From: Emiliania huxleyi CCMP1516
Lineage: Eukaryota
Assembly (NCBI RefSeq): GCF_000372725.1
Contig: NW_005201493.1
Location: forward strand, 342,475-406,474
Direction: 5' to 3'
DNA length: 64,000 bases
Part shown: positions 1-64,000 of the stretch, piece after piece
Layout: each line of letters begins with the position of its first letter
Numbering within the stretch: the stretch's first letter is position 1
Translations under genes and position numbers: made by a program
Notes under the pieces: generated by a model
The model's input: only the letters and a program-made list of their open reading frames with translations
Database searches by the model: none
What the model was told of the DNA's origin: nothing

Positions 1-445
1 GGCTCGCACTTGGACAGGTCGATGTCGCCGTGCACGCGCTGCCGCAAGTGCGCGCCGACGGCGCCGCGCCGCTGCCACGAGTGTGCCGACGAGTCGATGC
101 TGTGCCACTGGGGGTATCGGGCGAGGACATCGTCGATGCTCGCCATGCGTTGGGCGGCGACCTTGGCTGGCAGGCTGTTGGCTTTGGCGGGCTGAGGCGG
201 TGGCCTGGCCCAGCTGCTCTTTGCCTTTGTGGGCGGCGGCGGCGGCGGGGGGGGCGGCGGCGGCGGCTTTGGGCCCTCGGCAACATTGCCCTGGCGCCGC
301 GCTCGGCTGCCCTCGGACATTGCCGACATTCGGTCCTTGACTGCATTCGCGATGTGCTGGGCGGCAAGCGCGCGGGCAGCGGCTGCCCGAGCGTCGCTCG
401 GCTCCGACATGAAGCGATCCTGGATCGACAGGTCGCACTGGTGTA
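1..445 (-). CDS. Possible 5' part of a hypothetical protein gene running off the window start
   Basis: Minus strand gives plausible coding text (MSEPSDARAAAARALAAQHIANAVKDRM...PPPPP, then in another frame KVAAQRMASIDDVLARYPQWHSID...). No family recognised. Confidence 0.2.
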
Positions 446-510
446 GGGAGGGCAAAGTCGGCGGCCGACAAGGGTCAAGACAAGGTTCAAACTTTATGGG
501 GTGTGGTAGG

Positions 511-580
511 GTGCACCCATACCGCGTTGGTGTCCAGTCCGAGCCTGGCTGTTCTTCACCTTTCTACCTACCTACCTACC
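511..580 (+). repeat. Dispersed ~45-bp motif A next to a simple repeat
   Basis: ccataccgcg..tggtgtccagtccgagcctggctgttcttca recurs at ~16398-16441 (+), ~31347-31405 (-) and ~41405-41462 (-). Confidence 0.75.
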
Positions 581-1539
581 TACGGTGTAGTGCTATTGTT
601 GGCAAAGGTAGAAAGGTGAAACAAGACACAGAGCTCACACAGAATCACAGCGGGAGGAAAGCGGCGAGTCGCAATTCCAGGGGTCGTTGTGGCGGGCCAC
701 CCTGTCCAGAAAGGCATGGATGCCAATCTGGGGTCTCTCGACCGAGCGAGTCTATGAGCCCTGCCTGGCCGCTCCCGGTTGTGGCAGAGGTTATAGAACC
801 AAGCGTCGGAGATGGTGCGGGGGTACGGGTGTTCCAGGGGGTCACGACACGCACCGACCCTTCACGAACCGAAAGGCTGTGCCCGGGGAAGGCACAGTAA
901 TCCGGCACGTGTTGGTCGCCCCATTCCGTTTAGGGCTAGGTCGGCTCAGGGCCCCGTCCACTTCCCTCCCACTTGGCGCGTGATAATGAGGAGTGCGGTA
1001 GGGGTAGACATTCTACCTCCCATCTAACCGCGCCTACCCTTTCTTGGGTAATGGGTAGACCTTTCACACCCACCGAGGTCATTACCTCTAACTAGTTCGT
1101 GCGTCCTGCTATCGCCCGCCTGCTTTCGTTGCATCCTCTCAGTGTGGTTTATGGTTTGCTAGACCCATGAGACCAGCCACGCCGCGCCCTCGGGCGCCTC
1201 CACCGCCGCCCTCAGCCACGCCGCTACGACCGTCGGAGACGTCAACTCCGCCGTCACAAGGAGTTGCCACCCAGGCCAGCCAGGGCAGGGGCGGGGGGCG
1301 AGGGCAGAGGGCGGGATGGGCGCTAAGCGGGAGGGAGTTTTGGAGCAGACGCCGCGCGGCCAGCGCGCCGCGCAGCTGGGCCCCGGTGGTCACCAGGACG
1401 GATCTCGACCCCTCCGGCACGAGCACCGCGCTCGTCAGCGACTCGGCAGACTATGCCGAGGAGCGCGTTCGAACAGCGCCCCGCCGAGATCTCGCTCTGA
1501 GTACATACACCCCACGATCGAGACCGCCGGTCGGCAGCC

Positions 1540-3173
1540 CTAAAACTGACTTGCCAGAGCTGCGGTCAGCTCCTCATTATCCGCCCGGACCTTCTCGAGC
1601 TCCGCGTCGCGCGCCGCCACCGCCCCCTTGAGCTCCGCCACCTGGTCGAGCGCGTCGCCGAGCAGCCCCTTGGCCACGCCAAAGTCGCGCAGCTGCTCCA
1701 CGCCGCCGCTCGCCCGCACCTCGGCGGCGTGGTCGGCCACGAAGCAGCGGCACTGCGCGAGGAGCCGCCCGTCGCCCATCGTGTGCGCCGCCTCGAGCAG
1801 CGGCACGGCGGTCGCCGGCGCGACGCTCTCCTGCAGCGCCTGCGCGCAGAGCAGCTCGAGGCGCGGCACCTGATACATCTGCGCCAGCTCCCGCAGGTCG
1901 AGCGCGCGCTGCGCCCTGCCGCCCGCCTCCTCGCCGAGGTCGAACTTGTCGGAGAGGAGGTAGTCGATGAGGGCAGTGAAGCTGGCGGGGTCGGTGTGGG
2001 CCACCGTGACCTCGGCGGCGTCGCGCTCCTTCATGCCGATGCCAAACATGGTCCGAAAGACTGGGGACCGGGCGCAGAGGTTGGCCTTGGTGACGTGCTC
2101 GACGCGCTCCTCGTCGTCGCCGACCAGGAAGGTGACCATGCCCTGCGGGAGGGAGGCGTCGCCCCGCGTCGTTGCGAAGTCAGCCAGGATGGTGGAGGGC
2201 AGAACGACGATCGGGGCAAAGGAGGGAGGAGGAGGAGGCGCCGCCACGCAGACCTGACGGAGGCCTCCTTCCGAACCGACCAACAGCGTGCTGCCGTCTG
2301 GGCTGATGGCGACTTCGGCTGGTCCGTTGAGCTCCGCCGCGTCGCCCACGCCATCAGTGCTGCCCCTGGTGCCGCTGCCCGCGACCGTCGTCACCTCTCC
2401 CGTCGCCACCTCCACCCGCCGGATCTTGTGGTTGTCGCAGTCCGCCACGAACAGCGCGCCGCCGTCTGGGCTGATGGCGACGTTGTGTGGGTTGTAGAAC
2501 TGCGCCGCGTCGCCCACGCCATCAGTGCTGCCACTGGCGCCGCTGCCCGCGATCGTCTGGGGCGCGCGTCGCCCACGCCGTCCGCGTTGCCCTCCTCGCC
2601 GCCTCCAGCGAGCGTGGTCACAGCGCCAGTCGCCACCTCAACCCGCCGGATCTTGTGGTTCTCATGGTCAGCCACAAACAATGCACTCGCGTCGGAGCTG
2701 ATGGCGATGCCACATGGGTTGTTGAACTCCGCCGCGTCGCCCACGCCATCAGTGCTGCCTCTGGTGCCACTTCCCGCGATCGTCGTCACCTCTCCCGTCG
2801 CCACCTCCACCCGCCGGATCTCGTGGCCGCTGAAGTCGGCCACAAAAACCGCGCTCCCGTCCGGGCTGGCGGCAGCGGTGTAGTAGTAGTCGTCACTTGC
2901 CGGCAAGGCTGCCACGCGGCGCACACGCCCGGCCGTCGAGACGTGCAGCAGCGAGTCCTTGGTCGCGACGTACCAGGCGCCCGCGTGGTCGCTCGCGACG
3001 CCAACCGGACCGAGCGATAGAGGGCCGTCCTCGCCCTCGAGCGTCAGCGTGGAGACCTGGCCGACGACGCGCGCGCCAAAGATGCGCGCGTCGAAGCCAT
3101 CCGCGACCGGCACGGGCTCCTCGTCCACCTCGCCGCCGCCGGTGCGGGCGCGCTTGCGGGCGGCGGACGCCAT
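1540..3173 (-). CDS. NHL-repeat beta-propeller plus BTB/POZ domain protein, frameshifted near 2555-2565
   Basis: Repeats of FNNPCGIAIS...LFVADHENHKIRRV...VTTIAGSG, then BTB-like VTFLVG...LCARSPVFRTMF...FTALIDYL...AQMYQVPRLELLC and a coiled-coil tail. Split over ORFs 2391..3227 and 1540..2517; ATG at 3173. Confidence 0.85.
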
Positions 3174-3321
3174 TACACACACACACCAACCGCTGGATTC
3201 GGGACACACGGGCTTGTGGGGTAACACTTTCTTCCTACATACATACCAACAAACTTTCGCGTGCGATTACTGACTTGGGAGCCCGCGCGGATGCCGACGA
3301 GCGAGGATCACGGTGCGCTAT

Positions 3322-3495
3322 CTGGTAATAAGACGGCTCGCAGAGAACGGGGCATTGCACCTACATAGTGCGGGACCTGGGGCAGCAAACAACAACCTGG
3401 ATGGGGACGGGGTGCTGCGCAACCGACGCCAACCAGCAGCGTTCACAGCACAGTGCGAAACTATAGGGTTGCAACCTGGTAATAAGACGGCTCGC
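3322..3495. mobile_element. 134-bp insertion between 20-bp direct repeats
   Basis: ctggtaataagacggctcgc at 3322-3341 and 3476-3495. Confidence 0.5.
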
Positions 3496-3561
3496 TGGAC
3501 CTAACACAGGCAAACCGCGCGACTCCGTTAAAAAAGAATTTTCCTCCAAACTCCATCTAAC

Positions 3562-3635
3562 TGGGTGCGCTTCTTAGCTCCCCGGTCCTGGGCGTGCGGC
3601 TGCTGACTGCACTCCACTGCACTCCAAGTGCCGCT
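3562..3635 (+). repeat. Dispersed repeat with ctccaagtg subrepeats
   Basis: gggtgcgcttcttagctccccgg..ctgg...actgcactccaagtg recurs at ~48410-48480; related motifs at ~12215-12245 (-) and ~20477-20500. Confidence 0.65.
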
Positions 3636-3688
3636 CCAAACCAAACTCTAAAAAGAACGTTATAGGTATACCTCATCCGACTATTTTA

Positions 3689-4843
3689 CTACATCAAGAC
3701 AGCGAAACCATCCACCCGCGCCGCCGCCATCGGCGCCACCGCCTCCCACGCGCCCGCTGCCGGGTCGTACCGCTCCACCGAGCTGAGGCGGCCGGTGAGG
3801 CCTAGCGGGCCCCGCCCGCCAACAGCGTACAGCTTGCCGTCGAGCACCGCCACAGCGGCGGCCTGCCGCGCCAATGCCGTCGGCGCCACCGCCTCCCACG
3901 CGTTCGTCGCAGGGTCGTACCGCTCTACCGAGCTGAGGGTGCCGTCGTCGTCGTTGCCGCCTCCCACAGCATACAGCTTGCCGTCAAGTACCGCTACCGC
4001 AAGCTCAGCCCGAGCCGTCGGCATTGGCGCCACCTCCTCCCACGCGTTCAGCGCCGGGTCGTACCGCTCCACCGAGCTGAGGTCGCCACCGTTGATGCCG
4101 CCCAGAGCATACAGCTTGCCGTCGAGCACCGCCACGCTGTGCATAAACCGTTCCTCCGCCATCGGCGCCACCGCCTCCCACGTGTTCGTCGCGGGATCGT
4201 ACCGCTCCACCGAGCTGAGGGCGTCGTCGTCGTAGCCTCCCACGGCGTACAGCTTGCTGTCGAGCACCGCCACGGCGTGATACTCGCGTGCCCCCGCCAT
4301 CGGCGCCACCGCCTCCCACGCGTTCGCAGCCAGGTCGTACCGCTCCACCAGGTTGGAAAATGCGCCGCCATCCTGGCCGCCCTCGAGGCCGCCCGCCGCG
4401 TAGAGCTTGCCATCGAGGACCGCCATGCCGGCATCTTCGCGTGCCGTTGGCATCGATTCCACAGCCTCCTCCTCCCACTCATTTGTGGAAGGGTCGTACC
4501 GCTCCATCGAGCTCAGGTTGCCACCGTTGCCGTTGCCGCCGAACACGACCAGGCGCGGCCGCTCGCGATTCACCAGCGTCTGCTTCCAACCGCGGCGCCA
4601 CGCGCGGCACGTCCCTTTGACGGCGTGCTCCTTGGTCGGCAGCTGGGCGAGGATGTGCGGGGCGAGGTCCGGCGAGAGGAGGACCTCGGAGAGGATCCAC
4701 TCGGGCTGCTCCACGAGCCGTGCGTGCTCCTCCGCCACGCGCACCGCGGCGTCGCTCCAGAGAGGCGCCTGCTCGTCGATGAAGGCGAGGAGCTGCTCTG
4801 GCGAGAGGCCAGAGAGGCGGGCGCTCATGCGGTGGGCGGCCAT
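3689..4843 (-). CDS. Kelch-repeat protein with F-box-like N-terminus
   Basis: About six Kelch repeats (AVLDGKLYAVGG...LSSVERYDP..N.WE.VAPM) preceded by LSPDLAPHILAQLP...VKGTCRAWR. Intronless 384-aa ORF. Confidence 0.92.
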   Translation of the reverse strand: MAAHRMSARLSGLSPEQLLAFIDEQAPLWSDAAVRVAEEHARLVEQPEWILSEVLLSPDLAPHILAQLPTKEHAVKGTCRAWRRGWKQTLVNRERPRLVVFGGNGNGGNLSSMERYDPSTNEWEEEAVESMPTAREDAGMAVLDGKLYAAGGLEGGQDGGAFSNLVERYDLAANAWEAVAPMAGAREYHAVAVLDSKLYAVGGYDDDALSSVERYDPATNTWEAVAPMAEERFMHSVAVLDGKLYALGGINGGDLSSVERYDPALNAWEEVAPMPTARAELAVAVLDGKLYAVGGGNDDDGTLSSVERYDPATNAWEAVAPTALARQAAAVAVLDGKLYAVGGRGPLGLTGRLSSVERYDPAAGAWEAVAPMAAARVDGFAVLM

Positions 4844-5629
4844 CTTAGAGACGTCGACAAAGCGATTTCTTTTTTGGTTTCAGTGCCGAAAAGTAAAGAG
4901 GGCAAACCGCGGCTACGTGCTAAAGGAACACATGCGTGGGTCACATCAGGAGGAGCGCCTGTCGGGAGGAGCTGCCCGGCATTGGCGGCGCACCGCCACG
5001 ACTTGGCACCCGCACCTGCGGATCCTGCGTGCCTGCGTCCCTCGCTCTGAATAAGAAAAGCGCGCCAGCCACGCAACCCGCGGGAGGAGGAGGGCGGGTA
5101 GGCTCCCTCCCCAACGTCAGTTCTTGGTACATGGGTGGGAGGCATGCGCAATTAAAGAGTTCCCATCGGAGAGATCTCAACCAGGGGGGCAAGGGGCCGG
5201 AGGAGGCTGTGCAGGCTGCTCCACCTCCAGGCCACTCCAGCGCGCGTGTCCAGCTCCAGGAAGAGCACAAGAGGAGTTTCAGGGAGAGCCGCTGGCCTTG
5301 CGGCGTGCCTGGGCGGACTAAAACGTACGACATTGAAAACATACTCGACACATGCATGCAGTACTGTCTACTGACGTATATCAACCAGTTGATGTCTAGA
5401 TCACAAATCACTAATCAGGTTCAGCGCTGCGAGCGTCAGAGGCGCTACGCACAACGCATGAAGACTAAAGCGACAAGTTGGGGGCGGAGACAGCCGGGGA
5501 ACAGGGCTGTGAGAGAGCAAGCCTCAGCGAGAGTCTGAGCGCGCGCGAGCCAGAGATCGCAGATCGCGCCCCGTGGCACGGAGAGGAGGTCGACGGCAAG
5601 TTGACGGCAGGTTGACGGCGTTCACCGGT

Positions 5630-8600
5630 TCACGCCTCTTCAGCGCAGCTCTCGATGTCGGCAAGGTTGCTCGCCTGGCTCGCCCGGCGGCGCCGGCCGT
5701 AGACGGCGAGCCCAGCCACGGCGGCGAGCGCCAGCGGAGCTGCGACGGCGGCGCGCGCGTTGCTGCTCCAGGGGGCGGGCGCGGATTCGGCGAGGCGGCG
5801 ACGGCCGCTCCCGCCGAGGCAGTCCTGGGTGCAGTATTGAGCGGGGCAGAAGGAGGGCGTCCAGTTGCAGTTGCGGTCACACCAAGCGTCGGTATAGCCG
5901 GAATGAAATCCGGTCGACACGCACTGCCCCCCGCCGGTGCCCGCCGGTGGCGGCGATGGCGGCGGTGGGGGCGGCGAAGGCGGCGGAGGAGGTGAAGGCG
6001 GCGGCGGCGATGGCGGCGGGGGCGGCGACGGCGGCGGAAGAGGTGAAGGCGGCGGCGGCGATGGCGGCGGGGGCGGCGATGGCGGCGGTGGGGGCGGCGA
6101 AGGCGGCGGAGGAGGTGAAGGCGGCGGCGGCGATGGCGGCGGGGGCGGCGACGGCGACGGGGAAGGCGCACCTCCGCCACCTCCACCGCCGCCGCCTCCA
6201 CCGCTCCCGCCACCGCACCGGCAGCAAGCGGTGCCGATGATGCTGTGCGCGCAGTAGCCGCACATCATTTCAAAGGGCCACCCGGGGCAGCTCGACGCGC
6301 CGAGCGCGGCGCAGGAGGTCGAGGACCAACCTTCGGTCAGCGGCATGTCAACGCACTGCCCGCCGCCGTTGCCCGCCGGTGGCGGCGACGGCGGCGGGGG
6401 TGGCGATGGCGGCGGGGGTGGCGACGGCGACGGCGGAGGAGGGTCGGAAATAGCGCCGGGCGGTGGCGAGGGCGGCGGCGGCGGAGGCGAGGGCGGCGGC
6501 GGCGGCGAGGGCGGCGGCGGCGGCGAGGGCGGCGGCGGCGGCGAGGGCGGCGGCGGCGGCGAGGGCGGTGGCGAGGTCGCGCCACCGCCTCCTCCGCCGC
6601 CTCCTCCGCCTCCTCCGCCCCCCGCGGCCCACGCGCTGTTCGCGGCGGAGAGCAGGTCCGCGTCCTTGTCGTCGGATGCCTCCCACCACATCATCCCGGC
6701 GAAGCCCTTCTCCTTTGCGTACGCCGCCTTGATGGCGATCGACTGCTCGTCGTCAAAGGAGACGAACGAGGCCGGGCTGGAGCGGTAGTAGAATGGCACC
6801 TTGCTCGCCGCGTTCCACCCCTTCGTCCAGGCGGGGTTGCCGTCGTAGCTCGCCTTGATGTCGTAGTACGAGACGAGACCCTCCTCGTACGTGCCGCTGA
6901 CGGGGCTGCCCGCGCCGTTCTCGCCCGGCGCCTGTGCGTACTCCTGGTTGGCGCCAAGCCAGCCGCGGCCGTACGCGGGCAGCCCGAGCACAAGCTTGCT
7001 CGGCGCGACGTCCTCGAGCCACAGCTGGACGCCCCAGTCGATGTTGAACTCGGGCGCGCCGCCGGCGGCGGTGCCGTCCGGGTCCTCAAAGAGCGGCGCG
7101 TTGTGAGCGACGAAGGGCAGCCAGGCGCCGTTGTAGTCGTACGACATGAGGTTGATGGCGTCGAGGACCTCGCCAAGCTCGGCGCGCGGCGCGACGCCAG
7201 AGACGCGCGGGTTCATCCCCATGGCGATCGTGAGCTCCTTGTGCTTCGAGGGCGACCGCTCGTCCATCGCCGCGCGCAGCTCGCGCAGCAGCAGCACGTA
7301 GTTGGCCCAGTCGTTGCCGTCCACCTGGTTGTCCGACTCGCCGCAGCAGGCCGGGTACTCCCAGTCGACGTCGATGCCGTCAAAGTCGTGCTCGGTGAGG
7401 AGGTCGACGGCGGAGGCGACGAGCGCGGCGCGCTTGTCGGCGTCGGCGGCGCAGCCGGAGAAGAACTTGCTCTTCGTCCAGCCGCCGAGCGAGAAGGCGA
7501 GGTGCAGGTCGGGGTACTGCTCGTCGCGGAGAATCCGGAGCGCGCCGACGTTCCCCTTGTGCGGCGAGCTCCAGGTCATGCCCACCTCGGGGTAGACGAC
7601 GTCAAAGTCGGCGTACGGGTCCATCGACGCGACGGCGCAGCCGCTCGTCACGTCGAAGAAGGCGTAGTGCACGTGCGTGATCTTGTCGAGGTGGAGGTCG
7701 CTGGGCTTGAAGGGGATGCGGTTGCCGTACTGGTAGATGCCCCAGCTGGAGAAGTATTGCACCACCCGAGGCGGCGTCCCGCCGCCGCCGCCGCCGCCGC
7801 CGCCGTCGCCGCCTGGTGGTGGCTTCGGCGAGGGCGGCGGCGGCGAAGGCGGCGGCGGGGAAGTCGCACCCCCGCCGCCGCCGCCGCCTCCGCCACCCTC
7901 AATGGTCATGCCGGCGGCGAGGAACTCGGAGATGATGAAGTCAAAGTTGGAGAGGCGGCCAGCGTTCTCGGCCGGTGTGGCCCCCCAGTAGCCGTTGTTG
8001 ACCACGCCGCCCGTGCCTGACGCGAAGTCGGCGCCCGCCACGACCGACGCAGCCCGATTGAAGCCCGACTCGACGAACTTTCGGAGGGACTCGTCAAAGG
8101 TCGCCGCCTCGGCCTCCAGCCCGTACCCCTGCACGTTGTTCGCCCAGTAGAAGATCGCGCCGAGCCACTTGGCGTCGTCGTTCTGGCAGATGGCCTCGGG
8201 GTTGGTGCAGAGGTCGATGCCGCTCAGCGAGGGCACCTGGGAGAAGACCTCGCGCTGCAGGAGGCCGTAGTTGTTTGGGCCCGTCGTCTGGATGGCGCCG
8301 CGGCCCCACCAGCAGCACTTCTCGGTGCCCGTGCCTGGCTCGCACTTGAGCGGTCCGGGAGCCCACGACGCCCACGTCTCGGCAGTCATGGTCATCTGCG
8401 GATCGACGTAGCACGCCCACGGCTGGTCGTTGAGGGAGTGGTAGAGCTCGCCGTCGGAGCGCTGCGTGCACGACGCGGTCGGCGAGGAGGGCGGGTAGTC
8501 GTTCTCGTCGCAGGCAGTGAATGGCGCCTCGCCGCCGCTCTCCCACATCGCCTGGGCGAGCAGCCCCGCGATGTTGGAGAGGCCGAGGGCGGTGGACATG

Positions 8601-9175
8601 TCGCCCTCGCCGAGGAAGAGCCGGCGGTCGCTCTCAAGGTCGTTGAAGGAGCGGAGGGCGTCGCAGAAGCCAGACCACCTGCGCAGCGGAGGCGGCGAAT
8701 GGGGCGGCGGAGAGGGAGAAAGGCGAGGAGAGGCGGTGGCGAGTGGTGCGTGGAAGGGGGCGGCGGAGAGGGAGAAGGGCGAGGAGAGGCGGTGGCGAGT
8801 GGTTGGTGGATGGGCGCACTTGTAAATCTCGTTGGAGTCGATCAGGCCGATTTTGCACCCAATCTTGCTCTCGAAAAGGACGGCGTCGATGGCGGCATCC
8901 CCTGTGCAGACGGCCGGCGGCTCCTCGCACTCGGTGACGCAGGTAAGTCGGCCCTCGTCGTTCAGCGAGCAGCACTCGTCTAGGGCGTTGATGTTGGAGC
9001 AGTGAGCTGCAGTGCTGCCGAGCCAGCCGGCGGCCGAGCAGCAGTAGCCGTCGGCGGGCGGAGGCCACGCGGACGAGCACGTCTCCCAGCCGGCGGGCGG
9101 GCACTGCGGCGTGGCGGTGACGGCGGATAGGATCGCGAGGAGGCTGGCGAGCTTGCTGTGGAGGCTGGCGAGCAT
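5630..9175 (-). CDS. Secreted or membrane-anchored chitinase: hevein-like domain, GH19, GH18, Pro-rich linkers, Cys-rich modules; one intron 8679-8819
   Basis: Signal peptide MLASLHSKLASLLAILSAVTA; CCSAAGWLGSTAAHC; GH19-like AQAMWESG and WWGRGAIQTTGPNNYG; GH18 motifs SLGGWT, FDGIDVDWEYP, NLMSYDY, GMMWWE; hydrophobic C-terminal segment. GT-AG intron rejoins EIYK|WSGFC. Confidence 0.93.
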   Translation of the reverse strand: MLASLHSKLASLLAILSAVTATPQCPPAGWETCSSAWPPPADGYCCSAAGWLGSTAAHCSNINALDECCSLNDEGRLTCVTECEEPPAVCTGDAAIDAVLFESKIGCKIGLIDSNEIYKCAHPPTTRHRLSSPFSLSAAPFHAPLATASPRLSPSPPPHSPPPLRRWSGFCDALRSFNDLESDRRLFLGEGDMSTALGLSNIAGLLAQAMWESGGEAPFTACDENDYPPSSPTASCTQRSDGELYHSLNDQPWACYVDPQMTMTAETWASWAPGPLKCEPGTGTEKCCWWGRGAIQTTGPNNYGLLQREVFSQVPSLSGIDLCTNPEAICQNDDAKWLGAIFYWANNVQGYGLEAEAATFDESLRKFVESGFNRAASVVAGADFASGTGGVVNNGYWGATPAENAGRLSNFDFIISEFLAAGMTIEGGGGGGGGGGATSPPPPSPPPPSPKPPPGGDGGGGGGGGGTPPRVVQYFSSWGIYQYGNRIPFKPSDLHLDKITHVHYAFFDVTSGCAVASMDPYADFDVVYPEVGMTWSSPHKGNVGALRILRDEQYPDLHLAFSLGGWTKSKFFSGCAADADKRAALVASAVDLLTEHDFDGIDVDWEYPACCGESDNQVDGNDWANYVLLLRELRAAMDERSPSKHKELTIAMGMNPRVSGVAPRAELGEVLDAINLMSYDYNGAWLPFVAHNAPLFEDPDGTAAGGAPEFNIDWGVQLWLEDVAPSKLVLGLPAYGRGWLGANQEYAQAPGENGAGSPVSGTYEEGLVSYYDIKASYDGNPAWTKGWNAASKVPFYYRSSPASFVSFDDEQSIAIKAAYAKEKGFAGMMWWEASDDKDADLLSAANSAWAAGGGGGGGGGGGGGGATSPPPSPPPPPSPPPPPSPPPPPSPPPPPSPPPPPPSPPPGAISDPPPPSPSPPPPPSPPPPPSPPPAGNGGGQCVDMPLTEGWSSTSCAALGASSCPGWPFEMMCGYCAHSIIGTACCRCGGGSGGGGGGGGGGGAPSPSPSPPPPPSPPPPSPPPPPSPPPPPPSPPPPPSPPPPSPLPPPSPPPPPSPPPPSPPPPPSPPPPPPSPPPAGTGGGQCVSTGFHSGYTDAWCDRNCNWTPSFCPAQYCTQDCLGGSGRRRLAESAPAPWSSNARAAVAAPLALAAVAGLAVYGRRRRASQASNLADIESCAEEA

Positions 9176-9330
9176 CGTGGAGTGGAGGCGTGTTGGTGGT
9201 GATTTAGCTTGCGTTTCTGGCCGCCGTTTGGAATCCACGTAAAGCGAGCCCGCATCCACGTAAAGCGAGCTTCTGCGGGCTCCGCGTTTTGCGGGTATTT
9301 CTTATGTTTTTTACACACACCAGTCGACTT

Positions 9331-9522
<192 letters not shown>

Positions 9523-9524
9523 CA

Positions 9525-9786
9525 AAACAACAACAAGGCCCACCACCGGCGGCCCCACGACGGCGTCCTCGCCGCCTGGGCGGACGCAATGCGCGCCCCG
9601 GCCAACGCGCCGGTCGTGCACGGTGACAAGGAGAAACCGGATCTCACCCGGCAGTACAATGAGGGGTACAAGACTGACCTCGCAGAACCCCATGCAGGGC
9701 CGGGAGGATGCGATGAAGTGAATGAAGTCAAGCTCTGGACACCCCTCCTCAAGACCTCCTCGACGGGCGTTGGCAACGCCTCGAGT
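9525..9786 (+). pseudogene. Degenerate coding fragment, possibly restriction-like endonuclease region of a non-LTR retrotransposon (left part)
   Basis: HHRRPHDGVLAAWADAM...YKTDLAE...DEVNEVKLWTP resembles the RH..V...PD...D/E-x-K layout. Similar text resumes after the insertion at 11441. Confidence 0.35.
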
Positions 9787-11440
9787 GCTGAGGGAGGGTG
9801 TAGAGGATGTAGAGTGTAGAGCGCTGTAGAGCTGTGGAGCTCTACATCCGCCGCGTGACGAGGCGCGTGCGTTGTAGAGCGGTGTAGAGGCGCTCTACAA
9901 CGTGAAATCTCTACAACAAACTCTACATCTGCATCAGCGGCGACGAGGCACGGTCGCTCTCCGACATGAGGCGCGTTGCACTTGCCAGTGCTGCCCTGGC
10001 CTTCTGTCTGCCCGCCCAATGGGTGGCAGGTGCCTCTGCTGCTGTGGCATGCCTCACGGCTGCGACTGGCCGGCGCCTCGGCGCGTCAGCTCGGCTTCGC
10101 ACGCCGTGCCGACGTCGAGCTCGTCGAGCCACAGGAGCGGGAGCTCGGCGCCAAAGTCGTCCGTGTAGAAGGTCAGCGCGGGCGAGCACGGGTCCGCCTC
10201 GCTATCGACCGACTCACTCTCGACCGGCTCGCTCCTCTCGGGCTCGCTCCTCGCGGGCTCCGCTGCCGCCTTTTTCGCCGGTGGCTCGGCCGCTGACGGC
10301 GATGACGTCCTGACGGTTCTCTTGCGTTTGTGCAGCCGCTGGCGGCGGTTCTGAAACCACACCTGCGCCATCGAATCGGAGGTTCAGACGCTGTGCGTGG
10401 AGCGGGCGGTCCGCTCGCAGCTCGCGCCTGCACTTGGCGCGGGTTCAGGTTGCACTCCTCCGCGAGACGTCGAGTGAGGAACGAATCGGGCGTGGTCTTG
10501 AGATCGAACGTGGCTTCCAGGATGGCGCGCTGCTCCGGCTTAAGTGACCTGGTGTAGTGAGGAGGGCGGTGGCATAAGTGATCGACGGTGACGAAGGCGG
10601 TGGCGTCGAGGGCGGAGGTGGAGTGGGTGGTGGCGGAGAGATTGGTGGCGATGAGGCAGTGGCGCAGAGGCGGCGACCTTGTCGATGGCCGCATCGGTTC
10701 TCCGGCTGATGATCAGGCCGTTCGGGACAAGGGAGCCGACTAGGAAGCCGACAGGAGTAAAGGGCACCACGGCTTGCCTTTTGAAACTTCGGAGTTAGCC
10801 GCCGATATTGCAACAGCCGCGTCCAAGCCCCGCAAGGAGAAAAAAGAAATATTCGAGCAACAACTTACGCCTGCGTGTCAGTGATAGTCAGGGCCGTCCA
10901 TCAGAGCTCTAGTAAGCTCGGAGACACCCCATTAGTGCGACTCGACCTCTTTGAGTCACTGCCTTCCCGGCGGGTTGGGAGAGAGATTTTTAGAAGCCAA
11001 CAAGAAATGTGTCACAGAAAGTGGTTTGGGCTCGGCAGCTTGTCGACTACCGGCCGGAGCCGGAGTCGGAACCGTAGCCGAGATGGTCGTCGAGGGTGTC
11101 GAATATGTTCTTGCGGGTTGGCTGTAGGAGCAGGCGGACATCGCTTCCAGGGAGGGGGGCGTGCTTCTGCTCACGCCCCCCCCCCCCGGGGAGGGGAGTT
11201 CCCCCGTTTTGAAGGCCTTTTCAACAAAATTTTCAGCAAAAGGGGGTTTTACTTCGGTTTACAACGCGGGGGCATTGTCACGGGGCGGAGTGAAAGCTTT
11301 AAGGTTTTACAGGGGTTTAAAACGCACGCGCCTTGTCCCGCAGGGGATATAGAGCTTTGCAGCTTTAAAGCGCTCCAGAGCGGTTTATTTACAGCTTTTA
11401 AAGGGCTTTACCCTTTACATCCTTTACCCCCTCCCTCAGC
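9787..11440. mobile_element. Non-autonomous TIR element, 1654 bp, 6-bp TSD TCGAGT, containing a homeobox gene
   Basis: Left end GCTGAGGGAGGGTGTAGAGGATGTAGAG..., right end ...CTTTACATCCTTTACCCCCTCCCTCAGC; inverted similarity extends over ~100 bp. tcgagt at 9781-9786 and 11441-11446. Confidence 0.78.
10054..10694 (-). CDS. Homeodomain transcription factor (non-TALE, Q50); GC-AG intron 10363-10427
   Basis: Spliced product HYTRSLKPEQRAILEATFDLKTTPDSFLTRRLAEECNLNPRQVQ|VWFQNRRQRLHKRKR, followed by an acidic tail. Confidence 0.88.
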
Positions 11441-11985
11441 TCGAGTGGAGGGTCCCCCCACTGTTTGGTACCACCCCCGGCCCATTTAAAGTCAGGGGGG
11501 GCCCCCCCCCCCCCCAGCAGCAGCGCTCTGCTGCTGGGGGGGTCGGGACCCCCCCCCCCCTAGCAGCAGGGATGACTTTAGATGTGCAGGGGGGGTACCG
11601 AGCAATGTGCGGCCGCTCGTGGCGGCACGCCCGCCTCCGTTGGCCACTCCTACGCCTTCGGCAGCACCGAGGAGAAGGCCCGCCGCGCCTGAACACATGG
11701 GCTGCAAGGCGCGCGGGCAGCCCGGCCAACCCTTCTCCCACAAGACCGGCCACGGCTACGTCAAGGCGCATCGCGGTTTCTACCACGACGCGATCTTTGT
11801 CAAGCGCAACAACTTTAACCTGCGGCTCCACGAGACGTTCGGCGGCGGCTTCTCGCCCACCGCCGTTCTCAAGGTAGCTGCGCCGCCTCGCGCGCAAGGT
11901 CGCGCGCGGCAGCGTCGACCGCACGGCCTACTCGCCCAAGTACTCGCTCTCTTTTATGTCCCACCATGGTCCATGCAGAGCGCAT
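11441..11985 (+). pseudogene. Degenerate retroelement-like coding fragment (right part)
   Basis: GGTPASVGHSYAFGSTEEKAR / GCKARGQ...GYVKAHRGFYHDAIFVKRNNFNLRLHETFGGGFSP, with frameshifts. 11450-11600 is homopolymer-rich and looks low quality. Confidence 0.35.
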
Positions 11986-12135
11986 CTCTCTCTCTGTTGT
12001 GCGAGGCGTGAACCGCGCCATTCGCTCTCACCTGGCAACCCTGTCTGCACGTCTCGCGCGCGCGTGAACAGGGCTCCAGGCCCCAAATGATGTGTGAGTG
12101 TTAGAGTTGTTTGGTATTGCTACCCCCCCCCACCA

Positions 12136-12139
12136 CACA

Positions 12140-12195
<56 letters not shown>

Positions 12196-12196
12196 C
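12136..12196. repeat. (GCAC)n microsatellite
   Basis: Directly visible. Confidence 0.95.
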
Positions 12197-12357
12197 ATGC
12201 ATACGCAGAGCACGAGCACTTGGAGCACTTGGAGCGCAGTCATTACCGCAGAATTCTCTCTCTCTCCAATGCTCCAATGGGGATGCACTGACGGTCAAAA
12301 CAAACTCTCTCTCTCTCTGACGGTCGGCCGTCAGAAAACACGCCTCCGTGGCTGGGG

Positions 12358-12550
12358 AAAAAAGAAAGAAAACGCACAACCCAAGGGAGGGAGGGATGGG
12401 AGGACGGCACGCCGCCACCACACAAGGATTTTAAGGAGAGGGGTGTGGTGCACTAGCCGTCGCCCACCCTTGGGCGTCCGCCTCTTCCTATCTCTCTTCG
12501 CAGTCTCTCTCCGATTCTCTCGCTGCGATCTTCGTGCCACCTCGCGGTCG
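12358..12550 (-). repeat. Dispersed repeat B (SINE-like), reverse copy
   Basis: Reverse complement aligns with 22035-22221 (gggtgggcgacggctag...ccttaaaatcc...ctcccatccctcccttgggttgt..tttctttc). A short 3' copy lies at ~30612-30658. Confidence 0.8.
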
Positions 12551-12607
12551 CCCCCTTCTCGAAAATAAATAAAAAATAAGCCAGTTTTTTTTCTTTTTTT
12601 GCACCTA

Positions 12608-15496
12608 ATGGGGATGCGGAGCACACGCCTGATCGCGGCGATCACCGCGCTAGCCGCGGCCCCCGCCGCCGCACTGACGGTCGGCCCGACGCTTCGGCCG
12701 GCGGCCGGCGCGGCGCAGCGCACCTCCGGCCGCGTCCGGGCCGTCGCAGAGCTCGTGCGCGCAGACTCGCCGCCGGCGATCGGCACCGCGCTGCCCGACT
12801 GCCCGCCGACGATATGGGACGCGGACGAGATCGACATCGAGGCGTGGCAGAAGCAGTACCGGGAGGAGGGTCTGCCCGTTTGCCCGATTGAGATCCACGC
12901 CACCGAGGCGGCCAACGCCGCGGGCGCCGCGTGGTTTGTCGAGCGGCGCGAGGAGCTCAAGGCGACGCTCGAGAAGCACGGGACGATCTGGTTCCGCGGG
13001 TTCGAGCTGATGAAGGATGCGGACGGGTTCCGCTCCTTCTGGGAGTCGCTCGACCTCGACCCGTGCCTCGACCCGCTCCACACCTCGGGCCTCCGCAAGT
13101 TCCTCTCAAAAGACGACGCGCTGTACGAGGAGGCGAGCGCCGCCACCTCTGCACGCCGCCGCCTCCCGCGCCGCCGCCTCCCACGCCACCGCCTCCCACG
13201 CCACCGCCTCACGCCGCCGCCGGCCTCGCCACCCTCGTCGCCGCTAGCCTCATACCCCACCGACGCCTCGCCGCCGCCACCACCACACTCGCCGCCGCTG
13301 CCGCCGCTGCTGCCGGAGGCGCAAACGAGGCAAGGCGTTGGGGGCGGCCTGGCGCCGCACTTCCAGCGACTCGCCCTGGAGGCGCCTCCGGCGACGAGGA
13401 GGGAGAAGAAGGGCTTGACCGCCGTTTGCCCGCCTCTCGCCACCGCCTCCCTCGCCGCCGCCACCGCCGGCCCCTCCGCCCCCCTCGCCTCCGCCCTCGC
13501 CGCCCCCACCCTCGCCGCCTCCCTCGCCACCGCCTCCCTCGCCGCCGCCACCGCCGGCCCCTCCGCCCTCGCCGCCTCCACCCTCGCCGCCTCCCTCGCC
13601 CCCGTCCTCACCACCGCCGCCGTCGCCCCCACCGCCTCTTGTGCCCGCAGGTCAACAAGGAGTCGCTCTCCATATCTCCATATATCTCCCCATATCTCCC
13701 CCCCGCAGGTCAACAAGGAGTCGCTCTCGAAGCACTACATCGGGCTGCACAACGAGAGCACGTTCAAGAAGACGGCAAAGGCGGGCGCCTTCGTCTGCTT
13801 CAAGCCCGCCACCGGCTGGGGAGGCGACTTCTTCCTCGCGGACGGCGAGGCAGTCTTCCGCGTGGAGCCCTCCAGGAGCCTTCCAGGAGCCTTCTAGGCG
13901 ACTTCTTCCTCGCGGACGGCGAGGCGATCTTCTGCGAGGAACCCTCCAGGAGCCTTCCAGGAGCCTTCTAGGCGAGTTCTTCCTCGCGGACGGCGAGGCA
14001 GTCTTCCGCGTGGAGCCCTCCAGGAGCCTTCCAGGAACCTTCTAGGCGACTTCTTCCTCGCGGACGGCGAGGCGATCTTCTGCGAGGAACCCTCCAGGAG
14101 CCTTCCAGGAACCTTCTAGGCGAGTTCTTCCTCGCGGACGGCGAGGCGATCTTCTGCGAGGAACCCTCCAGGAGCCTTCCAGGAACCTTCTAGGCGACTT
14201 CTTCCTCGCGGACGGCGAGGCGATCTTCTGCGAGGAACCCTCCAGGAGCCTTCCAGGAGCCTTCTAGGCGAGTTCTTCATCGCGGACGGCGAGGCGATCT
14301 TCCGCGATCTCGACCCCGAGGTGCTCCGCGAGATCATGAGGCGGAAGGTCCGCATCTCGGTGTCGAATCTCGATTTCGATTTGCTCGACAAGCTGCCGCC
14401 GCCGCAAAAGGAGGCGGCGATGCGCAAGCTCGAGCAGATGGTTGCGGACGGCGTCGCGCCAAAGTTCGACATGGACCTGGAGATGCTCTGGGGGACGGAC
14501 GGGCGCGCGATGCGGCTGCAGGCCGTGCAGAACGCGCAGTCTCCGGTCAACCGCCACCCCGCCACCGGCCGGCCGGCGTGGTTCTGCAACCTGCACAACC
14601 AGGCGCGCTTCCTGCGCGAGCGGAGGCCGTGCGGCACGCCCGAGGTATGCATGGCCGACCTCCACTTTGGCGACCCTTCTAGCACCCTCTGGGAGCCTTC
14701 CTGGAACCTTCTAGGTTGGCATGACCGACATCTACTTTGGCGACCTCTCGCTCATCCCCGGCGGGATGCTGCAGCACATCAACGAGGTGTCGGAGAAGAG
14801 ACGCTGTTCACACCTGCAGCTGTGAACAGGCGGGATGCTGCAGCACATCAACGAGGTGTCGGAGAAGAGACGCTGTTCACACCTGCAGCTGTGAACAGGC
14901 GAGATGCTGCAGCACATCAACGAGGTGTCGGAGAAGAGACGCTGTTCACACCTGCAGCTGTGAACAGGCGAGATGCTGCAGCACATCAACGAGGTGTCGG
15001 AGAAGAGACGCTGTTCACACCTGCAGCTGTGAACAGGCGAGATGCTGCAGCACATCAACGAGGTGTCCGAGAAGAACATCGTCACCGTGCCGATGCAGCC
15101 CGGCGAGGTGCTGCTCTGCGACAACTACCGCGTGCTGCACGGGCGTGACATCTTCGACGGCGACCTCCCCACACCTCCCCACACCTCCCCACACCTCCCC
15201 ACACACCCCCATCCCTCCCCCTCATACCTCCCCATCCCTCCCCCTCATACCTCCCCATACCTCCCCATTCCTCCCCATACCTCCTCGTACCTCCCCATAC
15301 CTCCCCCCACATCTCCCCACATCTCCCCACATCTCCCCATACCTCCCCATACCTCCTCATACCTCCCCACGTCTCCCCGAGAGCAGGCGACCGCCTGCAC
15401 GCCGTCTCCTGGTTCGGCGACGAGAAGCTGCAGGACGACAGCGCGGCCAACAAGCCGGGCGACCTGCTCAACGTCGTGCTCAACTCGGCCTTCTGA
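12608..15496 (+). CDS. TauD/TfdA-family (SyrP-like) Fe(II)/2-oxoglutarate dioxygenase, probably plastid-targeted; exons 12608-13132, 13709-13823, 14268-14644, 14715-14760, 15037-15159, 15387-15496
   Basis: HGTIWFRGF, IGLHNES (HxE), HPATGRPAWFCN and GEVLLCDNYRVLHGR all join in frame with these GT/GC-AG introns. N-terminal signal-peptide-like leader. Confidence 0.9.
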
Positions 15497-16456
15497 CGGG
15501 GGGCGCAGCCAGCTAGTGGGGGGGCGCGGTACGCCAAACGCCATGCGCATGCAGCATGGGCTCGAGGCCGAGCGTGGAACAGTGTGCAGTGAGAGACACT
15601 TGAGTCACTGGGCGAGTCTCTGTTTCACACTGTGCGAGCATGACGGCCGCTAGATAGCGAGTGACGGGCGCTGAGATGGACGGCCGGGCTGATGGATGTT
15701 CGTATTGACAGCACACGGACGATTAGAGTCGATACACGCACACGCACTAAATTATACACACACTGTCGACACACGACACGTACACGCAGCTCGCGCGCGC
15801 CATGTGGTGGACCGCGTGGGGCGGCTGCCGCCTGCCACCGGCCACGCCCGCCACGCGAGCCGCCGCACCGCCACTGGCTCCGGTGGGGAGCCTAGGCTCC
15901 GCACACCGCATCGGTCGGCCTCGTGGCGCAGCCACAGCAGCCTCTCTTTCGTGGCACTAATAGCTCGGACCGGTCCCCGCCCAAGCGAATACCGTCAGAA
16001 TTGGAGGCTCAGCACACGAACGGCACCAAGTGGTTTGCGGGCCAATTCAATTTGATGTACGACTGCTGGGTGACGATCGCCCGGGCCGAGAGATAGGTGG
16101 GGTAGGTCAACCCCGCGAACACGAGCAGCGCGTTGATTTGCGAGGGAGCGGGCATGGGACCTGCGTGCCGCGGGGTCTGCCGTGTGAGCATGCCGGTAGA
16201 TGGACAGGGCGGAACGAGAGGCGAGTCGAAGTGTGAAAGTGTGGGGCATCGAGGCGTGGGCGGGGCAGGGACCGCGAAGGGAGTCGATGAATGGCAGATT
16301 CCCACTGAAGATCTGCGGCGCATCATAGTGCCCGCGCCGCGTGACAGGATTGCTCACAGCTGTGTGAGCGCTGTCGGAGCAGTGTTTCGACACCGATGGT
16401 GTCCAGTCCGAGCCTGGCTGTTCTTCACCTTTCTACCTACCCACCTTCTCTCTCAC

Positions 16457-16682
<226 letters not shown>

Positions 16683-16784
16683 GCCGTGGGGCTCCTATCT
16701 TTTAGACGTGGAGTCGCGAGGGATGCCTGGCCCCTTGCCCCACCACCTTGCGTGTTGAGAAATTTACCTGGCCTTGCCTTAGGT

Positions 16785-17258
16785 CGCCCTCGCCGCGCTC
16801 GTCGGTCGCTCGCCGCAGCCTGGCTTTCGCTCCTCGGTGAGGCGACGCACACGCCAGAGGAGCCGCCGCCGCCCAACGCTTCGCAGCTGCTGGTCCCGAT
16901 GCCGCGTCCCGTGGTCAGCTTGGGCCTCGTGCAGCAGCTAGACGTCGCACTCGTCGCGCTCATCGCCGCCAGCGCAAACCTCTGGTGGTGCGGGCGGCGG
17001 CGCGCGGCAGCTTGGCTGCTCTGCGCCAGCTTCGTGGTCCGCACTTGGCTGCAACAGCCAATCACGGCACTTCTCCCAGTCGAAGCGCTGCCGCCCTTCG
17101 TCGACCTGCTCCGCTCCAACGCGCTGCGCTGCGCCTTCTTCGTGTTCGCGGCCCTCGTCGGCGCCTCCCCCCTCTCCTTCCGAGAAGGCACAGCCGCGCT
17201 CCTCGCTGTTGTGGCCGCGTGGCTCGTCCAGGCGTGTGTGTCCTGTACAGCCCCATGA
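16785..17258 (+). CDS. Possible exon of a membrane protein
   Basis: Several hydrophobic segments (VALVALIAASANLWW, LRCAFFVFAALVG, ALLAVVAAWLVQAC) after a ccttag acceptor. No clear start or family. Confidence 0.25.
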   Translation, partial: RPRRARRSLAAAWLSLLGEATHTPEEPPPPNASQLLVPMPRPVVSLGLVQQLDVALVALIAASANLWWCGRRRAAAWLLCASFVVRTWLQQPITALLPVEALPPFVDLLRSNALRCAFFVFAALVGASPLSFREGTAALLAVVAAWLVQACVSCTAP

Positions 17259-17699
17259 TGGTGGTCGCATTGCTGTTGCTTCCCCATGATGGTCGCGGCC
17301 GGCTCCCTCGCTGCGCGTGCTATCTGCTATCCCCCAGGGAAAGCGGGGAGTTCAGGGAGACCGCAGGTGGGGTGACACTGGCCACACCGCCCAACACGGT
17401 CGCACACACGATACACTCTAGTAGTAATATACCCGTGCGCGCATGGCATTGTCAGACAGAGGTGACACAGACACGTGTTGTCGTTTCACTTCCAGCATCC
17501 CCAGGATTAATCTTCCAGGGGCTCCTAAAAAAAACGCGCAGACAAAAACGCGGCATTTTTTAGCTTGGTCGTTTGTGGAATGGTGCTCTTGTGGTTGTGG
17601 ATTGTGCGGTGTGCGCCGGATTAGAATTTTATGAGAGACGCGCGCCCCCCGACTTTATCTTGGAAGCGATATGTGGAGCGCCCACCACACCAACCCCAG

Positions 17700-17910
17700 C
17701 CTCTGTCCATCCCCACACCCAACGGTTGCAGCGAATGCTACGTCCCGCCACCGACAGCAAGCCCGCCACAATGCCAGGGCTTCTGTGAAGCAAAGACGCA
17801 ACCCTGGGACGCCCGGTGCAGCTGGGCCGGCTGCGGCGGCTGCACCGAGTGCGGCGCCGAGTCCGAGTGCAAGCCGTTTTGTGAGGACAAGAGGCAGGGC
17901 TATGCAACTG
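17700..17910 (+). pseudogene. Fragment of a Cys/Trp-rich extracellular repeat
   Basis: CQGFCEAKTQPWDARCSWAGCGGCTEC...CKPFCEDKRQ is a repeated Cys module with no complete gene context. Confidence 0.4.
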
Positions 17911-18412
17911 TGACCAGTGTGTGCTGTCAACGCCTGAACCAGGTGTCAAATCTGCCGATGCGTGATCTGTGCGTGGGCTGCTCTGTGAGGGGTCCAGGCG
18001 TTGTCCGACGGGTAGGGGGTCTGTGCCCGGGCGGTGTCCGGTGCGGAGTCTCTCTCTGATCCCGCCTGTGCTGTTGGGTGCGAGGTCGTGGAAGCTTCGA
18101 TCCCAAGGGGGGGAGCTGATCCCACTCGGTAACCAACTCTCAGGGGCAGTAGGGGTGGGCGAGCTTCAAGCGCGCTCATCTCGATCGTCAAGGCGTCGCT
18201 ACGCGCGGTCTTCCGCGGGGGGAGCTTCGTCGACGGGTGCAGGACCGCAGCGCAGACAGTGCTGCGGCGATGCCTCCGGCTGGTGCGGCGAGTGTTTGCT
18301 GCTCGCTGCGATGGCGAAGAACTCGTCTCGTCACACACCAAGGGCTTATGCTCTGGCGAGACGTGAGGCGTATGCGCCCAGGAGGGGAGGGCGCATGCGT
18401 AACGACGCTGCT

Positions 18413-18613
18413 AGAGATGCCTTTCGGGGCCCAGAGATAAAACTTCTGATGCCATGCGTGACCTAGTAGTGTCCCCAGCTATGGGCGTGTCCACGTTGGA
18501 GCCAGGTGTGGTGTGGACGCGAGAATAGCTCCGCCGTTCATGGAGGCAACCGATGCGAGTCGACTGGTGTGTGTCGTCGTGGTTTCGTATCAGGAATACT
18601 CACTCACACACCA
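18413..18613 (+). repeat. ~200-bp dispersed repeat C, copy 1
   Basis: Near-identical reverse-complement copy at 22558-22760; ends in actcactcac. Confidence 0.92.
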
Positions 18614-19249
18614 GCGTTGCACACCCACTATCCGGTCAACTCGTGATCTATGAGCGTAAGGCCGGCAAGGCGCGTGGAACTATTGAGTCAAAATACCTTT
18701 TGGGGTCTATCGAGGTCGCGCGCGTGTGTGTGTGTGTGTGTATCCGTGGCCGCACCTCACGACGTATGAACGCAAACTTTGAGCTAATACACGTGAAGGT
18801 ACCTGGCCTGATCATGAGAACGCGAGGCAAGTTCTTTGGATACCACCGGATGAATACGATCGAAGATCGTCGCTCTATCGATTTGGATGTCTACAAGGTG
18901 AAGGCAGGCCTGCTCATCAACTTGTCGAATGGAGCCCAGGGCCCGCAGAGTCCAAATTCTACAAGACAAAGCTGGGCGATATTCTCCTTCGGTACAACGA
19001 TGGGGGTTTCACTGGCTTCGACGACTTGCTGTTTACTCGCTCTGAGCGGGTCGAGAGGGAGGAGTCAGAATTCGTGGCAGAGCAGATGAGGGAGGGATGC
19101 CCTGGTGTGCCCTAGTGTGTTCCCTTACACCCCTGCCCGGGAGCAGTAGCGCGGTGCGCGTCCCGAGGGCGTAGGGGCTCAAAAAACAATTATGTTTTCA
19201 GCCACTTAGAGCACACAGTGACTGCGGCGGCTGCGACATTGCCATACAG

Positions 19250-19415
19250 CATACTCAGCTCGGTCGAGGTGTTCAACGGCACTTCGTGGAACGCCGGGCC
19301 GGCCCTCACCACTGCCCGCGAAAGCTTCGGGCTCGCGTCGCACAACGGCCTCCTGTACGCCGTGGGGGGGAGGGACAGCAGCTACACCACAATCAGCTCG
19401 GTCGAGGTGTTGCAA
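19250..19415 (+). pseudogene. Isolated single Kelch repeat fragment
   Basis: LSSVEVFNGTSWNAGPALTTARESFGLASHNGLLYAVGGRDSSYTTISSVEV. Confidence 0.7.
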
Positions 19416-19510
19416 GCAAAAAACCGCGTGCCACGCTGTGAAACTCCACCTGCCGCCCCATGGTGAGCTGCCTGCCCAAAAGCAGAGCCCGCCACAGAGC
19501 TTCATGTTCG

Positions 19511-20281
19511 ATGATGCTCGCCTACCTCGCCTGCGTCCCGGCCTTCACCCTGCCGGACGGCCGGGTCGGCCACGTCCTCCGCAGCGAGAGCGCCGTCTCC
19601 GACCTGATCCGCGACCGCGTCGCCGAGGTTGCACGCGTTGCCATCGCCGAAAAGGGCTGCTTCTCCCTCTCCATTGGCTCCGGCACCACCGTCGAGCCGC
19701 TCGCGAGCCTAGCGGGCGCGCTCGACTGGTCGTGCGTCCACCTCTTCTTTGGGAACGAGAGGACAGAGGGCGAGGCTGCGGGCAAGTGCTGGGCCGGCGC
19801 CGAGGAGCTGATTGCGACGTGCGGCGTGGGCCACGTCCACAGGGTGCCGGCCGGACCGGCGGCCGACGCGGCGGAGGCGTACAGCCGAACGCTGCTCGAT
19901 TCGCCTGCTGTCGGCACCTGCGAGGGCACGGGGCTGCCATCGCTGGACTGCGTGCTGCTCGGGAGCGGCGCGGACGGCCACTGCGCCTCGCTCTACCCCG
20001 GCTCGGCGCAGGTTGTCGTCTCGCCCGGGTGCGATCGCGCCTGCCTCGAGGCGGAGGGCAAGGGCGGCGTGACCCTGAGCATCGACGCCATCAGCTCCGC
20101 CCGCACCGTGCTTCTCTCGGCAGCCAAGCCGGAGCAGGCGGCAATGGTACGCAAATGCTTGGGCTGGTCCAACGCGGAGCGGAACACGGGCATGCCCGCT
20201 GGGATGGTCACCTGCGCATACGGCGCGCAGGTCGAGTGGCTACTGACTGATGCGAGCGCGGTCGAGCTACCTGCCCTGTGA
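19511..20281 (+). CDS. pgl: 6-phosphogluconolactonase-like protein (glucosamine-6-P isomerase fold)
   Basis: AIAEKGCFSLSIGSGTT, DWSCVHLFFGNER, LDCVLLGSGADGHCASLYPG, WLLTDASA. Intronless. Confidence 0.85.
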   Translation: MMLAYLACVPAFTLPDGRVGHVLRSESAVSDLIRDRVAEVARVAIAEKGCFSLSIGSGTTVEPLASLAGALDWSCVHLFFGNERTEGEAAGKCWAGAEELIATCGVGHVHRVPAGPAADAAEAYSRTLLDSPAVGTCEGTGLPSLDCVLLGSGADGHCASLYPGSAQVVVSPGCDRACLEAEGKGGVTLSIDAISSARTVLLSAAKPEQAAMVRKCLGWSNAERNTGMPAGMVTCAYGAQVEWLLTDASAVELPAL

Positions 20282-20696
20282 ACCCGTGTGGTAGGAGCGC
20301 ATATCGTGAGTGCTCCACAAAATACCGTCCGTACAAGCAATAAATAAATAAATAAAACGGACACGTACAAGCACTTCACAAGCGCGTGTCCACCCCCCAT
20401 TTTCGCTTTGTGTTTTCTCGCCGCCGTGTGTGAGGTGTGTGCCGTCCACAAGAATCACAAGACACGTAATCGGTACAAGTGCTCCAAAGTGCTCCAAGGT
20501 ACGCTTATGGTACACACAGTAAGGCATATGACAGACCCCATGCCCAGGTGCAGCACCGTAACTATCTCTCGATCGGACCGCTCGGGCCCTCGCGGCGATC
20601 GATGCGCTGCCGTGGCGCGCTGTACATGGGCGTGGGGGGGGGTCCGCTTGACAATGGCCCGCTTGCGCCCGGCACGACGCCTGGAGCGTGGCCATC

Positions 20697-21884
20697 TCAA
20701 CGCGAGCAAGAGGAATCCGCTGTACCCAGGGGCTTCTTCTTGTACCAATCGCCAATCTGGCCCTCGAACTCAAAGAAGAAGGGATAGAGCGATCCGATGA
20801 TCACGCCACTGAACACGAACCACATGACGAGCATGACCACACGTGTCCAGCCTTCCCGTTGGAATTTAATGAAGTAGCACGCGTAGACCGCGGTGAGCAC
20901 AAACCCGATAGCTGGGATGAAGGAGATCTGCCACCAGTCAACGTGGAAGAGTAGCATCACGATGATGGCCACCTGAAACCCGCCCATGACGAATCCTGCT
21001 TGGACCGGCTTCCGCGACGCGAGATCACTCGCTGCTTTGGTGAGTACGATCTCATCAAAGGCCGTCTGGTTTCGGAGAACAGAGTACTGCAGGACCTTCA
21101 GCGCATTCTTGTCCATGTTCATCAGGTAGCCCGCGACGGAGCCGAGCACGAGAAGTTTGCTGTACGAAGGCAGATGGTCAACATCGACCGTTGCGGTCCA
21201 AGCTGCCGTGCAAGAGGTGACATAAATCAGCATCGGGTAGACCAGAGCAAGGTTGAACTCGACGAAGCAGCCCCAAAATACGAGCAGCGACCGACGCGGA
21301 TGCCAGGCTCCAGGCTGCCCGCTGCCGCGCAGGGCACCGATAGAATGCAACAGCAAGCGCTGATATGCAACCTCCTCGAAGCCATCAAGCTCGATCAAAG
21401 TGAGGACGAGTGCGAGCGGGAAGAGCACGAGAGAGCCGATGGCAGCTGCACTCTCCGATGCCCACGAGATGCTGGTCCACCTAAAGTTGAAGCTGTCAGC
21501 CAGAGGATCGTGGCAAATCGGGGCCACCGTCTGGTATGTCGTCACTTTGTCCAGGAAGGAAGAGAACACGGAGGCAAACATAATCAACGCCTGCAGGAGG
21601 ACCAGAAACACGGAGAAGAGCAGTGGGAGGTCAATCTGCCCCGTTGAGAGGCTGTGTACCATTGCCCATGTGAAGAGGCTCTTGACCTTGACGCTTTCGA
21701 GGTTGGTGATGTCGACTGGGTCCTCGCCACCAGTGCAAGAGGCTTTGGGGAGCACTCCGTATTTCGGAAGCTCGCCCGACCATCTGAACTTGACCTCTGC
21801 CACCTGAGCATCGGTGAAGAGAAACAAGTGCTTCAAAAATCGCATACGAAGGGCGTCGGATGCGCTCAGCGGCACAGGCGGCAC
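20697..21884 (-). CDS. Multi-pass membrane protein of unknown function
   Basis: Long ORF of lower GC with about 6-7 hydrophobic helices; first ATG near 21844. Confidence 0.6.
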   Translation of the reverse strand: MPPVPLSASDALRMRFLKHLFLFTDAQVAEVKFRWSGELPKYGVLPKASCTGGEDPVDITNLESVKVKSLFTWAMVHSLSTGQIDLPLLFSVFLVLLQALIMFASVFSSFLDKVTTYQTVAPICHDPLADSFNFRWTSISWASESAAAIGSLVLFPLALVLTLIELDGFEEVAYQRLLLHSIGALRGSGQPGAWHPRRSLLVFWGCFVEFNLALVYPMLIYVTSCTAAWTATVDVDHLPSYSKLLVLGSVAGYLMNMDKNALKVLQYSVLRNQTAFDEIVLTKAASDLASRKPVQAGFVMGGFQVAIIVMLLFHVDWWQISFIPAIGFVLTAVYACYFIKFQREGWTRVVMLVMWFVFSGVIIGSLYPFFFEFEGQIGDWYKKKPLGTADSSCSR

Positions 21885-21911
21885 GTTTGGCGCCGAATTT
21901 GTTCGTAAAAG

Positions 21912-22236
21912 TTTTATCAGGAATTAAGAGAACGACGCGACAGAGGAGGAAGTGACAGTGCCGTTCTCCCATCCCTCCCTTGGGTTGTGTGTTTTCTTTC
22001 TTTCTTTCTTTAGGGAGAGAACGACGAGAGTGGGACGGCCGCGAGGTGGCATGAAGGTTGCAGCGAGAAGCGGCGAGAGACTGCGAAAAGAGATACGAAG
22101 AAGCAGACTCCCCAGGGTGGGCGACGGCTAGCGCATCACACTCCTCTCCTTAAAATCCCTGTGCGGTGACGGCGTGCCGTTCTCCCATCCCTCCCTTGGG
22201 TTGTCTGTTTTCTTTCTTTCTTTTTATCAGGAATTA
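21912..22236 (+). mobile_element. SINE-like dimeric insertion (repeat B) with 15-bp TSD and (TTTC)n tails
   Basis: ttttatcaggaatta at 21912-21926 and 22222-22236. Two subunits each begin agagaacgacg and end gtgccgttctcccatccctcccttgggttgt.tgttttctttctttc. Confidence 0.75.
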
Positions 22237-22557
22237 CTCCAATGTCGTCCACGACCCTGGAAATACTCCCTCCTTTGCGTTTTTTTTCACTCGAGACCGA
22301 CAAGCTCGTCTTGATTTGCCAACAACAAACCTAAAACAAGCTCGAGGAAGCGGTCGATGCTGCACTCGACCGAGAGTTACGACTACGACAACGCCCGAGC
22401 ACGCCCCCCCGGGCTTTTGGCGGCGCCGGCGGCGACGACGCCTTCGACGTGCTCTACGACGGGGGCTCGGGGTACGGGTGGGATTCCTCTTCGGGGGGCG
22501 GCGCCTTCTTCTAGGCGCCCTTGACCCAACATAGAGGGCGCTGTGTGAGCCTGCTTT

Positions 22558-22760
22558 TGGTGTGAGTGAGTGAGTATTCTTGATACGAAACCACGACGAC
22601 ACACACCAGTCGACTCGCATCGGTTGCCTCCATTAACGGCGGAGCTATTCTCGCGCCCACACCACACCTGGCTCCAACGTGGACACGCCCATAGCTGGGG
22701 ACACTACTAGGTCATGCATGGCTTCAGAAGTTTTATCTCTGGGCCCCGAAAGGCATCTCT
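22558..22760 (-). repeat. ~200-bp dispersed repeat C, copy 2 (inverted)
   Basis: Reverse complement of 18413-18613. Confidence 0.92.
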
Positions 22761-22874
22761 CTCTCTCTCTCTCTCACACGCCTGCTTTTGGGTAATATAA
22801 AATAAGTAAGAGAGTTGAAGGGGAAGTGCCCCATACTCTCTCAGTACTCGAGTACCTGGTACCGTCCCCTCAGT

Positions 22875-24833
22875 ATGAGCTTTGACGGCCGCAGCAGCGA
22901 GATGGCCACGGTCGACGTGCTCGTGGTTGGAGCTGGCCCAGTCGGCATTACGGCAGCCATCGCACTCGCGGAGAAGGGCGTGCACGTTCGGATTGTTGAT
23001 AGCAACCTTGCGCCTGTTATCCTTACCAAGGCGTCGGGCACGCAGGCGCGGACCCTCGAGCAGCTCCCGGAACGTGTCGTTGCTGCCATGCAGGCTGGCT
23101 CCGTGACGGCCTTGATGGCGCGGGTCTGGGAGAATACCGACCAGGGCAAAGCTGCTGTGCTGAGCATTGACATGCGCGGCAGGACGGACACCTTTGAGGG
23201 AGTCCTGGCCCAAGAGCAGTGGCGGACAGAAAAGGTGCTGAGTGAGTATTTTGAGACTTTGCCGGGCGTGCGTGGCCGGATGAAGATTGAGCGCGGCACC
23301 AAGCTCGTCTCATTTGAGGCAGACGACCTGGGGGTGACTTGCGAGCTTGACACGCCAGCGGGTAAGCAGATGCTCGCCTGCGGATGGCTGTTGGCGGCGG
23401 ACGGTGGGAGGAGCACCATTCGCAAGGCCCTCGGGTTGTCCTTTGACGGCGAGACCATGGACGAGAACTTCCTCGCCCTCCATGCCACATTTGACGGCCT
23501 CGGCGAGTGTTGCTGGAGCGACGGCATCCACACGACCGAAGTTGGCCTGAGCAAGGGCAGCGGCATGGCGCCCGGCCTCTTCTTTTCCATGCCTATGCCG
23601 GAGGACTCGCCCCGGGCGCAGCTATTAATCGTTGACCTGGACGAGGCGCAGTCGGCGAGCTTCCTGACCGGCGAGGCGGACTCTCATGGCCGCCCGCTCC
23701 TACGGCCGCCACGCGACGACGAGGTCGCAGAGATAGCGCGCGTCCGCGGCTTTGGCACGTCTGAGCTACGGGTCGTCCCCGGCTCCGTCAAGTGGTGCAC
23801 CGGATTCAAGGTAAACTCGCGGCTGGTCGAGCATTATCGCTCGGACCGCGTCTTTCTCTGTGGCGACGCATGCCACTGTCACTCCCCACTCGGCGGTCAG
23901 GGGATGAACATGGGCATGCAGGACGCGCTCAACCTCGCCTGGAAGCTTGCCATGGTGGTGCGGGGGCAGGCAAGGATCGACGGCCCTCTGCTCGACACGT
24001 ACGAGGCGGAGCGACGTGGCACCGACGAGCGCATCTGCAGGGCCATCGAGCGTGCCGCGCACGGCGCCGCTAGCCGTAACCCGCTAGTCTTCTTCATTCG
24101 CGGCAGCTTGCAGCGCCTCGCTGGCATGCTCCCGGCGCTGCATGGCACCGCGGTGCGAGCGGTTGCGATGCAGATCCACTCCTACCGTGACTGCGCACTG
24201 AGCAGAGAGCACTGGGAGCGGCCGCCGGCCTTCCCACCGCTGCCAGTCTCGAGGATCTTCCCAGCCGGGGGCTATAGGCGGCGGCAGAACCTGTATCGGT
24301 GGGTCGGTCACCGGATTCGTGCCGGCGATCGACTGCCAAACTTTGACCTCCCTGGTGCACAGCAAGGCCTTCCTGCGCGCCGGCTCTATCCTTACAATCA
24401 CGGATGGATGCTGTTGCTCTGCGAGGGGTACGCTCACGAAAACGCCGACCTCGCGCGCAACCTCAGCTCAGTCAAAATACTCTCAGCAGCGGAGCTCAAC
24501 GCCCTGGGCAAGGAAATCAAGTCGTACAGCCGTGGGGTGATTGAGACGGTCGTCACGCTGCCAGCCTCGCACCCTGCCCTCGAGGTCCTCGGTGTGCAGG
24601 CCCAGTGCCTCATGCTCGTGCGGCCGGACTCGCACGTCGCGCTGCGCTCCGAGCCGGCGCGCTTGGGGTCGGTCCTGCGCTACCTTGAGAGCGCTGTCGG
24701 GGTGAAGGGACTGTCGTGGGACAGGGCTGGGTGTCCGCCCTCGTCACCCCGCTTTGATTACCTGCCCGTGGTCGTGTGGGCCAGTGTCGCTGCCGCTGCG
24801 GTTGCGATCCAGCTCCGAAGGTGGCCGAGGTAG
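22875..24833 (+). CDS. FAD-dependent monooxygenase (group A, FAD_binding_3 type) with C-terminal hydrophobic anchor
   Basis: VVGAGPVG, ADGGRSTIR, GDACHCHSPLGGQGMNMGMQDALNLAWKL, YEAERR, LVRPDSHV. Intronless. Confidence 0.93.
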   Translation: MSFDGRSSEMATVDVLVVGAGPVGITAAIALAEKGVHVRIVDSNLAPVILTKASGTQARTLEQLPERVVAAMQAGSVTALMARVWENTDQGKAAVLSIDMRGRTDTFEGVLAQEQWRTEKVLSEYFETLPGVRGRMKIERGTKLVSFEADDLGVTCELDTPAGKQMLACGWLLAADGGRSTIRKALGLSFDGETMDENFLALHATFDGLGECCWSDGIHTTEVGLSKGSGMAPGLFFSMPMPEDSPRAQLLIVDLDEAQSASFLTGEADSHGRPLLRPPRDDEVAEIARVRGFGTSELRVVPGSVKWCTGFKVNSRLVEHYRSDRVFLCGDACHCHSPLGGQGMNMGMQDALNLAWKLAMVVRGQARIDGPLLDTYEAERRGTDERICRAIERAAHGAASRNPLVFFIRGSLQRLAGMLPALHGTAVRAVAMQIHSYRDCALSREHWERPPAFPPLPVSRIFPAGGYRRRQNLYRWVGHRIRAGDRLPNFDLPGAQQGLPARRLYPYNHGWMLLLCEGYAHENADLARNLSSVKILSAAELNALGKEIKSYSRGVIETVVTLPASHPALEVLGVQAQCLMLVRPDSHVALRSEPARLGSVLRYLESAVGVKGLSWDRAGCPPSSPRFDYLPVVVWASVAAAAVAIQLRRWPR

Positions 24834-25051
24834 GTAGGTGAAGATCGAGACCAGGATTGGAGAGCCGAGAGGAACAGGTGGCGCGCTGTCTCTTTTCTCA
24901 GCGGCTGTAGAGACCCGCGTCCGTGTAGTGACTCTGTGTAGCAAAATTGACAAATCACAATTCACGTCGTGGTGTAATACAGTGTGTGTTCGCAGTACAC
25001 GCACGGTACCACGCGCAATGGCAGCTCTAGAGTCAAGCGAGCGCAAGGGTG

Positions 25052-25528
25052 TCAGCGCAGATAGACGATGGTGCACCCGTTCCCCCCCTCCGGCTCGGGC
25101 GCATCCTCAAACCGCGCGACCAGGGGGTCCTCCGCGAGCCGCTCCCTCACGAAGCGGCGCATCTGGCCGGTGCCGCGGCCGGTGATGATGTACAGACAGC
25201 CGAGGTCCATCGCACGATCGAGCGCGTGCGCGACGTCGTCGCCAACCTCGTTGAGCCGCTTGCCGCGCAAGTCGAGCGTGTTGCTAGGGACGCGCACCGC
25301 GGTCACGCGGCGCTCGCGCTTCCCGCCCTTGCGACCCGCAGCCTTTGGGGGCGGCACCACCCTCTCGGCCTTGATGACCCTGGCCACCTCGGCCGCCTTC
25401 ACCTTCATCGTCAGCCCGCCGTACGCCACCGTCAGCTGCTTCCCCTTCCTCGACTCTACCAGCACCGGCTCCTCCCCGAGTCGACGCACGATCACCGAGT
25501 CGCCAGCCTCCGCCTCCTCCCGGCCCAC

Positions 25529-25580
<52 letters not shown>

Positions 25581-28500
25581 TCCGCCTCTGGCGCTCCCGC
25601 CACCCGCTTTCCAATCACAGACAGGCGGTGCAGCGTCGCCGAGGGGGTCGGCGCGGGGCCGTCGGCGCCAGCCTTGGCCGCGGCCACCAAGTCTGCGATC
25701 TGCGCGCGCGCGGCGTCGAGCTCGCGCTGCAGCGCCTCGCGCGACGCCGCCGCCTCCGCCGCGGCCGCCGCCTCCTGCTCCAGCCGGCGCGCCTCGAGCT
25801 GCCGCCGCGCCCCCTCAGCCTCGTCGCGCAAGCCGACCAGCTGCTGCCGCAGCGCCCGCTGCTCCCCCTGCTCGGCCTGCATCCGCTCGATCAGCTCGCC
25901 GACGTCCGCCTCGCCCGCACCTATTCACAGCCAGAGGTGTGAAGAGACGCTGTTCACAGCTCGCCGACGTCCGCCTCGCCCGCGCCGAGCGACTCGACCG
26001 CGTCGTCGAGCACGTCAGGCTGCAGCCCGAGCCGCCGCGCGATGGCAATGGCGTTGGAGCGGCCGGGGACGCCTAGAGGGCAATCTCGGGCGATCTCGGG
26101 TGATCTCGCGTGATCTCGCCGTCCTCTCGCGTTGTCGGACGCCCCAGAGGAGGCGGTAGGTTGGCGCGAGCGCGACGTCGTCGAACTCGACGCATGCGTT
26201 CTCGAAGGCGGCGTCCGAGTACCTGTTAGTGAGTGACCCTGCCGCTCCTCAGAGGCTCATGAACTGCTTCATTAGAGGGGGGAAGGGGGGGGGGGGAGGG
26301 GGTCCGGGTACTTGAGCGTCTTGAGCGACGAGTGGTGCGTCGTGCACATCGTCAGCCCCGCCGTCGCCTTGAGCCGCCGCAGCACCTATTCACAGCTAGA
26401 GGTGTGAAGAGACGCTGCTCACAGCCCGCCGTCGCCTTGAGCCGCCGCAGCACCTATTCACAGCTAGAGGTGTGAAGAGACGCTGCTCACAGCCCGCCGT
26501 CGCCTTGAGCCGCCGCAGCACCTATTCACAGCTAGAGGTGTGAAGAGACGCTGCTCACAGCCCGCCGTCGCCTTGAGCCGCCGCAGCACCGCCGCCCCGA
26601 GCGCAGACCCCTCCGTCGGATCGGTGCCGGCGCCAACCTACCAAAGGGGGCGGGTCGGTGCCGCCGTCCGCCTCGCCGAGCAGCACGAGCGAGATCAGCC
26701 GAGAGATTACCCGAGAGAGTACCCGAGAGTACCCGAGAGAGTACCCGAGAGTACCCGAGAGTACCCGAGAGTACCCGAGAGTAGCCGAGAGTAGCCGAGA
26801 GTACCCGAGAGTAGCCGAGAGTACCCGAGAGTACCCGAGAGTACCCGAGAGTACCCGAGAGTACCCGAGATTAGCCGAGAGTGCCCAAGAGTACCCGAGA
26901 GTACCCGAGAGTACCCGAGAGTACCCGAGAGTACCCGAGAGTACCCGAGAGTACCCGAGAGTACCCGAGAGTACCCGAGAGTACCCGAGAGTACCCGAGA
27001 GTACCCGAGAGTACCCGAGTGTACCCGAGAGTGCCCGAGAGTGCCCGAGATTGCCCGAGATTGCCCGAGATTGCCCGAGATTGCGCCTCGTCGAGCAGTA
27101 CGAGCGACTCGCAGCTCACGCGCTGCAGGATGGCGCGCACCCGCGCCACGTGCGCCGAGAAGGTCGAGAGGGACTGCACCTATTCACAGCTGCAGGTGTG
27201 AAGAGACGCTGTTCACAGCTCGCCGAGAAGGTCGAGAGGGACTGCACCTATTCACAGCTGCAGGTGTGAAGAGACGCTGTTCACAGCTCCGAGAAGGTCG
27301 AGAGGGACTGCACCTATTCACAGCTGCAGGTGTGAAGAGACGCTGTTCACAGCTCGCCGAGAAGGTCGAGAGTGACTGCACCAGCGACTGGTCGTCGCCT
27401 ATGCGGAGGCGCAACCTCGGCTGATCTCGGGTGGATCTCGGCTGATCTCGCGTGCGACGACTGGCCGTCGTCGCCGATGTCTGCCATCACGGCGTCAAAC
27501 CAGGGCACGGCGGCGACCGCCGACGGCGAGGCGTCGGCCGAGAGAGAGCGGCCACGCGGCTCTGAGCAGACGGGCCACAGTCCAGCCTGCGATTTGGGGG
27601 GGGGTGGGGGGAGATGGGGTGGCCACGGGGGGGGGAGATGGGGGGAGAGATGGGGGGAGAGATGGGGGGAGATGGGGGGAGATGGGGGGAGAGATGGGGG
27701 GAGATGGGGGGAGATGGGGGGAGATGGGGGGAGATGGGGGGAGATGGGGGGAGATGGGGGGAGATGGGGGGAGATGGGGGGAGATGGGGGGAGATGGGGG
27801 GAGATGGGGGGAGACGGGGGGAGATGGGGGGAGACGGGGGGAGACGGGGGGAGATGGGGGGAGGTGAGGCCAGCCTTGGCCATCAGCACTGCCAGCCCGA
27901 GGTTCTTCAGTGCCACTGTCTTCCCGCCGGTGTTCGGCCCGGTGATCACGATCGCGCGCACGTGCGGCGGGAGCTCGTAGTCCTGCTCAAACGACGACCT
28001 TACTCAAGGGCTGATTGAGGGCTGATTAAGGGCTGATTAAGGGCTGATTAAGGGCTGATTAAGGGCTGATTAAGGGCTGATTAAGGGCTGATTAAGGGCT
28101 GATTAAGGGCTAGTTAAGGGCTAGTTAAGGAAGCTCGTAGTCCTGCTCAAACGACGACCTTACTCAAGGGCTGATTGAGGGCTGATTAAGGGCTAATTTA
28201 GGGCTAGTTAAGGAGGCTCGTAGTCCTGCTCAAACGACGACCTTACTCAAGGGCTGATGAAGGGCTGATGAAGGGCTGATTAAGGGCTGATTAAGGGCTG
28301 ATTAAGGGCTGATTAAGGAGGCTCGTAGTCCTGCGCCACGACATCGCCCCGCTCGACCGGCTCGGAGGGCGCAGGCTGCAGCAGCAGAGGGTGCAGCAGC
28401 CCCTGCAGTGCCACGCCCTCCGCCCGGTGGTCCGAGAAGCGGACGGGCACTCCGCCCACGGCGGCGGCGTACCGCGCGCGCGCGGCGGCGAGGTCGACCT

Positions 28501-29470
28501 TCGTCACGGCGCTGTGCAGCGCCTCGAGCTCGTGAGCGACGGCAGGCGCGCCCACTCGCTTGGAGAGCGCCTGCAGCACCGCCCGCACGTACGTCATCTC
28601 TCGGCCGTCTCTCGGCCGTCTCTCGGCCGCCTAGCGCCTGCAGCACCGCCCGCACGTAAATCATCTCTCGGCCGTCTCTCGGCAGTCGAACGCCTGCAGC
28701 ACCGCCCGCACGAGCGTTTGCTCGCGCCTGGCGAGCTGGCGCAGCTTTGTGTTTGCGCCCTCGACCTGCGGGGAGAGGTGGGGAGGTGCGGGGAGAGACA
28801 GGGAGAGATTGGGAGATATGGGGGCTGGGCCCGCCAACCTGCACGGAGATATGGGGAGATATGGGGAGATATGGGGAGATATGGGGAGATATGGGGGGAT
28901 ATGGGGAGATATGGGGGGATACGGGGGATGGGCTCTCCAACCTCCTTGGGCTCGATAAAGAGCGTCTGCCCCGAGCCAGACACGTCGCGCACGACGCCCG
29001 GCACGCGGTGCTTCTGCTTGGCCACCACCTGCGAGGCGGAGCGGTCCGCTCTCCCCCCAAGACGAACGCGTCATCATGTATCCCCATCTCTCCCCATCTC
29101 TCCCCATCTCTCCCCACATCTCCCCATATCTCAGGCCGCCTGCAGGACGAAGCGGTCCGCGCGCAGCGTCGGCAAACGGTTCGCCAGCACCGAGTCGCCC
29201 TTCTTCGCCACCAGCTCCGCCAGGCTCTTGCGCACCGCCGCCGCCAGCTCTCGCTTGGCGAACCGCACCTCGCCGAGCCCGTCCGAGGCGGAGTCGCGCA
29301 CGACGCCTAGCGGGGACGTGTCTCGGACATGTCGCGGACGTGTCCCGGAACGTCTCCGAGGCGGAGTCGCGCGTCTTTCGCCGGCGTCGTCGACTGCCTC
29401 GTCAATGGCGAGCTTGAGAGCCGCCTGCACGCCGACCCCGTCGAAGAGGGCCGGGAGCCTATGCGGCACG

Positions 29471-29504
<34 letters not shown>

Positions 29505-30027
29505 TGCCGCTGCTGCCTTGCGCATCGTCGAGCGAGCGCATCTTCTTGACGAGAGAGGCTGCGGCCCCGAGGGAGGTGGATATGGAGGCGAGTTGCGGGC
29601 CCTCGAGCACCGCTCCCTTGGACGCCAGCGAGACCAGTGGCAGCCAGTCGGTGAAGCCCTTGAGCTCGAGAGGCACGCCGAGGCTCCTCTCGATGGCGAA
29701 CGCCTCTGCCGTCTCCTCGAGCAGCGCCTCCGACTCGGCGCGCTCGCGCGGCAGCGGGATGCCAGCGCCGTACAGCTCGCGCGAAAAGGCCGTCGACGCG
29801 TGCTGAGCGACGTGCGCGGAGAGCCGAGGCCACTCGAGCAGGTCGAGCGTTGCCACGGCTGGGTCGGCAGCGGTGGGCGCGGGAGAGCTCTCTTCGGCAG
29901 CGGCGGGAGCTGCGGTGGACTCGGCGGTCGCTCCAAGCAGGACCGCTGCAGGACGCTGGGCCGGTTTAAGCTGAGGCGCGAGCTGCCGAGGCGCGAAGGC
30001 GGCTGCCACGGCTGCCACGAAAAGCAT
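25052..30027 (-). CDS. mutS2: MutS2 (MutS ATPase plus Smr domain), probably plastid-targeted, about 12-13 introns
   Basis: [82 protein letters not shown]; Smr LDLRG...IITGRGTG...[10 protein letters not shown]; leader [13 protein letters not shown]. Confidence 0.95.
26700..27082. repeat. Intronic 10-bp tandem repeat (GAGAGTACCC)n
   Basis: Directly visible. Other 10-11-mer arrays at 15165-15380, 27610-27865, 28005-28318, 28815-28930, 43015-43140 and 52036-52210. Confidence 0.97.
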
Positions 30028-31423
30028 GGCCGGTTCTGGGAAAGCGGTGCAGGGAGAAAAGAAAAGCGCGACGCACGCCCCTGGCGGGCCCTCTCCGCGC
30101 CGCGATGCGCCCCCTCCCCCCTCGCTTTTGCAAAATCCTGCAAAGGTGGGGACGTGTCTGTCCTCGACCCAGCCCTAGCTTGGGATGTCCGTTTTATTTA
30201 TTTATTTTATTGGGCGCCGCGGACCAGTTCCGCGAGCGCTCGTCAGCGGGTGGTGTGCGGTTCTTGCCGTAGTTCCTCTTCGGTCGCCTAGCCCCGGCGC
30301 CGTCTGTCGGACGCCTGCGTGTCACGAGTGCGAGCCGCTCGCGGTTCGTACACCCGCTTGCGGGTTCGAGTGGCGGGCCATCCCGCTTGCGGGATGGCTT
30401 AGCGGGTTCGAGCCGTCACACATTGGCTGCCGGGGTGTGCCGAGGGGGGGCTGGGTGGGCGGTAAGCCGTCATTGCCCGGCGCTGCTTGCAGCGCTCTGG
30501 GTGGTAGTGGCGGCGCTCCAAGAGTGGTGCTCTTGGGAAGAGGTTCCTCCTTTCCGCTCCCCCCCCGCAAGGCGCGAGACACACACACACAGCGCCGTTG
30601 GTCACCAGCCTCCGTCCTCCCATCCCTCCATTGGCTTGCTGTTTTCTTTCTTTCTTTCAGCCTCCGGCGGGCCCGCTACCATCCAAACCCGAGTCCGGTC
30701 TACTAATCATAGATAGAGGCTCAAGCTGCGTGACATACACAAGTCCACACTGCACACCCCCCTACTTACACATACATGTACACAAAGCAACTCTCACTCA
30801 CGATACACGGGCACCGGGTGGAGCGGCGGCGGCGGCGGCAGCAGCACGCGCGGGCGGACGGATTCGGACGGGGCGGAGCAGCGACACGATTCACGCGACG
30901 GGCGAGGCGCGGGCGACGGCTTCCTCAGAAGCCGTCGCCCGCACCACAGGAGCAGTCACACCACTCCCACTCCGGCGCCCACCCACTCCCCTTTAAACAA
31001 AAGAACTCCCTCTCACAGCAGACAGGCTCGACACAGGTGCGAACTGGCGCGTGCTAGCGTCGGGGGGTGAGGTATCTGGAATATGGTGTGCAGATGGCGT
31101 CCGTGGCTCTAAGGCGCAGGGCTAAGTCAAACACCCCACAGGGCGCCATCACCCTCGCCACACGCCGCACCTCCACCAGCAGCGGCCCGACGCCTGCCTG
31201 GGCCGCCAGCAGCGCGGCCTCGACGTGCATCACGTGCTCCCCCGCCCTCGCCGCAACTGAGAAAGCGAGCACGCCGCACCTCGGCGCAATTGTTGCTGTC
31301 GTTCTGAGGACTCGCGCGACGTGGTGATTGTATGTTTGTATCTGTGGTGAAGAAGAACAGCCAGGCTCGGTCTGGATGCCGGCGCGGTCTGGGCGCGGTA
31401 TGGGCGATCATTCGTGTGAGGTA

Positions 31424-31564
<141 letters not shown>

Positions 31565-32252
31565 GAGGCGTGTTGTTGCTGGCGGCCGAGGCGGTGAGCT
31601 GCTGGTGATGTCGCCCTGAGGGTGGTTGAGGTAGCCCGCGCCTCGTAAATCAAGCTGCGCACACAACGCGGCCAAAGGATATCCACCTCGAGAACCTCGA
31701 GAGAAGCTGCGCTCGGAGGCAAAATTCTTTTCAACGCGGCGAGGGCGGTCGAGTGCAGGGAGCTAAGTGCCTCGCCGTCCTCGCAGGAGTCGCTTAGGCG
31801 ACTCCCGTGGTGTACCTGTGTTAGTGCCAGTGCGCGCCAGTCCCGTGCCCAGTGTCGTGCGAGGGAGTGCCTGTGATAGTGCTAGCACGCGCCAGTTCGC
31901 ACCTGTGTCGAGCCTGTCTGCCGGGCCGTCTTCTTTTCTTTCCCCACGGCGTTTCAGAAGCAATCCTTGTCCCGGCGCGTCTCACCCTGCTTTGTGGTTC
32001 TCCTTTGAAGACTGTCCTCTACAGCAAACAGGCGCACACACGCCACCGCTCCGCGCTCTCGCACTCTCAACAGCCTCGTCAGGTCGACTCGCACAACGCT
32101 TACCTTGCGTGCCGTCTCTGCACCCACCGCGCCACGTCGGCGTCGCTCGCCCCGCCTCTGCACCTCTCTCTCTCTCCCTCCCTCTGCCACACCGCAATGC
32201 TCAAACCCAAGCACATCGTGTCTAATCAGCATCGTCTTCCCGCAGAACTCGC

Positions 32253-33977
32253 ATGCTTAAACCTACCATCGAGCGCTCAAGCTCGGTCGCATCGGTGCCG
32301 TCTCCGCTCCGGCCACGCCTCGAGCGCTCAAGCTTGGTCGCATCGGTGTCGTCGCCGCGCAGTTCGTGCTCACATGGCCGGGCCCTTCTGATCTCTGTCG
32401 TCGCCCTTCTGATCTCTGTTGTCGCCAACGCGGTGTTGGGCTGGGTGGTTCTCACGCTCGTACGCACAACGGCGCCACCCATCCCTCCTCCGCAGCAGCC
32501 GCGCCTCGCGGTGTCGCCGCAAGGCTCCACCGAACAACTGCCTCTGACTCCGCCACCACCACCGACTGTGCGGCAGTCAGCCGCCCGCCCTCTGCCGGCC
32601 AGCCCTCCGCTGCCGCCACCACCGCCACAGGAGATTCAGCGCCGCGAGAGGGAGAAGATTGACCCTCGGCTCGGACTCGGTCGTGCACGCCAGCATCGAC
32701 CTCGAGGGTCCGTCGCAGGGCGTGGCAGGATGTACGATATGCGGGACCGGGGTGCAGCCAACAACAGCATACATTTGTGGTTCCACCGACACGTGCATAA
32801 GACTGGAGGCACTACTGTGCGCGGCATCATGGCTTCGCTTAACAAACGTGGGGATGCCATAGTGCGGAGAGGGAACGCCCCCTGGTCGGCAGGACTCCGG
32901 CACGCGGTGTGCATCACCGGCTCCGAGCGGTCCTTCTCGGAGATCGGCCTGAACGTGAAGGCTGGGGTGGAGGACCTTCTCTCGACGCCCAACGGCACCA
33001 GTGTCTTTTTTGGCGTCCGGCCCGTGAATGAGAGCTGGACGCACCTTCGGCGGCTCCTTCCGCTGGCCGACGTGGAGCCACAGGGCAGCTGGTGCCGCGA
33101 AGCGCCCGTTGAGACGCCGAAATGGTACCAATGCTCCAACCGTGGCCGTGTCGACTGCCGTCGCAACTTTGTCCAGTCCCTCTGCGACCTGATGCACTGC
33201 GAGCACATGATCAGCGCACACGAGGTGCGCGAAGGACGCCCCTTCGACTCGGTCATGCGCGTGCGCCCTGACGCCATCTGGGAGTCACGCCTCGACTTCC
33301 CTTGGCCACTCGACAACCGCTCGGTCTACGTGCCCTACATGGAGGCCAGGGTCGGGCGGCCGCCGCGCTCGGGGGTCAACGATCACATGGCGCTGGGCGG
33401 CCGGCTGGCGATGCGCCTGTACCTCACTCGCATCCGCTACGCCACGATGAACGCCACGGAGATCCAGGCCGGGCTCCCGTTTGCATTTGCGCCGCCGGCC
33501 ACCTCTGAGCTCTTTCTGCGCGCAACCTTGCAGCGCGACCACGTCGTGGTCAAGCCGCTCGGGGGCTGGGCCTACTGCATGCTGACCAAAAACTCGCTCA
33601 TGCTGCAGGGCAAGCACTCATGCGTCAAACGCTGGCAGAGGAGCCAGCGGTGCGGCAGCTTGGAGTGCCCGGTGGTGCTCAACGGGTGCTTTTGCCACAA
33701 CGCGACGTGCAGCAGCCTCGCAGCCAACCGCAAGCTAAAAGACCCCGCTGGGTGCTCGGACGTCGAGGGCAGACAGCTCCTACCCGACCTGCTAAACATG
33801 TCGACGCGCTCGTCAAGCCCGCCCAGGGGCAACCACTCGTCGCCTCGTGGCGGCCACCGCCACCATCAGCACAAGGAGCCGGTGGCATCTGCAGGCGCGG
33901 CGACCCGCGCGGGGAGCGCGGCAGAGAGAGGCTCGCCACGGTCGAGGCCAGGCTGGAAGCCATGGAAGCCAGGCTGA
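32253..33977 (+). CDS. Type II membrane protein: sulfotransferase N-terminal motif joined to a glycosyltransferase-like domain
   Basis: Signal anchor LLISVVALLISVVANAVLGWVVL; Pro-rich stem; HRHVHKTGGTT; then AVCITGSERSF...FDSVMRVRPD...NDHMALG. Confidence 0.7.
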   Translation: MLKPTIERSSSVASVPSPLRPRLERSSLVASVSSPRSSCSHGRALLISVVALLISVVANAVLGWVVLTLVRTTAPPIPPPQQPRLAVSPQGSTEQLPLTPPPPPTVRQSAARPLPASPPLPPPPPQEIQRREREKIDPRLGLGRARQHRPRGSVAGRGRMYDMRDRGAANNSIHLWFHRHVHKTGGTTVRGIMASLNKRGDAIVRRGNAPWSAGLRHAVCITGSERSFSEIGLNVKAGVEDLLSTPNGTSVFFGVRPVNESWTHLRRLLPLADVEPQGSWCREAPVETPKWYQCSNRGRVDCRRNFVQSLCDLMHCEHMISAHEVREGRPFDSVMRVRPDAIWESRLDFPWPLDNRSVYVPYMEARVGRPPRSGVNDHMALGGRLAMRLYLTRIRYATMNATEIQAGLPFAFAPPATSELFLRATLQRDHVVVKPLGGWAYCMLTKNSLMLQGKHSCVKRWQRSQRCGSLECPVVLNGCFCHNATCSSLAANRKLKDPAGCSDVEGRQLLPDLLNMSTRSSSPPRGNHSSPRGGHRHHQHKEPVASAGAATRAGSAAERGSPRSRPGWKPWKPG

Positions 33978-34629
33978 AGAAGGCAGGGATCTGAACGGGT
34001 CCTGTGCTGCGGAGCGTGGTTTAGTTATGAGTCTCCGGCACGCGACATCTGAATGTCAGCTCTCCATGGACTCGGCGCCTTCGTTCTTCGCCCCCTCTCT
34101 CAGCTTCCCATGTCAGCGGGCACTTTCCCGCCCTCCCTGCCCAGTGCATATGCGCAATCACGGGTGCCACGCCTTCCACCACCGTGGCATGGGGAGAATC
34201 AAACACTCCTCTTTGCATTGAGCGACCAGAACTGATATATGTGATGGACGTTGCGGGTGCATAGAGTGTGAGTGTGTGTGTGTGTTGGAGTCCCAACACA
34301 GGACTTCCATCCAGACTGCCACGTCAACTGAGCTCCAGCTCACCGTAGGTGTGGTGGTGTTCAGAGTGTGGTGAGTCGAGAGAGAGAGAGAAGCGTGCGT
34401 GTGTGTGAGAGGCGTGCCCGCCGGTCACGACGGACGCCAGGAGACTATGTGCGCTGCGCGCATCTCCTGCGCACCTTGTCGTGGCGGGCATCTCCCTCGC
34501 TGCTGTTTCTTTGTGCTCCCGCCCGGCCCTTCCCTGGACGTTGCGGGTGCATAGAGTGTGAGTGTGTGTGTGTGTTGGAGTCCCAACACAGGACTTCCAT
34601 CCAGACTGCCACGTCAACTGAGCGTCGTC

Positions 34630-35282
34630 CACAGGACGCGCAGCAGGGCTGGGTGAGCCAGGAACTGCCTCGCATCACGGAACTAAGGACCCTGCCGTCG
34701 GCGAGGGTCTTCTTGACAACACTTGTCCGGTCGCCCTTCTCGCACTCACTCTCGGCTTGGATGTGGGGTGGCAAGCCATCTTGCGGCAGATTCAACCGCA
34801 CCATCGAATACTGGCTTCCGTACAACATGCAGTCTAACCAGCTGCTGCACGGCGACTTTGACCACTTCATGATGGGAAATAAGGAACCAATGGGCAAGCG
34901 GTACCGCGCCTTCGGCGAGGCGGAGTTCAACCGCACGCTCGATGTCGTGCGGCGCTTCGATCTAGTGTGCACGACGGAGGAGCTCGCGCCCTGCATGGAG
35001 CGGCTGCTGCAGGAGCTCGGTCTGCCATTGGTCAAGATTGGCCACACTGCGCCCGCGCACAACCGGATGGGCGGGCTGCCTGCAAACGAGTCCAAGGTCG
35101 TGCAGGAAGAGTGTACCGCCAAGGGGCTGGACTGCGCCGCGATTGTGGCAGAGCGGACCCGATACGACGCGAAGTTGTATGCCCGCGCGCTGGGTCTGTG
35201 GTCCGTTGCGCGCACCGCGCCTGTGAGGGCGTCCGCGAGCGCAACGATGCCGGACGCATCGTACTCACCATCACCGTCCTAG
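34630..35282 (+). CDS. C-terminal half of a Golgi-type sulfotransferase-like domain
   Basis: FLTTLVRSPFSHSLSAW (3'-phosphate-binding-like), FDLVCTTEEL, RTRYDAKLYARA. Confidence 0.65.
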
Positions 35283-35664
35283 GCACTCGTTTTAGATCTA
35301 AAACATTCCCTTTCTTTTTTTGACGATACCCTCATCGCGGTCCGCTGGATATGCTGGACACACACAGCGTCGATGTCTGCGCACCCGCGTGCCGATAAAG
35401 CCGTAGGCGGCACACGCAACCGAGAGAGGCCCTTTCACGCCGCCAGTAGCGTTCCGCACTCACGCCACCAATTGCCGCCTCAGGGCGCCAGCCACCTCTT
35501 ACACGCGGCCGGCGCCCTCTCGCGGTAAAAGGGTCGAGCGAGCGGGCAGAGTTGCGATGTCTGCGCAGCACCCGCGTGCCGATAGGCGGCACACGCAACC
35601 GAGAGAGGCCGTTTCACGCCGCCAGTACACAAAGAAAATTGTAATTGGGCCCTCGGGGCGGCCT

Positions 35665-35698
<34 letters not shown>

Positions 35699-36233
35699 GA
35701 CGCGATACTATCACAGGCACACCACCGGAGCCGCCTAAGCGACTCCGTTAAGAACGGCAATGCACTTAGCACCGTGCACAATGCCGCTGTCCCCGCACGC
35801 TAGCTCGTTCACCGTCTGCCACGCCACGGCGGTGTGGAGAAGAAGAATTTTACAACCGAAAAATATATTCTCAAAGCCAGTCAGAGCACCGTCCAAAGGC
35901 GGGTGCTGTCGACTAAGGGACAATCTTGTCTGTCGGCAGCCGAACTTGTGATGGGACACCCTCGGAATCCAACTGCGTACTACTTGGCTAGCACGACGGC
36001 TAAGGCCGAAATCGGTTCACACCTGCTCTTGCAGGTGTGAACACAAAGGATTCGCTGTATCTACTCAGCTGCTCCGCTTACACTTACCTGTGAAGTGTGA
36101 ACAGCGGATTTTGAATCAGCGTTCTCCTTGAACGATATCGGTGTCGAAACACCGCTCTGACAGCGCTCACAGCTGCGCAGATTATCCCTAGAGGACTAGT
36201 GGCAAGCGAGACGCGATTGTGTGCTCTTTGCAG

Positions 36234-37447
36234 GTGCTCGAGCCGCCAAGCATGGCGCATGCTATCTCAACTACGCGGGCGCGTATAATGCGGTCAAAGC
36301 TCAAACGACCGATAAAGCCGACAGACGACGAGTCGACAGCTGCAAAGCAGGGCGAGGCTGCGAAAGCGTCCGAGAGTGAGTCTGACCCGGAGTCCGACTC
36401 CTCCAACGGCGAGCGCGAAGAACTGCCGCCGCCGGCGCCACCAGGTGGGCCCCGCTTGAGTCCGTCGGAGAAGGCGGCTGCGGACAAGGTGGCTGTGGAC
36501 AAGGCGGCTGCGGACAAGGCGGCTGCTAAGAAGGCGAATGCCGACAGGGTAGCTGCACTGCTGGCGGCTGCCGAGAAGACGGCTGCTAAGAAGGCGAATG
36601 CCGACAGGGTAGCTGCACTGCTGGCGGCTGCCGAGAAGACGGCTGCGGACAAGGCGGCTGCGGAGGCGGCTGCTGACAGGGCAGCTGCGCTCCTGGCGAG
36701 TGCGGAGAAGGCCGCGGCGATTGAGGCTGCGGGCGAGGAGGCTACCGCCGGTGTGGCCGCACGGATGGGCAAGCAGCACACGGCACACGCGCCCTCCGAC
36801 CGCGCCACGCCGATCTCGACGCCGCCGCCCGCCCTCGAGGTGTGGCGCGCGCGCGAGGCGGCGGGCGCGCTCTCAGCGTGGCAGCTGCAGCAGGAAGTGC
36901 TGCGCGCCGCCGGCGAGGGCGGCCGTGACGAGATGGCGGCTGTGGAGGGCCTTGCCGGCTCCAGCGGCGGTGCGGCGGCGGCGGCGATCAGGCCTGACGT
37001 GGCCGTGCTGCTGCGGCGGCTCGCCGCGGTGAGCACAGATGAGACGCTCGGCCAGACGCTCCGGCTCCTCCTGCACGCGACCGAGCCGGCGGGCGGTGGA
37101 GCGCTTGTCACGCCGCCCGCACCGCCGTCACACGCGTCGCCGCCGCCAGGCAGCGGCAGAAGCGCCCTCCCGCCGTATCTCGCGCCGCCGCCGCCGGGCC
37201 GTGTGAGCTCCGCCGCCGCCGTCTCGGCCGAGGCGACGCCGCCCGTGGCCCTGTTCACGATTGAGAGTAGCGAGGCGCCGCCGCCGTCCGCGCCGCCACC
37301 GCCGCCGAGTGGAGCGCCGCCGCCGCCGCCGCCGCCGCCGCCAATTGGAGCCCCGCCGCCACCTGCACCGCCACCACCGCCGCCGATTGGCGCGCCGCCG
37401 CCGCCGGCGCCCCTCGCCGCCGGCGCCCCGAATGGTGGCGGCGGCGG

Positions 37448-37482
<35 letters not shown>

Positions 37483-38780
37483 TCGCCAAGGCGAGCGTGC
37501 CGATGCGACCCGTGCACTGGGAGAAGCTGGTGGGTGCGCAGCTCGGCTCGTCCGTCTGGGCGAGCGTCGCGCTCGACGCGGTGCCGATTGACCTCGCGCA
37601 GACGGAGGCGCTGTTCGCGGTGCCCAAGCCGGCGCCCAAGCCTAACCACGGTGCTGACGGCGGCGGGGGCGGCGGCGCGGCGCGTGGGAGTGCAGCGGCA
37701 GTGGCGGGCGGCGGCGGCGTGGGCGGCGGCGGCGTGCCAGCGGCGGCGCCGCTGCACGTGCTCTCGGTCCAGCGCGCGACCAACGTGGGCATCTTCCTGC
37801 GCAAGACGTCGAAGCTGCTCTCGCTCGAGCGGTTGTGCGCGGCGATCGTCTCGCTCGAGGCCAGCGTGCTCGAGCCCGAGCTACTCGACTCGGTCTTGTG
37901 CAACCTGCCCGCCAAGACTTGGGCAGAGGAGGCCAAGGCGTTGCGTGCGCTCAAGCACGTGCCGCCGTCGAGCCTCGCCGCGCCCGAGCGCTTCTGCTTC
38001 GAGATGGCGCGGCTGCCACGGCTGCGGCCGATGCTGCACGCGCTGCGGCAGAAGCACACGCTGCCGCAGGCCCTCGAGCGCGCCACCGCAGCGCTCGCGA
38101 CCGTCGCCACCGCCGCGCGCCAGCTGATGGACTCACCGAGCCTGCGGCTGCTGCTCGGCTCGGTGCTGGCGCACGGCAACTACCTGAACGCGGGCACAAG
38201 GCGCGGCGGTGCGCGCGGTGTCAAGCTCGAAGCGCTCGAGAAGGCGCGCGGCGTCAAGTCCGCCGACGGCCAGCACACGCTCCTCGAGCACGCCTGCGCC
38301 ACCTGCGGGCTGTGGCGGCACACGCTCACGTCCGAGCTCGGCGGCGTGCGTGCCGCGTGCAAGAAGTCGTGCAAGCTGCCGCTGCTCGATGTGATCCGCA
38401 TCACCATCCAGGAGCTCGAGGAGGGCGTCAACAGCGTCGCCCAGGAGATCGCGCTCTGCCCTGACCTCGACGCAGACGTCGCCGCCGACGCGTCCGCGCC
38501 GCCGCCGAAGCGTGACGGTGGTGAGCCAAGCGAGGAGGAGCGGCAGGTCGCGCTGCGCTTCCGCAGCGCGATGGCTCCATTCCACACCGACATGCGCCGC
38601 GGCCTCGACGCGCTCACCGCACACCGCGACGAGACCAAGACGCTGCTCAAGCGCCTCGCCGCCTGGCTGGGCGAGGACCCCAACCGGGCCAACCCTAACA
38701 GCATCCTCAAGGTGTGCGCGGACCTCATCGACACGGCGATCGCGTGCGCGCGCGTGTCTGCGGAGGAGCATAAAGAGTAA
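36234..38780 (+). CDS. Formin (FH1 poly-Pro plus FH2); upstream exon(s) not resolved
   Basis: Poly-Pro tract then MRPVHWEKL, SSVW, LSVQRATNVGIFL, LAHGNYLNAGTRRGGARGVKL, TLLEH, WLGEDP. Confidence 0.9.
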
Positions 38781-38825
38781 GCTCGCATGTCGACGGTCTC
38801 GTCAAGAAGATCGTTGGTGTTGGAA

Positions 38826-38866
<41 letters not shown>

Positions 38867-38949
38867 CACCACACACCTGCACGCGCCTGCTAATCCTGTG
38901 CCAAAGATCAAGGGCGCCTCGATGGGCATCGGCATCAAACGCTTGCCAT

Positions 38950-39480
38950 GAGCTCGGTGCGCGTCGCACGTCGCTCCTCGCACTCGTCCTCGCCGCCGAC
39001 GACGCCTCGAGGATGGGGGACCTCGTCGCCGAGCTCGCCCACACGTGTGCGCAGGGCTGCCAAAGTGCCGATGGCAGAGGCGGTGCTCCTCGTCAACGAG
39101 GCGAGCGCCTGCGCGCGTGCCATCGAGCAGGAGCTCGCGCTCTGCCCCCTTCCCAGACATTGGTGACGACCTCGCGACTGACGCCGGCGCCGACGCCGGC
39201 GCCGACGCGGGCGGCGGCGCGGGCGGCGGCGACGCCGGCGCACAGGCCGCGGCGGCGCTGCCGCTCGAGCAGCAGCTCGCGCTTCCGTAGAGCGGCAGGC
39301 GCCGGGCACGCCGCCGTTGCCGCTGGCCTCGCCGCGCGACGAGAAGCAGGAGGAGGTGAAGACGACACTCCGCCGCCTCGCCGAATTGTCGGCGAGGACC
39401 CAAGCAAGGCTGACCCCGACGCGATCTTCCGCGCCGCCCGGCAGCTCCTCGACGATGCATCCGCGCAGGATCCGTGTTTA
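38950..39480 (+). pseudogene. Degenerate second copy of the FH2 C-terminal region
   Basis: TSLLALV..., AAKVPMAEA...RAIEQELALCP and IVGEDPSKADPDAIFRAARQLLD echo VAQEIALCP and LGEDPNRANPNSILKVCADLID of the upstream gene; frames are broken. Confidence 0.6.
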
Positions 39481-39725
39481 TTAGGTAGACCCGTGTTTGT
39501 TAGGTAGACCTCCTTTCGGCAATTTTGGCTTCGCTGCGCTGCCTGGGGAGAGGTAAGTAGAGTAGAGGTACAGGTAGCCGTGTGTATGTGTCCGGCATGA
39601 AAGAAGAAAAAGCGAAGGAGATTTTTGGGATCTTCTTGTGGGAGGGTCCTCTCAGACCGCGAGTTAGTTATGTCGCCCGAAGTTGGTTACACCGTGCGTC
39701 CCCGAAACCGCAACGCCACGGTCAT

Positions 39726-41111
39726 ATGGAGCTCGACCCGGCCGCCCTGATCGAGCGGCTGGCCGAGCTTGATCGCGTCCTTGACAACCAAAGCACTGCT
39801 GCGCGGCAGTACGTCTCCCAGCGCAACCGGGCAGCAGGCGATGCCGTGCGCGCCGAGAAGGACATGCGCCGCCGCCGCGATGTCGCCCGCTCGGGTGTCA
39901 GGCCAGCAGATGCCGCCGAGATGGCTGAGCTGTCCGCGATCCTGCGAGACGCGCACCGCGCGACGTCGCCGCCGTGGGAGTCGCCCTCGTGGTTCAAGCT
40001 TTTCCGCCGCGTGGACGTGAATGGGTCTGGCCTGATCTCTTTTGACGAGTTTGCAAAGATGGTGCGGAGCCTGCTGAAGCTCCCAACGTCCCTGCTCTCC
40101 GAGTCGCGCCTCGAGGCGCTCTGGCTCGCCCTCGACGCGGACGGCTCCGGCTTGATCAGTAGCGGCGAGTTTGGAAAGCTCATGCGCATCGGAGCGCCGA
40201 CGCCGGACTCTGCATCGGCATCAAGGCATTTTGTGTACGGGCGCAACCGGGCAGCGGGCGATGCCGTGCGCGCCGAGAAGGACATGCGCCGCCGCCGCGA
40301 TGTCGCCCGCTCGGGTGTCAGGCCAGCAGACGCAGCCGAGATGGCTGAGCTGTCCGCGATCCTGCGAGACGCGCACCGCGCGACGTCGCCGCCGTGGGAG
40401 TCGCCCTCGTGGTTCAAGCTTTTCCGCCGCGTGGACGTGAATGGGTCTGGCCTGATCTCTTTTGACGAGTTTGCAAAGATGGTGCGGAGCCTGCTGAAGC
40501 TCCCAACGTCCCTGCTCTCCGAGTCGCGCCTCGAGGCGCTCTGGCTCGCCCTCGACGCGGACGGCTCCGGCCTGATTAGTAGCGGCGAGTTTGGAAAGCT
40601 CATGCGCATCGGAGCGCCGACGCCGGACTCTGCATCGGCATCAAGGCATTTTGTGTACGGGCGCAACCGGGCAGCGGGCGATGCCGTGCGCGCCGAGAAG
40701 GACATGCGCCGCCGCCGCGATGTCGCCCGCTCGGGTGTCAGGCCAGCAGACGCAGCCGAGATGGCTGAGCTGTCCGCGATCCTGCGAGACGCGCACCGCG
40801 CGACGTCGCCGCCGTGGGAGTCGCCCTCGTGGTTCAAGCTTTTCCGCCGCGTGGACGTGAATGGGTCTGGCCTGATCTCTTTTGACGAGTTTGCAAAGAT
40901 GGTGCGGAGCCTGCTGAAGCTCCCAACGTCCCTGTTGTCCGAGTCGCGCCTCGAGGCGCTCTGGCTAGCCCTCGACGCGGATGGCTCTGGCCTGATTAGT
41001 AGCGGTGAGTTTGGAGCCTTCTTCAAGCTGTCGTTGCTCGAGAGCAGGAGCGAGCGCGCCAGTATCGCCCGACTGCTGAGGTCGCGGCATTGTGGCGGTG
41101 TGGTAGTGTGA
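39726..41111 (+). CDS. EF-hand calcium-binding protein built from three 140-aa tandem units (six EF-hand loops)
   Basis: DVNGSGLISFDEF and DADGSGLISSGEF each occur three times; 420-bp DNA units start near 39821, 40241 and 40661. Confidence 0.9.
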   Translation: MELDPAALIERLAELDRVLDNQSTAARQYVSQRNRAAGDAVRAEKDMRRRRDVARSGVRPADAAEMAELSAILRDAHRATSPPWESPSWFKLFRRVDVNGSGLISFDEFAKMVRSLLKLPTSLLSESRLEALWLALDADGSGLISSGEFGKLMRIGAPTPDSASASRHFVYGRNRAAGDAVRAEKDMRRRRDVARSGVRPADAAEMAELSAILRDAHRATSPPWESPSWFKLFRRVDVNGSGLISFDEFAKMVRSLLKLPTSLLSESRLEALWLALDADGSGLISSGEFGKLMRIGAPTPDSASASRHFVYGRNRAAGDAVRAEKDMRRRRDVARSGVRPADAAEMAELSAILRDAHRATSPPWESPSWFKLFRRVDVNGSGLISFDEFAKMVRSLLKLPTSLLSESRLEALWLALDADGSGLISSGEFGAFFKLSLLESRSERASIARLLRSRHCGGVVV

Positions 41112-41167
41112 GCTGGAGAGCTCAGCATCAGTCGGTTTTGACGCACGTGATGCTCGCACCTCGCAGA

Positions 41168-41702
41168 TAAGGTAAGGTAAGGTAAATTTCTCCACACACA
41201 CAAAGTGTGGTGGGGCAAGGGGGGGCGACCCTCGCATCTCCACACCCGGACACGGGTAGGATCCCCACGGCATTCAAAGTGCAAGCACTGGCCCGGTGCA
41301 CGTGGGTGAGCAGCCCGGTAGGTAGTATCGAAGCGATCGAGGGGTCCCGTACCATGTGCGGAATCGACCCAATCCAGTGCTCAAGTGCCAGTATCGAAGG
41401 TGGGGAATGAAGAACAGCCAAGGCTCGGGCTGGACTCTGGACACCAGCGCGGTATGGGTGGACGCAGGACGGCAGCTTCCGCCTCGGCTCTCGACACTAG
41501 AGATCCCTTACCTAGTGTTCACCCGCTCTCTTGGCTTTTTGATCTCTTTTTTTTGCGCTCACGTCGACCCGCTTTTGCTGCCTAAGGTAAGGTAAGGTAA
41601 GGTAAACTTTTCCACACACACGTGAGGTGGTGGGGCAAGGGGGGGCAACTCCCTCGCGTCTCCACGTCCAACGATAGGAGCCCCACGGCATTCAAAGTGC
41701 GG
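41168..41702 (+). repeat. Cluster of dispersed repeats, including a ~120-bp direct pair
   Basis: (taagg)3taaa...gtggtggggcaagggggg...ccccacggcattcaaagtgc at ~41168-41283 and ~41583-41700. 41335-41405 also matches 48878-48943. Confidence 0.8.
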
Positions 41703-41728
41703 GCAAGGCCCGGTGCGCGTGTGTGAGC

Positions 41729-41895
<167 letters not shown>

Positions 41896-42415
41896 GCCTG
41901 TGCGGGCCACTCGTCCGTCGTCCTCCTCCGCGCCCTTTTTGCTGCCTCGTCTGGAGTGCAGACTGTTCTTCATCGAGTTCTTCACACCCTGCTCTCTAAC
42001 TACCTTCCAGCACATACACGTGTCAGTCGCCACGCATCCTCTTCTCTGATTCGACTTTTTACTTCAAACGAAGAGAGTGGCACGCGCCGCAGCGTGGTGC
42101 ATGCCACTGCCGCTGCTGCATGTCTCATGGTCCACGCCGCACTGTCACCGGCACCGATCGGTCCGCCCGGCTTGCTCCTCGAGAAACGACGGCGGGTCAT
42201 AGAGACGAGTCTCTCTGAGAGGAGAGGGCTCACACGGCGGCTCCAGCGCACAGGTCGGGCTCGATCTCCTGCCAGCTGAGGTCGTGTGAGCAGGGGCTCG
42301 GCAGCAGCTGCGGGCTGGCCAGCTGCCGTGGGCTCGCGCCTAGGCTCGCGCCATCGCCTTTTGCGCCCGCCGTCGGCGTCGCGGCCCAAAACCTCAAAAC
42401 CCCTCTAAATTGAAA

Positions 42416-45400
42416 TTATAATTTGGAAGGGTCGAGGCTGTACGTGCAGACGCACTCCATGCAAAAGAGGCGCTCCGGCGGCCGCGCGAGCACGCGCGCG
42501 AACCGCTCGCTCGGCGTCTCAGCGCCGTACCGCCCATAGTCGGCAGGGACGGCGCCCGTGGGCGGCGGCGGCTGCGCGGGCGGCGTCACGCCACGCAGCA
42601 AGTTGATCGCGGACAAAGACAGCGACGCCTCGCACGCACAGAGCCCCGGCGGCGGCGCGGGAGCCGCCGCCGCCGCCGCGGAAGCCGCCGCCGCCGCCGC
42701 GGAAGCCGCCGCCGCCGCCGCGCGACCGGCCTCGTCGGCCGCACCCTCGTCAGCCGCGCCCTTGTCAGCCGCGCCCTCGACGGCCGCGCCCTCGACGGCC
42801 GCAAGGATCTGCTCCGCGATCGCGCGGACGACCGGCACGCACACCGCGTTGCCAAGCTGCGTGTACAGCTTGCCGCCCCGCAGGACAAAGCTGTCTGGGA
42901 AGCCTACCGCACCACCCACGGGACTGAACCCACACCGGATTCGGCACTCTGGAGGTATGGTAGGACGCCCTGCAGCCGCGCGCACTCGCGCTCCGTGTAG
43001 AAGCGAGGCCTGCCCGAGATGACCCAAGATTACCCGAGAGTACCCGAGATCACCCGAGATCACCCGAGATGACCCGAGATGACCCGAGATGACCCGAGAT
43101 GACCCGAGATGACCCGAGATGACCCGAGATGACCCGAGAGGACTTTGTGTAGAAGCGAGGCCTGCCCGCCCGATCCCACGGGTCCGCGTCGCCCGCGCCG
43201 CCGCTCGCCCGCCGCGCCTCCTCCCCGCCCCNNNNNNNNNNNNNNNNNNNNNNNNNNNNNNNNNNNNNNNNNNNNNNNNNNNNNNNNNNNNNNNNNNNNN
43301 NNNNNNNNNNNNNNNNNNNNNNNNNNNNNNNCTCCAGAGTCTCGAATCCAGTGTGGGTTCAGCTCCTTGGGTGGTGCGGTAGCAGAGAAGGGAGGTGCGG
43401 GGCCTACGCGGCGAAGGCACTAGCCTCGGGGGCAGGAAGACGGTGCTGTGCCGTGTCTAGAGGATATATATAGTGTCTAGAGGACCGCGTGAATGCGAGG
43501 GGGCACGGATGCAGTTGAGTGCGCCTCCCCTCGAGAGCCGTGGGTTGGGAAGACAAGAGAGCACGTCTTCCGCTTCTAGGGCGCGAGGTATGGTGGAGAT
43601 GCGGGGAGATATGGGGAGATCTTCCGCGTCCAGGGCGGCGAGATACGGGGAGATCTGTGGAGATACGGGGAGAGAGGGGGGAGATCTTCCGCTTCTAGGA
43701 GGTACGAGCCGCGCAGCGTGCGCGCGGCGCCGCCGAGCTGGGCGAGCCGCCACTGCGGGTTGGTGCGCCACTCAAGCGACGATCGGACCTGGGCCGCCGC
43801 GAGATTGCTCGAGATTGCTATCTCGCGCGCGAGATTGCCCGAGATGAGGCGTCCGCTCTCGGAGAGGGCGGCCGAGATGCAGAGAGAGAGAGGGGGAGGG
43901 GGAAGAGAGCGAGGTGTGTGCGTGCGTGTGAGGAGAGAGGTGATCGAGAGAGGCGCGAGTGGCCGTGGGAGGCGAGAGAGGGGCTGTGGTGGCGAGATCA
44001 GCCGAGATGCATGAGTTGGCCGTGGGAGGCGAGAGAGGGGCTGTGGTGGCGAGATCAGCCGAGATGCATGAGTTGGCCGTGGGAGGCGAGAGAGGGGCTG
44101 TGGTGGCGAGATCAGCCGAGATGCAAGAGTTGGCCGTGGGAGGCGAGAGAGGGGCTGTGGTGGCGAGATCAGCCGAGATGCATGAGTTGGCCGTGGGAGG
44201 CGAGAGAGGGGCTGTGGTGGCGAGATCAGCCGAGATGCACGAGTTGGCCGTGGGAGGCGAGAGAGGGGCTGTGGTGGCGAGATCAGCCGAGATGCATGAG
44301 TTGGCTGTGGGAGGCGAGAGAGGGGCTGTGGTGGCGAGATCAGCCGAGATGCAAGAGAGACTGAGAGGGCCTGCCGCCACCGCAACACCGCTCAGCTCGT
44401 GTAGGAAGGAAGGAAGGAAGGAAGGAAGGAATGAATGAGAACGAATGAAAACTAAAGTACGCGGACCTGTCGCCACTGCGTCTCGCTCAGCTCGTACCGC
44501 GACCGCTCCTCGTCCGCGAGCGGCTCGAGCAGCTCGCCCAGGGTTCGGTACTGTGGAGGTATGGTACCAGGCGGGGTGCCATGGTACCCTACCCCNNNNN
44601 NNNNNNNNNNNNNNNNNNNNNNNNNNNNNNNNNNNNNNNNNNNNNNNNNNNNNNNNNNNNNNNNNNNNNNNNNNNNNNNNNNNNNNNNNNNNNNNGTGTA
44701 GAAGGGAGGCCTGCCCGCCCGATCCCAGGGGTCCGTGTCGCCCGCGCCGCCGTTCGCCCGCGGCGCCTCTTCCCGGCCCCGGCTTCGGCTTCGGCCGCCC
44801 GGTCCGCCCTCGCCCTCTTGGCCCAGCCGGTGGCCGCACCCCTCTTCTTCTTTTGGTTCGCCCGCTGTGGGGGGGGCCGCTTCCGCCGCCCCTTCCGCCG
44901 CCTCCCCTTCGGCCTCCCTTTCCGCCTCCCTTTCGGCCCCCCCTTCCGCCCCCCCTTCCGCCCCCCCCTCCGCCCCCCCCTCCGCCCCCCCCTCCGCCCC
45001 CCCCTCCGCCACCCTCGCCGCCCCCCCCTCCGCCCCCCCCTCCGCCACCCTCGCCGGCGGCACAAACTCGGAGAAGCGGCTGTACGACTTTCGGTACGAG
45101 CCTACGTGTACCGCACCTCCAGAGTCTCGAATCCAGTGTGGGTTCAGCTCCTTGGGTGGTGCGGTAGCAGAGAAGGGAGGTGCGGGGCCTACGCGGCGAA
45201 GGCACTAGCCTCGGGGGCAGGAAGACGGTGCTGTGCCGTGTCTAGAGGATATATATAGTGTCTAGAGGACCGCGTGAATGCGAGGGGGCACGGATGCAGT
45301 TGAGTGCGCCTCCCCTCGAGAGCCGTGGGTTGGGAAGACAAGAGAGCACGTCTTCCGCTTCTAGGGCGCGAGGTATGGTGGAGATGCGGGGAGATATGGG

Positions 45401-48095
45401 GAGATCTTCCGCGTCCAGGGCGGCGAGATACGGGGAGATCTGTGGAGATACGGGGAGAGAGGGGGGAGATCTTCCGCTTCTAGGAGGTACGAGCCGCGCA
45501 GCGTGCGCGCGGCGCCGCCGAGCTGGGCGAGCCGCCACTGCGGGTTGGTGCGCCACTCAAGCGACGATCGGACCTGGGCCGCCGCGAGATTGCTCGAGAT
45601 TGCTATCTCGCGCGCGAGATTGCCCGAGATGAGGCGTCCGCTCTCGGAGAGGGCGGCCGAGATGCAGAGAGAGAGAGGGGGAGGGGGAAGAGAGCGAGGT
45701 GTGTGCGTGCGTGTGAGGAGAGAGGTGATCGAGAGAGGCGCGAGTGGCCGTGGGAGGCGAGAGAGGGGCTGTGGTGGCGAGATCAGCCGAGATGCATGAG
45801 TTGGCCGTGGGAGGCGAGAGAGGGGCTGTGGTGGCGAGATCAGCCGAGATGCATGAGTTGGCCGTGGGAGGCGAGAGAGGGGCTGTGGTGGCGAGATCAG
45901 CCGAGATGCATGAGTTGGCCGTGGGAGGCGAGAGAGGGGCTGTGGTGGCGAGATCAGCCGAGATGCATGAGTTGGCTGTGGGAGGCGAGAGAGGGGCTGT
46001 GGTGGCGAGATCAGCCGAGATGCATGAGTTGGCCGTGGGAGGCGAGAGAGGGGCTGTGGTGGCGAGATCAGCCGAGATGCATGAGTTGGCCGTGGGAGGC
46101 GAGAGAGGGGCTGTGGTGGCGAGATCAGCCGAGATGCATGAGTTGGCCGTGGGAGGCGAGAGAGGGGCTGTGGTGGCGAGATCAGCCGAGATGCATGAGT
46201 TGGCTGTGGGAGGCGAGAGAGGGGCTGTGGTGGCGAGATCAGCCGAGATGCATGAGTTGGCCGTGGGAGGCGAGAGAGGGGCTGTGGTGGCGAGATCAGC
46301 CGAGATGCATGAGTTGGCTGTGGGAGGCGAGAGAGGGGCTGTGGTGGCGAGATCAGCCGAGATGCATGAGTTGGCCGTGGGAGGCGAGAGAGGGGCTGTG
46401 GTGGCGAGATCAGCCGAGATGCATGAGTTGGCTGTGGGAGGCGAGAGAGGGGCTGTGGTGGCGAGATCAGCCGAGATGCAAGAGAGACTGAGAGGGCCTG
46501 CCGCCACCGCAACACCGCTCAGCTCGTGTAGGAAGGAAGGAAGGAAGGAAGGAAGGAATGAATGAGAACGAATGAAAACTAAAGTACGCGGACCTGTCGC
46601 CACTGCGTCTCGCTCAGCTCGTACCGCGACCGCTCCTCGTCCGCGAGCGGCTCGAGCAGCTCGCCCAGGGTTCGGTACTGTGGAGGTATGGTACCAGGCG
46701 GGGTGCCATGGTACCCTACCCCCACAGTACCCGAACCCAAAGCTCGGTGCGCCGCGCCGCGCGCCGCGGGCAGCGACGGCCACCGAAACGCGGCGGCGGC
46801 GGCGGCGTCGCGGAAGGCGGCGAGGTAGAGGCGCTCGCGGTGCTGCGGCACGAGCGCGGCGGCGTTGGCGAGCTGAAGGCGGCAGTGGTACCTAGAAAAA
46901 GAAAAAAACGTGGCGCCGGCCCTAGAAAAGGAACGCGTGTTTTTCTTTTTCAGGCGGCAGTGATACCCGGCGCGGGTGAGCGCGTGGACGATGATGTGCA
47001 GTGCGTGGCCGTTGTCGACGCGGAGAAGGTTCGGCACATTCTCAAGCAGCAGCGCCGCCGGCCTGCATCCACAGACACGGGCTCCGCCCCTCAGCCTCCC
47101 TCCTCTCTCCTCCCACCGGCCTCCAACAAGACAATCTCTCTCCGGACTCCCTCGAAGGAGCTCGAGGAGGGCCTTGTGTGTGTGCGGAGGTCCGGAGTCC
47201 TCGTCTAGGATTGACCCCCCTGCCTGACGGTGTGGTGTTGGTGCCGCTCTGACTAGTCGATCTCCACGGCGAGCTACAGCGAGCTCCAATGAGAGTCCCG
47301 AGAAGGTGCGCCGTGAAGGTTCCGTACGTGTCTGAAGGTTCACTGTGCTGTCGTGCGATTTCGGCCCCCCGAGGCGGTGCTCTTTGTGTGAAGCTTCCGT
47401 GAAGGTGTCCCGAGAAGGTTCCGTGAAAGTTCGCCTAGCGCCGCCGGCCTGCAGCGCGACGCGACGCGCACAATCTCGAAGAAGAGGTCGCCGCGCGCAT
47501 CGCCCAGCCCGCGCTGCTCGCCGCTCCGCGAGAAGGACTGGCACGGGAAGCCCGCCGTCAGCAAGTCGTGCGCAGGCAGGTCCTCGTCCGGGACCTCCGT
47601 GATGTCGCCCAGAGGCGCGTCGCCAAAGTTCCGCTCGTACGTCGCGGCGGCGCACGGGTCGATCTCGGACGCAAAGACACAGCGGCCGCCGAGGCCGTCG
47701 AGCGCCAGTCGGAAGCCTCCCACGCCGGCGAAGAGCTCGGCGTAGCGGAAGCGCGGCGGCGGAGCCGGCGATGCGGCGGCGGCGGCCGCCGCCGCTGGCG
47801 AAGGCGCGGCGGCGGCTGAGACGTGCCGGTGACCAGTGGCCCAGCGCACCGCGCCGTCGCGAAGGAGGGCGGCAAGCGGAGCCGGGACCAACGACTCGGC
47901 ATCCGAGCCAAACGCGTCGAGCGCCCGTGCGCCCTCCGGCGCGACGGCAACGGCGAGGTGCTCGCAGTCGTACTCGTGCACCTTTGTCCGCTTCTTGCGC
48001 CACTGCCGTTCGTCCAGCGCCTTGATCACGGTCTGGAGGTGGCGCTTTGGCGCGACGACAGCACCAACAGCGACACCGGAGGCTGCTCCAGGCAT
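42416..48095 (-). CDS. C5-cytosine DNA methyltransferase, multi-exon, interrupted by two gaps and a duplicated contig
   Basis: Motif I ELFAGVGGF, II ASEID, III GDITE, IV LTAGFPCQSFS, VI LLENVPNL, VIII PQHRERLY, IX ECARLQG..FP, X LYTQLGNAVCVPVV. Confidence 0.92.
43232..44695. other. Gap-flanked contig duplicating 45117-46722 (probable assembly redundancy or second allele)
   Basis: N100 at both ends; sequence is essentially identical apart from minisatellite copy number (about 7 versus 13). Confidence 0.85.
45744..46482. repeat. Intronic 57-bp minisatellite, about 13 copies
   Basis: Unit gagttggccgtgggaggcgagagaggggctgtggtggcgagatcagccgagatgcat. Confidence 0.97.
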
Positions 48096-49109
48096 GGAGC
48101 AAGGCGACAGGGCGAGGGCCGTAGCCCAGAAACAAGAAAAACGGCTGCGTCCAGAAACAAGAAAAACGACTTGCGTTAAGGGGAAACCTGGTACGCGGGG
48201 CTAACCCTCGGAGAGTATTCTTTAGCTCCGAGTAGAGGGGGCGTTCCGCAGCTAGGGGGGACCCACAGCGCGAGGGAAAAATTCCGCCGCTGGGGGAAAC
48301 CCGGAGCGCAGAACTAACCCTCGGAGACCCGTGTTATGGCCCTGCGACCGCGCACCCCCGGGGCTAGGGCTCTCTTGCCCGCAACCCGATCCCGATCATC
48401 CGGCCCGCTGGGTGCGCTTCTTAGCTCCCCGGCCCTGGATGTGAGGCTGATAACTGCACTCCAAGTGCTCCAAGTGCGTACCCAGAAACAAGAAAAATGA
48501 CGCCCATCCTTGCGTCGAAATCTGGCGCTTTGCGCGTAGTCGCGCCTTAGCAGTCCAAAGACGCGCGCGTCTTTGCCTTGTCGTGGCCGTCCATCTCGAT
48601 GCAGAACGACGCGCCGCGTCTTTGCCTTGTCGCGGCCGTCTATCTCGATGCAAAACACACACGCGGTGCGCATTCAGAGAGAGAGAGATTTTTAGCAATA
48701 CCTCACAGGTGGGGGACCGGATCCTGCTGACCAAGCTCCTCTTGTAGCTCGATCGGTCACACCGCCATCGCCGTCGGGGAGAGGGGGGACGACACTGCTT
48801 CGGCAGCGTGCACCTCGATCCTGTACCGTGTTTGTTATGACCCCCCCCCGATGAACACACCAGTGAGGGAGGGCGAGACGATCGAGGGGTCCCGTACCAT
48901 GCGGAATCGACCCTATCCAGTGCTCAAGTGCTCAAGGTGGGGGACAGAACGCCGGCCGCACCCGGCGTGCTAGCAATCTCCGCGATAATTCGGACCAGCC
49001 TTGATGAGAGATACTTCGTGCGTCCGCGTCGGGCTGGCGGACACATATGCCCTCCTCCCCCCAGCCTCGGCGGCGGGCCCGCACGGCGGGGGAAAATGCG
49101 ACCGCCGCC

Positions 49110-50831
49110 ATGCAGCCCGCCGTGCACCGCGCCCACAGCGCACCAGCGCCTCGCAGCGCTGGCCGGCTGATTCAGGTCACCACCACTGCGAGCGAGGAGG
49201 ACGCCGCGGGCGCGCCAAAACTCAGCTTCCTGCCGCGCGTGAGCATTCGGCTGGGCCTGCGCGCGGGCGGCACTGACGCTTCAGTGAATGGTGACGCGGC
49301 GCGCCGCTCCGTCAGCCTGGTTGTGAAGCGCAGGCCGCGGCCGGGCAAGGTGGTGACCCACACCGTCTCAGTCGACTACCGGGTGGTGCTGTTTGTGGCC
49401 CTCCTCGCACTCATCACCACCGTAACGAGCCTTCCCGTCTCCGATGGCAGCATGCACGATACTACTGATGCTGCCGATGCTGCCCATGGTCGCAGGCTCA
49501 GTTCTGCAGCACCATGCACCACCATGAACATCGAACTGCGGGGCACGAATAAGGACGGCGTCGGGTACAAGGAATCGATCTGCGGCGTTGGTAAATCTTG
49601 CGGCGTTGATGAGCACGGTGTCAAAATGCAAGTTGACCACCGAGTTGAATGCGCAGTAATTCAGTGGGTGCTTGGCATGATGGTCGAAGCTGGCACGGCG
49701 GGTTGTCCTACCACCAATGCAATGGAGAGCTTCAAAACGTTCGTCGTCAATGCAAAGACGAATCTCCAGCGTGTGCCACAAGCGTCCAGTGCCCAAGGGG
49801 GCGGAAACGGGAACTGGGGCTCGCGGATGACAGGTATTCGCAAGCTCAACTCCGAGTTGCTATCCCAACGTCCAGCGGGGTACTACTCCACACTTTTGAT
49901 CAAACAGGGGGAGGCAGCGGTGGAGCTGTTGGAGGCCGATTCTTGCGCAAATGCTCCGCCTTGGTGTCGCGAACTCCTCGAAAATGTGGGAGGCGTGGTT
50001 GGAAAGCAAATGGCATACATATGCAACGGCATCTCAGGCGTCGCGGACTGCGATAAGTTCCGCAAAATGTCAAAACTGCAGGCCCTGGTCGAGAAGCTTG
50101 ATCAGACCTTCGATCCGACCGCCAAACTGATCAAGGATGGAATTAGAAACGCAGGGCAGGTGGCACAGGACATTTACGCGGGGAACGCGGAGGGGAGGGC
50201 GGCGGACGCCTCCCAGGCGGCGAAGGACGCGGTGAAGCAGGCGAAGAAAGAGGCGGCGGCGGCGGAGAAGGCGGCGATAGAGGCGGCGGAGAAGGCGACG
50301 AAAGAGAAGGCGGAGATGGCGATGAAAAAGGCGGCAGGCCAGGCAGCGAAGGCGGAGGAGAAGGCGGCTGCAGAGGCGGCAGCGGCGGCGGCTAAGGGAA
50401 CACTGATGAATGTTGCTAAGGGCGCGGGAACCCTAGGCCTCGGGATCGTAGTCGACCAAGTTGTGGCTCCGGCCATAGCTCCAACCACCGAGCAGATGGG
50501 AGAAGGCGCTAGCGATGCGGTCAAGACGGCCGCATCCCATTTTGGCGTTGACGAGCACAAGGCCGAGGTTGCCGGTGATATAGCTTCCGAGACAGTTTCC
50601 GGGGGTACAAGCATGGCGCTGAGCGAAACGATCGCTGCCTTCATTATCTACCTGCTGACCGGCTTCTTCACTGGGGTCTTTGCACTCAGCATCTCCGCAG
50701 TTTTATACTGGGCCATGTGCCTCCTCATTACCGCCTTCGGCACCGCATGTGTTCTTGCGGTGGGCGGCGCAATAGCGACATGCGTTTCAGGAGATGATGT
50801 TTCAGGAGATGCGTTTCAGGAGATGATGTAA
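49110..50831 (+). CDS. Membrane protein with Cys-containing ectodomain (possible His-Me finger motif), Ala/Lys coiled coil and C-terminal TM helices
   Basis: Long intronless ORF; TM VVLFVALLALITTV; QVDHRVEC...VVNAKTNLQRVP; hydrophobic C-terminus. Confidence 0.7.
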   Translation: MQPAVHRAHSAPAPRSAGRLIQVTTTASEEDAAGAPKLSFLPRVSIRLGLRAGGTDASVNGDAARRSVSLVVKRRPRPGKVVTHTVSVDYRVVLFVALLALITTVTSLPVSDGSMHDTTDAADAAHGRRLSSAAPCTTMNIELRGTNKDGVGYKESICGVGKSCGVDEHGVKMQVDHRVECAVIQWVLGMMVEAGTAGCPTTNAMESFKTFVVNAKTNLQRVPQASSAQGGGNGNWGSRMTGIRKLNSELLSQRPAGYYSTLLIKQGEAAVELLEADSCANAPPWCRELLENVGGVVGKQMAYICNGISGVADCDKFRKMSKLQALVEKLDQTFDPTAKLIKDGIRNAGQVAQDIYAGNAEGRAADASQAAKDAVKQAKKEAAAAEKAAIEAAEKATKEKAEMAMKKAAGQAAKAEEKAAAEAAAAAAKGTLMNVAKGAGTLGLGIVVDQVVAPAIAPTTEQMGEGASDAVKTAASHFGVDEHKAEVAGDIASETVSGGTSMALSETIAAFIIYLLTGFFTGVFALSISAVLYWAMCLLITAFGTACVLAVGGAIATCVSGDDVSGDAFQEMM

Positions 50832-51952
50832 GGAGCGCCTGAAACGCATGCGCTCAGCGCCAGGCGACTGCGATTGATGTCACATCATGTACACTCAGCG
50901 AGAGAAGGAGATCCACGAGTGCACAGAGTGGAGCTGCGGTGGTGTGTACAGGATTCACTCCCATCGAGCATGTGTTTTGTGTGTGAGAGAAATCGCGAGA
51001 GGGAGTTCAGGGGTGGCCGAAGGTTTGCTGCGGTGGTGGGAGGGAGGCGGTGGTGGTGGGGTGGTTTTGAACAGCAAAACGGGACAGTATTTGGGCGATG
51101 AGGGGCGATGAAAGCGATTCACAATGCGGTGAGCGGGCGGGAAGGGCTCAGGCTGGAGATGAGTCAGAGTGGGGCCGCCGGCGGAGCGCCGGTTCTCGCG
51201 CCTATACCGGCTCGTAGTCGTGTGGAGCTCTGACTTGCTCAGTGTGGTGGCGTGTTGTACTAGTAAAGCTGCACCGCATGTTCGCCCGTCTAGGACCTCT
51301 TCGTACGACTCCGAAAACCGCTCCTCTTAATGACGATTACGCGGCCCGGCGCCCCGAGCAGAGAGGGCTGGATTCGGGTCAAGGGCTTGTGGTAGCGACT
51401 AGCGTTGCCGTTGTGCCGCGTGCGTGTGACTCGCTCACGCCATGCTGCGTGGCGCTCTCGATACGGGTGTGGCGCGTCATCGGTAGCGTCTTCATTGCTC
51501 CATCGTGGGCTCGGTACGCTGACGTAGCATAAATGATAAAAAGCCGTAGGGGAGCGGAGAGAGCAGTAAGTGGAAGACGAATTACCCGCCCTCGCAACAA
51601 CCCCAAACACTTGCCACACGTTTTCAGTGCACCTCTCCACATTCATTCAGCACCGACAGCTGCTCAAGCTGCGGGTGTGCGCGATGTCGACAGCGGCGCA
51701 GGCCACCTTACCATGCGCTACAGGCTACGCCTACGGCTCTACAGTAAGCTGTCACAGTAAGTGCCCCGCCACAGCCGGCGCAAGCGACCGCCGGGAGCAG
51801 CGAGCTCCGCCCTACTCCCCTCGATGGGGTAGCCTCCGCCCACTGAGTCGCGGCTGAAATCATGGCCCTCATCGATGAGAGCAAATCCCGCAGCCACCTC
51901 CGTCTGTTGTAAAGGTGAATCCCACCATGGCTGCTGCTGTCCGCTGTTGTCG

Positions 51953-53101
51953 TCAGCCATAGAGCCGCTCCGCAGCCGCCTCCGCCTCGCGCAGCTGCGC
52001 CGCGGCCGGCTCGTCGAGGCACCAGTGCGTCCGCCTAGGAAAGGTCCAGGAAAGGTCTAGGAAAAGTCTAGGAAAGGTCGTCGAGGCACCAGTCCGTCCG
52101 CCCGGCCGCAAGGACGAGCCCTCTAGGAAACGTCTAGGAAATGTCTAGGAAATGTCTAGGAAATGTCTAGGAAACGTCTAGGCAATGTCTCGGAAAGGTC
52201 TAGGAAAGTCCGCCCGGCCGCAAGGACGAGCCCGGCCGGCACCGGCTCGTCGGGCTGCGCGGCAAAGGCGGCGCGCACGGCACTCGCCTTGCTCCCGCCC
52301 GTGACCACGAAGAGGGCGAGCCGCGCGGCGTTGATGGCGGGCAGAGTGAGCGTCACGCGACAGGCCGGCGGCTTTGGCGAGTCGTCCACGTACGTGACCG
52401 CGCGCCCCGTCTCGCAGAGCACCGCATGCGCCGGGAAGAGGGAGGCGGTGTGGCCGTCAGGGCCCATCCCCAGCAGCACCTGTTCACAGCTAGAGGCGTG
52501 AAGAGACGCTGTTCACGGTGTGGCCGTCGGGGCCCATCTCCAGCAACACCTGTTCACAGCTAGAGGCGTGAAGAGACGCTGTTCACGGTGTGGCCGTCGG
52601 GGCCCATCACCAGCAGCACCGCGTCCAACCGCAGCGGCGGGGCCGACTCGGCCTGGGAAGCCGCCGCCGCCGCGCCTCCGCCCGCCGCCGCCGCCGCCTC
52701 ACGGAGCGCCGCGAGAAGCTTCTCTTCGTACAGCTCTGCCGCCTGCGGCAGAGGCAGGGCGGCGGCAACACCGACCGCTTGCACGCTGCCCATCCCCGCC
52801 GGCTCGAGAAAGCGGCGGCGCCACTCCCCGAGGCTGGAGTCTGGGTGCGACTCGGCCACATGCCGCTCGTCCGCGAGGAAGACGCGCCAGCGCGAGAGCT
52901 GGTCGCGTGGGGCGGCGGCGAGGAGCTCGGGCGCCAGCAGCGCCGGGATCGAGCCTCCGGAGACGGCGACGACGAACACGCCTCGCTCCGCGATCGCAGC
53001 GGCCGCAGCCTAGGGTGAGGGTATGGGTGGGGGTGAGGGTGAGGTTGAGGTTGAGGGTGAGGGTGAGGGTTAGGGGTTAGGGTTAGGGTTAGGGGTTAGG
53101 G

Positions 53102-53133
<32 letters not shown>

Positions 53134-53807
53134 TCCTCAAGCAGCAACGCCACGGCGCGAGTGGCGAGGCCATCCGGCGACGCAAAGACCTCGCGCGTCC
53201 TCGCGCCGCGGGCTGTGCCGTCGCCAGCCCCGCCGGCCACGCCCGCAGCCGGGCTCGACGACACGGGTGCTGGCGCCTGCAGGGAAGGCTCCGAGACAGT
53301 TCCGAGAAGGTTCCGAGAAGGTTCCGAGAAGGTGCTGACGGGTGCTGACGCCGGAGCCGGTGCGGCGGGAGCGGCGGGGACGGCTTGCGACGGTGCGGCG
53401 TCGAGCGCCAGAGAGGACAGCCTCTCGAGGCCCGCCGCCCCGCTTGCGCTCGTCGTCGACGGCGCAGCCACGCGAGCCGTGAGCGCCGCCACCGCCTCGC
53501 GCTCCGCAAAGAGGCGGAGCTGCGGGTCGTCGCGCAGGTTGAGCGAGACGAAGATGGGCCGCCCGACCTTGCTGGACAGCCGCTGCGCAAGCCGCTGCGA
53601 GCCAGCGTCGCCCTCGTGGCCGCCGAGCAAGGTCGTTGCCGACGGCGTCGCCGCCCGGCCTCGCGCGCCCGCGCTGGCGGGCACACCCACGGCGAGGGAG
53701 TCGAGGCGGTGATCACCGGAGCCGATCCATAAGTACGCGCCGCCCTCAAGCCAGAGGAGCTGGAAGAAGACCTTCTCCTCGATCAGGGTCGAGCACCAGG
53801 ACTCCAT
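51953..53807 (-). CDS. Fusion of PAC4/PSMG4-like proteasome assembly chaperone domain and 6-phosphogluconolactonase; several introns
   Basis: N-terminus [17 protein letters not shown]...LDSLAVGVP...SATTLLG...[22 protein letters not shown]; then [59 protein letters not shown]. Confidence 0.85.
53010..53135. repeat. Intron made of telomere-like TTAGGG/TGAGGG repeats
   Basis: taggggttagggttagggttaggggttagg flanked by (tgaggg)n. Confidence 0.9.
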
Positions 53808-53857
53808 CGCACCGCGTCGACCAAGAAAAACAAAATTCCTTGAAACAAAATTTCTAT

Positions 53858-54529
53858 TACTCTCGTGAGGCTGTGAAAGCACGCCCAACCTAGCGGATTT
53901 GGGCTCTCAGGGGATTGATGCCCCGAATGGGGCGGCTCAAGGCGATTTGAGATGCGGGCGCCGCCGCCTCCCGGCGGCCAGCCTGACGCCCTCGGGCGCC
54001 GCGCCTCGGGATCTGGGTCTAGTCCGAGGTGGCACGCTCGGCGAATCGGGCGCGGAGGCGACACGCGCGCCCGCTCGGCGCCGAGGTGACCTGGCGCTCG
54101 ACGCCCTCGTTCAAGCGTCATATCGGGCACATCACTGCCTCACGCGCTCCCGCTGCCGCTGTTAGGCTACCTGAGCTAGAGCTCATGATAGTACGACCTC
54201 GCCGACAAGCTACACGCGCTGCTCCGCGCGCAGGTGCCGCGGCACGCCCTGCCACCGCCCGGCGTCGAGCGGCGTCGCTCGCGCTCTCCACACACACACA
54301 GCCGCGCGCGCGCTCTGTGTACTCCCGACGCACACACCCGCGCCCGCGCACACCACTCTCGCGCCCGCTACGCTTGTCCGCGAGCGGCGAGCGCTGCGCG
54401 CCGCGACGCGTCGGCAGCCGCGGCGCCGTGTGACGCAGCGCAGCCCGGCCGCGCACCACAGGTGCAGGTGCTCTCCCTCGTCGATCGCTCGCCGCGGCGG
54501 CAGCGACGCGCCCCGCGGCGGCCGCGCGG
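53858..54529 (+). repeat. Left terminal inverted repeat
   Basis: 53904-54529 is a near-perfect reverse complement of 59639-60264, plus an imperfect outer ~25-bp match. Confidence 0.95.
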
Positions 54530-55307
54530 CAGCCGCGCTTACGAGAGCCGCGCACCGAGCGCGGCGCGGCGCGATGCGTCCCGCAGGCAGCGGCAGTACA
54601 GTATTGCCTGGGCGCGCGCCGCCCGGCTCGCCGCGCCGGCCGACCCCTCGCGCCGGCGCCGCGTTTTGGCCTCGACGTGTGGTGCATGCGAACGCCGACC
54701 CTAGCTGCGCGCTGCGTTCGCACTTTCTCTACCTTGACGCGAGCCACAACCCTGCCGGACTAGACCGACGGCCCGCCGGTGCCGATGCTCTCAGCGTTGT
54801 GAACGAACGGCGGCCACGCTGCTCATCGCCCCCGTCTCGGCCGGCGGCGGGTCGATGGATGCCTACTCGGGCTTGAACGATGGTGATCCACGTGTCGCGG
54901 AGGATAGATCTGCGCTCGGCGGTGGAGGCGGCGTGGCAGGCAACGGTTCGCCGCCACCGCCGCGCGGGAGGTGCTCGCGCCGCCCGCGAAGGCACTGGCC
55001 ACCATTAGGTTCGCCGGCCGTGGCTTCGCCGCATGGCCGGGAGAGTGAGTCAGATCACATCTGTGTGCCGTGTCGAGAGAGGGGAGAGATGATTCAGAAG
55101 ACGGCTGTGTGCAGAGCTCCTACGGCTTTACGCAGTAGCCACGGTGCGCGCTTACGGTACGAGTAAAGGCACATGTACGGCTCTAGAGAGCGGATGTGAT
55201 GCAATCTCAATAATACATTGTTTTAAAGTTCGCTGTCTTCGTCACAGTCCATGGGCTCATGGTCATGCACTGCTGAAAACATGCTGCTGAGCCTACGGCT
55301 AGTTGCG

Positions 55308-56010
55308 TCAACGCTCAACCTCATCGAGGGCGGGAGCCGCAAGCGCAGCAAGTCGTCTCTCCTCGCGCGCAAGGGCTACCTGCTTCTCCCGCAGCAGGAG
55401 CCTGACGCTCTCCCTCTCTCGCTCAACCTGCTGCAGTTTGGTGCTGCAGTCGGCTTCTGCCGCGTAGAGAGCCTCAACCTCGCCGCGCAGCGCCGCAACC
55501 GACGAGGCAGGCGAGGCGAGCCAAGGCGACACGGCTGCAAGCGGCACCTGCGCGCTGCACAGGCTAGCCTGGTTGGCAGCCTCCTGGTCAGCGCGGAGGG
55601 TGGCCCTCCCGCGGTCTCCTGGTGCCTGCAGGCGAGCCGATTTATGAGCCAGCAGTAGGTAGAGCAGCACACAGCGCTGATGATAGCGGGTGAAGGGGTG
55701 GGGCAGGTGGGTCAGCTTGGCCGCCTCAGACGGGGTGCACGGCTTCCTCGCGTTTTGCAACTCGAGACACAAAGCCCCAGCCGCGGGGGTGAGGTCGAAC
55801 GGCGCGGTCTGGGCCAGTGCCTGCGTTGCCCGAAGTGAGCGGCAGCAGCGATCGCACGACAGGCATGCGGGGCACGGCGCGGGTCCAATCATGCCCGCGT
55901 ACAGTCGCGAGCGTCGGCAGCCAGGGAGGAGCAGTGCAGAGAGGACGTGCTGCACCGCGTCCAAGTTCTGCTGCACGTGATGTTCTTCGGTTGCAGCACC
56001 GCCGCTCACG
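55308..56010 (-). CDS. 3' remnant of a second, oppositely oriented element gene ending in a coiled coil
   Basis: VAALRGEVEALY...KLQQVERERESVRLLLREKQVALAREERRL; probable introns; no family recognised. Confidence 0.35.
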
Positions 56011-56039
56011 CGGCACGCCAGGCCGAGGGTCTACGACGG

Positions 56040-57810
56040 GAGCGGCTCCCGGGACCGGGGCCGATGTCATCCGTTGGCAGTGCTTACAGTTCTCCGACGT
56101 CGGCACCGACGTTCTCTTCTACGCCAACCTGAGCATGCTAGAGAAGGACGTGTACGCCGGCAAGGTCTCATCCGTGGAGGAGGCGGAGGCTCTGCTCGTG
56201 CAGCTGGCAGAGCTGCGCCAAATCGGCTTCCTCGGCGGCGGGCTGCACTTCATCATGCACGTCGTGCAGATGATCCTCTCTGGCCACTGGGACTACGCGG
56301 GTCTCCGACAGTGGAAGGTGGCGATGGGCCGCACGGACTTTGACCCGACCAAGGAGGCGCAGCAGCTCCGCCGGAAGGTGGAGATGATCCGGGCGTGGGT
56401 GGCGGGCTGGTTCAAGGCGGCGATCCGCGAGTTCCACGACACGTGGTCCGACGACTCAGTCTTTGACTTCTCCCACGACTCGTCGGCCGCGTACTCGGAG
56501 CAGTCACGCCTCAAGTCCGAGGCGCACACCAAGGCGTTCCTCGTGTGGGTCGAGCAGGGCAAGGCCACGGGGGACACCGAGTTCCGCAAGCACGCCGTGT
56601 TCGTCCTCGACCTTGCGGTGCCGCTGCTGCTGTACTGGGAGGCGTCGCGGCACTGTGAGTATGAGACAATGGACGTGGTGGAAAAGTACTTTCTGCCTCA
56701 CTTCGAGGTTTGCGGCAAGGACAAGTACCTGCAGACCGTCGGGTGGCTCAAGCTCAAGCCGGCGCAGCGCGACCCCCTCACCAACATGATCGTGGCGACG
56801 CACATCACCAACTCCATGAACGGCGTCTTTGGGAAGCTGATGCACGGCGATCACTTCCAGGAGATTCACGTCAACCAGCAGAACCAGGTGGTCACCCTTG
56901 AGCCGGCGCCGGACAAGTGGGCCGACGAGATGTGCGTGCGGAGCCTCAACCTCAACGTGGCGCAGGTGCTCACCAACCAGGTGGCGACGGGAAGCTGGTC
57001 GCAGCTCGCGCTCGGTGGCGGCGAGGGCGAGCACATCACCTCGTCGAGGAAGCTCGAGGTTGTCATCACCGCGCGCATGAATCGCCGACTCGGGATTGTG
57101 CGCGCCGACCCGCGGCGTGTCGACGTCTTTGTGGACCTGCTTGGCTCCGGTCTGGGGGCGCACGTCATCGAGGTGAAGGTCGCGCAGAGCATCACCAGCC
57201 TCCTCGACCAGCCCTTGGCTAGCTACATTGCGGCTGGCTGGCCGCTCGTCCTCCGACGCGGCGGCGACTGGCTGAAAGGCGCAGCCGGGGGAGCCCTCGC
57301 AGTCAGCGCCAAGCTCAAGGCCGGTGCATTCCTCATTGGCTGCACGCTCGACGCGGACCTCTCTCTGCGGCATGGAGGCGGCGGGGAGTGGCACGAGACG
57401 AAGCACCATGATGGAGTGGGACGTGGCTTCTTGGCCTGCGCGCCTGCAGAGCCGCAGCCAGGGACCGTCGACGCCACGGCGCTTCGCGCCACGCTAGGGC
57501 TCGCCGCAGACGGAAGCGGCACCGCCCCCCCGGCGATAGCTGCGCTGGCAACCACCGTGCTCGGCGCGCTCAGCCTGGACCTGTGGAAAGGCATGTGCGG
57601 CAAGACAGAGGTCCGCCTCCTCCAGGTCTCCTGGGCGCCGCTGCCGGCAGGGCAAGGGGGCGCAGCTGCGGCACAAGCGGCGGCTCAGGCTGTCCTTCCG
57701 GCGGGAGCTCTTCTCACAAAAGTCGACAGGCGAACGATCGACGAGCTCTGGACGCAGCGAGCCGGCGGGCAGACGGAGCAGCAGTTTGTTCAGGCGCAGA
57801 CGAAAAAGGT
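56040..57810 (+). CDS. Academ/DUF6589-like DDE transposase, N-terminally truncated
   Basis: QFSDVGTD...GGGLHFIMHVV...LLLYWEASRHCE...KYFLPHFEVCGKDKY...NSMNGVFGKLMHGDHFQEIHVN matches the recalled D...G.xH...Y...N..G.....D...E...N layout. No ATG or first catalytic Asp upstream. Confidence 0.7.
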
Positions 57811-58011
57811 GCAGTACGCTGTAGAGACACTAGGGGAAGCACGGCGCACTCACCCACGCCCCCACGCCCCCGCACTGCCCCCAGACGCACACCCATAAGT
57901 GCACCCGTCACTCGGAGGAGAGGAGACGGCATGCGAGCGACACGCCCCTGCAACGCGAGTCGCTCACATGCCGCCCAGCTGCCGTATCAGAGCCCTCCCG
58001 CCCCATCGCAG

Positions 58012-59145
58012 GTGCGCGGACGGCTTCGCACTGGCGCGGCGGGCTCGGTAGAGCGCGACCGACCCGTGCTACTGCGCAACGCGCTGGCGACGGCGGCCGC
58101 TGCCGCGCCGGACGTGCCGCTCCGGGCGCAACCGCCGTTGCTGCCGCCTCCCGGCGTCGCTCCGCAAGCGGCGGCGCGCGCAGGGCAGCGGCACGGGAAG
58201 CTGTTGCTCCCGCCACAGCCACAGTCCCTGTGGCTCTGGGTGTCGCAGGACGGGCTGCCGCCGTCGCCTGCCTCTGTGACGGGGTACCCGAAAAGCGGCG
58301 TCCCCAAAGGGCTCGCCCGCCTGAAGGAGGCGGCGGAGGCAGAAGCGCGCGCCGCCGCAGCCGCTGATGAGGCTGCTCGAGGGGCGCAACCGGCAGGGGG
58401 CGCGGCGGGCGGCGGTGGTGCAGGGGGTGCCCCCGCGGCAAGCGATCCCCGGCGAGCGAAGATGTGCGAGAAGTGCGGTGGCGCGAAAGGCCGCTGCCGC
58501 GACCCGGGCATGCCGGGGCACCTGCGGGAGGTCGAGGCACACTGTGAGACGTGCACACCGCGCGGGAAGCCTGGCAGGCCGTGCAGCAGGCGTGGCAGCT
58601 CCGCCAAGGGCGCGCGCCACTGGCCGTCGCGGAGTGCTCCAGACACGGGTGCGCCGCAACCGGCGGCGAACCCCGCCGGCTCGCCCGCACCGGCTCCGGA
58701 CGCTGCTCCCGCGCCCGCGGGCACGCCCGCGGGCACGCCCGCGCCCGCGCCCGCACCGGACGGCGCGCCGGGCACGGCTGCTGTCTCGCCGGCGCCAGCG
58801 CCTGCAGTCAGCAAGCGAGCGCGCCTACTCAGACTCGCCGTGCAGAGAGTTCGGGCGAACCACGGCCGCGGCGCGACCGAAGGGCCAAAGGGCAAGCCCG
58901 GCCGCCCACCCAAGGTGGACTCGGGCATAAAAGCTCGAGCGGCGGTGCTGCAAGGGACGGTACCGCACGCCGGCGGACTAGCCAATGACATAGTCCTCGC
59001 ACGCCTCGGCGATCGCCTGCAAGACGATCAGCCGGCTAAGCTGTTCGTGCGGTCGCTCGACGCGAAGAGCCTGGCCGACGCGGCGGCGGAGGTGGTTGCG
59101 CGGGGCGGCGGCGGCGGCCGGGCGGCGGGCGCGCGTGCGGCGGGA

Positions 59146-59176
<31 letters not shown>

Positions 59177-59574
59177 GAGCGCCTGCTGCGCCAAGCGGCG
59201 CGGCGCTCTGGCCGTGGGCGTTGTCGCGAGAGGAGCACGCGGCGAAGAGGATTAAGCTGAACAAGCTGGAGGACGAGCTCGACCAAATCGCGTCTCGGAG
59301 GAAGGACGCCATCGACAAGCTCTTCGAGCTGCAGCACGGCCGAACCAGTCGGAGCAATCGCCGGGACGCCGCCGCGGATGCCATCGAGCAGCTCGAGGCC
59401 GAAGTGGAGCGGCACAACGGCCGCGCCAAGACTTTCGAGGCGGAACGAGCCGCCATCGAGGCCGATATGCAGCGGCGGGCCGGGCCGCCAGCGTCGGCCG
59501 CGCCAGCCGGCCCGGCGGGCCAGCCGCCGGCGCTGTTGCCGGTGGGCGCCATCGCGGCCAACACCGCCGGCTGA
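58012..59574 (+). CDS. Probable last exon of the transposase gene: Cys/His clusters, AT-hook-like motif, coiled coil
   Basis: Follows ccccatcgcag acceptor; CEKCGGAKGRC...GH, CETC...C...H, KPGRPPK; stop just inside the right TIR boundary. Confidence 0.55.
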
Positions 59575-59638
59575 CTGCCGGACGCGCCGCGCCGCCCCGC
59601 GCAGGCGCGGCCGCCGCGCGCGCCGGCCGGCGCGCTAT

Positions 59639-60311
59639 CCGCGCGGCCGCCGCGGGGCGCGTCGCTGCCGCCGCGGCGAGCGATCGACGAGGGAGAGCAC
59701 CTGCACCTGTGGTGCGCGGCCGGGCTGCGCTGCGTCACACGGCGCCGCGGCTGCCGACGCGTCGCGGCGCGCAGCGCTCGCCGCTCGCGGACAAGCGTAG
59801 CGGGCGCGAGAGTGGTGTGCGCGGGCGCGGGTGTGTGCGTCGGGAGTACACAGAGCGCGCGCGCGGCTGTGTGTGTGTGGAGAGCGCGAGCGACGCCGCT
59901 CGACGCCGGGCGGTGGCAGGGCGTGTCGCGGCACCTGCGCGCGGAGCAGCGCGTGTAGCTTGTCGGCGAGGTCGTACTATCATGAGCTCTAGCTCAGGTA
60001 GCCTAACAGCGGCAGCGGGAGCGCGTGAGGCAGTGATGTGCCCGATATGACGCTTGAACGAGGGCGTCGAGCGCCAGGTCACCTCGGCGCCGAGCGGGCG
60101 CGCGTGTCGCCTCCGCGCCCGATTCGCCGAGCGTGCCACCTCGGACTAGACCCAGATCCCGAGGCGCGGCGCCCGAGGGCATCAGGCTGGCCGCCGGGAG
60201 GCGGCGGCGCCCGCATCTCAAATCGCCTTGAGCCGCCCCATTCAGGGCATCAATCCCCTGAGAGTACTTGCCCCCGAAGGCAAGTGCGTCTGTTCACAGC
60301 TCACGAGAGTA
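59639..60311 (-). repeat. Right terminal inverted repeat
   Basis: Reverse complement of the left TIR. Confidence 0.95.
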
Positions 60312-60719
60312 AATTTCTATTCACTGCTCCAACTGCCTTGCTTTATTTTAAGGCGATTCGAACGCGGCACTTGCCACAGGCGCCGCATACACACGCTCTA
60401 CCGGGGGGCGGGGACTGCGATCACATGGCGTTGGCCGGGACACGGGAAGGAGGGAGGGGAGCGCAAGGGGAGGGGTGTCGCACAAACTAAGTAGCGTGGA
60501 GACATGGGGCACAGGCACGGGGCACCCAACGCGGAAAGGCACACAAGAGCCCTTGTGCGCCAGCTCTTACGAGGCGTACGAGCAGGCGCACGAGGATAGC
60601 CAAAGTGGTCGATCGACCAGTGCGTCAATCAAGCACATCGCTGCAGCAGGAGGAGGGGACCGACCTGCTGCTCTGCGCTTGAACAGCGCACGTGGCGCCG
60701 GACCCACCATGGTCCGCCA

Positions 60720-61971
60720 TCAGGGCTGCGCGAGGGCACCCGCCACCCGCTCCTGCAGGCGCGCGTTGCGCGCGGCAAAGTCAGTCTTGCCGACGTTGTC
60801 CTGCACGCGCGCGGCAAACGCGGTCGCGGACTCCTTGGCCGCCTCCCCGAGCGCCGCCGCCGCGTCGCTGGTGGCTTCGCCGAGGTCCGACGCGTCGACG
60901 GCCGGAAGTACCGACGGCGCCGCAGCCGCGGTGGTGGCTGCGGCGGTGGCGATGCGCGCGACGCCCGCGGCGGTGCGAGACGCGCGCGCGTCGTAGTCGG
61001 CGGAGAGGGAGGCCAGGTTTCGCTCCCCCGCCGCCGCCAGCGCCTCTTTTGCGGCGGCCGCCTTGCCCGCGACGTCCACATCGGGCGCGTCGATGTCTGG
61101 AGCCTTGACCGAGGCGGCGGTGCGGCCGGCTGCGTCCTGCGCCAGCTCGGCCGACCGCGCCGCGACCGCCGCGGCCTTGGCGGCCGCAGCCTGTGCAGAA
61201 GAGGCTGTCGTCTCGGCCAGCTGCGCCGTCGCCTCCCTTGCCGCCTCTGGCGCGGACGCAAGGCTTTCGGTCGCCTCGGCGGCCTTGGCGGCGGCCTTGC
61301 TCAACCTCGCGGGCGTGTAGGCCGCGTCGCTGCGAAGCTCGTCGAAGGAACGGCCGAGGTTGCCGCGCACTGTCGACGAGGTCGCCGCCGACGTCTCTGC
61401 GACGCCGGCGGAGAGCTTCGCCGTCGCCTCGGCCGTTCGCGCCGCCTTGGCCTCGTAGTCGGTGGAGAGGGAAGCAAGGTTCCGCTCGGCCGCCGCCGCC
61501 AGCGCCTCCTTTGCGGCGGTCGCCTTGGCCGCGACGTCGACAGGGCGCGCCGCACCCGTGATGGAGCCAGCGTCGACCTTTGGCATGTACTGCGCCGCAG
61601 ACGAGCTGAGCGCCTCCTTGGTCTGCTGCTGAAGAGCCGCCGCGTCCATCTCCTTCAGCGCCGCCGCCGTCGATTGGATGTCACCGAGCCGCTCTTGAAA
61701 GCGCGCGTTACGCTCCTGGAAGTCGCCCTTCTGGATATTGCTCTGAATGCGTGCGGCAAACGACGAGGCCACGCCTAATGTTGATCTGGATGTGTGCCAA
61801 GCACAGCCGCAAACCTAGGCCGCAAAGTGAAGCCGCACCGGAAACGTCCGGCGCAGCAAGATCGAGCGCGGTGGCCGGACCCGAGGTCGAGATTGTCACG
61901 ATGGCGGCAGCCACGAGCGCAGCAGCTGTGTGGTGTGCAGAAGGAGCGAGAGGCAGCCGCATATACAACAT
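60720..61971 (-). CDS. Ala-rich helical repeat protein (LEA-like composition) with signal-like leader; short intron near 61775-61816
   Basis: Two internal copies of DVA.KA.AAKEALAAA.ERNLASLS.DY.A.A.RTA and of FAAR.Q.N..K.DF..RNAR.QER; leader AALVAAAIV...PATALD. Confidence 0.65.
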
Positions 61972-62214
61972 CCGTTCGACGCCTCCTTCTTCTTCAATGG
62001 GATGGCCGCGGCTCTCCCCCTCCCCGGCGCCGCTGCGCCCGCTGGCGGGCACCCCCCTGCGATTGTCTTGGCTACGTCAAGACATCTAGCGCCGGCTGCT
62101 ACAACATCGGGACGCCCCCTGGCAACGCTAGATTCTTTCTGCGTGTGGACGGACCGGTGTGCGCTGCGCCGACGCCATCGCCGTCGCCATCGTTCTCCCC
62201 ACCCCAGCCGCCGA

Positions 62215-62450
62215 TGGCTGCCGAGGCTACCTACATCGAGGGTCACAATGACATGCGTATGCTGCACTGTGACACGCCAAACGTCGTCTACAGCAGTACC
62301 CTCGCGGCTGCAGCGCAGGAGTACGCCGACAGCTGCCCCTCGGCCATTCACCGCAGGCCGACCGCCCCAACGCTGGTGAGAACCTCTACTGGGCAGGAAG
62401 CACGGCGCCAGGCCGCTTCCGCGCGGACACGAGCTATAGCAACGCGGTGA
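62215..62450 (+). pseudogene. CAP/SCP (PR-1-like) domain fragment with frameshift
   Basis: YIEGHNDMRMLH...YSSTLAAAAQEYADSCPS, then in another frame HSPQADRPNAGENLYW; second half of the domain absent. Confidence 0.7.
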
Positions 62451-62923
62451 TGCGGCTGCGCCGAGCTCGCGCGGCGAAAGGGGCGCGCCATGCAGCGAGT
62501 GGACTTGGTAGGCAGAGTCCGCCCTAGCTCCAGCAGCACGGGGAACTTCGCGTGCAACGAAGACATCTTGCGCTGTCCATCGCGCTTGCGAACTCTTCCG
62601 GTGGCCAACTTGCTGGGCCGAGGTACTCTGCCCTGCCGCAGGTGCCTCGGAACGAACACGCGGGCGAAGAGTCGCGGCAACAGCGGATGTCCCAAAAACG
62701 GCGAGTAGCAGTCGTTTAAAGTCAGGAGACAACAGCAGCGGTCGGGGAGGATGGGCGTCGTTGCTTGTTGTTCTTTAGGTTGTTCTTCGACAAGAAGAAC
62801 GATCATATGGTGAGCAGTCGTCACACGAAGGGGTGGGAAGGTGGCGTTGTTTAATCCGTGTTCTATTTTGGGGCGGCGGCGGCGGCGGTGTCCGCACATC
62901 GCCGCAGTGTGTGTGTGCTACTA

Positions 62924-64000
62924 TTATGGTGCAACGGCGACGGGCGGCGGCGGAGCAGCCGAGGAGGGCGGCGGCGGAGCAGCCGAGGAGGGCGGCGGCG
63001 GAGCAGCCGAGGAGGGCGGCGGTGGAACAGCCGACGGCGGGGGGGCGGCCGCCTCGCTCTCCGTGCCTGACCAGATCAGATCGCGGTCGTGGCCGCAGCC
63101 TGACCGGCGTGCGCAATTCCCCTGCAGCTCCGCCCGAGTACACAGGCGTGCGCCCGCGTCCTCGCAGATGGTCGAGGCCTGTGCAAAGTTCTTGTTGTGG
63201 TGGCACTTGCCTCCCATCTCATCGTCGTCGGACTCGCTCCACACGGAGCACCCATCTTTCTTCTTCCAGCCGTCGATTCGCGAGTCGGAGCAACACCGCA
63301 CCTCGTGCTTCTCGGACGGAGCCGCCCACCGGTCGCTCTCGTCGCACCGGCCAGTCCTGCCACACGCCACGTAACGTGGCGAGCCCGCAGGCGGCGCAGG
63401 TGGCGGCGGCGTCGCTGCCGGCGAGCAGCACTCGTCGACGAGCGGCGCTTGCCACGGGAGTTCGAAGACCTTGCGGAAGGTGCGTCCTTCGTCGCCTGAG
63501 AAGTACAACGCGTAGTGGCTGGCGGCGAAGAGGGCGTGGTCGTTTGCGAAGTTCGGAGAGAAGGCGAGTTTGCCGTTGAAGCCTCTGATGGGAAGTTGCT
63601 GGATGCTAGACCCCGCGCGCCAGAATTTCGGCGGGAGTTCCGCGTTGGCGTCGTCCCTGGCGAAGGGCGTCGGGATGGAGTGGACTTTGTTGATGAAATT
63701 GTACTCGGCGTCCAACTCGCCGCAGACGAGGCCGCCCTCGACGTACGACGCGCAGAGGAGACCGGTCGGCGAAACGTGGAGTCCGTCCAAGCCGAATTTC
63801 AGTTTGCGTTGACTCACTTGCTGGCGGCCGACGCGGCGGAATTCGGAGCCATCATACGCAAAAAGCTCGCCGTCCATGCCCTTGCCGGAAGTTTGGAGGG
63901 CGACGACTATCGGGTCTCCGTTGGCATCCCTCGCGAAGGCGACGTTCGGCCAAAATCTCACGTCTGAAATCTGCGACCAGCTGAGGCCGCTGTCGGTGCT
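62924..64000 (-). CDS. 3' part of a large extracellular protein: Asp-box (BNR) propeller plus Cys-rich domain and Pro-rich repeats
   Basis: STDSGLSW and YFSGDEGRTF; VRCCSD...CSVW...ICEDAGARLCTRAEL...SGCGHD..LIW; continues beyond the window end. Confidence 0.75.
   Translation of the reverse strand, partial: STDSGLSWSQISDVRFWPNVAFARDANGDPIVVALQTSGKGMDGELFAYDGSEFRRVGRQQVSQRKLKFGLDGLHVSPTGLLCASYVEGGLVCGELDAEYNFINKVHSIPTPFARDDANAELPPKFWRAGSSIQQLPIRGFNGKLAFSPNFANDHALFAASHYALYFSGDEGRTFRKVFELPWQAPLVDECCSPAATPPPPAPPAGSPRYVACGRTGRCDESDRWAAPSEKHEVRCCSDSRIDGWKKKDGCSVWSESDDDEMGGKCHHNKNFAQASTICEDAGARLCTRAELQGNCARRSGCGHDRDLIWSGTESEAAAPPPSAVPPPPSSAAPPPPSSAAPPPPSSAAPPPPVAVAP

What the first reader, a model, noticed from the sequence alone, without database searches (positions are those of the whole stretch)
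9787..11440. Homeobox gene carried inside a small TIR element with a 6-bp target duplication
Seen: inverted termini GCTGAGGGAGGG.../...CCCTCCCTCAGC with tgtagag/ctctaca subrepeats, an exact TCGAGT duplication on both sides, and flanks that rejoin as one coding-like fragment (..GVGNAS|SGGSP..). Inside there is no transposase, only a homeodomain gene with an intron and intact WFQNRR. Inference: a Pack-type non-autonomous DNA transposon has captured and moved a transcription factor at the DNA level. A 6-bp TSD with these termini does not fit the common hAT/Mutator/Mariner/CACTA signatures that I know.
Basis: partly seen in the sequence, partly recalled or inferred. Interest (0 to 1): 0.8.

Follow-up and report, generated by a model that had tools for sequence, protein, structure and literature searches.

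The report
Algal transposon holding truncated homeobox copy
In a coccolithophore alga, a small member of an abundant DNA-transposon family holds a cut-off copy of a normal, expressed homeobox gene, likely copied in during DNA repair; this kind of gene capture is already known from plants and animals.

Summary

Its ends are 9788 and 11439: 18-42 contigs per run from other insertion sites leave the sequence at 9788. The target duplication is therefore 8 bp (CTCGAGTG), the usual hAT/Zisupton length, not 6 bp.

The cargo (10097-10870) is not a whole transcription factor. It holds the promoter, both introns and 134 of 186 codons of an Emiliania huxleyi homeobox gene, joined bluntly to transposon DNA that adds a 14-residue tail. 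RNA contigs from three studies are spliced and run into the native 3' end, not into the element.

The flanks are a high-copy repeat. They rejoin only after a second 171-bp element (11448-11618) is also removed.

No second cargo-bearing copy was seen, and no listed contig bridges the 10096/10097 or right junction, so 'moved' is not shown. About 11100-11560 looks like poor-quality sequence.

Best reading: a single-copy Pack-TIR made by template-switching gap repair. One other haplotype shares the upstream gene-transposon junction, so the whole gene may be transposon-borne.

Verdict: new member of a known kind, modest interest.

The parts
9780..9787 (+). Left 8-bp target-site duplication CTCGAGTG
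   Evidence: Identical to 11440-11447; element end fixed at 9788 by loose ends of 18-42 contigs per run in three runs
9788..9930 (+). Left TIR and subterminal TGTAGAG/CTCTACA repeats of a very abundant family
   Evidence: summed contig depth 4e5-2e6 in the first bin against 42-2281 on the core of the cargo (not a copy number)
9931..10096 (+). Family-internal segment 'B'. Other members continue with different DNA after 10096; here it supplies the cargo's new 14-residue tail and stop (10054-10056, minus strand)
   Evidence: Loose ends behind 10096 in X1, X3 and X8 (10097 in X6) and in RNA runs X10, X11
10097..10870 (-). Captured 5' part of an E. huxleyi homeobox gene: about 175 bp upstream, ATG at 10694, exons 10694-10678, 10548-10428, 10362-10097; breaks in codon 135 of 186
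   Evidence: 1-7 residue differences from six full-length database proteins over 134 aa; native 3' continuation on DNA and RNA contigs; PF00046
10549..10677 (-). Intron 1, GT-AG, 129 nt
   Evidence: RNA joint in X9 and X10 (2 of 3 RNA runs); ends
10363..10427 (-). Intron 2, GC-AG, 65 nt, inside the recognition helix
   Evidence: 65-nt skip in 3 of 3 RNA runs; the 71-nt GT-AG alternative is not what the RNA shows
10871..10978 (+). Family-internal segment 'A'. Other members are preceded by other DNA and followed by the subterminal motif. The gene-to-A junction also lies on a different haplotype in X8
   Evidence: Loose ends at 10871 and 10978; X8 record 10596-10898 with 17 other letters and 15 gap letters
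10979..11249 (+). Further repeated segment 'C' (about 10981-11108) and poorly resolved DNA
   Evidence: Contigs at about 90% identity, one of them flanked by other DNA on both sides
11250..11439 (-). Right subterminal region and TIR; probably carries base-calling errors
   Evidence: 20 of 25 arm mismatches merge base runs against 10.7 expected (pooled with the neighbouring element)
11440..11447 (+). Right 8-bp target-site duplication
11448..11618 (.). Second, separate 171-bp inverted-repeat element (GAG...CTC ends, 3-bp GTG duplication) abutting the right TSD
   Evidence: 22 of 30 terminal matches and a 3-bp duplication; skipped together with the main element in other copies of the flank repeat
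9541..9779 (+). Left part of the high-copy target repeat (decayed coding frame, possibly a retroelement remnant; family not identified)
   Evidence: Depth 1.6e4-4.7e5 and joints to 11619/11621; no Pfam hit above cut-off
11622..12100 (+). Right part of the same target repeat
   Evidence: reading frame continues across the doubly empty site; ESM Atlas gave leads under 0.9 only

Best explanation
A 1,652-bp non-autonomous TIR transposon with an 8-bp target duplication holds the promoter, two introns and first 134 codons of the host homeobox gene between its own internal segments, likely copied in after insertion by template-switching repair of a break, and is likely a single, probably silent, truncated duplicate. 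Shown: the ends, the TSD, the abundance of the family, the source of the cargo, the blunt 10096/10097 junction in the window, and the gene-to-segment-A junction on another haplotype. Inferred step 1: an ordinary family member inserted into a high-copy repeat and made the TSD. Inferred step 2: after a break inside it, the right end paired with a copy of segment A that already lies about 175 bp upstream of the start codon at the native locus. Inferred step 3: synthesis ran through the promoter into exon 3, and the strand was rejoined without homology to segment B. The frame would encode 148 aa: an intact homeodomain, the acidic linker and a transposon-derived tail in place of the last 52 residues.
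For: The cargo sits at allele-level distance from complete genes (1 difference from P0009 and from P0022 in 134 aa), so the copy is recent. Both introns are kept, so it was copied from DNA. Both breakpoints are internal to the family (10096, 10871), as for gap-filled Pack-TIRs (PMC8277862, passages seen). In 4 of 4 DNA runs and 3 of 3 RNA runs the listed homeobox contig passes 10097 into non-element sequence; in the RNA runs it matches the native C-terminal coding sequence. X8 has the gene-to-A junction on a haplotype that differs from the window at sites where X1 and X3 agree with the window (10786, 10803, 10804, 10812). That junction is therefore older than this copy, and only one new junction is needed. 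The flanks are collinear halves of one repeat with an exact 8-bp duplication.
Against: No listed contig bridges 10096/10097 or the right TIR-TSD junction (tables are truncated and contigs drop rare variants). The junction pattern found only a chance 22-mer in metagenome contigs. The native locus was never seen beyond about 225 nt downstream of the breakpoint or 28 nt into segment A, so its layout is inferred. X8 shows three variants over 10225/10243-10354 and two annotated full-length copies exist, which would also fit several gene-carrying elements. Microhomology at 10096/10097 is 0-1 bp.
Confidence: 0.55

Rival explanations
1. The complete, expressed homeobox gene is itself cargo of a larger element of this family, which moves it by transposition and supplies its upstream DNA. 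The window copy is an internal deletion derivative that inserted here already loaded.
For: The gene joins family-internal segment A, not a TIR end, on at least two haplotypes. Several sequence variants occur in one run. No close orthologue was found outside the E. huxleyi-like cluster: 5 hits among 348 candidates, and the next relatives among 1.84 billion representatives are at most 53% identical among the 150 listed.
Against: The X11 RNA contig runs about 1,030 nt past 10097 without a listed match to segment B 10030-10096. The cargo core is 10^3-10^4-fold shallower than the family ends. Variants may be alleles or mixed strains. None of 43 homeodomain proteins scanned shows a transposase catalytic domain among the families listed.
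Confidence: 0.23
2. Assembly chimera: the homeobox contig was placed between the two halves of an ordinary element.
For: 11250-11335 has no cover in 4 of 4 DNA runs and 11336-11421 in 3 of 4. The region shows run-merging errors typical of a poor trace. Neither the B-homeobox junction nor the right junction was seen in independent data.
Against: The 10096/10097 junction is blunt, gap-free and lies in clean sequence, which overlap-based mis-joins do not produce (inference). The exact 8-mer (chance about 2e-5) and the collinear flanks tie both ends to one site. The gene-to-A junction exists in X8.
Confidence: 0.12
3. Composite capture: a second family member inserted in or near the native gene's 3' part, a deletion fused its left end to exon 3, and the outer ends then transposed together to this site (a Pack-CACTA-like route, recalled; local same-orientation insertions are reported in PMC8903248, passage seen).
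For: It also needs only one new junction, and it explains the TSD as made by the loaded element.
Against: It needs an extra insertion and a deletion. No allele truncated at 10097 was seen in 7 runs. P0025 is cut a few codons earlier with an unrelated tail, origin unknown.
Confidence: 0.1

Closest known systems
Single-copy Pack-TIRs of animals (Tan et al. 2021, PMC8277862; passages seen)
   Same: Host DNA inside a TIR element with TSD; breakpoints internal to the element; little of the element lost; mostly single-copy and attributed to transposition-independent gap filling.
   Different: Here the host is a haptophyte alga. One junction (gene to segment A) appears to pre-exist at the donor. Distance to the donor is unknown: it is not in this 64-kb window.
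Pack-TYPE elements of plants, including Pack-hAT (Gisby and Catoni 2022, PMC8903248; passages seen; authors recalled)
   Same: Non-autonomous, TIR plus TSD, carrying host coding DNA; hAT members have 8-nt TSDs.
   Different: Plant Pack-TYPEs were called as multi-copy clusters, whereas no second loaded copy is shown here. The superfamily of this element is not proven.
hAT and Zisupton/Dileera superfamilies (PMC12730594; passages seen)
   Same: 8-bp TSD; short TIR with subterminal repeats (recalled for hAT).
   Different: The terminus is CTGAG, not the recalled hAT consensus (C/T)A(A/G)NG. No transposase of the family was found. hAT elements are numerous in the haptophyte Tisochrysis lutea (129 putative families, PMC5963040, passages seen).
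E. huxleyi homeobox protein EMIHUDRAFT_446945 / XP_005790184.1 (P0015) and its 70-member cluster (40 read, 15 listed)
   Same: First 134 residues, with 1-7 differences from the six members compared.
   Different: The window copy lacks the last 52 residues and ends in a transposon-derived tail.

Membership tests
Pack-TIR / Pack-TYPE element | Paired terminal inverted repeats of a repeated TE family | tested here: met
   high-copy left end with diverse flanks
Pack-TIR / Pack-TYPE element | Target-site duplication | tested here: met
   Exact 8 bp
Pack-TIR / Pack-TYPE element | No transposase inside | tested here: met
   No transposase Pfam hit in 7 frames overlapping the element; only 878 bp remain beside the cargo. 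A short remnant in the error-rich part could be missed.
Pack-TIR / Pack-TYPE element | Internal DNA copied from a host gene whose parent lies elsewhere | tested here: met
   Complete gene in databases; native 3' continuation in 7 of 7 runs laid
Multi-copy (mobilised) Pack element | Same cargo-bearing element at two or more sites | tested here: inconclusive
   One copy in the window; junction not seen in listed contigs or metagenome contigs; no whole genome held
hAT superfamily | 8-bp TSD | tested here: met
   One site only; no second full-length element was available
hAT superfamily | Short TIR with subterminal repeats (recalled) | tested here: met
   11 bp perfect, 27 bp near-perfect; ten exact 7-mer repeats at the left end
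hAT superfamily | Terminal consensus (C/T)A(A/G)NG (recalled, from no call) | tested here: not met
   Both ends read CTGAG
hAT superfamily | Autonomous partner with hAT transposase and the same ends | not testable with these tools
   No eukaryotic genome searchable; scans of viral and prokaryotic collections gave only chance matches
Zisupton/Dileera (KDZ) | 8-bp TSD (PMC12730594) | tested here: met
Zisupton/Dileera (KDZ) | KDZ transposase in an autonomous partner | not testable with these tools
   No partner found
   Family contigs diverge before 9788
Homeodomain transcription factor (PF00046) | Homeodomain above Pfam cut-off with WFQNRR helix | tested here: met
   P0009 scores 56 bits against cut-off 22.9 and differs from the window copy at 1 residue, outside the domain
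Homeodomain transcription factor (PF00046) | The element's copy is complete and expressed | tested here: not met
   52 C-terminal residues missing; 3 of 3 RNA contigs carry the native end. Expression in the source strain is untested.

The most novel reading that the evidence does not exclude
This E. huxleyi homeobox gene is a passenger. The complete, spliced gene seen in ocean metatranscriptomes sits inside larger members of an abundant CTGAG-ended, 8-bp-TSD transposon family, has transposon DNA about 100 bp upstream of its transcript ends, and is spread and reshuffled by transposition. The window copy would be a deletion derivative that swaps the factor's C-terminus for a transposon tail.
Probability: 0.2. 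Interest if true: 0.65.

Novelty: new member of a known kind. Interest (0 to 1): 0.36.

Why it matters
It extends Pack-type gene capture to a haptophyte. My searches found no such report: 2 papers; 26 papers, 15 listed; 3 papers. The library lacks most subscription journals, so this is not proof of absence. Such capture could feed the strain-variable gene content recalled for E. huxleyi, and a truncated homeodomain could compete with the native factor if it were expressed, which is not shown. If the whole gene proved transposon-borne, it would be a mobile, expressed transcription factor in a globally important alga.

Tried and rejected
6-bp TSD: rejected. GT-AG 71-nt intron 2: rejected, RNA skips 65 nt. 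The 'SGGSP' rejoin: rejected, it enters a second element. Two solo ends around a resident gene: rejected, because the gene is truncated and the flanks are collinear halves of one repeat.

Whole genome: not held. Metagenome scan for the junction: one hit, L001, only a 22-nt match. TIR, subrepeat and segment-A patterns in viral contigs gave 0, 4, 7 and 0 loci, and in prokaryote genomes 3; no fetched locus matched beyond 22 nt. Homeobox in viral contigs: 0 of 51 candidates confirmed. Rfam over 9500-12200: 0. ESM Atlas for the flank frame: leads under 0.9 only; for P0009 no answer. Earlier findings: nothing in 3 look-ups.

Pfam covered 184 of 191 stop-to-stop frames of 150 aa or more (six frames containing N and one repeat frame left out) and found no transposase in the window. 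The U-box N-terminus of P0014 is not encoded in the window. Lack of contig cover at 11250-11421 is not taken as proof of absence. Supplements of the cited papers were not opened; TIR sequences there could bear on the superfamily.

Full report
Observation. The inverted ends, the subrepeats, the flank duplication and the homeodomain are in the sequence. The arms match for 11 bp exactly, for 27 bp with 3 mismatches, and again over 68 nt at 78%. The combination of an 11-bp inverted pair and an exact 8-bp flank repeat arose in 0 of 5 block-shuffles. The 10 other hits in the real window are palindromes inside two long inverted repeats.

The TSD is 8 bp. At this one site two readings fit: 6 bp with ends 9787/11440, or 8 bp (CTCGAGTG) with ends 9788/11439. 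Contigs of four public DNA runs were laid on 9530-12100. In X1, X3 and X8, 30, 18 and 42 contigs leave the window immediately before 9788 with unrelated flanks (agreement 0.35-0.41); no such row is among those listed for X6. The G at 9787 therefore belongs to the target. Eight base pairs is the usual hAT length and also that of Zisupton/Dileera, and hAT families with 5, 6 and 7 bp are described (PMC12730594, passages). The terminus CTGAG does not fit the hAT end consensus as I recall it, and no autonomous partner could be searched, so the superfamily stays open, with hAT-like the likeliest.

The family. Summed contig depth is 4e5-2e6 in the first bin, against 42, 262, 96 and about 1,000-2,300 on the cargo core. 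This is not a copy number, but it separates a very abundant family from a low-copy insert. Family members continue past 10096 with other DNA, and reach 10871 from other DNA. The cargo is thus 10097-10870, between two internal breakpoints.

The cargo. Protein searches returned a 186-aa protein whose 70-member cluster includes two annotated E. huxleyi homeobox proteins (40 members read, 15 listed). The organism is therefore E. huxleyi or a very close relative. RNA contigs skip 65 nt in 3 of 3 runs from three studies and 129 nt in 2 of 3. These give a GC-AG intron at 10363-10427 and a GT-AG intron at 10549-10677. GC donors are the majority in this species (PMC4028052, passages). With these introns the window frame is 148 aa. 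Its first 134 residues differ from six full-length database proteins at 1-7 positions, and the last 52 native residues are replaced by 14 from segment B. All three RNA contigs run past 10097 into the native C-terminal coding sequence, and the listed homeobox contigs of all four DNA runs also leave the window there. What is expressed in these samples is the complete gene; nothing shows expression of the element's copy. The junction is blunt, with 0-1 bp shared. Beyond the E. huxleyi-like records, relatives among the 150 listed are generic homeodomains at 53% identity or less. None of 43 proteins scanned shows a transposase catalytic domain among the families listed.

The other junction is older. 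An X8 contig runs from 10596 through the promoter into segment A, to 10898. That is 28 nt past the junction, short of the tool's 31-letter rule for bridging. It differs from the window at positions where X1 and X3 agree with the window. The gene-to-A junction therefore probably exists on at least two haplotypes and belongs to the donor. RNA contigs end at about 10765-10767, roughly 100 bp short of segment A.

The flanks. They belong to a high-copy repeat with a decayed reading frame; its family is not identified. Other copies join 9784/9785 to 11619/11621 in X1, X3 and X8 (sides of 20-30 letters). They skip not only this element but also a second one at 11448-11618 with GAG...CTC ends and a 3-bp duplication. 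These joins are from paralogous copies, not a proven orthologous empty site.

Sequence quality. In the right TIR and the near arm of the second element, 20 of 25 mismatches to the opposite arms merge base runs, against 10.7 expected (P about 8e-5 by simulation; 7 of 25 in the reverse comparison). The stretch 11250-11335 has no cover in any of the four runs. I read about 11100-11560 as a poor trace. No listed contig bridges the right junction or 10096/10097, and the metagenome scan for the latter gave a chance 22-mer. The exact 8-mer (chance about 2e-5), the collinear flanks and the blunt junction in clean sequence argue against a mis-join, but an artefact is not excluded (0.12).

Mechanism. 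Best (0.55): an ordinary family member inserted here first. A later break was repaired by pairing its right part with the copy of segment A at the donor gene, copying through the promoter into exon 3, and rejoining to segment B without homology. The insertion-first order and the repair steps are inferred. This is the gap-filling route described for most single-copy animal Pack-TIRs (PMC8277862, passages). Rival (0.23): the complete gene rides in a larger element and this copy is a deletion derivative. The internal position of the shared junction, three variants in X8 and the lack of close orthologues allow this; the absence of segment B for about 1 kb downstream in the X11 transcript weighs against it. 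A composite capture followed by transposition (0.10) remains possible.

Comparison and verdict. The element works like, and meets the tested criteria of, a Pack-TIR/Pack-TYPE element (PMC8277862; PMC8903248, passages). Mobilisation with cargo is not shown. I found no report of such capture in haptophytes (search listings only, apart from passages of PMC5963040); this library is incomplete. It is a new member of a known kind, with a truncated and probably silent cargo and an ordinary TSD length. Interest 0.36, rising to about 0.65 if the whole gene proves transposon-borne.

Noticed in passing
window 53858-60311: Inverted arms of about 740 nt (94-99% alike) with an exact 9-bp flank duplication (7 bp if the ends move out by one) enclose about 5 kb with two long frames (55793-57895, 57412-59571) that have no Pfam hit. 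Mutator-like or another Pack element.
   Followed up: partly
window 18413-22760: 199-nt inverted arms (97%) enclose a 6-phosphogluconolactonase-type frame at 19442-20278. No clear TSD; one arm ends in a GA repeat. Possible second Pack-like element.
   Followed up: partly
window 11448-11618: Small inverted-repeat element with GAG...CTC ends and a 3-bp GTG duplication that overlaps the main element's right TSD. Order of insertion unknown.
   Followed up: yes
window about 11100-11560: Sequence looks like a poor-quality trace with run-merging substitutions.
   Followed up: yes
window 46582-48333 (minus strand): C5 DNA methyltransferase split over two frames, next to a tandem array with FG-GAP-like repeats at about 43300-46700 that spans the two N gaps and is partly duplicated.
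   Followed up: no
window 10030-10096 (segment B): Present on contigs of RNA runs X10 and X11, continuing 129-195 nt into the family's own middle part. The family may be transcribed, or DNA is present in these libraries.
   Followed up: no
P0025 (ENA contig of 741 nt): Another form of the same homeobox protein that breaks off a few codons before the window's breakpoint and ends in an unrelated tail of about 27 residues. Second rearrangement or assembly chimera.
   Followed up: no
P0014 (EMIHUDRAFT_450965): Annotated copy in which a U-box domain is joined to this homeodomain. The U-box part is not in the window; may be a gene-model artefact.
   Followed up: partly
window 5633-9301 (minus strand): A 1,223-aa open frame with a glycosyl hydrolase 18 domain lies just left of the target repeat.
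   Followed up: no

What the first reader, a model, noticed from the sequence alone, without database searches (positions are those of the whole stretch)
13651..15386. Introns built as 'copy of next exon start + short filler + AG': a candidate intron-gain mechanism
Seen: 13651-13708 repeats gtcaacaaggagtcgctctc; 13824-14267 is exactly 6 x 74 bp of exon copy plus filler; 14645-14714 opens with a diverged ~31-nt exon copy; 14761-15036 is 4 x 69 bp; 15160-15386 repeats gcgacc. The same layout occurs in MutS2 (25921-25985; 26386-26589 = 3 x 68; 27180-27381; 27983-28330), the methyltransferase (46892-46966 and others) and the PAC4-PGL gene (52480-52619 = 2 x 70). The donor is just the exonic GT/GC duplicated like a long variable target-site duplication, and the filler supplies the acceptor. 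Inference: staggered-break repair or a retro-like insertion creates self-removing introns, which would also explain the many GC donors. Copies range from identical to diverged, like an age series. This differs from classic introners, which have uniform bodies and short fixed TSDs.
Basis: partly seen in the sequence, partly recalled or inferred. Interest (0 to 1): 0.88.

Follow-up and report, generated by a model that had tools for sequence, protein, structure and literature searches.

The report
Introns built from long target duplications
In the bloom-forming alga Emiliania huxleyi, many introns consist of a 20-35-base copy of the neighbouring exon plus a short repeated insert and are spliced out cleanly, which points to a likely undescribed copy-and-insert process that probably created thousands of introns and would explain the alga's unusual GC splice donors.

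Summary
The window is Emiliania huxleyi. RNA contigs of two studies remove the TauD-gene introns; 13651-13708 is the 3' end of a larger intron, 13133-13708. One filler is a shared 40-nt body, present in 5 window introns. In marine metagenome contigs, 82 of 112 independent sites of this body carry an upstream copy of the downstream exon (control 2 of 108). Unit length is 68 +/- 3.5 nt, the duplication about 26-28 nt, the 3' end fixed at AG|G[CTA], the 5' join microhomology-rich, and most sites lie in sense-strand coding sequence. Other fillers (10-/11-mers, AT-rich) share the geometry. ORFs of relatives on long contigs read through all five TauD positions, supporting gain, but some units sit at older introns, and a graded age series is not shown. 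Best reading: introner-like insertion at nicks about 27 nt apart, likely target-primed reverse transcription; enzyme unidentified. The body may already be catalogued as '37-nt' Emiliania Introners; the long duplication was not found in print.

The parts
12614..15496 (+). TauD/TfdA-family dioxygenase gene, 6 exons (12614-13132, 13709-13823, 14268-14644, 14715-14760, 15037-15159, 15387-15496), 430 aa
   Evidence: open frame after splicing; exon 3 is 100% identical to P0001, E. huxleyi CCMP1516; Pfam TauD; RNA joints
13133..13708 (+). GC-AG intron, 576 nt; its last 58 nt (13651-13708) are a unit with a 20-nt copy of the next exon start, a 10-mer filler and a 7-nt copy of the older acceptor
   Evidence: RNA joint skipping 576 nt in X9 and X11
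13824..14267 (+). GC-AG intron of 6 x 74-nt units: about 39-nt exon copy plus 11-mer filler ending TAG
   Evidence: RNA joint skipping 444 nt in X9 and X11
14645..14714 (+). GT-AG intron, single 70-nt unit: 31-nt exon copy (5 mismatches) plus 11-mer-family filler
   Evidence: skipped in RNA contig of X11, present in DNA contigs of X2 and X5
14761..15036 (+). GC-AG intron of 4 x 69-nt units: exon copy plus the shared body (loop-inverted variant)
   Evidence: skipped in RNA contig of X9
15160..15386 (+). GC-AG intron, 227 nt, 10-mer array, only 6-9 nt of exon copy left
   Evidence: RNA joint skipping 227 nt in X9 and X11
25052..30027 (-). MutS2-like gene with 13 introns; 11 of 13 show a 5' or 3' exon copy above the control threshold
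25921..25985 (-). single 65-nt unit: 29-nt exon copy plus shared body
26386..26589 (-). 3 x 68-nt units: 29-nt exon copy (0 mismatches) plus shared body
27180..27381 (-). three units (202 nt): 27-nt exon copy plus shared body; 27180-27219 is one complete 40-nt body with 11-nt direct repeats at its ends
26638..27086 (-). layered intron: 10-mer array, then a 21-nt copy of the upstream exon end and a 21-nt copy of the downstream exon start
27983..28330 (-). GA-AG intron of three units with 11-mer arrays
28571..28693 (-). mirror layout: two units ending in a 19-nt copy of the upstream exon end
46892..46966 (-). 75-nt intron of the methyltransferase gene, 15-nt exon copy plus T-rich filler
   Evidence: splicing inferred
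52480..52619 (-). 2 x 70-nt units: 34-nt exon copy plus shared body
   Evidence: splicing inferred

Best explanation
These spliced introns are likely the scars of an insertion process that cuts the two DNA strands of a gene about 27 bases apart, copies a short repeated body of about 40 bases into the gap, probably by target-primed reverse transcription of a small RNA, and so duplicates the 20-35 bases between the cuts. Shown: the layout exon copy + body + exon, unit about 68 nt; precise splicing at TauD (RNA) and at locus L064 (protein); one body family with a fixed 3' end and 5' microhomology; neutral decay of the intronic copy. Inferred: the two offset cuts; priming at the body's 3' end; an RNA template and a reverse transcriptase acting in trans. 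An insertion in an exon survives when the duplication starts with G|GC, G|GT or G|GA (donor) and the body ends in AG, or when the duplication itself holds AG|GY (mirror layout). Insertions that span an existing splice junction are also tolerated and give layered introns. Unequal exchange between the two exon copies would later expand a unit into 2-6 tandem copies.
For: 82 of 112 unique body sites have a significant upstream copy of the downstream exon (cross-pair null 1%, same-locus control 2 of 108); G[CTA] follows the AG at 104 of 112; G precedes the donor at 69 of 82. Unit 67.8 +/- 3.5 nt, body median 40, n = 60; duplicated length median 26, 10-90% range 20-31. Fixed 3' end: 36 of 41 further copies found by the 5' half of the body end in the same register before G[CTA]. 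5' join: 18 of 24 sites with overlap >= 0 share 2 or more bases against 33% in simulation, P about 5e-5. 57 of 82 sites score as sense-strand coding, 9 antisense, 16 unscored. Mismatches fall evenly on codon positions (20/14/24, P = 0.31), 41 of 58 would change the protein, and they run AT to GC as in the species' measured mutation bias. Relatives' ORFs cross all five TauD positions. Removing 8 such introns from L064 reproduces 448 of 449 residues of the intron-free protein P0162.
Against: No reverse transcriptase, master element or source RNA was found (Rfam: no match at gathering score; viral contigs: no real match). No poly(A) tail. The duplication is longer than the 7-20 nt typical of L1 insertions (recalled). 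The 10-/11-mer fillers occur in both orientations and many bodies are unrelated, which one RNA template cannot explain. Only 6 of 60 sites keep 7 or more unexplained bases between copy and body, so carry-over of a parent intron's flank is not supported. 32 of 56 sites had a negative overlap and were not in the microhomology count. 30 of 112 sites show no significant copy. Some units are at positions apparently shared with other haptophytes (K|VYAVG, E|ARKSP). No empty-site allele was seen.
Confidence: 0.5

Rival explanations
1. Same anatomy, made by DNA repair: paired nicks or a staggered break about 27 nt apart are filled with a patch copied from abundant intron repeats elsewhere in the genome by a slippage-prone polymerase (polymerase-theta-like end joining), as proposed on a smaller scale for Daphnia.
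For: Bodies are internally periodic (10, 11, 14-15, 29 nt), of many unrelated kinds including AT-rich and telomere-like, and some occur in both orientations; microhomology at the join; staggered-break intron gain is described in Daphnia (PMC4202315, passages).
Against: Patch capture should give variable ends, yet 36 of 41 unselected copies end in one register; the 5' edge of the consensus is also sharp at -40; Daphnia repeats are 4-12 bp.
Confidence: 0.3
2. A non-autonomous DNA element of about 40 nt is moved by a transposase or integrase that makes an unusually wide, variable stagger.
For: Defined 40-nt body with 11-nt terminal direct repeats and internal inverted repeats; most classified introners are DNA transposons (PMC12130899 section 6); an 11-12-nt match to the body end lies at the edge of an inverted-repeat-flanked element in the window (60285-60301).
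Against: No terminal inverted repeats; 5' end varies from 24 to 55 nt with microhomology; duplication length varies from 14 to 40; the element's ORFs match no Pfam family and no Atlas cluster.
Confidence: 0.1
3. The introns are old; local slippage duplicated the exon edge into them and ectopic conversion spread a good acceptor cassette among them, so there is remodelling but little gain.
For: Layered units at junctions; two L064 positions where relatives' ORFs begin at the same residue (P0165, P0166, P0173 at K|VYAVG; P0172 at E|ARKSP).
Against: P0002/P0122 (83% identical, 19-kb contigs) cross all five TauD positions and have a break elsewhere; P0005 (15 kb) crosses all five and P0076 (120 kb) the first four; P0164, P0167, P0188 and P0184 (contigs up to 8-17 kb) run as single ORFs across the L064 positions; most single units consist of nothing but copy plus body (51 of 60 with fewer than 4 unexplained bases).
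Confidence: 0.08
4. Assembly artefact.
For: The window has gaps and a duplicated segment near 43330-46700; array copy numbers differ between assemblies.
Against: Units occur in DNA contigs of independent runs and at 112 sites in metagenome assemblies; copies carry mismatches with a biological spectrum; RNA removes them precisely.
Confidence: 0.02

Closest known systems
Introners that co-opt the 5' splice site from the target-site duplication (Symbiodinium; Polarella classes 4, 5, 6, 8, 10; Aureococcus)
   Same: Element carries the AG, the duplication gives a GT/GC/GA donor; other classes take both sites from the duplication; length-neutral splicing (10.1101/2020.10.14.339549, passages; PMC9860276, passages).
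   Different: Their duplications are fixed at 3-9 nt and many have terminal inverted repeats; here the duplication is 20-35 nt, variable, about 40% of the intron, with a variable microhomology-joined 5' end and many unrelated periodic bodies.
Emiliania huxleyi Introner families listed in Gozashti et al. 2022 and 2025 supplements
   Same: Same species; five families averaging 70 or 37 nt, 653 copies, 82% in genes; 2025 fam24 is noted 'co-opt 5', carry 3'', '10bp terminal direct repeats'. 37 nt is exactly the distance from the GT inside the 40-nt body to its AG, so those families may be this body read from GT-biased gene models (inference; their sequences were not seen).
   Different: TSD given as '?', 'N', or 2-4 nt; the pipeline needs similarity at both intron ends, which the true 68-nt introns lack. 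RNA removes the whole unit, not only the body.
Staggered double-strand-break intron gain in Daphnia pulex
   Same: Direct repeat of the adjacent exon at the far end of the new intron; repeated events at one site (PMC4202315, passages).
   Different: Repeats 4-12 bp, source of most inserts unidentified; here 20-35 bp, shared bodies, narrow unit size.
Intron gain by tandem genomic duplication of an AGGT-bearing segment (PMC3265369, PMC4974935; search listing only)
   Same: Exon sequence duplicated; donor and acceptor taken from the two copies (mirror layout here).
   Different: There the intron is the duplicate alone and cases are rare; here a foreign body is added and the event is recurrent.
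Non-LTR retrotransposon / SINE insertion by target-primed reverse transcription (recalled)
   Same: Variable duplication, fixed 3' end, variable 5' end, 5' microhomology.
   Different: No poly(A) tail, no identified partner enzyme, 40-nt body, longer duplication, strong exon-sense placement.

Membership tests
Introner (intron-generating transposable element) | Family of similar sequences forming introns at many unrelated sites | tested here: met
   40-nt body at 112 unique sites and 5 window introns
Introner (intron-generating transposable element) | Similarity between introns reaches both splice boundaries (operational definition of PMC9860276) | tested here: not met
   consensus collapses 5' of position -40 (0.71 to 0.34); the first 26-28 nt are locus-specific
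Introner (intron-generating transposable element) | Precise removal by splicing | tested here: met
   RNA joints at TauD; 448 of 449 residues at L064
Introner (intron-generating transposable element) | Short fixed TSD (3-9 nt) and/or terminal inverted repeats | tested here: not met
   duplication 14-40 nt, median 26; ends are direct repeats
Introner (intron-generating transposable element) | Absent at orthologous positions in relatives | tested here: inconclusive
   5 of 5 TauD positions crossed by P0002/P0122 and P0005; 2 of 8 L064 positions appear shared with some relatives; read from ORF calls, DNA not seen
Introner (intron-generating transposable element) | Presence/absence polymorphism within the species | tested here: inconclusive
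   no empty site among the joints shown for X2 and X5 at one gene (15 shown, 166 not shown) or among 8 locus pairs
Introner (intron-generating transposable element) | Autonomous partner element | not testable with these tools
   no whole genome held
Non-LTR retroposition (TPRT) | Variable-length target duplication | tested here: met
Non-LTR retroposition (TPRT) | Fixed 3' end, variable 5' end with microhomology | tested here: met
   36 of 41; body 24-55 nt; 18 of 24 vs 33%
Non-LTR retroposition (TPRT) | Poly(A) or simple-repeat tail | tested here: inconclusive
   no poly(A); the bodies themselves are periodic and could be tails
Non-LTR retroposition (TPRT) | Source RNA and reverse transcriptase sharing the 3' end | not testable with these tools
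   Rfam gave no match at gathering score in 6 loci; no genome to search
Tandem genomic duplication of AGGT | Intron consists only of duplicated exon sequence | tested here: not met
   a foreign body of about 40 nt is present
Daphnia-type staggered-break gain | Exon-matching direct repeat of 4-12 bp with an insert of no shared family | tested here: not met
   repeat 14-40 nt, shared bodies

The most novel reading that the evidence does not exclude
E. huxleyi has a dedicated pathway, unlike any classified transposon, that copies short intron-derived RNAs into transcribed exons at nicks about 27 nt apart; it built most of the species' present introns, with the target supplying the 5' half of each, and it accounts for both the majority-GC donors and the 10-11-base intron repeats.
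Probability: 0.3. Interest if true: 0.95.

Novelty: new variant of a known kind. Interest (0 to 1): 0.85.

Why it matters
How new introns arise is a long-standing question, and current surveys find only elements similar at both ends, so a class whose 5' 40% is rewritten from each target is invisible or mis-bounded. Each intron carries its own clock (intron copy against exon), which makes the timing of gain directly measurable. A rough extrapolation from 5 introns in 64 kb gives 2,500-18,000 sites for the one body family in a 98-Mb haploid genome (genome size from PMC10290126). It offers a mechanism for the 60-65% GC donors reported in this species, so far ascribed to genome GC content (PMC4028052, passages), and it explains a recurring gene-model error (duplicated peptides such as in P0161). 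A 27-nt stagger with a 40-nt insert points to an unidentified enzyme.

Tried and rejected
Whole-genome test: no assembly held. First repeat scan was too strict and missed known cases; replaced. Viral contigs: no match to the 23-nt pattern; one 16-nt match that does not extend. Rfam: three weak matches, all below gathering score. Folding: none of 6 sequences (4 units, 2 bodies) folds better than shuffles, z from -1.41 to +0.48, so no structured RNA is claimed. Empty-site paralogues: 6 junction probes of 82 seemed unbroken, all within their own locus and read as long copies or arrays. Donor improvement by mutation: mismatches are not concentrated at +3 to +6. CpG decay or error-prone copying as cause of the mismatch bias: not needed, since the species' spontaneous spectrum is GC-biased. 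Carry-over of a parent intron's flank: 6 of 60 only. Age series: not distinguishable from one age class. The inverted-repeat-flanked element at 53904-60264 as master: no Pfam or Atlas hit. Read et al. 2013 (the genome paper) is not held; its report of 10-11-bp intron repeats is recalled only, and its supplement could bear on novelty. Earlier scan findings: none. Reads from further strains at a second gene were not obtained, so polymorphism stays open.

Full report
Source and check. Exon 3 of the focal gene is 100% identical to P0001, a TauD/TfdA-domain protein of Emiliania huxleyi CCMP1516. Contigs of two RNA runs from different studies (X9, RNA by guess; X11, polyA metatranscriptome) skip 576, 444 and 227 nt at introns 1, 2 and 5; X11 skips the 70-nt intron and X9 joins 14760 to 15037. 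The spliced frame is open for 430 aa. One correction: 13651-13708 leaves as part of 13133-13708. DNA contigs of X2 and X5 carry the single units. Removing 13 hand-placed introns opens the MutS2-like frame to its stop. Of 29 introns I annotated in six window genes, 19 exceed the 99th percentile of 812 cross-paired controls for a copy at the intron start and 24 for either layout; donors are GC 18, GT 9, GA 2. The chitinase and homeobox introns show no significant copy.

A shared body. Five window introns in three genes end in the same sequence. A scan of metagenome contigs with its 23-nt 3' part returned 122 stretches from 19 of 64 parts of the collection, held as 121 loci. They gave 127 arrays; 15 were dropped as duplicates or too near a contig end, leaving 112 unique sites, two of which (L005, L072) look like chance matches in other organisms but stayed in the count. 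At 82 of 112 the sequence upstream of the body aligns to the downstream exon above the 99th percentile of all cross-pairs; the same-locus control gave 2 of 108. G[CTA] follows the AG at 104 of 112; at the 82, the copy starts GC 34, GT 26, GA 9, other 13, preceded by G at 69; 73 are single, 8 double, 1 triple. G|GN sites in flanking exon sequence run GC 313, GG 157, GA 108, GT 87, so GT is over-used, GA under-used and GG nearly unused, as expected if splicing filters insertions. I assume these contigs are E. huxleyi or close kin; this was checked by protein for L064 only.

Anatomy. For 60 sites (82 minus five loci that are parts of unrecognised arrays and those whose first two bases are not a matching GT/GC/GA), unit length is 67.8 +/- 3.5 nt (59-74) and body median 40 (24-55); the consensus over 112 sites drops from 0.71 to 0.34 at position -41. 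The body has 11-nt direct repeats at its ends, a 29-nt period, and a variant with the loop between two inverted hexamers reversed (4 of 60). With gaps allowed, the duplicated exon length has median 26 (10-90%: 20-31; range 14-40); 9 of 60 leave 4 or more bases unexplained. In the 38 fully explained sites, copy and body lengths are anticorrelated (r = -0.64; partly boundary noise). Of 41 further copies found by the 5' half alone, 36 end in the same register before G[CTA]; at least two of the other five are reverse views of the inverted variant. Of 56 non-inverted sites, 24 have overlap >= 0 at the 5' join; 18 of these share 2 or more bases, against 33% in 20,000 simulated joins run through the same code. 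A codon model trained on window genes (122 of 134 training pieces right in-sample; 28 of 186 non-coding pieces pass; one training ORF was in the wrong frame) scores 57 of 82 sites as sense coding, 9 antisense, 16 below threshold; phases 29/16/12. Metagenome assembly favours genic DNA, but all 5 window copies are also in sense exons.

Many bodies, one geometry. A scan for spaced direct repeats in 276 kb (111 loci after removing 10, plus the window) found 150 units; 92 could be spliced with the donor at the start of the copy, 26 near its end, 19 in the middle, 13 not at all (strand was not fixed, so classes are approximate and some are the reverse view of another). Fillers include several 10- and 11-mer arrays in both orientations, AT-rich sequences and telomere-like repeats, with most units 60-80 nt. 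In L064, a PPIP5K gene, removing 8 introns (donors GA, GC, GT; copies up to 34 nt; one mirror type of 32 nt) reproduces 448 of 449 residues of P0162, an intron-free ORF on a 3.7-kb contig that I take to be a transcript.

Which copy changes, and when. At 43 coding sites mismatches fall 20/14/24 on codon positions (P = 0.31) and 41 of 58 would be non-synonymous; AT-to-GC differences are 39 of 392 against 15 of 815 for the reverse, the direction measured in mutation-accumulation lines (PMC7486954, abstract and passages). The intronic copy therefore decays neutrally. Mean divergence is 5.5%, about 1e8 generations at the published rate (biased young because old copies fail detection). The counts fit a single Poisson mean (P = 0.31; 19 zero-mismatch sites against 17 expected), so a burst is as good as an age series. 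In several arrays the first unit differs while later units match the present exon (14761, 27381, L008/L090), which fits later expansion by unequal exchange.

Gain or remodelling. No eukaryote genome context was available, so I used ORFs called on long contigs. P0002/P0122 (83% identical over the query exon; 19-kb contigs; clustered with a Tisochrysis-named member) begin with unrelated residues, then run unbroken across all five E. huxleyi positions; P0124/P0125 and P0076 (120 kb) break at INE|V, where E. huxleyi has no intron; P0005 (15 kb) and P0023 (9 kb) are full length. For L064, four relatives on contigs up to 8-17 kb are single ORFs across the region, but P0165, P0166 and P0173 start at K|VYAVG and P0172 at E|ARKSP, both unit-bearing positions in E. 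huxleyi. So new positions are common and old junctions are hit too. That these are intron-blind gene calls on DNA is inferred. No empty allele was seen within the species.

Mechanism. Copy-body-copy with both layouts is one event type, an insertion with a long target duplication. Fixed 3' end, variable microhomology-joined 5' end and variable duplication match target-primed reverse transcription (recalled) best; the variety and periodicity of bodies match patch repair of staggered breaks better. I put 0.85-0.9 on insertion with duplication, 0.5 on a reverse-transcription route, 0.3 on DNA patch repair, 0.1 on a transposase.

Literature. Ten full-text searches found no description of long exon copies in E. 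huxleyi introns. Read as passages or named sections: PMC9860276 (passages, section 15, supplement rows), PMC12130899 (section 6, supplement rows; files 13-14 not searched), PMC4202315, PMC4028052, PMC10290126, PMC7486954, PMC11782384 (no mention of Emiliania) and 10.1101/2020.10.14.339549 (passages; its supplements were not seen). E. huxleyi is already listed as Introner-bearing, with families of 70 and 37 nt and unresolved or 2-4-nt TSDs; 37 nt equals the span from the body's internal GT to its AG, so the body is probably known under wrong boundaries. The 2013 genome paper was not available.

Verdict. Real, genome-wide, spliced; a new variant of introner-like gain with an unusually long duplication and an unidentified enzyme. 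Interest 0.85.

Noticed in passing
window 53904-60264: 6.4-kb segment bounded by 700-bp inverted repeats (96% identical) with long ORFs (55793-57898, 57412-59574) that match no Pfam family; the first gave no Atlas hit; an 11-12-nt match to the body end lies at 60285-60301.
   Followed up: partly
window 36015-36110: Intergenic palindromic stretch sharing 11-14-nt words with the 40-nt body.
   Followed up: no
window 53010-53135 (-): Likely GA-AG intron filled with telomere-like hexamer repeats and no exon copy; similar fillers with copies in L065 and L067.
   Followed up: no
window 13824-14290; P0154: The second CCMP1516 protein P0154 reads DFFL where P0001 and relatives read EFFI; DFFL is what the intronic copies encode, suggesting exchange between intron copy and exon or a gene-model choice.
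   Followed up: no
window 15037-15075: The duplicated segment of intron 4 spans INE|V, where two relatives appear to have an intron that E. huxleyi lacks.
   Followed up: no
L071, minus strand near 1000-1125: An 11-mer array with its own flanking duplication sits inside the exon copy of a 40-nt-body intron: a nested insertion.
   Followed up: no
window 43330-46700: About 1.3 kb of the methyltransferase gene appears twice between N gaps with 7 and 13 copies of a 57-nt minisatellite; probably allelic mis-assembly.
   Followed up: no
P0161, P0074: Public gene models read through units and contain duplicated peptides (EDYIEEDYIE; repeated MLQHINE), showing how these introns corrupt annotation.
   Followed up: partly
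window 10363-10427 (-): Homeobox gene intron at QVQ|VWF without a significant exon copy; a conserved homeobox intron position by recall.
   Followed up: no
L046:564, L064:3523, L076:444: Fillers with 14-15-nt period related to the 29-nt-period body, suggesting bodies evolve by repeat-unit change.
   Followed up: no
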